Positions 1 to 64,000 of a stretch of DNA of 64,000 nt are shown one piece after another. This DNA comes from Eledone cirrhosa. Its lineage: Eukaryota. The notes beneath the pieces were generated by a model that was not told the DNA's origin, did not search any database, and saw only the letters and a list, made by a program, of their open reading frames with translations. Both the position numbers and the translations under genes were made by a program. The DNA lies in the NCBI GenBank assembly GCA_964016885.1, contig OZ024754.1, positions 24,986,001 through 25,050,000 of the forward strand. The letters are read 5' to 3'. Each line of letters opens with the position of its first letter. Position 1 is the first letter of the stretch.

Positions 1-1874
<1,874 letters not shown>

Positions 1875-1913
1875 TAATATAAGATCAAAAGATGGTTAAA
1901 GGAGTTCCATATA

Positions 1914-1980
1914 TTTTATTATGCGCATTTCAAAAACAAACATCATCAAACAATAATATTTGTGTTTTCATCAGATAAAA
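1914..1980 (-). ncRNA. Type I hammerhead ribozyme (left-arm copy)
   Basis: Minus strand reads TTTTAT-CTGATGA-AAACACAAATA...TGTTTGTTTTT-GAAA-TGCGCA-TA-ATAAAA. Confidence 0.8.
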
Positions 1981-2988
1981 CAGGAGAACATGATATGAAG
2001 GCTAAAAAACACTTGTTTGTAGTGCAGTTTTAAATCAAAATATGAAAAGTGGTTTTAGATTGATGTGTGATATTGGGAAAAATATTTTATTTAGAGAGGG
2101 GGGGGAGAAAAGGATGAAAAGGGAAGGAGATGAGAGGGAGAGATGGGTGATAGAGAGAAAGAGATAGTTTTTATAACTGAGAGGAGATATATTTTATATA
2201 GAGGGGTTGAAAACCGTTGGAAGATACTGTATAAATTAAAAATTTTGAAAATTAACGAAGGGAGGATATGTGCGAGGAAAAAATATTTTATTTAGGGATG
2301 GGGGGGGGTTGGAAAGGATGAAAAAAAGGGGAGGAGATGAGAGTGAAGGTGGAAAGGGAGAGATGGGTGATAGAGAGAAAGAGATAGTTTTTATAACTGA
2401 GAAAAAGATATAATGTTTTAATATAGAGAGGTTGGGAACCGTTGGAAGATAATGTATAAATTAAAGGAATTTGAAAATTAACGAAGGGAAATTATGTATG
2501 AAGATAGAGAGAAAAAAATAATAATTGTGGGTGAATATTCTAACGTCAAAAGAAGAAATGTATGTATTGTGGGAATTTCAAAATTAGCAAAGAGAAAAAA
2601 AGTTTATGTGTAGAAGGATTTGAGAAAAATAATGTGAAGTTAAAGTTTGTATATTGAATTCATATGTATTAATAATGAGTTCGTTGATGGGGAGAAAAAA
2701 AAAATAATAATATTATTTTAAAAGACAAAAACATTAAATATAACATCTTTTGGAAAAAGATTTCTTCTGCATCCTCATACTTGAACAGCTCTCTATCTAA
2801 AATCTGTAATCTCTGCCTAAATGAAAAATTTACCATTATCTCTAACCTAGAATCCATAATAAATAGACGCTCAGATTTGTTTTCTATCTGCCTGCATAAA
2901 TTCCATAGAACTTTTCACAAAGTATACAGTTAATATTCAATTCTTTATCAATTTAGAATCTTTTCTCAAAGGCACATATACATACACC

Positions 2989-3590
2989 TCTTTAAAATAT
3001 ACCCATCTACCTTACTTTAAAGGGCATTATACACTCTATAATACTCGTTTACTCATTACCCTCATTCTATCTTCTCGTAAAACAATAACATTTGTTTTTG
3101 ACATTTTGAATATTCATCCGCAATCGTAGACGGTCGGACGCCATGCTTTGCAGCAAAGAGTTACGGCCCTTTATGGTCTGAGTTCAAATCCCGCCGAGGT
3201 TAATTTTGCCTTTCATCCTTACGGGGTCGATAAAATAAAGTACCAGTAATACATTGGGATAATTGCTGGCCTTGTGCCAAAAGTAGAAACAATTATTATT
3301 TTTTCTCTCTATCATAAATCTTTTTAATCTCAATTTCATCCTTAATTTATTATTATATTTTTTTTAATATATACTCGTATATTCTTTAAAATATACCCAT
3401 CTACCTTACTTTAAAGGGCATTATACACTCTATAATACTCGTTTACTCATTACCCTCATTCTATCTTCTCGTAAAACAATAACATTTGTTTTTGACATTT
3501 TGAGTATTCATCCGCAATCATTATTATTTTTTCTCTCTATCATAAATCTTTTTAATCTCAATTTCATCCTTAATTTATTATTATTATTTT
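2989..3590 (+). repeat. ~200-bp tandem duplication; the first copy is interrupted by a SINE
   Basis: 2989-3125 plus 3292-3356 matches 3383-3590 (CTTTAAAATATACCCATCTACC...CATCCGCAATC|ATTATTATTTTTTCTCTCTATC). Confidence 0.9.
3126..3291 (+). mobile_element. 5'-truncated tRNA-derived SINE with a conserved central domain (MetaSINE-like)
   Basis: B box-like GAGTTCAAATCCC, then GCCTTTCATCCTTACGGGGTCGATAAAATAAAGTACCAGT, then an (ATT)n-like tail. It is absent from the second copy of the flanking duplication. Confidence 0.75.
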
Positions 3591-4306
3591 TTTTCTCCCC
3601 ATCAACGAACTCATTATTAATACATATGAATTCAATATACAAACTTTAACTTCACATTATTTTTCTCAAATCCTTCTACACATAAACTTTTTTTCTCTTT
3701 GCTAATTTTGAAATTCCCACAATACATACATTTCTTCTTTTGACGTTAGAATATTCACCCACAATTATTATTTTTTTCTCTCTATCTTCATACATAATTT
3801 CCCTTCGTTAATTTTCAAATTCCTTTAATTTATACATTATCTTCCAACGGTTCCCAACCTCTCTATATTAAAACATTATATCTTTTTCTCAGTTATAAAA
3901 ACTATCTCTTTCTCTCTATCACCCATCTCTCCCTTTCCACCTTCACTCTCATCTCCTCCCCTTTTTTTCATCCTTTCCAACCCCCCCCCTCCCTAAATAA
4001 AATATTTTTTCCTCGCACATATCCTCCCTTCGTTAATTTTCAAAATGTTTAATTTATACAGTATCTTCCAACGGTTTTCAACCCCTCTATATAAAATATA
4101 TCTCCTCTCAGTTATAAAAACTATCTCTTTCTCTCTATCACCCATCTCTCCCTCTCATCTCCTTCCCTTTTCATCCTTTTCTCCCCCCCTCTCTAAATAA
4201 AATATTTTTCCCAATATCACACATCAATCTAAAACCACTTTTCATATGTTGATTTAAAACTGCACTATCAACAAGTGTTTTTTAGCCTTCATATCATGTT
4301 CTCCTG

Positions 4307-4376
4307 TTTTATCTGATGAAAACACAAATATTATTATTGTTTGATGATGTTTGTTTTTGAAATGCGCATAATAAAA
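4307..4376 (+). ncRNA. Type I hammerhead ribozyme (right-arm copy)
   Basis: Stem I TTTTAT/ATAAAA; core CTGATGA at 4313-4319; stem II AAACACAAATA/TGTTTGTTTTT; GAAA at 4359-4362; palindromic stem III TGCGCA; AUA cleavage triplet ending at 4370. Confidence 0.82.
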
Positions 4377-4502
4377 TATATGGAACTCCTTTAACCATCT
4401 TTTGATCTTATATTATGCATACTCCAGTCCCACAAACTGTAGAGTGCTTCTTATCCGATATCTGCATTGCTTTATTGTACTACAATAAAACTCACCTCCT
4501 AC

Positions 4503-4557
<55 letters not shown>

Positions 4558-4624
4558 CATACATATATATATACATATATACATATATATATATATATAC
4601 ATACATATATATATACATATATAC

Positions 4625-4665
<41 letters not shown>

Positions 4666-4670
4666 CATAC

Positions 4671-4706
<36 letters not shown>

Positions 4707-4715
4707 ATACATACA

Positions 4716-4780
4716 TGTAGAGTGCTTCTTATCCGATATCTGCATTGCTTTATTGTACTACAATAAAACTCACCTCCTAC
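4716..4780 (+). repeat. Isolated duplicate of the element's 65-bp 3' tail inside the TA tract
   Basis: Identical to 4438-4502 and separated from it by ~210 bp of TA/TACA. Confidence 0.95.
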
Positions 4781-4829
<49 letters not shown>

Positions 4830-4835
4830 CATACA

Positions 4836-4871
<36 letters not shown>

Positions 4872-5046
4872 CATACATATATATATATATATATACATAC
4901 ATATATATACATATATATATATATATACATACATATATATATATATACATACATATATATACATATATATATATATACATACATATATATATACATACAT
5001 ATATATATACATACATATATATATACATATATATATATATACATAC

Positions 5047-5124
<78 letters not shown>

Positions 5125-5295
5125 GTCCTTCCCATTCTACTTCTTATAAATCACTTTAAATATATATAGTATGCTACTTGAAAGTCAAAAATCCGCTCCA
5201 CCCCTTCACCCTCCAGCTACTCCACGAGGGGCTGCGGTCAGCCACAATATCTCCCCCCCCCCCTCTCTTTCTTCCCCTCTATCTCTCTCTTAGCT

Positions 5296-5329
<34 letters not shown>

Positions 5330-5330
<1 letters not shown>

Positions 5331-8300
5331 AGATAAGTTCTCCTTCGTGTTTATTCACTTTCGCCAATCCACCGCTGCTTCAATTATTTCTACCACGGTG
5401 TACTGATGTAAATCGTAAAGTACAAATTTTTCTCTATCCATCCCACGCTCAATTTCGTACATAGTCCAAACATCCAATCTCGCAAAATCCGAAATCTGTA
5501 TTTTTTGTTATCTATTTAAGGTTTAAATACGGTGTTTTTGTCGTATTGAACAGAACAAATCTTGCAGTTTTGCTTTTTGTTAAATCGCTTGTTAAACATT
5601 CATAACCTTCCAGCTAGCTACCCCACACCCCTCCCTCCCGCCCCCACACACCACCATACTTAATACGTGGACCAATCATAAGCCAGAGCCCCCCCCCCCA
5701 CGCATCACCATCATTATTATAAGCCAGAGCCCCCCACCCCCACGCATCACCATTATTATTATTACGCGGACCAAATCATAAGCCAGAGGCCTATACTATC
5801 GCTTGCCCGGTTGCCTTCGATATATGATGGATGGATGGATGGACGGACGGACTGCGGAATCCTGGAGAGTGGAAGGGAGAGAAAAATCTGGACGCTCAGA
5901 GCGAAAATGCCAATGCTAAAGTCAAATTCACCTCGTGGACGAGAATGCGAGCACTCTTCTTTGTTTCGCCCGCGGATGGCTAACATAACCCCATCTCCCC
6001 CCGCCCCCCACCACCCCCGCCCTCCAAACGCGATCCAAAACTTCAGAGTTGGTACCATAAATGTAGGCACCCTAAAGGGTCGCGCTAACGAGGTTGTAGA
6101 AATGCTTGAACGTAAGGAGGTCGATGTTTGTTGTATTCAAGAGACCAGGTGGAGGGGTGGGTCTGCGAGATTCATTGAGGGTAAAAAACGATGTTATAAG
6201 CTTTTCTGGGTGGGAAACGACGATGGGCTGGGTGGAGTAGGAATCATGGTAGCAGAAAAGTGGGCAGATAAGATAATAGACGTAAATAGAGTGAACGACA
6301 GAATAATTAAAATAAGACTTGTCCTCAATAGAACTACGGTGACAGTAATATCTGCGTACGCACCCCAATCCGGACTGCCCGGCACTATAAAAGATAGATT
6401 CTATGAGACACTGTTGCTAACTACCTCCCAAATATCTGACAGTGACTATATAATTATTGCAGGCGACCTAAATGGTCACGTTGGACAACATTGTGACGGC
6501 TACGACGAAATCCATGGAGGCTATGGGTTTGGTACTAGAAATGAGGAAGGCTCCAGAATCCTGGAATTCTGTGATGCAAATAACCTAACTATCTGTAACA
6601 CTAACTTCAAAAAACGTGACAATCACCTGATCACCTATAGATCCGGGGAACACACAAGCCAGGTAGATTATATCCTTACCAGAAGACGTGACAGAGTGTC
6701 TGTTGTAAACACTAAATCCCTCCCCCATGAAGAATGCACCTCCCAACATAGACTGATAATTAGCGACCTCATAGTCAGGACGAGACGTACTCGACAGCAG
6801 AAGAGGACTATCCTCAGGAGGAAAATATGGAAACTAAAGGACCCCACAGCCAGAAATAAATTTCAAAGCATATTACTTGATGCTTTCGACAGTAAGGAAG
6901 AGCATCTAGAATCGGACAATATAGAGGGACAGTGGGAATTTCTGAAAGCAAACCTGCTGTTGGCGACAGACGAAGTCTGTGGCTGGAGCAGGCCTGTAGG
7001 CAGGAGGAGAGTAACATGGTGGTGGAACAGTAGGGTGGAGGGGTCAATTAAGGCCAAAAAGCAGGCTTGGAAAGTATGGCGGGATGGGGGAAGTAGAGTA
7101 GACTATCAAGTGGCCAGGAGGGAAGCTAGGAGAGAAGTGTACTTAGCAAGAAGGGAAGCTGAGGAAAGAAAGTTCAAGCATGTTCTACAACGCGATGACC
7201 AAAAACGTGAGGTGTTCAGGATTGCCAGGCAATGCGTCAAGGAAAACCGTGATATTGTCGGGGAGAAGTGTGTACTTAACGATGATGGCATACTTGCCAT
7301 CACCGACACTGATAAGAAGGTAGCTTGGAAGTGTCACTATGAAAGGCTACTAAATGAGGAGAATAAATGGGAGAAAGACAGTCTCCCCCATATCGACCCG
7401 ATAGAGGGACCAGCAGTGTTAGTCGAGGGGAGTATAATAAGTAAGGCAATCAAGGATATGAAGACGGGTAAGGCGGCTGGGCCTTCGGAAATAGTTGCTG
7501 AGATGCTGAAGGCATCTGGCACGGTGGGACACACCATGGTCACCCGCATAGTTAACCAAGTCGTACAGAATGGGGTTGTTCCGAAGGACTGGCATAGCAG
7601 CATCATCGTTAACTGTTATAAGGGTAAAGGAGACGCCCTAGATAGGAGTAACTATAGAGGCATTAAATTAATCGACCAGGTCATGAAGGTCACGGAAAAA
7701 GTAATAGCGCAACTAATCAGAGAGAGAATTGACCTAGATGAAATGCAGTTCGGGTTTGTGTCAGGCAAAAGCACCACAGACGCTCTTTTCATAGTACGAC
7801 AACTACAGGAGAAGTACCTAGCTAAAGGTAAACCCCTCTACTTAGCTTTTGTCGACCTGGAGAAAGCCTTCGACAGAGTCCCCCGCTCCATTATCTGGTG
7901 GGCTCTTAGAAAACTAGGCGTTGACGAATGGCTTGTGAGGGCTATACAAGCCATGTATAAAGAAACAGTCAGCAAGGTTAGAATTAACAACGAATATAGT
8001 GAAGAGTTTAGCGTAAAAGTTGGCGTCCATCAGGGCTCTGTTCTCAGCCCCCTACTATTTATTATTGCCCTTCAGGCTATAACAGAGGAGTTCAAGACAG
8101 GCTGCCCATGGGAACTCCTATACGCAGACGACCTGACACTCATAGCGGAATCAATGGCCGAGCTAGAGAAGAAATTCCAAACATGGAAGCACGGCCTAGA
8201 GTCAAAAGGACTTAAAATTAACCTGGCTAAGACCAAAGTTCTAGTTTGTAGGAAAGAAAACAAGGCGGCGGTCCCTTCTGGGAAATGGTCGTGCTCGGTA

Positions 8301-9446
8301 TGTAGGAAAGGCGTAGGTAGAAACTCCATCTTATGTCCTAAATGCAAAGTATGGGTGCATAAAAGATGTAGTGGGATCACAGGTAAGCTAACTAAGAACA
8401 TAGACTTTACATGTGGCCGGTGTTCTGGTGCAATAAGTAGCAGCAAGTGCCCACAAAATACTAGCTCCTTCAATTGCGCAGAGGGTTCTATAGAAATAGT
8501 GGACAGCTTCCGTTACCTGGGCGATAAAATCAGCAGTGGGGGAGGGTGCTCTGAAAGTACTGTAGCTAGAGTCAGAACTGGTTGGAAAAAGTTCAGAGAG
8601 CTTATACCACTATTAGCTGCTAAAGGGTTCTCCCTAAAAATGAAAGGCAGGTTGTACGATGCCTGCATACGAACAGCAATGTTGCATGGTAGTGAGACCT
8701 GGGCATTGTGTGCAGAGGATATACGCAGACTAGAGAGGAACGAAGCTTGCATGCTCCGCTGGATGTGTAACAGTAATATACGTGAACGGCAAAGCATAAA
8801 CGAACTAAGGAAAAAATTAGAGATAAGAGGGATCAGATGTTGTTTACTCGAGAGAAGGCTGCGTTGGTATGGACACGTGATGCGCATGAAAGTCGATAGC
8901 TGTATTACAAAGTGCAGGGCAATAAAGATAGACGGTAGCCACGGAATAGGCAGACCTAGAAAAACATGGGATGAGCTGATAAACTCCGACCTCACACACT
9001 TACACCTCTCCAAGACAATGTCACTGGACCGAGACCTTTGGCGGTACTCAGTAACAGAGAAGACCCGCCTTGCCAGTAGGCATCTCTAACAAAATACACC
9101 CCATCCCGCCACCACCCCCACCCCATCCACACCACCCCGTTCTATGTAAAGTTATGTTGGTGCCGCGCCATCCAGGCCGAAACAAATGAGATCGTGTAGG
9201 TGTCACGACAAAAAAACACACAGTCCACGCTGTAATGTGGCCGTGTAGGCAACACGGTAAAAACCTCCCAGACCCACACTGTAAATGTGGTTGGTGTTAG
9301 GAAGGGCATCCAACTGTAGAAAACCTGCCAGACAGTCCTATGCGAGCAAGACAATCACTCTTGCCTCAAGTGGGACTACCCCCGTCCAAACCCATGCAAG
9401 CGTGGAACACGGACGTTAAACGTTGATGATGATGATGATGATGATG

Positions 9447-9447
<1 letters not shown>
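5330..9447 (+). mobile_element. Near full-length RTE-clade non-LTR retrotransposon
   Basis: Single long APE-RT ORF, ~350-bp 3' UTR ending GGACGTTAAACGTT(GAT)n, and short tandem repeats in the 5' region (5655-5790). The 5' boundary is approximate. Confidence 0.9.
5811..9089 (+). CDS. RTE LINE polyprotein: AP endonuclease + reverse transcriptase + PHD-like zinc finger
   Basis: APE motifs (INVGTL, CIQETRW, ISAYAPQ, GDLNGHVG, VDYIL, SQHRL) and RT motifs (YRGIKL, QFGF, FVDLEKAFDRV, GVHQGSVLSPLLF, LYADDL, FRYLG). C4HC3 pattern at 8292-8423. No stops or frameshifts. The track start is TTG; the real start is uncertain (in-frame ATGs include 5907 and 5976). Confidence 0.95.
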   Translation: MPSIYDGWMDGRTDCGILESGRERKIWTLRAKMPMLKSNSPRGRECEHSSLFRPRMANITPSPPAPHHPRPPNAIQNFRVGTINVGTLKGRANEVVEMLERKEVDVCCIQETRWRGGSARFIEGKKRCYKLFWVGNDDGLGGVGIMVAEKWADKIIDVNRVNDRIIKIRLVLNRTTVTVISAYAPQSGLPGTIKDRFYETLLLTTSQISDSDYIIIAGDLNGHVGQHCDGYDEIHGGYGFGTRNEEGSRILEFCDANNLTICNTNFKKRDNHLITYRSGEHTSQVDYILTRRRDRVSVVNTKSLPHEECTSQHRLIISDLIVRTRRTRQQKRTILRRKIWKLKDPTARNKFQSILLDAFDSKEEHLESDNIEGQWEFLKANLLLATDEVCGWSRPVGRRRVTWWWNSRVEGSIKAKKQAWKVWRDGGSRVDYQVARREARREVYLARREAEERKFKHVLQRDDQKREVFRIARQCVKENRDIVGEKCVLNDDGILAITDTDKKVAWKCHYERLLNEENKWEKDSLPHIDPIEGPAVLVEGSIISKAIKDMKTGKAAGPSEIVAEMLKASGTVGHTMVTRIVNQVVQNGVVPKDWHSSIIVNCYKGKGDALDRSNYRGIKLIDQVMKVTEKVIAQLIRERIDLDEMQFGFVSGKSTTDALFIVRQLQEKYLAKGKPLYLAFVDLEKAFDRVPRSIIWWALRKLGVDEWLVRAIQAMYKETVSKVRINNEYSEEFSVKVGVHQGSVLSPLLFIIALQAITEEFKTGCPWELLYADDLTLIAESMAELEKKFQTWKHGLESKGLKINLAKTKVLVCRKENKAAVPSGKWSCSVCRKGVGRNSILCPKCKVWVHKRCSGITGKLTKNIDFTCGRCSGAISSSKCPQNTSSFNCAEGSIEIVDSFRYLGDKISSGGGCSESTVARVRTGWKKFRELIPLLAAKGFSLKMKGRLYDACIRTAMLHGSETWALCAEDIRRLERNEACMLRWMCNSNIRERQSINELRKKLEIRGIRCCLLERRLRWYGHVMRMKVDSCITKCRAIKIDGSHGIGRPRKTWDELINSDLTHLHLSKTMSLDRDLWRYSVTEKTRLASRHL

Positions 9448-9485
<38 letters not shown>

Positions 9486-9500
9486 CATATATATATATAT

Positions 9501-9531
<31 letters not shown>

Positions 9532-9588
9532 CATACATATATATACATATATATATATATATACATACATATACATACATATATATAC

Positions 9589-9647
<59 letters not shown>

Positions 9648-9721
9648 CATATATATATACACATACATACATATATACACATATATATATACACATTATA
9701 TATATATATATATATATATAT

Positions 9722-11132
9722 TTGTTATACTTGAGGAGGGTCATATTTGTGTAATATTGCCAGAATTAATAACAGAACACACTCACTGTTTGGTTGGTTT
9801 TCGCTTCTCGCTTCTGTGTCTTCTTTTATATCGGTAATCTAACTTACTCGGTCCTAAATGTTGCCATTGACTACTGACGGTCAAAAATAATACAGATACA
9901 ATATAGACACAAACACATATATATAGTTTATCATAAATCTTGTGTTGCACATCTGCAACATCGTCAGTGGTGTTATATCTTCCTCCTGTTGTATTGTATG
10001 TCTACGCCATTTTTATTCAGTCTGTCTATATATTTATTTACTTATTTGCTTGTTTGTTTATTTTATTTTGTCTTCTTTGCGCATGCGTTTGCGTGTGTGT
10101 ATAGTGTTTTGTTTGCTGTGTGATGGGTGACTAGTGTGTGTTTATGTGCTTGTTGTTATTGTGCTTGTGTATGTATTTATTTATTTATTTATTTTATTTT
10201 ATTTACTTATTTATACTTCTCTTGGGTGTTGTTATTCCATTCATTCTTTCTGTTTAGCCTTGGTCTTCTAATTTCTATTTCACTGGCCTCTCTGATTTGC
10301 CTATCTGCTGGGTCATTTCTATGTTTAGATATTATTCTAATTTCTATGTTGTCTATGTTACCGTCATGTTGTTGTCTAGCATGTTCGTATAGTACTGACC
10401 CGTTTTTTCATCCTTTTAGTTCCCCCCAGTGTTGGTCTATCCTTTGACCTATGCTACGAGCTGTCTCACCTATGTATGTTGTTGTCATGTTTCTGCAAGT
10501 ACCCTCTGTACATCTTATGCTACAGACTATGTTTCTAGTTTTACAGTTTATCCAGGGGTTCACCTTACATATGATACATTTCCTATTGGTACAGTGGGTT
10601 TTCTTAAAAGGGTAGGTTTTGCTGATCAGGGATTTTATGGTGGTTCCTGGCTTTTCTACCACCTTTATTTTTAAGTGGGTCTTTCTCGGGGCCTTTCTAC
10701 ACTGGTTAGCTAATTTCCCTCCAGGGGTGGCGTCCACAAACATGACACTCTGGTATCTCTGGTTGTCGTTTCCCTATCTTATGTCTAGCCCTATCTAAGC
10801 TATTCCATGATTTGCTCCTGTATAATGGACAAATTCCTTTCATGTCCAGTTCTATGAGGGTTTTATACTTTTCCATGGCTCCTTCGTATACTCTGACTCT
10901 GTCTCTTTGGTTGTAGCCAGTGAACTGCATGCGGTTGATGAAGTGTTGGATGTGTCTTTCCATTTCTGTTGGGTCGCACATGCGGGACACATTCTTCATC
11001 ACTCGTACCAAATCTGCGATTAGAATATTGCTGAGTTTTTGAGTATCAAGATACTCAAAAACTCAGCAATGTCCAGTAGTGCTAAGTTTAATATTCTGAT
11101 TGCAGATTTGGTACGAGTGATGAAGAATGTGT
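9722..11132 (-). mobile_element. 5'-truncated Penelope-like element with fold-back 5' end
   Basis: RT thumb plus GIY-YIG remnants on the minus strand, an AT-rich 3' region, and an inverted duplication at 10987-11132. Confidence 0.85.
10408..11011 (-). pseudogene. PLE RT C-terminus + Cys linker + GIY-YIG endonuclease (frameshifted)
   Basis: [12 protein letters not shown]...FINRMQFTGY, a frameshift near 10740, then FVDATPGGKLA...CTNRKCIIC...CKTRNIVCSIRC...YIGETARSIGQRIDQH (Penelope GIY-YIG signature). Confidence 0.88.
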
Positions 11133-11152
11133 ATATATATATATACATATAC

Positions 11153-11184
<32 letters not shown>

Positions 11185-11284
11185 ATATATATATATATAC
11201 ACATATATATATATATACACATATATATATATATATACACATATATATATATACACACATATATATATATACACACATATATAC

Positions 11285-11335
<51 letters not shown>

Positions 11336-11602
11336 CACATATATATATATACACATATATATATATACACATATATATATATATACACACATATATATAT
11401 ATACACACACATATATATATACACATATATATATATATACACACATATATATATATATACACATATATATATATATATATACACACATATATATATATAC
11501 ACATATATACATATATACACATATATACATATATATACACATATATATATATATATACACACATATACATATATACACATATATACATATACATATATAT
11601 AT

Positions 11603-11661
<59 letters not shown>

Positions 11662-11686
11662 CACATATATATATATATATATACAC

Positions 11687-11719
<33 letters not shown>

Positions 11720-11806
11720 TATACATATATATACACACATATATATACACATATATATATATATATATATACACATATATATACATATATATACACACAT
11801 ATATAT

Positions 11807-11846
<40 letters not shown>

Positions 11847-11891
11847 TACATATATATACATATATATACACACATATATATACACATATAC

Positions 11892-11922
<31 letters not shown>

Positions 11923-11954
11923 CATATATATACACACATATATATACACATATA

Positions 11955-12065
<111 letters not shown>

Positions 12066-12319
12066 ACATATACATATATATATAATACATATATATATAT
12101 ATACATATATATATACACACATATATATATATATACATATATATATACACATATATATATATATACACACATATATATACACACATATATATATATATAT
12201 ACACATATATATACACACATATATATATATACACACATATATATATACACGTATATATATATATATATACACATATATACATATACATATATACACATAT
12301 ATATACATATATATATATA

Positions 12320-12362
<43 letters not shown>

Positions 12363-12462
12363 ATACATATACATATACATATATATATACATATACATAT
12401 ATATATACATATACATATACATATATATATACATATACATATACATATATATATACATATAC

Positions 12463-12493
<31 letters not shown>

Positions 12494-12494
12494 C

Positions 12495-12525
<31 letters not shown>

Positions 12526-12536
12526 CATATATATAC

Positions 12537-12583
<47 letters not shown>

Positions 12584-12594
12584 CATATATATAC

Positions 12595-12663
<69 letters not shown>

Positions 12664-12746
12664 CATATACATATATATACATATACATATATATATATAT
12701 ATACATATAATATAAGATCAAAAGATGGTTAAAGGAGTTCCATGTA

Positions 12747-12813
12747 TTTTATTATGCGCATTTCAAAAACAAACATCATCATGCAATAATATTTGTGTTT
12801 TCATCAGATAAAA
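12747..12813 (-). ncRNA. Type I hammerhead ribozyme
   Basis: Same core as 1914-1980: TTTTAT-CTGATGA...GAAA-TGCGCA-TA-ATAAAA on the minus strand. Confidence 0.8.
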
Positions 12814-12929
12814 CAGGAGAACATGACATGAAGGCTAAAAAACACTTGCGGATAGTGCAGTTTTAAATCACCATATCCACAAGTGCACTATCCACAAGTG
12901 TTTTTTAGCCTTCATATCATGTTCTCCTC

Positions 12930-12995
12930 TTTTATCTGATGAAAACACAATATTATTGCATGATGATGTTTGTTTTTGAAATGCGCATAATAAAA
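12930..12995 (+). ncRNA. Type I hammerhead ribozyme
   Basis: TTTTAT-CTGATGA-AAACACAA...TTGTTTTT-GAAA-TGCGCA-TA-ATAAAA. Confidence 0.8.
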
Positions 12996-13169
12996 TACAT
13001 GGAACTCCTTTAACCATCTTTTGATCTTATATTATGTATACTCCAGTCCTACAAACTGTAGAGTGCTTCTTATCCGATATCTGCATTGCTTTATTGTACT
13101 ACAATAAAACTCACCTCCTACATATATACATATATATATATATACATATATATATACATATATATATAC

Positions 13170-13206
<37 letters not shown>

Positions 13207-13349
13207 CATATATATATACATATACATATATATATACATATACATATATATATACATATACATATATATATATACATACATATATATATATATACATACA
13301 TATATATATATATACATATATATATATACATATATATACATACACATAC

Positions 13350-13380
<31 letters not shown>

Positions 13381-13385
13381 CATAC

Positions 13386-13462
<77 letters not shown>

Positions 13463-13906
13463 CATATATATACATATACATATATATATACATATATATA
13501 CATATACATATATATATATATACATATATATATATACATACATATATATATACATATATATATATACATACATATATATATACATATATATATATACATA
13601 CATATATATATATATATACATATATATACATTTACATATATATATATATACATATATATATATACATACATATATATATACATATATAAATATATATACA
13701 TACATATATATATATACATACATATATATATATATACATATATGGGAGCCTTTCAATTATATATATACATATATATATATATATACATACATATATATAT
13801 ATATACATACATATATATATACACATACATATATATATACACATACATATATATATATATACATATATATATACATATATATATATACATATATATATAT
13901 ATACAC

Positions 13907-13979
<73 letters not shown>

Positions 13980-14109
13980 CATATAAATATATATATATAT
14001 ATATATACATATAAATATACATATATATATATATATACATATAAATATACATATATATATATATATACATATAAATATACATATATATATATATATACAT
14101 ATAATATAC

Positions 14110-14170
<61 letters not shown>

Positions 14171-14171
14171 C

Positions 14172-14202
<31 letters not shown>

Positions 14203-14419
14203 CATATATATAGTTAAAAGAATAGAGGTGTAACACACAAGTTATTATATATTGGTAAACGGAATAGAAAATGCTGACAAATTGTTCACAGTTGGAAAAT
14301 GGTTTAATTAGGAATAAAAGAGTATTAGTGATTGTATGGGTTAGTATTCAGTTGTGGTTTTAAGTTTTTAAGTTTTTACCGGTTGCGCATTTCTAAATGC
14401 TTTTCAAAAATAATTTTGT

Positions 14420-14890
14420 GATAGAGTGTCCGTGTTGATTGCTCGGATCACATACACACACACACACACACACACACCACCACCTTCAGCCCTCCCCGCT
14501 CGGACACCCCGTCTCCCTCTCCCCACTCCACCCGCCACCACCCCTACTCACCCCACAACCTTCCACCACCTGTTTACCCCCCTTTTAATTTCAGTTTATT
14601 TTGATCATGCCTTTATTTTTAAATTTTCTCATTCCTTGTATTTTGATCATGCTTTATTTTTATTTTTTATCTTTATTTGTTATTTTTTCATTCGCACCGT
14701 TTCCTTTCGCTATATGTCTCTCCACCACTCCCTACACACCTTTTGAACTCTGTTCCCACACACTTCTCACCTGAGGAAGGGCTTATGCCCGAAACGTCGT
14801 CCCCCACCTACCCCCTACTCTCCTGAGCGTGAAATTAATAAACATTTATTGTACTGCCTCTCTGTTTTGTCCCTGTTCAAATTTTTCCAT
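14420..14890 (+). mobile_element. Probable PLE pseudo-LTR remnant with a degenerate hammerhead-like core
   Basis: Pyrimidine-rich leader, then CTGAGGA-A-GGGC-TTAT-GCCC-GAAA-CGTCG-TC (14771-14801) and AATAAA. No stem I partner is visible. Confidence 0.5.
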
Positions 14891-15175
14891 TATATATATA
14901 TATACATATATATATATATACATATATACATATATATATATATACATATATATATACATATATATTTATATATACATATATATATATACATATATATATA
15001 CATATATATATATACATATATATATACATATATATATATACATATATATATACATATATATACATATATATATATACATATATATATACATATATATACA
15101 TATATATATACATATATATATACATATATATACATATATATATACATATATATATACATATATATATATTATACA

Positions 15176-15209
<34 letters not shown>

Positions 15210-15234
15210 CATACATATATATATATATACATAC

Positions 15235-15269
<35 letters not shown>

Positions 15270-15274
15270 CATAC

Positions 15275-15307
<33 letters not shown>

Positions 15308-15309
15308 CT

Positions 15310-15341
<32 letters not shown>

Positions 15342-15432
15342 TACATATATATACATATATATATACATACATATATATATATACATATATATACATATAT
15401 ATATACATACATATATACATATATATATATAC

Positions 15433-15463
<31 letters not shown>

Positions 15464-15566
15464 CATATATACATATATATATACATATATACATATATAC
15501 ATATACATATATACATATATATATATACATATATTCATATATATATATACATATACATATATACAT

Positions 15567-15597
<31 letters not shown>

Positions 15598-15798
15598 TAC
15601 ACATATATATATATACACAAATATATATATACACAAATATATATATACATATATATATATACATATATACATATATATATACATATATATATATATACAT
15701 ATACACATATATACATATATATATATATACATATATATACATATATACATATACATATAGAGATTACAGTAATCAAAGTTCAGTTTAAGTCATTTATT

Positions 15799-15845
15799 TG
15801 CTTACAATTGTTTCCTCCAAACCGAGGTTTGGATTCTTCGGAGCA
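15799..15845 (-). ncRNA. Type I hammerhead ribozyme, U4C core variant
   Basis: Minus strand reads TGCT-CCGAAGA-A-TCCAAAC-CTCG-GTTTGGA-G-GAAA-CAATTG-TA-AGCA: a 7-bp stem II, palindromic stem III and GUA site. Confidence 0.65.
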
Positions 15846-16035
15846 GCTATTTATAACATACTTGACCTCCTTTTCAACCCAAGAGACACATAAAACATAT
15901 GCGCATATTGATCAACAGTGGGGTGACATTCATCAAATGAAATAGCATGGCAATTTACATATATAGTGTTACATGATATATATATATATATATACATATA
16001 TATATACATATACATATATACATATATATATATAC

Positions 16036-16066
<31 letters not shown>

Positions 16067-16150
16067 CATATATACATATATATATATATATACATATATA
16101 CATATACATATATACATATATATATACATATATATATATACATATATATA

Positions 16151-17000
16151 ACTTTGAATAACTTTGAAATGTTTTGGCCAGTATTGGCCCAGGCCATGTC
16201 TAACTTAATAGCACCACCTGGCGAAGTCTTTCAATTCAGGATTTGGGCACCATGGCCCATTCGAGAAGAGAATTACTGTTTGCGGAGACATATCCGGGTG
16301 TGGGTGGTTTGTCCGGGATTACTTGGAGGAATTTGTCCAAAGACTTCTTGAATTTTGTGTGGTCAGTTTCTGTTTTGACGTGTCCTGGTGTGATGTTGAA
16401 GAGAGCAGGGCCGATTGAGGTGAAATAATTGTGCCGTATTGCTGTTATGAGTTGCGATTTAGATTTTTGAATGGGACGGATAGCACGGGGCCCAAGCCTT
16501 GGGTGCATCTTGAAGGCGATGCCAACATCATTTGGGCAGTGATGATGGAACATTTTCCACATCATGCAGATAATATAACGCTCACGGCGACGTTGGAGTG
16601 AGTAAAGTTTCAGGTTTTCTAATCGACCCCAGTAGTCAAGGTCTGACATGCCATCTATCTTTTCGTGATTGCCCTTTGAGGAGCTTCAAGTTTCATGATA
16701 CTTTGTTTCGTGTGGGGAGACCACAGTGGACAACAGTATTCAAGGTGTGGTCGGGCAAAAGTAGAGAAGAGAAGGATAATGGTGCGGGAATCTCTCGACT
16801 GGAAGGTTCTGAGGATCCAGGAACACATTCTGCGGGCCATGTCAACTTTGCTGCTTATATGCGTGGTCCAGCTTATGTTGCTGTCCACGGTTACTCCCAA
16901 GTCTCTGATGTTGTTAGATGCCACGAGAGTTTCCCCGGAGGGAAGGGAGTACGGGAGTTTCAGAGCATCCTCTTTTCCAAAGTGGATCAGTTCGAATTTT
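16151..17000 (-). mobile_element. 5'-truncated CR1-clade LINE (3' 850 bp)
   Basis: Closely similar to 17787-18640. Encodes the RT C-terminus ([24 protein letters not shown]) and ends in a (TTCAAAGTTA)n tail. Confidence 0.92.
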
Positions 17001-17450
17001 TTCTCTATATATACATATATATATATATACATACATATATATATACATACATATATATATATACACATACATATATATACATATATATATATATACATAC
17101 ATATATATATATATATATATACATACATATATATATACATACATATATACATATATATATATATACATATATATATACATATATATATATATACATACAT
17201 ATATATATACATATATATATATATACATACATATATATATACATATATATATATACATACATATATATACATATATATATACATACATATATATACATAT
17301 ATATATACATACATATATATATACATATATATACATATACATATATATATACACATATATATACACATATATATATACATATATATATATATATACATAT
17401 ATATATACATATATATATACATATACATATATATATACATATATATATAC

Positions 17451-17481
<31 letters not shown>

Positions 17482-17498
17482 CATATATATTTATATAC

Positions 17499-17561
<63 letters not shown>

Positions 17562-17686
17562 CATATATATATACATATATATATATATATACATATATAT
17601 ATACATATATATATATATACATATACATATATATATACATATATATATATATACATATACATATATATATACATATATATATATAC

Positions 17687-17717
<31 letters not shown>

Positions 17718-17732
17718 CATATATATATATAC

Positions 17733-17787
<55 letters not shown>

Positions 17788-17880
17788 CTTTGAATAACTT
17801 TGAATAACTTTGAAATGTTTTGGCCAGTATTGGCCCAGGCCATGTCTAACTTATAGCACCACCTGGCGAAGTCTTTCAAT

Positions 17881-20800
17881 TCAGGATTTGGGCACCATGA
17901 CCCATTCGAGAAGAGAATTATTGTTTGCGGAGACATATCCGGGTGTGGGTGGTTTGTCCGGGATTACTTGGAGGAATTTGTCCAAAGACTTCTTGAATTT
18001 TGTGTGGTCAGTTTCTGTTTTGACGTGTCCTGGTGTGATGTTGAAGAGAGCAGGGCCAATTGTGGTGAAATAATTGTTCCGTATTGTTGTTATGAGTTGC
18101 GATTTAGATTTTTGTTTGGGACGGATAGCACGGGGCCCAAGCCTTGGGTGTATTTTGAAGGTGATGCCAACATCATTTGGGCAGTGCTGATGAAACATTT
18201 TCCACATCATGCAGATAATATAACGCTCACGGTGACGTTGGAGTGAGTAAAGTTTCAGCTTTTCTAGTCGACCCCAGTAGTCAAGGTCTGACATGCCATC
18301 TATCTTTTTCGTGATTGCCCTTTGGGGAGCTTCAAGTTTCATGATACTTTGTTTCATGTGGGGAGACCACAGTGGACAACAGTATTCAAGGTGTGGTCGG
18401 GCAAAAGTGGAGAAGAGAAGGATAATGGTGTGGGAATCTCTCGACTGGAAAGTTCTGAGGATCCAGGAACACATTCTGCGGGCCATGTCAACTTTGCTGC
18501 TTATATGCGTGGCCCAGCTTATGTTGCTGTCCACGGTTACTCCAAGTCTCTGATGTTGTTAGATGCCACGAGAGTTTCACCGGAGGGAAGGGAGTACGGG
18601 AGTTTCAGAGCATCCTTTTCCAAAGTGGATCAGTTCGAATTTGTCTTCGTTCAGTAACATGTTGTTCTTTTCTGCCCATTGGGTAACAGCCAGTAGGTCT
18701 GACTGAAGGCTTATCCGGTCATCCACGCCATTGATGACCTTTTGGAGCTTGGAATCATCAGCGAAAATTCTAATGTTGCTGTGTTTGATGATATCAGTGA
18801 TGTCATTAATATAGATGATGAAGAGAAGTGGGCCCAACACAGTGCCTTGTGGGACCCCACTACTGACTTTGGCAGGGCTGGATTTGACTCCTTCAACTAC
18901 AACATGTTGGGTTCTGTTTGACAGGAAGCTCTTGATCCACTGCAGCAGCTTTCCAGTGACACCAATATTGGACAGCTTTCTCAGTAGAATGTTGTGATCA
19001 ACCCTGTCAAAGGCCTTGCTGAAATCAAGGTAAATAACATCAGTGTTGGAACCCTCTCCCAAGGCTCTCAAATGTCATCAAAGTGATGCAGTAGCTGCGT
19101 CAGGCAATCCCTTCCATTACGGAATCCATGCTGGTTGGAGTTCAGCATATTGTTACTCTCAAGGAAGTGAGTCACTCGCGATCTCACCACTCTCTCAAAT
19201 ACCTTAATGATATGAGAGGTGAGTGAGATTGGATGGTAATTCACGGCAAGGGATTTGTTTCCTTTTTTGAAAACTGGGATAACAGACTGGGATAGAAGGT
19301 TTTCTGGCACATATCCAGCATCCAGTGAGTTCCGCCACAGATTGGCAAGAGGAGATGCAAGTTGGTGTTGACACGCCTTCAAGACACAAGCAGGGAACCT
19401 ATCGGGACCTACTGCTGAATTATGCTTGATATACTTTGTTGCCGCTAAGACATCAGGAGCGCGAAACGTTATGTTCGATAAGGTGTAATGGGGAGTAACA
19501 TCGCCGATACAGCCCAGATCGGCCATATCAGGATTGCTGAAAACAGAGCAGTATTGTTTCTGCAGTATCTCACCCATGGTTTTAGCATTGTCTTGAAGAG
19601 TGCCATTTTCATCAATTAGAGGGCCAACAGTAGAGCCAGTGATTTTGTGTTCTTTTGCAAATGAAAAGAACACTTTGGGATTGAGTTTGATCTTCTCAAT
19701 GGCCCAGGCCTCTTCAGCTCTTCTCTGATTGTTGATGATAGACATCATATTGTTTTGGAGGTTGTTTTTTAATCTCTAGTGATGAAATGGCAGTCAAGTT
19801 GATATGTTGCTGCTGACAGTATTTCAGCTTGTTGATTTTTTTGTTAGTTCTCTTAATTTTCCTGATGAGCGTTTTTCTATTTCTAGGGATTCTGCTCTTA
19901 GATTTGTTTATAGTTCTTAATGGGGTGTGTTTTGCACATATGTTTGTAACAGTGTCCACAAATGTCTGCCAGGACTTTTTGATGTTAGTGGGTGTATGAG
20001 TGTGCGTGAAGGACCAGTCGATGTGTGCAAGATCATGACTGATCGCTTCCCAGTTTGCATCGTGGAAATCCATAGCGTCAAACGGATGGACAGGAGAGAT
20101 GACATTGGGTTTGTATATTGGACGGTGGAATCTCAGATCACAGAGAACCATGTCATGATCAGAGAGTAGAGTTTTCTCCACTGCAATATTGTGGATATTG
20201 TCAGTGTGATTGCTGAAAATTAAGTCTAGGACGTTTTTGTGGCACCTCGTTGGTTCAAGCACCAGTTGGGACAGGAAGAAATCATCCATGAAGTCAAGAA
20301 GCGATTCCACTTCTTCCCTGTCAGAGGTTGAGGCAAAAGAACCTGGTGGCAGGCTGTTTGTGGACCAGTCAACTCCGGGGAAGTTGAAGTCCCCCATCAT
20401 TAAGATGTTGTCAGGGTGACACTCTTGGATGAAACACTTTATGCTGTTGAGGCATTCCTTGAAGCATGGTAGAGGCGTTTGGGGTGGCCTATAGAGCCCA
20501 ACTACTATTAGGTTGTTGGTTTGACTGAATACAGTGACTGCTTCGCAGTATCCATTAGTAAATATGTTCATAGCCTCTGTTGAGAAAGAATTATGGACAT
20601 AAATGGCAGTCCCACCCTTTCTTCTGCCAGCGCGATCAGCACGGATGGCTTTGAAATTTTTCACTTTCACCTCGGCTTCCAAGTGGAGGTTACTGAGATG
20701 GGTTTCAGTGAGGACGAAGAAAGGGATGTGGTTTGGATGGACATCAACCCAGTCCTCCAGGAATTTGATCTTCCATTTTTGAGTATTGGTGGAAGGGCCT

Positions 20801-20889
20801 TGGGCGTTAAGCAAAAATGTTGAGGTGAGAGTGGATGGTTTTAATTGTTTTGGTGTGTTGTTAATTTGTTTGTTTGTTAATGGCAGCAA
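17881..20889 (-). pseudogene. CR1-type ORF2 (AP endonuclease + reverse transcriptase), split by several frameshifts
   Basis: LTETHL, GLYRPP, MGDFNFP, LDLIF, SDH (APE); NYHPISLTS, QHGFR, YLDFSKAFDRV, GVPQGTVLGPLLF, FADDSKL, RDLGV (RT), spread over track ORFs 19714-20889, 19068-19748, 18577-19071 and 17881-18534. Confidence 0.93.
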
Positions 20890-21673
20890 TGGGAGTTTGT
20901 GCAGTGAGGTGATAGTGGAGGGTGGTGCTGGGTGATAGCTCGAATGTTTTTTTCCAGTTCTTTTGCCAGATTCATTATGGCTAAAAAAGAGGAAGAAGTT
21001 TCCTGTTTAGAAGACTGTTGGTGACTGTGGTAGTGGTTATTTTTATGTAGGTTATGGTTTTTGTTTTTGCTTTTATTTTTATTTTTATTTTCATTTGTCC
21101 GACGGGTCCCCGGGAGATGGGTAAAGGGACAATGCCGGTGTAAACACAATCTGTCTCGCAGGGAAAAGCGCAGATTTGTGGATTCCTTGTTTGAGTTATT
21201 GGTGGTTGTGTTGGTATTAAATTAGTGTATGTATTATGGTGGTGGCTGTTTGTGGGGATAGACCGTTTTGTCCTAGGTAAATGGGTGAATTTGCAGCCAC
21301 TATCCGTACATATTCTATAGCGTAGAGAGTAGCGGCAAATGATGGGGTTTCGAGTGGGTGTGTGTGTTGTGAGAGGTATAGATGATGGTTTGAGTAGGTT
21401 TTGACAACCTGTGTGGGCTGTGGGAGGGAGAGTTCTTGTACTGGTATTAGAAGGTAAATTCCTTGAGATAGCAGTAGGCAAAGATGTTGTAGTAGTAGTA
21501 GTAGTAGGCAGAGGAGATGTTGGCAGTGGTGATGATTGGACTGCTGGGGCAGGGAAAGGAAGAGGCGTTTCCTGCTGTGAGACAGTGGCTACTGGAGGTC
21601 AATAGTTTCATTTAGTAGATCGGCCATTGTTGATGAATCAAAGAGTGGTTCACACTGTTGTTGTTGTTGTCGT

Positions 21674-21705
<32 letters not shown>

Positions 21706-21948
21706 TTGCTGTTGTTGTTGTAGCCATTGTTGCTGTTGCTGCTGTTGCTGCTGCTGGACAGCATCCGAAAAAAAAACACACCGTAGTTTATCCAAATGTT
21801 TATTGATTATTTTAAAAGCAACTTCGATTTGCTTTAATTTATTTTGAATCTGTTGTTCAGATCGGGTTTTCAAAAGGTGAACTGTACGTTTAGCAATGTC
21901 GTTCAGACATGAAGCATCTATGTCTTCTGTTTGGGAAAGGCAATGCAT
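20877..21948 (-). pseudogene. LINE ORF1 remnant: helical N-terminus, polyQ, Pro/Thr-rich linker, two CCCH-like zinc fingers
   Basis: PolyQ at ~21655-21757; ICRYSLRYRICTDSGCKFTH at ~21283-21340; a second ICAFPC..DCLHRHCPFTH at ~21115-21177 across a frameshift. Confidence 0.65.
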
Positions 21949-22176
21949 GAGTTTATTAGAATGTCGATTTCATTATCAGACCAGTTCTGTTTGGATTTTT
22001 GCTGGTTAACCATTCTAGTTTTGAGTGTGTGTGTTTTAGTTAAGTATTTCAATATATTTTTCTTTTGTTTTTTTGTTTTTCTTGTGAGAAATATGAGTAT
22101 ATATATATAAATATATTCTGGTTATTTGAAATTAATGAAATTAATGAAAAGACGAAAGTATATGATAATACATATA

Positions 22177-22405
22177 TAACGTTCAACCATCTGGCAGAAA
22201 GGTATACGGTGCTGATGATAGCTAACAAGCTTGAAACTAGTACGTCGTTCCTGTGTCATTGTTGAACAAAAAGGTGACGTGGTTGCCTTAACACCGTACG
22301 GCATAAATTCAGGCTGTTCAGTTTGTTTACAAACGAACAAAGCGGGCGCTATAATAAGCGTCCGCTAAACTGATACGTACATATATGTATGTGTACCTGT
22401 ATGTA

Positions 22406-22447
<42 letters not shown>

Positions 22448-22580
22448 GGTATATATATATATATATATGTGCATGCTACTGTACGTCTGTATACATATAT
22501 CTATGTACGTATACATACATACTTACATTTAAGTAAGTGCCGTACTAAGAGTGAGAAATGAAATTACGTTTTCATTTTAT
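22177..22580 (+). mobile_element. Solo dispersed copy of satellite monomer A (retrozyme-like)
   Basis: Diverged homologue of 31617-31830 and of the TACTGTACGTCTG...GTGCCGTACTAAGAGTGAGAAAT block at 31412-31500. Confidence 0.85.
22206..22248 (+). ncRNA. Minimal type I hammerhead ribozyme (family A)
   Basis: ACGGTG-CTGATGA-TAGC-TAACAA-GCTT-GAAA-CTAG-TA-CGTCGT. Confidence 0.85.
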
Positions 22581-22584
22581 TACA

Positions 22585-22628
<44 letters not shown>

Positions 22629-22636
22629 ACATATAC

Positions 22637-22720
<84 letters not shown>

Positions 22721-22783
22721 ACATATACATATACATATATATACATATATATACATATACATATATATACATATATATACATA

Positions 22784-22830
<47 letters not shown>

Positions 22831-22904
22831 CATATATACATATATTATATATATATACATATATATATATACATATATTATATATTATATATATATACAT
22901 ATAT

Positions 22905-22942
<38 letters not shown>

Positions 22943-23056
22943 TGCATATATATATATATACATATATATACATATATATACATATATATATATATATACA
23001 TATATATACATATATACATATATATACATATATATACATATATATATATATATACA

Positions 23057-23270
23057 GGAACGATCGACTTTCGTCAAATCGGACCGAGGAAACAATGTTT
23101 CCAATGGTCTTTCCTGTTGCTGGTACTACCTATCGGTCGCAACTCAGGTAGAAGGAGCAACGTGAAATAAAGTGTCTTGCTCAAGGACATAACGCATCGC
23201 CTGGTCCAGGAATCGAACTCACAACCTTACGATTGCGAATCCAATTCTCTAACCACTCAGCCACACGCCT
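23057..23270 (-). mobile_element. tRNA-derived CORE-like SINE with a non-RTE structured tail
   Basis: Minus strand: A box TGGCTGAGTGG, B box GAGTTCGATTCC, CCTTGAGCAAGACACTTTATTTCAC core, then a distinct ~100-nt tail running into (TA)n. Confidence 0.85.
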
Positions 23271-23272
23271 TA

Positions 23273-23304
<32 letters not shown>

Positions 23305-23318
23305 CATATATATATATG

Positions 23319-23546
<228 letters not shown>

Positions 23547-23556
23547 TATATACATA

Positions 23557-23592
<36 letters not shown>

Positions 23593-23737
23593 CATATACA
23601 TATATATACATATATATATATATAATTATATACATATACATATATACATATATATACATATATATATACATATATACATATACATATATATATATATATA
23701 TATACATATGTACATATATATACATATATATATATAC

Positions 23738-23772
<35 letters not shown>

Positions 23773-23825
23773 CATATATATACATATATATACATATATA
23801 TACATATATATATATATATACATAT

Positions 23826-23877
<52 letters not shown>

Positions 23878-23926
23878 ATTTATATATATATATACATATA
23901 TATATATACATATATATACATATATA

Positions 23927-25313
23927 TGGAAGCACGGCCTAGAATCAAAAGGCCTTAAAATTAACTGGCTAAGACAAAAGTTCTAGTTTGTAGGAAAGAA
24001 AATATGGTGGCAGTCCATCTGGGAAATGGCCATGCTCAGTGTGTAGGAAAGGCGTAGGTAGAAACTCCATTTTATGTCCCAAATGCAAAGTATGGGTGCA
24101 TAAAAGATGTAGTGGGATCACAGGTAAGCTAACTAAGAACATAGATTTTACATGTGGCCGGTGCTCTGGTGCAATAAGTAGCAGCAAGTGCCCACAAAAT
24201 ACTAGCTCCTTCAACTGCGCAGAGGTTCTATAGAAATAGTGGACAGCTTCCGTTACCTGGTGACAAAATCAGCAGTTGGGAGGGTGCTCTGAAAGTACAG
24301 TAGCTAGAGTCAGAACTGGATGGAAAAAGTTCAGAGAGCTTATACCACTATTAGCCGCTAGAGGGTCTCCTAAAAATGAAAGGCAGGTTATACGATGCCT
24401 GCATACGAACAGCAATGCTGCATGGCAGTGAGACCTGGGCATTGTGTGCAGAGGATATACGCAGACTAGAGAGGAACGAAGCTTGCATGCTCCGCTGGAT
24501 GTGCAATAGTAATATACGTGAACGGCAAAGCATAAACGAACTAAGGAAAAAATTAGAAATAAGAGGGATCAGATGTTGTTTACTCGAGAGAAGGCTACGT
24601 TGGTACGGTCACGTGATGCGCATGAAAGACGACAGCTGTATAACAAAGTGCAGGGCAATAAAGATAGACGGTAGCCACGGAGTAGGCAGACCCAGAAAAA
24701 CATGGACGAGCTGATAAATTCCGACCTCACACGCTTACACCTCTCCAAGACAATGTCACTGGACCGAGACCTTTGGCGGTACTCAGTAATAGAGAAGACC
24801 CACCTTTTTACAAAGTAAAAACCTACTACAGTCAGTAGGCTCTCTATCAAAACACCCCCCCCCCCCGTCCCACCACCTCCACCCCATCCACACCGCCCCT
24901 TTCATGTACAGTTATGTTGGTCCCACAACATCCAGGCCGAATACAATGAGATCGTGTAGGTGTCACGACAAAAAAACACACAGTCCACGCTGTAAATGTG
25001 GTCGTGTAGGCAACACGGTAAAACCTCCCAGCCCACACTGTAAATGTGGTTGGTGTTAGGAAGGGCATCCAGCTGTAGAAAACCCGCCAGACAGTCCACG
25101 CTGTAATGTGGCCGTGTAGGCAACACGGTAAAAACCTCCCAGCCCCACACTGTAAATGTGGTTGGTGTTAGGAAGGGCATCCAACTGTAGAAAACCGCCA
25201 GACAGTCCTATGCGAGCAAGACAACCACTCTTGCCTCAAGTGGGAAAACCCCGTCCAAACCCATGCAAGCCGTGGAACACGGACGCTAAACCTGATGATG
25301 ATGATGAGATGAT
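23927..25313 (+). mobile_element. 5'-truncated, frameshifted copy of the RTE element
   Basis: Homologous to 8183-9447, including the PHD region, C-terminus and 3' UTR. Has a ~110-bp tandem duplication at 24980-25200 and a (GAT)n tail. Confidence 0.93.
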
Positions 25314-25333
25314 ACATATAATATATATATTAC

Positions 25334-25366
<33 letters not shown>

Positions 25367-25656
25367 CATTATATACATACATATATATATATACTTATAT
25401 ATACATTATATATATACATATATATACATATATATACATATACATATATATATATATATATATATACATATATATACATATATTATATATATATATATAT
25501 TATACATACATATATATATATATAGTCTATAATATTCCCGCTTGCTCTAGTGGCCAGGTCACGTACGGGTCACTTTAACGCTATAGCCCATACGTGCTGG
25601 TAGTTAGCATTATAATTTGCTGACCGTAGGGACAAATGTCCTATAGAATGGAAATA

Positions 25657-25735
25657 GCTATCTGAAGAAATCTACTTTCCTTTGGAAATTCTCCGAATTT
25701 CCAATCTTTTGTGGTTGGAAACCGCCGGTAATAGC
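25657..25735 (+). ncRNA. Type I hammerhead ribozyme with extended stem II, in a ~290-bp structured island (25525-25815)
   Basis: GCTAT-CTGAAGA-AATCTAC...(TTGGAAATTC-TCC-GAATTTCCAA)...GTGGTTG-GAAA-CCGCCGG-TA-ATAGC. Confidence 0.75.
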
Positions 25736-26319
25736 ATTATGAACAGGTAGATATTTAAATTATTTTTTAATTCATTTAAAGGATGTTAATGTTGTTTGTT
25801 CTGCTTACAATTTTTATATATACATCTATATATATATATACATATATACTATATATAATATAATATATATATAAACATAATATATATATAATATAACATA
25901 TATATATATACATATATATATATATTATATACATATATATATATATAATAATACATATATAAAATATATAATATACATATATATATATATATAATACATA
26001 TATATATAATATATATACATAATAAATATATATATATACATATAATATAATATATACATATATATAATATATATATATATATATATAAATATACATAATA
26101 ATATATATACATTATATATTAATAAATACATATATATATATATATATACATATATATATAATTATATACATAAATATAATATACATATATATATATACAT
26201 ATATATTACATATAATATACATATATATATACATACATATATATATAATATAATATATCATATATATATACATATATATATTACATATATATATTATACA
26301 TATATATATAATATTATAC

Positions 26320-26350
<31 letters not shown>

Positions 26351-26927
26351 CATATATATATACATATATATATACATATATAATATATATATATATAATA
26401 TATACATATATATATATATACATATATATATATAATACATATATTATACTTATATATATACATATATATATACATATACATATATATATACTATATATAT
26501 ATACATATATATATACATACATATATTATACATATATATATACATATATATACATACATATATATATACATATATATACATATATATACATAATATATAC
26601 ATACATATATTACATATAATAACATACTATATACATACATATATATATACATATATATATACTATATATATACATACATATATATATACATATATATATA
26701 CATATATATATACATATACATATATATATACATATATATACATATACATATATATACATATATATATTATACATATATATACATAATATACATATATACT
26801 ATATATACATATATATATACATATATATATATAATACATATATATATACATATATATACATATATATACATACATATATATATACATATATATATACGTA
26901 TATATATATACATACATATATATATAC

Positions 26928-26962
<35 letters not shown>

Positions 26963-27180
26963 CATATATATATACATATATATACATATATATATACATA
27001 TATATATATATACATATATATATACATATATATATATACATATATATATACATATATATATATATACATATATATATATACATATATATATACATATATA
27101 TATATATACATATATACATATATATATACACATATTATATATATACACATATATATATATACACATATATATATATACAC

Positions 27181-27213
<33 letters not shown>

Positions 27214-27280
27214 CATATATTATATATATATGTACATATATATATATATATGTACTATATATATATACATATATAATATA

Positions 27281-27314
<34 letters not shown>

Positions 27315-27331
27315 CATATATATATAATAAC

Positions 27332-27418
<87 letters not shown>

Positions 27419-27420
27419 CA

Positions 27421-27451
<31 letters not shown>

Positions 27452-27462
27452 TATACATATAC

Positions 27463-27501
<39 letters not shown>

Positions 27502-27513
27502 CATATATATAAC

Positions 27514-27603
<90 letters not shown>

Positions 27604-27692
27604 TATATATACATGTATATATACATACATATATATATATATATATACACATATATATACATACATATATATATATATATATACACATATAT

Positions 27693-27733
<41 letters not shown>

Positions 27734-27773
27734 TATATACATACATATATATATATATATATATACACATATA

Positions 27774-27832
<59 letters not shown>

Positions 27833-27961
27833 TCATATATATATAATATATACATATATATACATATATATATATATACATATATATATACATATATATA
27901 TACATATATATATATATACATATATATATATACATATATATATATATACATATATATATAC

Positions 27962-27992
<31 letters not shown>

Positions 27993-28148
27993 CATATATA
28001 TATATACATATATATATATATACATATATATATATACATATATATATATATACACATATATATATATACACATATATATATATATACATATAATTATATA
28101 TACATATATATATACATATATATATATATATACATATATACATATATA

Positions 28149-28256
<108 letters not shown>

Positions 28257-28286
28257 TCATATATATATATATACATATATATATAC

Positions 28287-28353
<67 letters not shown>

Positions 28354-28402
28354 CATATATATACATATATACATATATACATTTATACATATATACATTT
28401 AT

Positions 28403-28752
28403 GGAGGCACATGGCTTAGTGGTTAGAGCATTGGCCTTGCAATCGAAAGGTTGTGAGTTCAATCTCAGACCGGGTGATGTGTTGTTTCCTTGAGCAAGAC
28501 ACTTTATTTCACATTGCTCCAGTTTACTCAGCTGTAGAAATGAGATGATAGGGACTGGGGTCCCTATCATTCCACTGCATAGTGGTCGTGGAGGTGCCAC
28601 GGCAAAAAATGCACCCAGCACTCACTGTAAAATGAGGTTGGTGTTAGGAAGGGCATCCAGCTGTAGAAATCAAGCCAGAATCAGTTCCCGTCCCACCCTT
28701 GCAAGCATGGAAAAAGTGGACATAAAATGAAATGAAAAAAAAAATGATGATA
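28403..28752 (+). mobile_element. Full-length tRNA-derived CORE-like SINE with an RTE-derived 3' tail
   Basis: A box TGGCTTAGTGG, B box GAGTTCAATCTC, core CCTTGAGCAAGACAC. The tail GGTTGGTGTTAGGAAGGGCATCCAGCTGTAGAAA...GCAAGCATGGAA...GGAC..AAA TGATGA is shared with the RTE 3' UTR (9280-9447). Confidence 0.92.
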
Positions 28753-28784
28753 TATATATATACATATATATATATATACATATT

Positions 28785-29113
28785 TTTTTTTTTTTCATCA
28801 TTTTACGTCCACTTTTCACTGCTTGCAAGGGTGGGACGGGAACTGATTCTGGCTTGATTTCTACAGCTGGATACCCTTCCTAACACCAACCTCATTTACA
28901 GTGAGTGCTGGGTGCTTTTTTTGCCGTGGCACCTCCACGACCACTTTGCAGTGGAATGATAGGGACCCCAGTCCCTATCATCTCATTTCTACAGCTGAGT
29001 AATGTGAAATAAAGTGTCTTGCTCAAGGAAACAACACATCACCCGGTCTGAGAATTGAACTCACAACTTTTCGATTGCAAGCCCAATGCTCTAATCACTA
29101 AGCCATGTGCCTC
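28785..29113 (-). mobile_element. Inverted second copy of the same SINE (tail-to-tail)
   Basis: Reverse complement of 28403-28740 with a few substitutions and a ~13-nt deletion. Confidence 0.92.
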
Positions 29114-29277
29114 CATATATATACATATATATACATATATATATAAACATATATATATACATATATATGTATATACATATATATATATATACATATATAT
29201 ACATATATATACATATACATATATATACATATATATACATATATACATATATATGTATATACATATTATATATATAC

Positions 29278-29308
<31 letters not shown>

Positions 29309-29563
29309 CATATATATACATATATATGTATATACATATATATATGTATATATATACATATATATACTATACATATATATGTATATACATATATATATGT
29401 ATATATATACATATATATATATACATATATGTATATACATATATATATACATATATATATATACATATATATGTATATACATATATACATATATACATAT
29501 ATACATATATACATATATATATATACATATATATATATACATATATATATATAATATATATAT

Positions 29564-29596
<33 letters not shown>

Positions 29597-29784
29597 TATA
29601 TACATATATATACATATATATATACATATATATGTATATACATATACATATATACATATATATACATATATATGTATATACATATATATACATATATATG
29701 TATATTCATATATATACATATATATCCCACCCTCTCCTACCACTTGTAGAGACCTATAAATACCATATTTATTTTTTGATACCC

Positions 29785-29835
29785 AGATTCCTGATGATTT
29801 CTAATGAATGAAACAGTTCTAGTCCTGTAGAATCT
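29785..29835 (+). ncRNA. Type I hammerhead ribozyme in a 125-bp island (29726-29851)
   Basis: AGATTC-CTGATGA-TTTC-TAAT-GAAT-GAAA-CAG-TTCTAGTC-CTG-TA-GAATCT. All three stems pair; GUA site. Confidence 0.88.
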
Positions 29836-29850
29836 CTTCTATATTAAAAC

Positions 29851-29890
<40 letters not shown>

Positions 29891-29959
29891 TATACATATA
29901 TATGTATATACATATATATATACATATAAATATAGATATATATATATACATATATATAC

Positions 29960-29993
<34 letters not shown>

Positions 29994-30225
29994 GTATATA
30001 CATATATATACATATATATACATATACATATATATATACATATATATAATATACATATATACATATACACATATATATATACATATATATACATATATAT
30101 ATATATATACATATATATACATATATATACATATACACATATATATACATATATATAACATATATATATATATAAATATATATATAATAAATATATATAT
30201 ATATAACATATATATATATATAAAT

Positions 30226-30271
<46 letters not shown>

Positions 30272-30288
30272 GTATATACATATATATA

Positions 30289-30322
<34 letters not shown>

Positions 30323-30483
30323 AATATATATATATATAATATATATATATATACATATATATATATATGTATATACATATATATACATACATATATATAT
30401 ATATATATGTATATACATATATATACATATATATATATACTATATATACATATATATATATACACATATAATATATATATATA

Positions 30484-30515
<32 letters not shown>

Positions 30516-30595
30516 GTATATATATGTATATATATATGTATATATATGTATATACATATATATATATATATATGTATGTATATATATGTATATAC

Positions 30596-30646
<51 letters not shown>

Positions 30647-30902
30647 CTATATATATATGTATATACTATTATATATATTTATATATATGTATATACATAT
30701 ATATATATATGTATATCTATTATACTATATATATATATATATTATATATATATATATAAATATATATATAATAATATATATAATATATATTATATATATA
30801 TATATAATATATATATATATATACATATATAATATATAGTATAATATACATATATATATACATAATATATATATATATAATATTATATATAATATGTATA
30901 TA

Positions 30903-31102
30903 NNNNNNNNNNNNNNNNNNNNNNNNNNNNNNNNNNNNNNNNNNNNNNNNNNNNNNNNNNNNNNNNNNNNNNNNNNNNNNNNNNNNNNNNNNNNNNNNNN
31001 NNNNNNNNNNNNNNNNNNNNNNNNNNNNNNNNNNNNNNNNNNNNNNNNNNNNNNNNNNNNNNNNNNNNNNNNNNNNNNNNNNNNNNNNNNNNNNNNNNNN
31101 NN
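30903..31102. other. Assembly gap (200 N)
   Basis: Run of N. Physical adjacency of the two halves is not proven. Confidence 0.99.
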
Positions 31103-31941
<839 letters not shown>

Positions 31942-31944
31942 GTG

Positions 31945-31985
<41 letters not shown>

Positions 31986-32109
31986 TAGTAGTAGTAAGGT
32001 TTTCGATGTTGTGATAATGGTTAGCAGCGATGTGTGTCAAATGGCTATTAAGATAAGTGTGTGTGTGTATGTGTGTGTGTGTGTGAGTGTGTGTGTGTGT
32101 AGCAGAGTA

Positions 32110-32647
32110 ATTTGTGATGGTCAGTAAGAATGTTTCTGATTTCGAAAATTGATATATATTTTATATTCTTAAAAAATTTTTCAACGTGTAGAAACACAAT
32201 GTATAGAAGCATTTTTTCTAAATTCTGTGTAAAATGATCTATTTGTTAAAAACCTAAAAAAATCAATTTTACAAATCAGAAGTAAATATTTCTAAAAGTA
32301 TAAACAAATTGATTATTATAGGTTTTTCACAAATTGATCATTTTACACAGTATTTCGAAAATTGTTTTTTTACAAAAAAGATTGATTTTTCTTCTTTAGA
32401 AATATATACTTTCTGATTTTGAAAATTGATATATATTTTGTATTTTTCAAAAATTTTTCAACGTGACGAAACACAATGTATAAACGCATTCTTTTGAAAA
32501 AAAAACATTTTTTCCAAATACTGTGTTTTACACAGTATGGTCAATTTGTTAAAAACCTAAAAAAATCAATTTTAGAAATCAGAAGTAAATATTTCGAAAA
32601 GTATAAACAAATCGATTATTTTAGGTTTTTCACAAATTGATCATTTT
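32110..32647. repeat. AT-rich spacer C: diverged ~277-bp dimer with dyad symmetry
   Basis: TTTCTGATTT.GAAAATTGATATATATTTT at ~32134 and ~32410; internal inverted repeat CTGTGTAAAATGATC/GATCATTTTACACAG. Recurs in each cycle and is expanded with an inverted copy at 48300-49420. Confidence 0.88.
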
Positions 32648-39050
<6,403 letters not shown>

Positions 39051-39075
39051 ATATATATATATGTGTGACTGTATG

Positions 39076-39159
<84 letters not shown>

Positions 39160-40014
39160 CATGCTACTGTACGTCTGTATGCATATATGTATGTACGTAT
39201 ACATACATACTTACATTTAAGTAAGTGCCGTACTAAGAATCAGAAATTTCATTTCATTTCATTCTATTCCATTTTAGCGTTTTCGGTGCGCCTGGCCGAC
39301 TGAACTCACTCAATATGCAAATTAGGCTGCTCAGCCGTTAATTTTCATAAGGAAAGTATATACTTTCGAACGTTCAACGCTGACGATAGCTAACAAACTT
39401 GAAACTAGTACATCGTAACTCTGTAAGTGTTGAACAAAAAGGTGACGTGGTTGCCTTAACACCGTACGGCATAAATCAGGCTGTCCGTTTGTTTACAAAC
39501 AGACAAAGCGAGCATTATAATAAATGTTCGTTAAACTGATATGTACATATATATATGTGTGCCTTTATGTATATATATATATATACATGCTACTGTACGT
39601 CTGTATGCATATATGTATGTACGTATACATATATACTTACATTTAAGTAAGTGCCGTACTAAGAGTGAGAAATTAAATTTCATTTCATTCTATTCCATTT
39701 TATCGTTTTCGGTGCGCCTGGCCGACTGAACTCACTCGATATGCAAATCAGTCTGCTCAGCCGTTAATTTTCATAAGGAAAGTATATAGTTTCGAACGTT
39801 CAACCATCTGGCAGAAGGGTATACGGTGCTGACGATAGCTAACAAGCTTGAAACTAGTACATCGATCCTGTGTCAGTGTTGAACAAAAAGTTGGCGTGGT
39901 TGCCTTAACACCGTACGGCATAAATCAGGCTGTCCATTTGTTTACAAACGGACAAAGCGAGCATTATAATAGAAGTTCACTAAACTGATACGTACATATA
40001 AATATGTGTCCCTG

Positions 40015-40131
<117 letters not shown>

Positions 40132-40134
40132 GTG

Positions 40135-40173
<39 letters not shown>

Positions 40174-41826
40174 TAGTAGTAGTAAGGTTTTCGATGTTGT
40201 GATAATGATTAGCAGCGATGTGTGTCAAATGGCTATTAAGATAAGTGTGTGTGTGTATGTGTGTGTGTGTGTGTGTGAGTGTGTGTGTGTGTAGCAGAGT
40301 AATTTGTGATGGTCAGTATGAATGTTTCTGATTTCGAAAATTGATATATATTTTATATTCTTAAAAAATTTTTCAACGTGTAGAAACACAATGTATAGAA
40401 GCATTTTTTCTAAATTCTGTGTAAAATGATCTATTTGTTAAAAACCTAAAAAAATCAATTTTACAAATCAGAAGTAAATATTTCTAAAAGTATAAACAAA
40501 TTGATTATTATAGGTTTTTCACAAATTGATCATTTTACACAGTATTTCGAAAATTGTTTTTTTACAAAAAAGATTGATTTTTTTTCTTTCGAAATATATA
40601 CTTTCTCATTTTGAAAATTGATATATATTTTGTATTTTTCAAAAATTTTTCAACGTGACGAAACACAATGTATAAACGCATTCTTTTGAAAAAAAAACAT
40701 TTTTTCCAAATACTGTGTTTTACACAGTATGGTCAATTTGTTAAAAACCTAAAAAAATCAATTTTAGAAATCAGAAGTAAATATTTCGAAAAGTATAAAC
40801 AAATCGATTATTTTAGGTTTTTCACAAATTGATCATTTTATTACATATCCAGTGCTTTTATCGAGAATGACACAGCTAGAGACTTATAGAATACTTAGCT
40901 GTGTACAGGAACTGGTTTGAAAGAGCGGTTGCCGGTCCGGCAGAAATTAGAAATTGGATTAAATGCTCTGAAATAGCGATATATATGTGAAGATAGACAT
41001 AGAATATTCGAAAATATTCTGTATGTTTATAATAAACATTTTGAAGACCTAATCGCTATAGAATAGAATACGTCACGTATTACAATTAGATTCTCGATAA
41101 AAGCAAGGGAAGTAACCTACGCGTTTCATTCTTATTAGAAATCTTCAGGATTACATATCCAGTGCTTTTATCGAGAATGACACAGCTAGAGACTTATAGA
41201 ATACTTAGCTGTGTACAGGAACTGGTTTGAAAGAGCGGTTGCCGGTCCGGCAGAAATTAGAAATTGGAATAAATGCTCTGAAATAGCGATATATATGTGA
41301 AGATAGACATAGAATATTCGAAAATATTCTGTATGTTTATAATAAACATTTTGAAGACCTAATCGCTATAGAATAGAATACGTCACGTATTACAATTAGA
41401 TTCTCGATAAAAGCAAGGGAAGTAACCTACGCGTTTCATTCTTATTAGAAATCTTCAGGATTACATATCCAGTGCTTTTATCGAGAATGACACAGCTAGA
41501 GACTTATAGAATACTTAGCTGTGTACAGGAACTGGTTTGAAAGAGCGGTTGCCGGTCCGGCAGAAATTAGAAATTGGAATAAATGCTCTAAAATAGCGAT
41601 ATATATGTGAAGATAGACATAGAATATTCGAAAATATTCTGTATGTTTATAATAAACATTTTGAAGACCTAATCGCTATAGAATAGAATATGTCACGTAT
41701 TACAATTAGATTCTCGATAAAAGCAAGGGAAGTAACCTACGCGTTTCATTCTTATTAGAAATCTTCAGGATTACATATCCAGTGCTTTTATATATATATA
41801 TACATATATATATACATATACATATA

Positions 41827-41860
<34 letters not shown>

Positions 41861-41974
41861 CATATACATATATATATATATGTATACATATATATACATA
41901 TATATATATACATATACATATATATATATACATATACATATATATATATACATATATATATATACATACATATT

Positions 41975-42111
<137 letters not shown>

Positions 42112-42118
42112 GTATACA

Positions 42119-42156
<38 letters not shown>

Positions 42157-43357
42157 CAAATATATATATATACATATATATATATACATATATATATATA
42201 GAAATTGGATTAAATGCTCTGAAATAGCGATATATATGTGAAGATAGACATAGAATATTCGAAAATATTCTGTATGTTTATAATAAACATTTTGAAGACC
42301 TAATCGCTACGTATTACAATTAGATTCTCGATAAAAGCAAGGGAAGTAACCTACGCGTTTCATTCTTATTAGAAATCTTCAGGATTACATATCCAGTGCT
42401 TTTATCGAGAATGACACAGCTAGAGACTTATAGAATACTTAGCTGTGTACAGGAACTGGTTTGAAAGAGCCGTTGCCGGTCCGGCAGAAATTAGAAATTG
42501 GATTAAATGCTCTGAAATAGCGATATATATGTGAAGATAGACATAGAATATTCGAAAACATTCTGTGTTTATAATAAACATTTTGAAGACCTAATACAAT
42601 ACGTCACGTATTACAATTAGATTCTCGATAAAAGCAAGGGAAGTAACCTACGAGTTTCATTCTTATTAGAAATCTTCAGGATTACATATCCAGTGCTTTT
42701 ATCGAGAATGACACAGCTAGAGACTTATAGAATACTTAGCTGTGTACAGGAACTGGTTTGAAAGAGCGGTTGCCGGTCCGGCAGAAATTAGAAATTGGAA
42801 TAAATGCTCTGAAATAGCGATATATATGTGAAGATAGACATAGAATATTCGAAAATATTCTGTATGTTTATAATAAACATTTTGAAGACCTAATCGCTAT
42901 AGAATAGAATACGTCACGTATTACAATTAGATTCTCGATAAAAGCAAGGGAAGTAACCTACGCGTTTCATTCTTATTAGAAATCTTCAGGATTACATATC
43001 CAGTGCTTTTATCGAGAATGACACAGCTAGAGACTTATAGAATACTTAGCTGTGTACAGGAACTGGTTTGAAAGAGCGGTTGCCGGTCCGGCAGAAATTA
43101 GAAATTGGAATAAATGCTCTAAAATAGCGATATATATGTGAAGATAGACATAGAATATTCGAAAATATTCTGTATGTTTATAATAAACATTTTGAAGACC
43201 TAATCGCTATAGAATAGAATATGTCACGTATTACAATTAGATTCTCGATAAAAGCAAGGGAAGTAACCTACGCGTTTCATTCTTATTAGAAATCTTCAGG
43301 ATTACATATCCAGTGCTTATATATATATATATACATATATATATACATATACATATA

Positions 43358-43391
<34 letters not shown>

Positions 43392-43505
43392 CATATACAT
43401 ATATATATATATGTATACATATATATACATATATATATATACATATACATATATATATATACATATACATATATATATATACATATATATATATACATAC
43501 ATATT

Positions 43506-43642
<137 letters not shown>

Positions 43643-44576
43643 GTATACAAATATATATATATATATACATACATATATATATATATACAAATATATATAT
43701 ATACATATATATATATACATATATATATATAGAAATTGGATTAAATGCTCTGAAATAGCGATATATATGTGAAGATAGACATAGAATATTCGAAAATATT
43801 CTGTATGTTTATAATAAACATTTTGAAGACCTAATCGCTACGTATTACAATTAGATTCTCGATAAAAGCAAGGGAAGTAACCTACGCGTTTCATTCTTAT
43901 TAGAAATCTTCAGGATTACATATCCAGTGCTTTTATCGAGAATGACACAGCTAGAGACTTATAGAATACTTAGCTGTGTACAGGAACTGGTTTGAAAGAG
44001 CCGTTGCCGGTCCGGCAGAAATTAGAAATTGGATTAAATGCTCTGAAATAGCGATATATATGTGAAGATAGACATAGAATATTCGAAAACATTCTGTGTT
44101 TATAATAAACATTTTGAAGACCTAATACAATACGTCACGTATTACAATTAGATTCTCGATAAAAGCAAGGGAAGTAACCTACGAGTTTCATTCTTATTAG
44201 AAATCTTCAGGATTACATATCCAGTGCTTTTATCGAGAATGACACAGCTAGAGACTTATAAAATACTTAGCTGTGTACAGGAACTGGTTTGAAAGAGCGG
44301 TTGCCGGTCCGGCAGAAATTAGAAATTGGATTAAATGCTCTGAAATAGCGGTATATATGTGAAGATAGACATAGAATATTCGAAAATATTCTGTATGTTT
44401 ATAATAAACATTTTGAAGACCTAATCGCTATAGAATAGAATACGTCACGTATTACAATTAGATTCTCGATAAAAGCAAGGGAAGTAACCTACGCGTTTCA
44501 TTCTTATTAGAAATCTTCAGGATTACATATCCAGTGCTTTTATATATATATACATATATATATACATATACATATA

Positions 44577-44627
<51 letters not shown>

Positions 44628-44724
44628 ATATATGTATACATATATATACATATATATATATACATATACATATATATATATACATATACATATATATATA
44701 TACATATATATATATACATACATA

Positions 44725-44765
<41 letters not shown>

Positions 44766-44772
44766 GTATACA

Positions 44773-44808
<36 letters not shown>

Positions 44809-45440
44809 CAATTATATATATATACATATATATATATACATATATATATATAGAAATTGGATTAAATGCTCTGATATAGCGATATATATGTGAAGATAGA
44901 CATAGAATATTCGAAAATATTCTGTATGTTTATAATAAACATTTTGAAGACCTAATCGCTATAGAATAGAATACGTCACGTATTACAATTAGATTCTCGA
45001 TAAAAGCAAGTGAAGTAACCTACGCGTTTCATTCTTATTAGAAATCTTCAGGATTACATATCCAGTGCTTTTATCGAGAATGACACAGCTAGAGACCTAT
45101 AGAATACTTAGCTGTGTACAGGAACTGGTTTGAAAGAGCGGTTGCCGGTCCGGCAGTAATTAGAAATTGGATTAAATGCTCTGAAATAGCGATATATATG
45201 TGAAGATAGACATAGAATATTCGAAAATATTCTGTATGTTTATAATAAACATTTTGAAGACCTAATCGCTATAGAATAGAATACGTCACGTATTACAATC
45301 AGATTCTCGATAAAAGCAAGGGAAGTAATCTACGCGTTTCATTCTTATTAGAAATCTTCAGTGCTTTTATCGAGAATGACACAGCTAGAGACTTATAGAA
45401 TACTTATAGAATACTTATTTGTATATATATATATATACAA

Positions 45441-45489
<49 letters not shown>

Positions 45490-45659
45490 GAAATTGGATT
45501 AAATGCTCTGAAATAGCGATATATATGTGAACATAGACATAGAATATTCGAAAATATTCTGTATGTTTATAATAAACATTTTGAAGACCTAATCGCTATA
45601 GAAGACCTATACGTCACGTATTACAATTAGATTTACATATATATATGTGTGACTGTATG

Positions 45660-45726
<67 letters not shown>

Positions 45727-46571
45727 TTAAATATATATACATGCTACTGTACGTCTGTATGCATATATGTATGTACGTATACATACATACTTACATTTAA
45801 GTAAGTGCCGTACTAAGAATCAGAAATTTCATTTCATTTCATTCTATTCCATTTTAGCGTTTTCGGTGCGCCTGGCCGACTGAACTCACTCAATATGCAA
45901 ATTAGGCTGCTCAGCCGTTAATTTTCATAAGGAAAGTATATACTTTCGAACGTTCAACGCTGACGATAGCTAACAAACTTGAAACTAGTACATCGTAACT
46001 CTGTAAGTGTTGAACAAAAAGGTGACGTGGTTGCCTTAACACCGTACGGCATAAATCAGGCTGTCCGTTTGTTTACAAACAGACAAAGCGAGCATTATAA
46101 TAAATGTTCGTTAAACTGATATGTACATATATATATGTGTGCCTTTATGTATATATATATATATACATGCTACTGTACGTCTGTATGCATATATGTATGT
46201 ACGTATACATATATACTTACATTTAAGTAAGTGCCGTACTAAGAGTGAGAAATTAAATTTCATTTCATTCTATTCCATTTTATCGTTTTCGGTGCGCCTG
46301 GCCGACTGAACTCACTCGATATGCAAATCAGGCTGCTCAGCCGTTAATTTTCATAAGGAAAGTATATAGTTTCGAACGTTCAACCATCTGGCAGAAGGGT
46401 ATACGGTGCTGACGATAGCTAACAAGCTTGAAACTAGTACATCGATCCTGTGTCAGTGTTGAACAAAAAGTTGGCGTGGTTGCCTTAACACCGTTTGTTT
46501 ACAAACGGACAAAGCGAGCATTATAATAGAAGTTCACTAAACTGATACGTACATATAAATATGTGTCCCTG

Positions 46572-46608
<37 letters not shown>

Positions 46609-48122
46609 ATATATATACATGTGTGTGTGCGTGTGTGTGTGTGTGTGTGTAGTAGTAGTAGTAAGGTTTTCGATATTGTGATAATGGTTAGCAGCGATGT
46701 GTGTCAAATGGCTATTAAGATAAGTGTGTGTGTGTATGTGTGTGTGTGTGTGAGTGTGTGTGTAGCAGAGTAATTTGTGATGGTCAGTAAGAATGTTTCT
46801 GATTTCGAAAATTGATATATATTTTATATTCTTAAAAAATTTTTCAGAAACACAATGTATAAAAGCATTTTTTCTAAATTCTGTGTAAAATGATCTATTT
46901 GTTAAAAACATAAAAAAATCAATTTTACAAATCAGAAGTAAATATTTCTAAAAGTATAAACAAATTGATTATTATAGGTTTTTCACAAATTGATCATTTT
47001 ACACAGTATTTAGAAAATTGTTTTTTTACAAAAAAGATTGATTTTTTTTCTTTGGAAATATATACTTTCTGATTTTGAAAATTGATATATATTTTGTATT
47101 TTTCAAAAATGTTTCAACGTGACGAAACACAATGTATAAACGCATTCTTTTGAAAAAAAAACATTTTTTCCAAATACTGTGTTTTACACAGCATGGTCAA
47201 TTTGTTAAAAACCTAAAAAAATCAATTTTAGAAATCAGAAGTAAATATTTCGAAAAGTATAAACAAATCGATTATTTTAGGTTTCTCACAAATTGATCAT
47301 TTTATTACATATCCAGTGCTTTTATCGAGAATGACACAGCTAGAGACTTATAGAATACTTAGCTGTGTACAGGAACTGGTTTGAAAGAGCGGTTGCCGGT
47401 CCGGCAGAAATTAGAAATTGGATTAAATGCTCTGAAATAGCGATATATATGTGAAGATAGACATAGAATATTCGAAAATATTCTGTATGTTTATAATAAA
47501 CATTTTGAAGACCTAATCGCTATAGAATAGAATACGTCACGTATTACAATTAGATTCTCGATAAAAGCAAGGGAAGTAACCTACGCGTTTCATTCTTATT
47601 AGAAATCTTCAGGATTACATATCCAGTGCTTTTATCGAGAATGACACAGCTAGAGACTTTTAGAATACTTAGCTGTGTACAGGAACTGGTTTGAAAGAGC
47701 GGTTACCGGTCCGGCAGAAATTAGAAATTGGAATAAATGCTCTGAAATAGCGATATATATGTGAAGATAGACATAGAATATTCGAAAATATTCTGTATGT
47801 TTATAATAAACATTTTGAAGACCTAATCGCTATAGAATAGAATACGTCACGTATTACAATTAGATTCTCGATAAAAGCAAGGGAAGTAACCTACGCGTTT
47901 CATTCTTATTAGAAATCTTCAGGATTACATATCCAGTGCTTTTATCGAGAATGACACAGCTAGAGACTTATAGAATACTTAGCTGTGTACAGGAACTGGT
48001 TTGAAAGAGCGGTTGCCGGTCCGGCAGAAATTAGAAATTGGAATAAATGCTCTAAAATAGCGATATATATGTGAAGATAGACATAGAATATTCGAAAATA
48101 TATATATATATATATACATGTG

Positions 48123-48161
<39 letters not shown>

Positions 48162-50720
48162 TAGTAGTAGTAAGGTTTTCGATGTTGTGATAATGGTTAG
48201 CAGCGATGTGTGTCAAATGGCTATTAAGATAAGTGTGTGTGTGTATGTGTGTATGTGTGTGAGTGTGTGTGTGTGTAGCAGAGTAATTTGTGATGGTCAG
48301 TAAGAATGTTTCTGATTTCGAAAATTGATATATATTTTATATTCTTAAAAAATTTTTCAACGTGTAGAAACACAATGTATAAAAGCATTTTTTCTAAATT
48401 CTGTGTAAAATGATCTATTTGTTAAAAACCTAAAAAAATCAATTTTACAAATCAGAAGTAAATATTTCTAAAAGTATAAACAAATTGATTATTATAGATT
48501 TTTCACAAGTTGATCATTTTACACAGTATTTCGAAAAATTGTTTTTTTTCAAAAAAGATTGATTTTTTTTTCTTTCGGAATATAAAATTTCTGATTTCGA
48601 AAATTGATATATATTTTGTATCTTTTAAAAATTTTTGAATCTGCCGTAACAATGTATAAACGCATTTTTTTGAAAACTAACAATTTTTCGAAATACTGTG
48701 TAAAATGATCAGCTTGTGAAAAACCTAAAATAATTAATTTGTTTATACTTTTCGAAATATTTACTTCTGATTTCTAAAATTAATTTTTTTAGGTTTTTAA
48801 CAAATTGACCATTTTACACAGTATTTATAAAAAATGTCTGTTCTCAAAAGAATGAGTTTATACATTGTGTTACGACACGTTGAAAAATTTTTGAAAAATA
48901 CAAAATATATATCAATTTTTGAAATCATAAAGTATATATTTCGAAAGAAACAAAATCAATCTTTTTTGAAAAAAAACATTTTTTCCAAATACTGTGTAAA
49001 ATGATTTATTTGTGAAAAACCTAAAAAAAATCAATTTTAGAAATCAGAAGTAAATATTTCTAAAAGTATAAACAAATTGATTATTATAGGTTTTTCACAA
49101 ATTGATCATTTTACACAGTATTTTGAAAATTGTTCTTTTACAAAAAAGATTGATTTTTTTTTCTTTCGAAATATATACTTTCTGATTTTAAAAATTGATA
49201 TATATTTTGTATTTTTCAAAAATTTTTCAACGTGACGAAACACAATGTATAAACGCATTCTTTTGATAAAAAAACATTTTTTCCAAATACTGTGTTTTAC
49301 ACAGTATGGTCAATTTGTTAAAAACCTAAAAAAATCAATTTTAGAAATCAGAAGTAAATATTTCGAAAAGTATAAACAAATCGATTATTTTAGGTTTTTC
49401 ACAAATTGATCATTTTATTACATATCCAGTGTTACATATCCAGTGCTTTTATCGAGAATGACACAGCTAGAGACTTATAGAATGCTTAGCTGTGTACAGG
49501 AACTGGTTTGAAAGAGCGGTTGCCGGTCCGGCAGAAATTAGAAATTGGATTAAATGCTCTGAAATAGCGATATATATGTGAAGATAGACATAGAATATTC
49601 GAAAATATTCTGTATGTTTATAATAAACATTTTGAAGACCTAATCGCTATAGAATACGTCACGTATTACAATTAGATTCTCGATAAAAGCAAGGGAAGTA
49701 ACCTACGCGTTTCATTCTTATTAGAAATCTTCAGGATTACATATCCAGTGCTTTTATCGAGAATGACACAGCTAGAGACTTATAGAATACTTAGCTGTGT
49801 ACAGGAACTGGTTTGAAAGAGCGGTTGCCGGTCCGGCAGAAATTAGAAATTGGATTAAATGCTCTGAAATAGCGATATATATGTGAAGATAGACATAGAA
49901 TATTCGAAAATATTCTGTATGTTTATAATAAACATTTTGAAGACCTAATCGCTATACAATAGAATACGTCACGTATTACAATTAGATTCTCGATAAAAGT
50001 AAGGGAAGTAACCTACGCGTTTCATTCTTATTAGAAATCTTCAGGATTACATATCCAGTGCTTTTATCGAGAATGACACAGCTAGAGACTTATAGAATAC
50101 TTAGCTGTGTACAGGAACTGGTTTGAAAGAGCGGTTGCCGGTCCGGCAGAAATTAGAAATTGGAATAAATGCTCTGAAATAGCGATATATATGTGAAGAT
50201 AGACATAGAATATTCGAAAATATTTTGTATGTTTATAATAAACATTTTGAAGACCTAATCGCTATAGAATAGAATACGTCACGTATTACAATTAGATTCT
50301 CGATAAAAGCAAGGGAAGTAACCTACGCGTTTCATTCTTATTAGAAATCTTCAGGATTACATATCCAGTGCTTTTATCGAGAATGACACAGCTAGAGACT
50401 TATAGAATACTTAGCTGTGTACAGGAACTGGTTTGAAAGAGCGGTTGCCGGTCCGGCAGAAATTAGAAATTGGAATAAATGCTCTAAAATAGCGATATAT
50501 ATGTGAAGATAGACATAGAATATTCGAAAATATTCTGTATGTTTATAATAAACATTTTGAAGACCTAATCGCTATAGAATAGAATATGTCACGTATTACA
50601 ATTAGATTCTCGATAAAAGCAAGGGAAGTAACCTACGCGTTTCATTCTTATTAGAAATCTTCAGCATTACATATCCAGTGCTTTTATATATATATACATA
50701 TATATATACATATACATATA

Positions 50721-50754
<34 letters not shown>

Positions 50755-50863
50755 CATATACATATATATATATATGTATACATATATATACATATATATA
50801 TATACATATACATATATATATATACATATACATATATATATATACATATATATATATACATAC

Positions 50864-51014
<151 letters not shown>

Positions 51015-51016
51015 CA

Positions 51017-51056
<40 letters not shown>

Positions 51057-51945
51057 CAAATATATATATATACATATATATATATACATATATATATATA
51101 GAAATTGGATTAAATGCTCTGAAATAGCGATATATATGTGAAGATAGACATAGAATATTCGAAAATATTCTGTATGTTTATAATAAACATTTTGAAGACC
51201 TAATCGCTACGTATTACAATTAGATTCTCGATAAAAGCAAGGGAAGTAACCTACGCGTTTCATTCTTATTAGAAATCTTCAGGATTACATATCCAGTGCT
51301 TTTATCGAGAATGACACAGCTAGAGACTTATAGAATACTTAGCTGTGTACAGGAACTGGTTTGAAAGAGCCGTTGCCGGTCCGGCAGAAATTAGAAATTG
51401 GATTAAATGCTCTGAAATAGCGATATATATGTGAAGATAGACATAGAATATTCGAAAACATTCTGTGTTTATAATAAACATTTTGAAGACCTAATACAAT
51501 ACGTCACGTATTACAATTAGATTCTCGATAAAAGCAAGGGAAGTAACCTACGAGTTTCATTCTTATTAGAAATCTTCAGGATTACATATCCAGTGCTTTT
51601 ATCGAGAATGACACAGCTAGAGACTTATAAAATACTTAGCTGTGTACAGGAACTGGTTTGAAAGAGCGGTTGCCGGTCCGGCAGAAATTAGAAATTGGAT
51701 TAAATGCTCTGAAATAGCGATATATATGTGAAGATAGACATAGAATATTCGAAAATATTCTGTATGTTTATAATAAACATTTTGAAGACCTAATCGCTAT
51801 AGAATAGAATACGTCACGTATTACAATTAGATTCTCGATAAAAGCAAGGGAAGTAACCTACGCGTTTCATTCTTATTAGAAATCTTCAGGATTACATATC
51901 CAGTGCTTTTATATATATATACATATATATATACATATACATATA

Positions 51946-51979
<34 letters not shown>

Positions 51980-52090
51980 CATATACATATATATATATAT
52001 ATGTATACATATATATACATATATATATATACATATACATATATATATATACATATACATATATATATATACATATATATATATACATAC

Positions 52091-52255
<165 letters not shown>

Positions 52256-52257
52256 CA

Positions 52258-52303
<46 letters not shown>

Positions 52304-52857
52304 CAAATATATATATATACATATATATATATACATATATATATATAGAAATTGGATTAAATGCTCTGATATAGCGATATATATGTGAAGATAGACATAG
52401 AATATTCGAAAATATTCTGTATGTTTATAATAAACATTTTGAAGACCTAATCGCTATAGAATAGAATACGTCACGTATTACAATTAGATTCTCGATAAAA
52501 GCAAGTGAAGTAACCTACGCGTTTCATTCTTATTAGAAATCTTCAGGATTACATATCCAGTGCTTTTATCGAGAAATTATTAGAAATCTTCAGGATTACA
52601 TATCCAGTGCTTTTATCGAGAATGACACATAGAATATTCGAAAATATTCTGTATGTTTATAATAAACATTTTGAAGACCTAATCGCTATAGAATAGAATA
52701 CGTCACGTATTACAATCAGATTCTCGATAAAAGCAAGGGAAGTAACCTACGCGTTTCATTCCTATAAGAAATCTTCAGTGCTTTTATCGAGAATGACACA
52801 GCTAGAGACTTATAGAATACTTATAGAATACTTATTTGTATATATATATATATACAA

Positions 52858-52906
<49 letters not shown>

Positions 52907-53125
52907 GAAATTGGATTAAATGCTCTGAAATAGCGATATATATGTATTACAATCAGATTCTCGATAAAAGCAAGGGAAGTAACCTACGCGTTTCATTCTT
53001 ATTAATGAAATAGCGATATATACGTATGTATATATCGCTATTTCAGTGCTTTTATCGAGAATGACACAGCTAGAGACTTATAGAATACTTATAGAATACT
53101 TATTTGTATATATATATATATACAA

Positions 53126-53174
<49 letters not shown>

Positions 53175-53343
53175 GAAATTGGATTAAATGCTCTGAAATA
53201 GCGATATATATGTGAACATAGACATAGAATATTCGAAAATATTCTGTATGTTTATAATAAACATTTTGAAGACCTAATCGCTATAGAATAGAATACGTCA
53301 CGTATTACAATTAGATTTACATATATATATGTGTGACTGTATG

Positions 53344-53429
<86 letters not shown>

Positions 53430-54284
53430 CATGCTACTGTACGTCTGTATGCATATATGTATGTACGTATACATACATACTTACATTTAAGTAAGTGCCG
53501 TACTAAGAATCAGAAATTTCATTTCATTTCATTCTATTCCATTTTAGCGTTTTCGGTGCGCCTGGCCGACTGAACTCACTCAATATGCAAATTAGGCTGC
53601 TCAGCCGTTAATTTTCATAAGGAAAGTATATACTTTCGAACGTTCAACGCTGACGATAGCTAACAAACTTGAAACTAGTACATCGTAACTCTGTAAGTGT
53701 TGAACAAAAAGGTGACGTGGTTGCCTTAACACCGTACGGCATAAATCAGGCTGTCCGTTTGTTTACAAACAGACAAAGCGAGCATTATAATAAATGTTCG
53801 TTAAACTGATATGTACATATATATATGTGTGCCTTTATGTATATATATATATATACATGCTACTGTACGTCTGTATGCATATATGTATGTACGTATACAT
53901 ATATACTTACATTTAAGTAAGTGCCGTACTAAGAGTGAGAAATTAAATTTCATTTCATTCTATTCCATTTTATCGTTTTCGGTGCGCCTGGCCGACTGAA
54001 CTCACTCGATATGCAAATCAGTCTGCTCAGCCGTTAATTTTCATAAGGAAAGTATATAGTTTCGAACGTTCAACCATCTGGCAGAAGGGTATACGGTGCT
54101 GACGATAGCTAACAAGCTTGAAACTAGTACATCGATCCTGTGTCAGTGTTGAACAAAAAGTTGGCGTGGTTGCCTTAACACCGTACGGCATAAATCAGGC
54201 TGTCCATTTGTTTACAAACGGACAAAGCGAGCATTATAATAGAAGTTCACTAAACTGATACGTACATATAAATATGTGTCCCTG

Positions 54285-54411
<127 letters not shown>

Positions 54412-54414
54412 GTG

Positions 54415-54453
<39 letters not shown>

Positions 54454-56100
54454 TAGTAGTAGTAAGGTTTTCGATGTTGTGATAATGATTAGCAGCGATG
54501 TGTGTCAAATGGCTATTAAGATAAGTGTGTGTGTGTATGTGTGTGTGTGTGTGAGTGTGTGTGTGTGTAGCAGAGTAATTTGTGATGGTCAGTATGAATG
54601 TTTCTGATTTCGAAAATTGATATATATTTTATATTCTTAAAAAATTTTTCAACGTGTAGAAACACAATGTATAGAAGCATTTTTTCTAAATTCTGTGTAA
54701 AATGATCTATTTGTTAAAAACCTAAAAAAATCAATTTTACAAATCAGAAGTAAATATTTCTAAAAGTATAAACAAATTGATTATTATAGGTTTTTCACAA
54801 ATTGATCATTTTACACAGTATTTCGAAAATTGTTTTTTTACAAAAAAGATTGATTTTTTTTCTTTCGAAATATATACTTTCTCATTTTGAAAATTGATAT
54901 ATATTTTGTATTTTTCAAAAATTTTTCAACGTGACGAAACACAATGTATAAACGCATTCTTTTGAAAAAAAAACATTTTTTCCAAATACTGTGTTTTACA
55001 CAGTATGGTCAATTTGTTAAAAACCTAAAAAAATCAATTTTAGAAATCAGAAGTAAATATTTCGAAAAGTATAAACAAATCGATTATTTTAGGTTTTTCA
55101 CAAATTGATCATTTTATTACATATCCAGTGCTTTTATCGAGAATGACACAGCTAGAGACTTATAGAATACTTAGCTGTGTACAGGAACTGGTTTGAAAGA
55201 GCGGTTGCCGGTCCGGCAGAAATTAGAAATTGGATTAAATGCTCTGAAATAGCGATATATATGTGAAGATAGACATAGAATATTCGAAAATATTCTGTAT
55301 GTTTATAATAAACATTTTGAAGACCTAATCGCTATAGAATAGAATACGTCACGTATTACAATTAGATTCTCGATAAAAGCAAGGGAAGTAACCTACGCGT
55401 TTCATTCTTATTAGAAATCTTCAGGATTACATATCCAGTGCTTTTATCGAGAATGACACAGCTAGAGACTTATAGAATACTTAGCTGTGTACAGGAACTG
55501 GTTTGAAAGAGCGGTTGCCGGTCCGGCAGAAATTAGAAATTGGAATAAATGCTCTGAAATAGCGATATATATGTGAAGATAGACATAGAATATTCGAAAA
55601 TATTCTGTATGTTTATAATAAACATTTTGAAGACCTAATCGCTATAGAATAGAATACGTCACGTATTACAATTAGATTCTCGATAAAAGCAAGGGAAGTA
55701 ACCTACGCGTTTCATTCTTATTAGAAATCTTCAGGATTACATATCCAGTGCTTTTATCGAGAATGACACAGCTAGAGACTTATAGAATACTTAGCTGTGT
55801 ACAGGAACTGGTTTGAAAGAGCGGTTGCCGGTCCGGCAGAAATTAGAAATTGGAATAAATGCTCTAAAATAGCGATATATATGTGAAGATAGACATAGAA
55901 TATTCGAAAATATTCTGTATGTTTATAATTAACATTTTGAAGACCTAATCGCTATAGAATAGAATATGTCACGTATTACAATTAGATTCTCGATAAAAGC
56001 AAGGGAAGTAACCTACGCGTTTCATTCTTATTAGAAATCTTCAGGATTACATATCCAGTGCTTTTATATATATATACATATATATATACATATACATATA

Positions 56101-56134
<34 letters not shown>

Positions 56135-56248
56135 CATATACATATATATATATATGTATACATATATATACATATATATATATACATATACATATATATA
56201 TATACATATACATATATATATATACATATATATATATACATACATATT

Positions 56249-56385
<137 letters not shown>

Positions 56386-56392
56386 GTATACA

Positions 56393-56430
<38 letters not shown>

Positions 56431-56459
56431 CAAATATATATATATACATATATATATGA

Positions 56460-59400
56460 ATATAGACATAGAATATTCGAAAATATTCTGTATGTTTATA
56501 ATAAACATTTTGAAGACCTAATCGCTATAGAATAGAATACGTCACGTATTACAATTAGATTCTCGATAAAAGCAAGGGAAGTAATCTACGCGTTTCATTC
56601 TTGTTAGAAATCATCAGGACTACATATCCAGTGCTTTTATCGAGAATGACACAGCTAGAGACTTATAGAATACTTAGCTGTGTACAGGAACTGGTTTGAA
56701 AGAGCGGTTGCCGGTCCGGCAGAAATTAGAAATTGGAATAAATGCTCTGAAATAGCGATATATATGTGAATATAGACATAGAATATTCGAAAATATTCTG
56801 TATGTTTATAATAAACATTTTGAAGACCTAATCGCTATAGAATAGAATACGTCACGTATTACAATTAGATTCTCGATAAAAGCAAGGGAAGTAATCTACG
56901 CGTTTCATTCTTGTTAGAAATCATCAGGACTACATATCCAGTGCTTTTATCGAGAATGACACAGCTAGAGACTTATAGAATACTTAGCTGTGTACAGGAA
57001 CTGGTTTGAAAGAGCGGTTGCCGGTCCGGCAGAAATTAGAAATTGGAATAAATGCTCTGAAATAGCGATATATATGTGAATATAGACATAGAATATTCGA
57101 AAATATTCTGTATGTTTATAATAAACATTTTGAAGACCTAATCGCTATAGAATAGAATACGTCACGTATTACAATTAGATTCTCGATAAAAGCAAGGGAA
57201 GTAATCTACGCGTTTCATTCTTGTTAGAAATCATCAGGACTACATATCCAGTGCTTTTATCGAGAATGACACAGCTAGAGACTTATAGAATACTTAGCTG
57301 TGTACAGGAACTGGTTTGAAAGAGCGGTTGCCGGTCCGGCAGAAATTAGAAATTGGAATAAATGCTCTGAAATAGCGATATATATGTGAATATAGACATA
57401 GAATATTCGAAAATATTCTGTATGTTTATAATAAACATTTTGAAGACCTAATCGCTATAGAATAGAATACGTCACGTATTACAATTAGATTCTCGGTAAA
57501 AGCAAGGGAAGTAATCTACGCGTTTCATTCTTGTTAGAAATCATCAGGACTACATATCCAGTGCTTTTATCGAGAATGACACAGCTAGAGACTTATAGAA
57601 TACTTAGCTGTGTACAGGAACTGGTTTGAAAGAGCGGTTGCCGGTCCGGCAGAAATTAGAAATTGGAATAAATGCTCTGAAATAGCGATATATATGTGAA
57701 TATAGACATAGAATATTCGAAAATATTCTGTATGTTTATAATAAACATTTTGAAGACCTAATCGCTATAGAATAGAATACGTCACGTATTACAATTAGAT
57801 TCTCGATAAAAGCAAGGGAAGTAATCTACGCGTTTCATTCTTGTTAGAAATCATCAGGACTACATATCCAGTGCTTTTATCGAGAATGACACAGCTAGAG
57901 ACTTATAGAATACTTAGCTGTGTACAGGAACTGGTTTGAAAGAGCGGTTGCCGGTCCGGCAGAAATTAGAAATTGGAATAAATGCTCTGAAATAGCGATA
58001 TATATGTGAATATAGACATAGAATATTCGAAAATATTCTGTATGTTTATAATAAACATTTTGAAGACCTAATCGCTATAGAATAGAATACGTCACGTATT
58101 ACAATTAGATTCTCGATAAAAGCAAGGGAAGTAATCTACGCGTTTCATTCTTGTTAGAAATCATCAGGACTACATATCCAGTGCTTTTATCGAGAATGAC
58201 ACAGCTAGAGACTTATAGAATACTTAGCTGTGTACAGGAACTGGTTTGAAAGAGCGGTTGCCGGTCCGGCAGAAATTAGAAATTGGAATAAATGCTCTGA
58301 AATAGCGATATATATGTGAATATAGACATAGAATATTCGAAAATATTCTGTATGTTTATAATAAACATTTTGAAGACCTAATCGCTATAGAATAGAATAC
58401 GTCACGTATTACAATTAGATTCTCGATAAAAGCAAGGGAAGTAATCTACGCGTTTCATTCTTGTTAGAAATCATCAGGACTACATATCCAGTGCTTTTAT
58501 CGAGAATGACACAGCTAGAGACTTATAGAATACTTAGCTGTGTACAGGAACTGGTTTGAAAGAGCGGTTGCCGGTCCGGCAGAAATTAGAAATTGGAATA
58601 AATGCTCTGAAATAGCGATATATATGTGAATATAGACATAGAATATTCGAAAATATTCTGTATGTTTATAATAAACATTTTGAAGACCTAATCGCTATAG
58701 AATAGAATACGTCACGTATTACAATTAGATTCTCGATAAAAGCAAGGGAAGTAATCTACGCGTTTCATTCTTGTTAGAAATCATCAGGACTACATATCCA
58801 GTGCTTTTATCGAGAATGACACAGCTAGAGACTTATAGAATACTTAGCTGTGTACAGGAACTGGTTTGAAAGAGCGGTTGCCGGTCCGGCAGAAATTAGA
58901 AATTGGAATAAATGCTCTGAAATAGCGATATATATGTGAATATAGACATAGAATATTCGAAAATATTCTGTATGTTTATAATAAACATTTTGAAGACCTA
59001 ATCGCTATAGAATAGAATACGTCACGTATTACAATTAGATTCTCGATAAAAGCAAGGGAAGTAATCTACGCGTTTCATTCTTGTTAGAAATCATCAGGAC
59101 TACATATCCAGTGCTTTTATCGAGAATGACACAGCTAGAGACTTATAGAATACTTAGCTGTGTACAGGAACTGGTTTGAAAGAGCGGTTGCCGGTCCGGC
59201 AGAAATTAGAAATTGGAATAAATGCTCTGAAATAGCGATATATATGTGAATATAGACATAGAATATTCGAAAATATTCTGTATGTTTATAATAAACATTT
59301 TGAAGACCTAATCGCTATAGAATAGAATACGTCACGTATTACAATTAGATTCTCGATAAAAGCAAGGGAAGTAATCTACGCGTTTCATTCTTGTTAGAAA

Positions 59401-60142
59401 TCATCAGGACTACATATCCAGTGCTTTTATCGAGAATGACACAGCTAGAGACTTATAGAATACTTAGCTGTGTACAGGAACTGGTTTGAAAGAGCGGTTG
59501 CCGGTCCGGCAGAAATTAGAAATTGGAATAAATGCTCTGAAATAGCGATATATATGTGAATATAGACATAGAATATTCGAAAATATTCTGTATGTTTATA
59601 ATAAACATTTTGAAGACCTAATCGCTATAGAATAGAATACGTCACGTATTACAATTAGATTCTCGATAAAAGCAAGGGAAGTAATCTACGCGTTTCATTC
59701 TTGTTAGAAATCATCAGGACTACATATCCAGTGCTTTTATCGAGAATGACACAGCTAGAGACTTATAGAATACTTAGCTGTGTACAGGAACTGGTTTGAA
59801 AGAGCGGTTGCCGGTCCGGCAGAAATTAGAAATTGGAATAAATGCTCTGAAATAGCGATATATATGTGAATATAGACATAGAATATTCGAAAATATTCTG
59901 TATGTTTATAATAAACATTTTGAAGACCTAATCGCTATAGAATAGAATACGTCACGTATTACAATTAGATTCTCGATAAAAGCAAGGGAAGTAATCTACG
60001 CGTTTCATTCTTGTTAGAAATCATCAGGACTACATATCCAGTGCTTTTATCGAGAATGACACAGCTAGAGACTTATAGAATACTTAGCTGTGTACAGGAA
60101 CTGGTTTGAAAGAGCGGTTGCCGGTCCGGCAGAAATTAGAAA
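56460..60142 (-). repeat. Homogeneous run of 12 variant (B2) 310-bp monomers
   Basis: GTAATCTACGCG at 56581 + 310n through 59991. Only one substitution seen (near 57496). Confidence 0.97.
56581..56623 (-). ncRNA. Minimal type I hammerhead ribozyme (family B2), 12 copies
   Basis: Minus strand reads GTAGTC-CTGATGA-TTTCT-AACA-AGAAT-GAAA-CGCG-TA-GATTAC. Confidence 0.93.
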
Positions 60143-61003
60143 TATATATATATATATAGAAATTGGATTAAATGCTCTGAAATAGCGATATATATGTGAA
60201 GATAGACATAGAATATTCGAAAATATTCTGTATGTTTATAATAAACATTTTGAAGACCTAATCGCTACGTATTACAATTAGATTCTCGATAAAAGCAAGG
60301 GAAGTAACCTACGCGTTTCATTCTTATTAGAAATCTTCAGGATTACATATCCAGTGCTTTTATCGAGAATGACACAGCTAGAGACTTATAGAATACTTAG
60401 CTGTGTACAGGAACTGGTTTGAAAGAGCCGTTGCCGGTCCGGCAGAAATTAGAAATTGGATTAAATGCTCTGAAATAGCGATATATATGTGAAGATAGAC
60501 ATAGAATATTCGAAAACATTCTGTGTTTATAATAAACATTTTGAAGACCTAATACAATACGTCACGTATTACAATTAGATTCTCGATAAAAGCAAGGGAA
60601 GTAACCTACGAGTTTCATTCTTATTAGAAATCTTCAGGATTACATATCCAGTGCTTTTATCGAGAATGACACAGCTAGAGACTTATAAAATACTTAGCTG
60701 TGTACAGGAACTGGTTTGAAAGAGCGGTTGCCGGTCCGGCAGAAATTAGAAATTGGATTAAATGCTCTGAAATAGCGGTATATATGTGAAGATAGACATA
60801 GAATATTCGAAAATATTCTGTATGTTTATAATAAACATTTTGAAGACCTAATCGCTATAGAATAGAATACGTCACGTATTACAATTAGATTCTCGATAAA
60901 AGCAAGGGAAGTAACCTACGCGTTTCATTCTTATTAGAAATCTTCAGGATTACATATCCAGTGCTTTTATATATATATACATATATATATACATATACAT
61001 ATA

Positions 61004-61054
<51 letters not shown>

Positions 61055-61151
61055 ATATATGTATACATATATATACATATATATATATACATATACATAT
61101 ATATATATACATATACATATATATATATACATATATATATATACATACATA

Positions 61152-61192
<41 letters not shown>

Positions 61193-61199
61193 GTATACA

Positions 61200-61235
<36 letters not shown>

Positions 61236-61867
61236 CAATTATATATATATACATATATATATATACATATATATATATAGAAATTGGATTAAATGCTCTG
61301 ATATAGCGATATATATGTGAAGATAGACATAGAATATTCGAAAATATTCTGTATGTTTATAATAAACATTTTGAAGACCTAATCGCTATAGAATAGAATA
61401 CGTCACGTATTACAATTAGATTCTCGATAAAAGCAAGTGAAGTAACCTACGCGTTTCATTCTTATTAGAAATCTTCAGGATTACATATCCAGTGCTTTTA
61501 TCGAGAATGACACAGCTAGAGACCTATAGAATACTTAGCTGTGTACAGGAACTGGTTTGAAAGAGCGGTTGCCGGTCCGGCAGAAATTAGAAATTGGATT
61601 AAATGCTCTGAAATAGCGATATATATGTGAAGATAGACATAGAATATTCGAAAATATTCTGTATGTTTATAATAAACATTTTGAAGACCTAATCGCTATA
61701 GAATAGAATACGTCACGTATTACAATCAGATTCTCGATAAAAGCAAGGGAAGTAATCTACGCGTTTCATTCTTATTAGAAATCTTCAGTGCTTTTATGGA
61801 GAATGACACAGCTAGAGACTTATAGAATACTTATAGAATACTTATTTGTATATATATATATATACAA

Positions 61868-61916
<49 letters not shown>

Positions 61917-62086
61917 GAAATTGGATTAAATGCTCTGAAATAGCGATATATATGTGAACATAGACATAGAATATTCGAAAATATTCTGTATGTTTATAAT
62001 AAACATTTTGAAGACCTAATCGCTATAGAAGACCTATACGTCACGTATTACAATTAGATTTACATATATATATGTGTGACTGTATG

Positions 62087-62151
<65 letters not shown>

Positions 62152-62996
62152 TTAAATATATATACATGCTACTGTACGTCTGTATGCATATATGTATGTA
62201 CGTATACATACATACTTACATTTAAGTAAGTGCCGTACTAAGAATCAGAAATTTCATTTCATTTCATTCTATTCCATTTTAGCGTTTTCGGTGCGCCTGG
62301 CCGACTGAACTCACTCAATATGCAAATTAGGCTGCTCAGCCGTTAATTTTCATAAGGAAAGTATATACTTTCGAACGTTCAACGCTGACGATAGCTAACA
62401 AACTTGAAACTAGTACATCGTAACTCTGTAAGTGTTGAACAAAAAGGTGACGTGGTTGCCTTAACACCGTACGGCATAAATCAGGCTGTCCGTTTGTTTA
62501 CAAACAGACAAAGCGAGCATTATAATAAATGTTCGTTAAACTGATATGTACATATATATATGTGTGCCTTTATGTATATATATATATATACATGCTACTG
62601 TACGTCTGTATGCATATATGTATGTACGTATACATATATACTTACATTTAAGTAAGTGCCGTACTAAGAGTGAGAAATTAAATTTCATTTCATTCTATTC
62701 CATTTTATCGTTTTCGGTGCGCCTGGCCGACTGAACTCACTCGATATGCAAATCAGGCTGCTCAGCCGTTAATTTTCATAAGGAAAGTATATAGTTTCGA
62801 ACGTTCAACCATCTGGCAGAAGGGTATACGGTGCTGACGATAGCTAACAAGCTTGAAACTAGTACATCGATCCTGTGTCAGTGTTGAACAAAAAGTTGGC
62901 GTGGTTGCCTTAACACCGTTTGTTTACAAACGGACAAAGCGAGCATTATAATAGAAGTTCACTAAACTGATACGTACATATAAATATGTGTCCCTG

Positions 62997-63035
<39 letters not shown>

Positions 63036-64000
63036 ATATATATACATGTGTGTGTGCGTGTGTGTGTGTGTGTGTGTAGTAGTAGTAGTAAGGTTTTCGA
63101 TATTGTGATAATGGTTAGCAGCGATGTGTGTCAAATGGCTATTAAGATAAGTGTGTGTGTGTATGTGTGTGTGTGTGTGAGTGTGTGTGTAGCAGAGTAA
63201 TTTGTGATGGTCAGTAAGAATGTTTCTGATTTCGAAAATTGATATATATTTTATATTCTTAAAAAATTTTTCAGAAACACAATGTATAAAAGCATTTTTT
63301 CTAAATTCTGTGTAAAATGATCTATTTGTTAAAAACATAAAAAAATCAATTTTACAAATCAGAAGTAAATATTTCTAAAAGTATAAACAAATTGATTATT
63401 ATAGGTTTTTCACAAATTGATCATTTTACACAGTATTTAGAAAATTGTTTTTTTACAAAAAAGATTGATTTTTTTTCTTTGGAAATATATACTTTCTGAT
63501 TTTGAAAATTGATATATATTTTGTATTTTTCAAAAATGTTTCAACGTGACGAAACACAATGTATAAACGCATTCTTTTGAAAAAAAAACATTTTTTCCAA
63601 ATACTGTGTTTTACACAGCATGGTCAATTTGTTAAAAACCTAAAAAAATCAATTTTAGAAATCAGAAGTAAATATTTCGAAAAGTATAAACAAATCGATT
63701 ATTTTAGGTTTCTCACAAATTGATCATTTTATTACATATCCAGTGTTACATATCCAGTGCTTTTATCGAGAATGACACAGCTAGAGACTTATAGAATACT
63801 TAGCTGTGTACAGGAACTGGTTTGAAAGAGCGGTTGCCGGTCCGGCAGAAATTAGAAATTGGATTAAATGCTCTGAAATAGCGATATATATGTGAAGATA
63901 GACATAGAATATTCGAAAATATTCTGTATGTTTATAATAAACATTTTGAAGACCTAATCGCTATAGAATAGAATACGTCACGTATTACAATTAGATTCTC

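Follow-up and report, generated by a model that had tools for sequence, protein, structure and literature searches.

A hammerhead-bearing 310-bp tandem repeat in Eledone cirrhosa: predicted fold of the monomer and a near-uniform twelve-copy block within an (AT)n tract

General features of the locus

The window analysed here is a 64,000-nucleotide stretch of the Eledone cirrhosa genome assembly, and all positions are numbered from its first base. It contains an array of a tandem unit with a period of 310 bp, in which consecutive units each carry a type I hammerhead motif on the minus strand (Table 1). The minus strand has 58 matches to the hammerhead core in the window, and 12 of these belong to a single variant which forms one homogeneous block. 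Neighbouring copies in the local arrays differ by 1-3%, and the organisation into higher-order units indicates that the array has been reshaped by DNA-level duplication. G+C content is 0.34 in 58001-60000, which is within the range of retrozymes (<50%), and no stop-to-stop reading frame of at least 100 amino acids occurs in 56536-60884. The window is animal-type DNA with many (AT)n tracts and LINE remains, and its microsatellite content and a SINE-like repeat are reminiscent of coleoid cephalopods. The assembly is gapped, with a run of Ns at 30903-31102.

Table 1. Features of the 310-bp array, the twelve-copy block and its first full monomers (p, predicted pair probability).
Feature	Position	Strand	Basis or remarks
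Whole array region	32650..64000	-	46 near-full copies; older ones heterogeneous, with interrupting (AT)n tracts and higher-order duplications
Left part of interrupted (AT)n target tract	56065..56457	.	aligns to uninterrupted sister tract 41789-42200
Homogeneous block of one variant, 11.89 monomers	56458..60142	-	1 mismatch (57496) in 3,685 bp
Right remainder of (AT)n target tract	60143..60157	.	7 of 7 sister tracts continue through here without insert
Type I hammerhead	56581..56623	-	pattern scan; Rfam Hammerhead_HH9 aligns 56567-56632
One monomer in cleavage register, predicted self-cleaved RNA unit, 310 nt	56587..56896	-	310-bp period; register from GUA site
5' arm of 16-bp helix, distal extension of hammerhead stem I	56632..56647	-	inverted repeat, folds
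Body hairpin ACACAGCUA/UAGCUGUGU	56649..56683	-	mean p 0.98
Body hairpin, 5 bp, 3-nt loop	56709..56721	-	mean p 0.93
Body arm, closing helix ATAGCGAT/ATCGCTAT	56752..56838	-	p 0.57
Only (AT)4 stretch of the monomer, candidate priming site for nicked (AT)n target	56758..56767	+	junction match
Inner hairpin AGAAUAUU/AAUAUUCU of body arm	56780-56799	-	p 0.89
Body hairpin, 6 bp, 3-nt loop	56846..56860	-	mean p 0.89
3' arm of 16-bp helix	56869..56884	-	mean p 0.95, linear and circular folds

Four of the six sequencing runs (from four studies) that contain the stretch were compared with it. Run X2 yielded 671 contigs which match the stretch, 380 of them at 99% identity or more, so that the 310-bp family is large and varied in this run. 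Runs X1, X3 and X6 each yielded one 340-nt contig (310 + 30) at a depth of 10-15 with zero differences. These contigs carry no weight for a circle, because a tandem array yields such contigs too, and trace carry-over is a simple explanation for them. At window position 57222, about one third of the depth in run X2 has C in place of T. Read on the ribozyme strand this is A>G in the final nucleotide of loop 2, and it represents either an allele or editing.

A second retrozyme-like family with a 449-bp unit lies at 31204-31683 on the plus strand and is repeated at 39380, 45960, 53650 and 62385, with a lone copy at 22178-22584. Its hammerhead has the same U.U pair and AACA loop as that of the 310-bp unit, together with a palindromic stem III (ACUAGU), and the unit has an internal (AT)n hairpin and folds as a circle at z -5.9 with 65% of its bases paired. 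At 39047, 45633 and 62060 the 310-bp array directly abuts the AT-rich portion of a 449-bp unit that has the opposite orientation, and these junctions suggest that one retrozyme is nested in the other. A ribozyme-free repeat of about 280-300 bp with a G+C content of 0.18 is found at 32133-32648, with further copies before 40842, 47306, 49433 and 55118. It contains a 56-bp inverted repeat at 89% identity and is foldback-like, with a folding z of about -9.

A frameshifted Penelope-like remnant (10408-11062, minus strand) has a linker, a CX4CxxC motif and a GIY-YIG-like start, and adjoins an (AT)n tract. It is 41-48% identical to the sequence P0003, which itself has a weak GIY-YIG match (22 bits, cut-off 22.6), and a Pfam search with two Penelope fragments returned no families. 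An intact-looking LINE frame of 1,135 amino acids (5682-9089, plus strand) encodes endonuclease, reverse transcriptase and PHD domains. Two further motifs lie on the plus strand. A lone hammerhead-like motif at 14771-14798 resembles the hammerheads of Penelope pseudo-LTRs; its stem II has 4 bp, is rich in G+C and is preceded by an extra base, and its palindrome is ACGU. A 28-nt match (89%) to the core of the 310-bp family at 29789-29814 has a shortened stem II loop and unrelated flanks.

The hammerhead motif

The hammerhead has a 6-bp stem I (56618-56623 paired with 56581-56586), a 4-bp stem II closed by U.U with an AACA loop (56597-56610), and a 2-bp stem III within the palindrome ACGCGU. The core sequences CUGAUGA (56611-56617) and GAAA (56593-56596) are intact, and the core is identical in all 12 copies of the block. 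Cleavage is predicted after GUA, between 56587 and 56586. The canonical metazoan type I motif, as given in PMC4209133, has a helix I of 6 bp, a helix II of 4 bp and a helix III of 1-2 bp with a palindromic loop, and the motif described here matches this geometry in its helix lengths, its palindromic loop and its intact CUGANGA/GAAA/NUH core. The G10.1-C11.1 pair is missing and U.U is found in its place. Many of the metagenome matches to a loose hammerhead pattern also have a U at 10.1/11.1 with paired stems. Searches with the Rfam hammerhead families (clan CL00010) gave no match at gathering level, and Hammerhead_HH9 scored 19.2 bits (E 0.058) against a gathering score of 52. The pattern scan found no hammerhead core on the plus strand of the unit. 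A type III reading was rejected, as NUH is absent before stem I in such an order.

Two differences in stem I between the block variant and other copies both preserve pairing (G-U/A-U and U-A/U-G). Self-pairing of the ACGCGU 8-mer is predicted at -9.5 kcal/mol. Six older copies (35450, 37291, 42653, 44184, 51553 and 60611) have ACUCGU in place of the palindrome, and the predicted self-pairing is abolished in this variant (0.0 compared to -9.5 kcal/mol), so that these copies are a naturally occurring control for cleavage in dimers.

The fold of lowest predicted energy is not that of the active hammerhead. Stem II has a pair probability of 0.14 and stem III of 0.0 in the circle, and constraining a 91-nt fragment to the hammerhead fold costs 6.7 kcal/mol, a penalty to be read with the caveat that nearest-neighbour models are without tertiary contacts and treat the 2-nt loop as impossible.

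Folding of the monomer

A preliminary description of this DNA listed 12 motif strings for the monomer at 56581-56890, the first full copy of the block, and each of them occurs there once. It proposed folding the circular minus-strand monomer against shuffled controls, and in this comparison the monomer folds better than chance: the free energy is -67.8 kcal/mol (z -4.9) and none of 150 shuffles is as low. The cleaved linear monomer folds at -72.5 kcal/mol (z -4.4, 0 of 150 shuffles as low; z -4.38 and 0 of 100 in a repeat). Among 42 control windows of 310 nt from the same DNA, 40 have z above -3.5, and the two exceptions, at z about -9, are both strands of the ribozyme-free palindromic repeat at 32150. 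Since a palindromic DNA repeat without a ribozyme reaches such a score, circular RNA is not the only source of a low z. Folding of the opposite (plus) strand gives z -5.5, so the score does not distinguish the strands either. The fold of the monomer is real, yet it is neither strand-specific nor diagnostic of a circle.

The statement that the monomer folds almost completely is not borne out, as 57% (linear) to 60% (circular) of the bases are paired compared to 55.5 +/- 4.2% in 60 shuffled circles. When the hammerhead and the long helix are removed, the remaining 218-nt body folds at z -2.2, and a single shuffle among 150 is equally low. All the hairpin strings of the preliminary description are present, and its individual hairpins need some correction. 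One-base loops, as drawn for TGCCGG-T-CCGGCA and AATACGT-C-ACGTATT, are impossible, and these elements fold instead with 5 bp and 6 bp, respectively, and 3-nt loops. The TGTTTAT/ATAAACA pairing and the long-range helix which closes the body arm are only partly populated (p 0.36 and 0.57).

The perfect inverted pair reported to flank the hammerhead is present, but it is 16 bp long on the minus strand and not 15 bp. In 300 dinucleotide-shuffled sequences the longest such perfect repeat ranges from 6 to 14 bp, and none reaches 15 bp. In the predicted fold, stem I is followed outwards by a 3/1 internal loop, 3 bp and a 2/2 loop, and then by the 16-bp helix, which is thereby predicted to be the outer part of stem I and to hold the two cut ends together. 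This helix had been thought to close only in a circle or multimer. Its mean pair probability is 0.95 in both the cleaved linear monomer and the circle, and it also forms when 56581-56890 is folded linearly. That interval excluded one of the arms flanking the hammerhead (56559-56573), and the same pairs join both ends of the unit-length linear RNA. Because the same base pairs form in the linear monomer, the helix says nothing for or against a circular form.

The related proposal that the helix brings the cleaved ends together stands as a prediction, the folded linear monomer pairing base 1 with base 279 and bases 13-28 with 250-265. The 3' arm is predicted to pair with the 5' arm of the same unit in the monomer or circle, and with the neighbouring arm 56942-56957 in the uncleaved multimer. 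The arms close their own hammerhead in a modelled 770-nt precursor (p 0.95-0.98), and the two halves of stem I are predicted to remain paired after cleavage (-31 kcal/mol).

Covariation was examined in 18 copies, chosen by hand among the 46 near-full ones so as to differ from one another. Two-sided changes were seen in none of 89 pairs, and in the two varying pairs of the long helix the changes only break pairing. The test has little power because the copies are 99% alike.

The twelve-copy block

Joining the flanks of the block gives a sequence that aligns to the unbroken (AT)n tract at 41789-42200. Comparison of filled and empty sites leaves a difference of 0-4 nt, which varies with the assignment of AT units as the insert lies inside a microsatellite, where any target-site duplication would be masked. 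Five nearly fixed differences separate the block from the other copies; for example, monomer position 23 is G in the 12 block copies and A in 50 others, and position 40 is C in 12, T in 46 and a gap in 4. The block is therefore not a local expansion of its neighbours. Four of the five differences (positions 5, 23, 33 and 40, at 56585, 56603, 56613 and 56620) lie inside the 45-nt hammerhead, all at tolerant positions. RNA editing was rejected as the source of the one mismatch in the block, which is T>C on the ribozyme strand where editing gives A>G.

Numbered from the 56581-56890 monomer, the block starts at position 188 and ends at position 152, and the cleavage site is at 6/7, so that neither end lies at the cut. 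A uniform multimer with its ends away from the cut site is as expected from reverse transcription round one circle. The left junction has 9 of 10 identities to (AT)5, and only one of the 310 monomer positions is so matched, whereas the other junction has 5 of 10. The matching side is the one expected if the nicked plus-strand end of the (AT)n tract primed on the hammerhead-bearing strand, although agreement with the ribozyme strand as template amounts to a 1-in-2 coincidence only. Older arrays start at positions 41 (no AT tract) and 147 (2-nt match), without the priming pattern, and the junction argument concerns a single event noticed after the fact. The block fits microsatellite-primed rolling-circle reverse transcription; much the same product would result from DNA-templated copying, primed by microhomology on a uniform array or a DNA circle, or from copying of a linear transcript that had not been cleaved.

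Proposed life cycle and alternative explanations

The 310-bp unit is, in all likelihood, a non-LTR retrozyme, whose transcript would cleave itself, have its ends held by the helix, be closed into a circle by a host ligase and be copied into (AT)n tracts by a Penelope-type reverse transcriptase. Within a tandem minus-strand transcript, each pair of arms is predicted to close its own hammerhead. Judging from relatives, cleavage would be slow by the single ribozyme and better by a double hammerhead formed via the ACGCGU palindrome. A monomer cut from the multimer would at first be held to its neighbours and would need to exchange partners before its own ends could pair; once both cuts have been made, the arms are predicted to swap in this way, leaving the 5' and 3' ends of the monomer paired with each other as a nicked hammerhead. 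Such a structure would place the 5'-OH and the 2',3'-cyclic phosphate close together and would require no prior circle. Relatives also suggest that RtcB-type ligation, not self-ligation, would close the circle: in PMC7229834, RtcB circularised 30 to >80% of related monomers and self-ligation 1-3%. The block could then have been produced by target-primed reverse transcription that started at the (AU)4 of the RNA and made some 12 circuits of a single circle. The CX4CxxC linkers of Penelope-like elements have been proposed to target (TA)n (PMC8557442), and the window contains the remnant with this motif, no intact element being seen.

That a Penelope-type enzyme nicked (TA)n, the end annealed to the (AU)4 of a circular RNA and 11.9 rounds were copied is a proposal we judge to be evenly poised between right and wrong. 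A possible, if rather unlikely, alternative keeps the family as a retrozyme and has the block copied from DNA, a break in (AT)n being repaired by microhomology-primed synthesis on an array or an extrachromosomal DNA circle. Microhomology priming predicts the 9 of 10 junction match equally well, the region has plainly been reshaped by duplication of DNA, and the abundance of the family in run X2 means that homogeneous donors may exist. However, the local neighbours diverge by 1-3% while the block has a single mismatch throughout its length, and priming is on the side predicted for a template carrying the ribozyme, with the value of a coin toss noted above.

It is more doubtful that the template of reverse transcription was a long linear transcript left uncleaved, the hammerhead being too weak and circles irrelevant. 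The U.U at stem II and the 2-bp stem III would be in keeping with this, as would an active fold that is not the predicted minimum, and a similar axolotl motif, HHR_Amex2, was only 22% cleaved in an hour as a monomer (PMC7229834). The same paper reports that this motif cleaves far better as a dimer and that circles make up about half of the monomer RNA, and the core of the 310-bp unit is intact in every block copy, with the variant differences keeping stem I paired.

Very little favours an inert satellite whose palindromes derive from its history as DNA, or identical copies created artefactually during assembly. The adjoining ribozyme-free repeat does fold better than the monomer, and the assembly is gapped. 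Against this, the hammerhead is complete, its three stems following each other as expected, its shape recurs in the distinct 449-bp family nearby, and the sequences on either side of the block, once rejoined, match the sister tract to within 0-4 nt. Older copies retain their differences, and so copies have not in general been flattened by assembly. The headline reading of the preliminary description, that an almost fully paired monomer with a helix closing only in a circle or multimer points to a circle, is scarcely credible, for although the helix exceeds chance and a topology enclosing the hammerhead needs covalent continuity across the cut site, linear and circular pair probabilities are equal and the paired fraction is close to that of shuffled sequence.

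The folding claim is ordinary and overstated, and what merits further attention is the fresh insertion. Branched folding of a tandem unit with a hammerhead, as the preliminary description had it, exceeds chance here and has already been published for retrozyme circles (PMC7229834), and it is no proof that a circle exists. That retrozyme circles are copied into new sites by a rolling-circle process is presented as a hypothesis in PMC7229834, and PMC8557442 names in vitro systems for Penelope priming as lacking. The near-uniform 12-mer, the empty sister sites and the single matching priming stretch together offer a concrete substrate, primer and product. If the proposal is true, the AU tract inside the monomer would serve to bind the primer and so steer the element into microsatellites, and the unfilled sister tracts nearby in the window would allow direct comparison of substrate and product.

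Comparison with known systems

Searches with the monomer found no matches in viral contigs or in prokaryote genomes. The loose hammerhead pattern identified 86 metagenome loci, two of which match the monomer, only over the 32-nt core. The literature searched, largely openly available papers, contained no description of the 310-bp family or of such a junction.

Hammerhead viroids and viroid-like RNAs resemble the 310-bp unit in their size near 300 nt, their branched predicted fold and processing by hammerheads, which is predicted here. The term viroid-like, used in the preliminary description, is apt in this loose sense of size and branching and goes no further, since the repeat is part of a chromosome and only one of its strands has a hammerhead. 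The unit differs from hammerhead viroids in forming a chromosomal array, in having its ribozyme on one strand, where it is not locked by a complementary strand, and in being about 60% paired. A viroid or viroid-like replicon was rejected on the grounds of the chromosomal array and the lack of a plus-strand core, viroids having no DNA form and usually ribozymes in both polarities.

The hammerheads of Penelope-like pseudo-LTRs are also type I and tandem, and the elements likewise insert into (TA)n, where they show no discernible target-site duplication (PMC4209133, PMC8557442 and bioRxiv 10.64898/2026.07.22.740005). Unlike Penelope-like elements, the 310-bp array has no reading frame inside or beside it, and helix II is 4 bp here compared to 7-8 bp in the minimal Penelope hammerheads. 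No reverse transcriptase-endonuclease frame, as would accompany a Penelope pseudo-LTR, lies beside the array; the left 31 kb has only the 28-nt core match at 29789; and no homology was seen between the monomer and the Penelope remnant of the window. The 2026 preprint (10.64898/2026.07.22.740005) links non-LTR retrozymes to Penelope pseudo-LTRs.

Axolotl HHR_Amex2 (Rtz_353) shares with the 310-bp unit a U.U at the base of helix II, a 2-bp helix III, a unit of about 350 nt and best activity as a dimer, the last of these predicted here (PMC7229834). Its helix III is described there as capped by a tetraloop, whereas here there is a 2-nt loop within a 6-nt palindrome, and the two are likened by description and not by sequence.

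Metazoan non-LTR retrozymes, as described in PMC7229834, have a tandem unit of 150-450 bp with a G+C content <50%, one type I hammerhead per unit and no protein, with a self-paired predicted circle and Penelope-like elements in the same genome, and the 310-bp unit shares all of these. It is unrelated to them in sequence outside the core, as far as searched, and differs in its perfect 16-bp extension of stem I and in the presence, within a single window, of a filled site together with seven empty ones. Those elements have been shown to be expressed and to form circles; for the 310-bp unit both are predictions. With cleavage and circular RNA as predictions, the 310-bp unit fits the non-LTR retrozymes on every feature computed here.

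What the first reader, a model, noticed from the sequence alone, without database searches (positions are those of the whole stretch)
56460..60142. B2 variant: four ribozyme substitutions, all structure-neutral, and amplified as a pure 12-mer
Seen: relative to B1, stem I changes from GUAAUC/GGUUAC to GUAGUC/GAUUAC (A-U to G-U, U-G to U-A), the free N7 position goes CUGAAGA to CUGAUGA, and one loop II base changes. No invariant core base is hit, and very few differences lie outside the 43-nt HHR (GAAGATAG to GAATATAG). The 12 nearly identical copies sit abruptly between TA tracts inside an older higher-order cycle. Inference: selection on RNA folding, and a recent concatemer insertion consistent with rolling-circle reverse transcription of a circular RNA.
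Basis: partly seen in the sequence, partly recalled or inferred. Interest (0 to 1): 0.85.

Follow-up and report, generated by a model that had tools for sequence, protein, structure and literature searches.

The report
Ribozyme repeat inserted from both ends
This block is one recent insertion of a 310-base ribozyme-bearing repeat with about 19,000 copies in the genome; its two-armed insertions end at the same two fixed points, which likely records how a Penelope-type reverse transcriptase copies a circular RNA into both ends of a cut TA repeat, and host RNA editing likely supplies many of the inherited variants.

Summary
In detail: 12 identical minus-strand type I hammerheads, four non-core changes from B1, and 11.9 units inserted into a TA tract that is empty in nine paralogous cycles. 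B2 is not local. It has 4,177 exact copies genome-wide (B1 943; family about 19,000), and intermediate variants are mobile too. This is a non-LTR retrozyme, a known class, in a likely octopod genome. Selection on folding is supported: 0 of 30 transmitted substitutions break a stable pair or the core, against 35 of 110 unit-private ones. (1) Dispersed insertions are mostly two head-to-head arms in (TA)n. In 98 of 98 resolved cases one outer end lies at position ~139 and the other at ~165-172, never at the ribozyme cut. This is the Penelope inverted-repeat-plus-tail signature, best explained by twin priming on one RNA. (2) Transmitted variants are enriched for recurrent A>G in stems, all-or-none per insert, which suggests A-to-I editing of a monomeric template. 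Two or three inserts show multimer templates. Not shown: RNA expression, cleavage, the partner Penelope element, reads spanning this block.

The parts
56458..60143 (-). One-armed B2 retrozyme insertion, 11.89 units of 310 bp; RNA 3' end at the left junction (site A type), RNA 5' end at monomer position 164 at the right junction
56581..56623 (-). First of 12 identical type I hammerheads (310-bp spacing, last at 59991-60033): stem I GUAGUC/GAUUAC, CUGAUGA, helix II with a U-U mismatch at its base, palindromic minimal helix III, predicted to act as a dimer
   Evidence: (cofold gives a 6-bp intermolecular helix III)
56758..56767 (-). Site A (monomer positions ~130-139, AU repeat) in one unit: the point where one arm of an insertion joins a TA tract
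   Evidence: 1,359 exact junctions; TA loose ends at 56758 in run X2
56725..56732 (-). Site B (monomer positions 165-172) in one unit: the point where the other arm joins a TA tract; the 26-33 nt between A and B are the 'tail'
   Evidence: 1,121 exact junctions at 165; TA loose end at 56727
56065..56457 (.). Left part of the interrupted TA tract (target)
60144..60156 (.). Right remnant of the target TA tract, followed by the site B end of the older B1 array
55121..56064 (-). Older B1 units left of the tract, part of the higher-order cycle
60157..60967 (-). Older B1 units right of the tract, with the deletions shared by other cycles
32653..64000 (-). Higher-order satellite cycle containing B1 arrays; continues at least 20 kb right of the window with 24 exact B1 ribozymes and no B2

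Best explanation
The block is a recent insertion of a 310-bp non-LTR retrozyme into a TA tract, likely made by a Penelope-like reverse transcriptase/endonuclease copying a likely circular monomer RNA many times round. Shown: copy numbers, TA targets, head-to-head arms, one outer end at site A and one at site B, inner ends unrelated to the ribozyme cut, arm-spanning haplotype purity, no disruptive transmitted change, A>G excess among transmitted changes. Inferred: arrays are transcribed from the ribozyme strand and cut by dimeric hammerheads into monomers and some multimers that are ligated; a Penelope-like enzyme cuts both strands of (TA)n; one DNA 3' end primes at the AU-rich site A by 8-10 nt pairing and the other at site B 26-33 nt downstream on the same RNA; both copy 5'-ward through the ligation junction; the two cDNA ends are joined by microhomology. 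One-armed inserts, such as this one, arise when only one end is extended. Only variants that still fold, cut and ligate are passed on, and ADAR editing of the long stem beside the ribozyme likely supplies many of them.
For: 4,177 exact B2, 943 B1, 1,578 of one intermediate, 19,091 family cores. 86 of 86 resolved two-armed inserts are A+B, 30 of them picked by the ribozyme alone; 12 of 12 more among loci picked for an A end without an exact 165 junction nearby. Both arms exceed one unit in 63 of 86; A is longer by over a unit in 22 and B in 33, so neither arm is a fold-back copy of the other. 4 of 184 inner ends lie within 308..4, against 4.2 expected, over about 770 crossings of the cut site. 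An abundant autonomous GIY-YIG/RT element in this genome shows the same two-ended layout with a 58-nt tail. Frangieh 2024 (PMC11167929): a purified Penelope enzyme cuts and extends both strands of AT-rich DNA and starts at two internal sites. Transmitted vs private substitutions: 0 of 30 vs 35 of 110 disruptive, p=7e-5. A>G: 17 of 38 events, 10 of 30 distinct changes, vs 8 of 75 tolerated private changes (p=0.009); 8 A>G sites vs 0 C>U in stable stems (expected share 0.32, p=1e-4). Recurrent A>G sites are nearly always fixed across an insert.
Against: No RNA, circle or cleavage was observed. No Penelope element with a terminal repeat resembling the monomer was found in 40 loci of one family or 30 loci of others; the abundant element's tail is 58 nt, not 26-33. 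L159 and L144 (and L062) carry the same unit-to-unit change in register in both arms, so those templates were multimers; L139 switches within one arm, and in L052 one change marks both units of one arm only. L036 and L147 show later local duplication, so unit number is not all from reverse transcription. The circle folds as well on the antisense strand (z -5.5) as on the sense strand (z -4.2). The variant tree was drawn by hand; template recombination could inflate recurrent counts (T211A also recurs). All dispersed loci came from the first listed places on contig C1.
Confidence: 0.7

Rival explanations
1. Same enzyme and twin priming, but the template is an uncut read-through multimer of a source array; circles are by-products.
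For: In-register heterogeneity in both arms of L159, L144, L062 and a period-3 pattern in L058. No excess of ends at the cut site. The minimal helix III predicts slow cleavage; in Frangieh 2024 ribozyme cleavage was not needed for insertion in vitro. Arm lengths correlate (rho 0.37).
Against: 77 one-arm-only differences against 3 inserts with in-register sharing over 65 kb. Many inserts carry their own change in every unit of both arms, up to 22 units, which needs a one-unit bottleneck. A multimer offers a free site A in every unit, yet no A+A insert was seen. The ribozyme core is under purifying selection.
Confidence: 0.2
2. One arm is made by priming at the target, the cDNA then folds back and copies itself, and the far end is joined to TA by microhomology (self-priming, as proposed for Penelope inverted repeats in PMC3846280).
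For: 13 of 86 inserts have inner ends within 10 nt of each other, against 5.8 expected; 57 of 92 inner joints overlap by short homology.
Against: A fold-back arm cannot exceed the first arm, yet A is longer by over a unit in 22 and B in 33 of 86. Site B has only 2-4 nt of homology to TA, and a fold-back from an A start should most easily end at A, which was never seen.
Confidence: 0.06
3. The A>G excess comes from DNA mutation filtered by selection for G-U wobble pairs, plus template recombination, without RNA editing.
For: A>G keeps A-U pairs as G-U; recombination can spread one change across backgrounds; two of the replicate A>G changes (92, 158) are outside stable stems.
Against: C>U keeps G-C pairs equally well and is the commoner private change (17 vs 8 among tolerated), yet 0 C>U against 8 A>G sites are transmitted in stable stems. 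Counting each site once keeps the excess (p=0.009).
Confidence: 0.35
4. The pure block is an assembly misjoin or collapse.
For: Near-perfect repeats within a satellite; spanning reads could not be examined.
Against: The left junction is of a type found 1,359 times in the genome; the empty paralogues match base for base up to the junction; one unit has its own change; contigs of run X2 show TA ends at the same two sites (X2 may be the source sample). Copy number could still be off.
Confidence: 0.05

Closest known systems
Metazoan non-LTR retrozymes (Cervera and de la Pena 2020, PMC7229834; Li et al. 2026, bioRxiv 10.64898/2026.07.22.740005)
   Same: Tandem 150-450 bp units each with a type I hammerhead, low GC, non-coding, dispersed multimers. 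The axolotl motifs share the single-pair helix III with palindromic loop (Amex1) and the U-U mismatch at the base of helix II (Amex2), and work better as dimers.
   Different: Those papers propose Penelope-driven mobilisation from co-occurrence and terminal-repeat similarity. In the parts I read they do not describe insertion ends, inverted arms, fixed start sites or an A>G bias in genomic copies (Cervera 2020 mentions editing once as a possible cause of circle heterogeneity). Li 2026 sampled 31 vertebrates, three insects and one anthozoan.
Penelope-like elements: inverted pseudo-LTRs and 30-40 bp tail (PMC3846280, PMC8557442, PMC11167929)
   Same: Head-to-head arms, tail at one end only, (TA)n targets, two internal start sites, 3' ends not at the ribozyme cut.
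   Different: Here the element is non-coding and both arms are multimers of one unit. Frangieh 2024 saw no strand difference in start site in bulk in vitro, whereas each insert here uses one site per end. No sequence link to an autonomous element was found.
L1 twin priming (recalled, not read here)
   Same: Both target ends prime on one RNA, giving a head-to-head inversion joined by microhomology.
   Different: In L1 the second primer lands at variable upstream sites and the arms do not overlap. Here both sites are fixed 26-33 nt apart and both arms copy the same sequence repeatedly, which needs strand displacement.
Widespread A-to-I editing of repeats in coleoid cephalopods (PMC9068888)
   Same: Editing is directed at repetitive elements across tissues.
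   Different: There it is read in RNA; here the inferred edits are fixed in genomic copies through retrotransposition.

Membership tests
non-LTR retrozyme | Tandem units of 150-450 bp, each with a type I hammerhead | tested here: met
   310-bp units with intact core; weak Rfam HH9 match, none at gathering score
non-LTR retrozyme | Dispersed multi-copy arrays, GC under 50%, no protein | tested here: met
   19,091 cores, over 1,000 junctions of each type; 106 G+C of 310; no ORF of 120 aa within the block
non-LTR retrozyme | Self-cleavage of the RNA | not testable with these tools
   Only indirect: purifying selection on core and pairs; dimer fold predicted
non-LTR retrozyme | Expression as linear and circular RNA | not testable with these tools
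   No RNA holder listed
non-LTR retrozyme | Target duplication, when present, longer than 4 bp | tested here: inconclusive
   Unreadable in AT repeat; the window site shows a small net loss
non-autonomous Penelope-like element | Head-to-head inverted arms | tested here: met
   92 pair rows, all head-to-head; 12 more
non-autonomous Penelope-like element | 30-40 bp tail at one end only | tested here: met
   26-33 nt, one end in 98 of 98 resolved inserts
non-autonomous Penelope-like element | AT-rich or (TA)n target | tested here: met
   Outer flanks
non-autonomous Penelope-like element | Sequence relation to the pseudo-LTR of an autonomous element in the same genome | tested here: inconclusive
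   None in 70 loci from two protein queries; only 150 of 23,603 and 59 of 38,193 candidates were scored
ADAR-edited template | A>G excess on the RNA strand in duplex regions | tested here: met
ADAR-edited template | RNA-DNA differences in the same animal | not testable with these tools
   No RNA run available

The most novel reading that the evidence does not exclude
A Penelope-like enzyme copies one circular ribozyme RNA from two fixed sites, one per strand of a cut TA microsatellite, with both copies rolling round the same circle. This explains the inverted-repeat-plus-tail structure of Penelope elements in general. Host A-to-I editing of the circle is the main source of inherited variation, so RNA edits are written into the germline genome and drive the evolution of a ribozyme family.
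Probability: 0.4. Interest if true: 0.85.

Novelty: new variant of a known kind. Interest (0 to 1): 0.62.

Why it matters
How Penelope elements make their inverted ends and optional tail, and whether they really mobilise animal retrozymes, are stated as open in PMC8557442, PMC11167929 and PMC7229834. This family gives over a thousand young insertions of a 310-nt template with a strict one-site-per-end rule, and so a small, defined substrate for an in vitro test. The A>G pattern, if it is editing, is a direct route from RNA edits to inherited DNA change in a clade known for heavy editing. The B2 substitutions alone are ordinary subfamily variation under structural constraint.

Tried and rejected
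A DNA search of the genome with the monomer found nothing because common words are skipped; exact patterns were used instead. A 3-mismatch search gave a count (4,514) but listed only exact B1 copies. Rfam at gathering score: no match. Folding a lone 43-mer is not distinctive (z -0.2 and -1.1). Partner search: neither the abundant 1,217-aa element nor the other Penelope families sampled resemble the monomer; Pfam and PDB sequence searches with that ORF gave nothing, so its assignment rests on the GIY-YIG hit at E 0.027, Atlas neighbours, homologues and layout. No RNA holder listed. Runs X1, X3, X6 each hold one 340-nt contig that closes on itself; a tandem array in DNA assembles the same way, so this is not evidence for an RNA circle. 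The read check of the right junction got no answer, so support for this block from reads remains open. The KS test on inner ends rejects uniformity, partly because short arms and search edges distort it; the corrected count at the cut site is. Rejected: B2 as a local or youngest variant; insertion ends at the ribozyme cut; fold-back origin of the second arm. The scan's earlier notes held nothing.

Full report
Observation. The window holds a 310-bp repeat from 32.6 kb onward inside a higher-order cycle. On the minus strand each unit has a type I hammerhead. Twelve consecutive ribozymes at 56581-60033 are identical and differ from B1 at four places: stem I GUAAUC/GGUUAC to GUAGUC/GAUUAC, CUGAAGA to CUGAUGA, and loop II AAUA to AACA. 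The block is 56458-60143, 11.89 units, with one private change, and differs from the nearest B1 unit at one further base. Nine other copies of the surrounding TA tract in the window are empty and match up to the junction; the filled site has lost a C and about 2 nt. The next 30 kb of the contig has 24 exact B1 ribozymes and no B2. Positions below are counted from the ribozyme cut on the RNA strand.

What it is. Exact 43-mers occur 4,177 times for B2 and 943 times for B1; a 37-mer of an intermediate occurs 1,578 times; a 15-mer of the core occurs 19,091 times. This is a dispersed non-LTR retrozyme family as defined in PMC7229834. Rfam gives only a weak HH9 alignment. Helix III is one pair with a palindromic loop, and two copies are predicted to form a 6-bp intermolecular helix, like the dimer-dependent axolotl ribozymes in that paper. 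The nearest named homologues of a mobile-element protein from this genome are from Octopus vulgaris (69% and 79%), so the host is likely an octopod.

Insertion anatomy. I fetched 40 stretches picked by a B1 or B2 ribozyme, 60 picked by a junction at position 165, and 18 picked by a junction at 139 without an exact 165 junction nearby, all from the first listed places on contig C1. Outer ends lie in TA tracts. One search gave 92 head-to-head pair rows. In 86 of 86 resolved rows one outer end is at 136-141 (site A) and the other at 160-173 (site B); 30 of these came from the ribozyme-picked set, and two rows (L137) are probably one duplicated event. Of the six other rows, four ran off the stretch and were completed as A+B, and two are one complex insert with outer ends A and B. 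One search added 12 of 12 A+B. No A+A or B+B was seen. Ten inserts (one cut by an N gap) and six are one-armed, with either end type; the window block is a one-armed A insert. Genome-wide there are 1,359 exact A junctions and 1,121 exact junctions at 165. Contigs of run X2 show TA loose ends at both sites. Inner ends are not enriched at the cut site (4 of 184, 4.2 expected) and mostly join by short overlap or short inserts.

Mechanism. Inverted ends with a 30-40 bp tail at one end are the known mark of Penelope-like elements (PMC3846280, PMC8557442). A purified enzyme of this class cuts and extends both strands of AT-rich DNA and starts at two internal sites (PMC11167929). An abundant GIY-YIG/RT element here (ORFs to 1,217 aa) shows the same layout with a 58-nt tail in several two-armed copies. 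Each arm reads as target DNA extended into cDNA, so both target ends primed. Fold-back copying fails on arm lengths: A is longer by over a unit in 22 and B in 33 of 86. The strict A+B pairing fits two active sites on one RNA that offers each site once. The partner enzyme was not identified. A sister family, 73-84% alike over positions 59-235 and with a different ribozyme, keeps both sites, which points to that region as the recognition element.

Circle or multimer. Many inserts carry their own change in every unit of both arms (for example 22 units in L164, 16 in L173), which needs a one-unit bottleneck. At positions covered in register by both arms (65 kb, 88 inserts), 77 differences are in one arm only and 3 inserts share non-fixed changes. 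L159 and L144, and L062, show the same switch in both arms, so some templates were multimers. L139 switches within one arm; L036 and L147 were locally duplicated later. Rolling on a monomer circle is the likely main route, not the only one.

Selection. I split variants into unit-private (110 substitutions in about 238 kb, inner 55 nt of each arm dropped, L137.2 dropped) and transmitted (fixed in an insert; 30 distinct changes on a hand-drawn tree rooted on L056/L061; those two, inserts whose ribozyme sites were covered once, and one junction change were left out). Private changes hit the 11 core bases at the chance rate (3 vs 3.9) and 35 of 110 break a stable pair, the core or helix III; 0 of 30 transmitted changes do (p=7e-5). 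Nine of the 30 lie in non-core ribozyme positions (p=0.017), so some may tune activity rather than be neutral. All steps from B1 to B2 but the stem I pair exist as separate mobile variants, and later variants repair the U-U mismatch or restore a G-C pair. Private change per kb: B1 1.57, intermediate 0.60, B2 0.43, B3 0.34, B4 0.14.

Editing signal. A>G on the RNA strand makes up 17 of 38 transmitted events and 10 of 30 distinct changes, against 9 of 110 private changes. Positions 20, 259 and 276 recur on three or four backgrounds and lie in the long duplex beside and within stem I, each with a 5' U (ADAR's preference for 5' U is recalled). Controlling for structure, 8 of 75 tolerated private changes are A>G (p=0.009), and stable stems show 8 A>G sites against 0 equally harmless C>U (p=1e-4). 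Three of four new events in the later 18 loci are A>G, two of them outside stable stems. Coleoids edit repeats widely (PMC9068888). I put editing at about 0.6; recombination and an unknown polymerase bias are not excluded.

Literature seen. bioRxiv 10.64898/2026.07.22.740005: parts 1-3 of 5 (abstract to discussion; supplements closed). PMC11167929: parts 1-2 of 4. PMC7229834: abstract, discussion, first third of results, passages. PMC3846280, PMC8557442, PMC9068888: passages. PMC12988792: term search, no hits. No supplements were read; they may describe insertion ends. Searches for prior reports: retrozyme+ADAR+editing, 1 listing; twin priming+Penelope+inverted, 2; octopus+hammerhead+Penelope, 1. 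By title and abstract start none reports the pairing rule or the A>G bias, but the library lacks most subscription papers. L1 twin priming is recalled.

Verdict. Observation confirmed; interpretation partly supported. A known class, with new genomic evidence on how it inserts and varies. Interest 0.62.

Noticed in passing
window 22212, 31204, 31653, 39380, 39829, 45960, 46409, 53650, 54099, 62385, 62834 (+): A second, unrelated minimal type I hammerhead family in ~450-bp units on the plus strand, also with a U-U mismatch at the base of helix II, a palindromic helix III loop and the same AACA loop II as B2; relatives occur elsewhere in inverted arrangement.
   Followed up: partly
L055, L149, L176, L186, L188: Sister retrozyme family (~320-bp unit), 73-84% alike over positions 59-235, keeping sites A and B, whose putative ribozyme reads UUGAUAA in place of CUGANGA, an apparent U3-A8 swap of the C3-G8 pair.
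   Followed up: partly
window 10408-10773 (-) and 9376-9765 (-); full copy L212:4331-8525: Fragment of a very abundant young Penelope-like family (23,603 first-look candidates, ORFs to 1,217 aa) that ends in TA tracts at two sites 58 nt apart, a longer tail than the 30-40 nt described.
   Followed up: partly
window 5682-9089 (+): Open 1,135-aa LINE ORF with endonuclease, RT and a PHD finger inside the RT region.
   Followed up: partly
window 15976-21600 (-): Broken LINE with endonuclease and RT pieces, interrupted by TA tracts.
   Followed up: no
L036:2599-2870: 272 bp of unrelated sequence sits at the inner joint between two arms, perhaps a captured template.
   Followed up: no
L058 and L139: L058 has a period-3 pattern of two linked changes in one arm (trimer template or later duplication); L139 has A at position 276 in the four outer units of one arm and G everywhere else, as if the template changed during copying.
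   Followed up: partly
L121, L127, L145, L153, L167, L150, L161: Variants with one base inserted two positions after the cut site; the C form restores a G-C pair in stem I.
   Followed up: partly
window 30903-31102: A 200-base N gap just left of the satellite region.
   Followed up: no
runs X1, X3, X6: Three runs coded as other organisms hold the exact B2 unit at low depth as a single contig; trace host DNA or close relatives, not resolved.
   Followed up: partly
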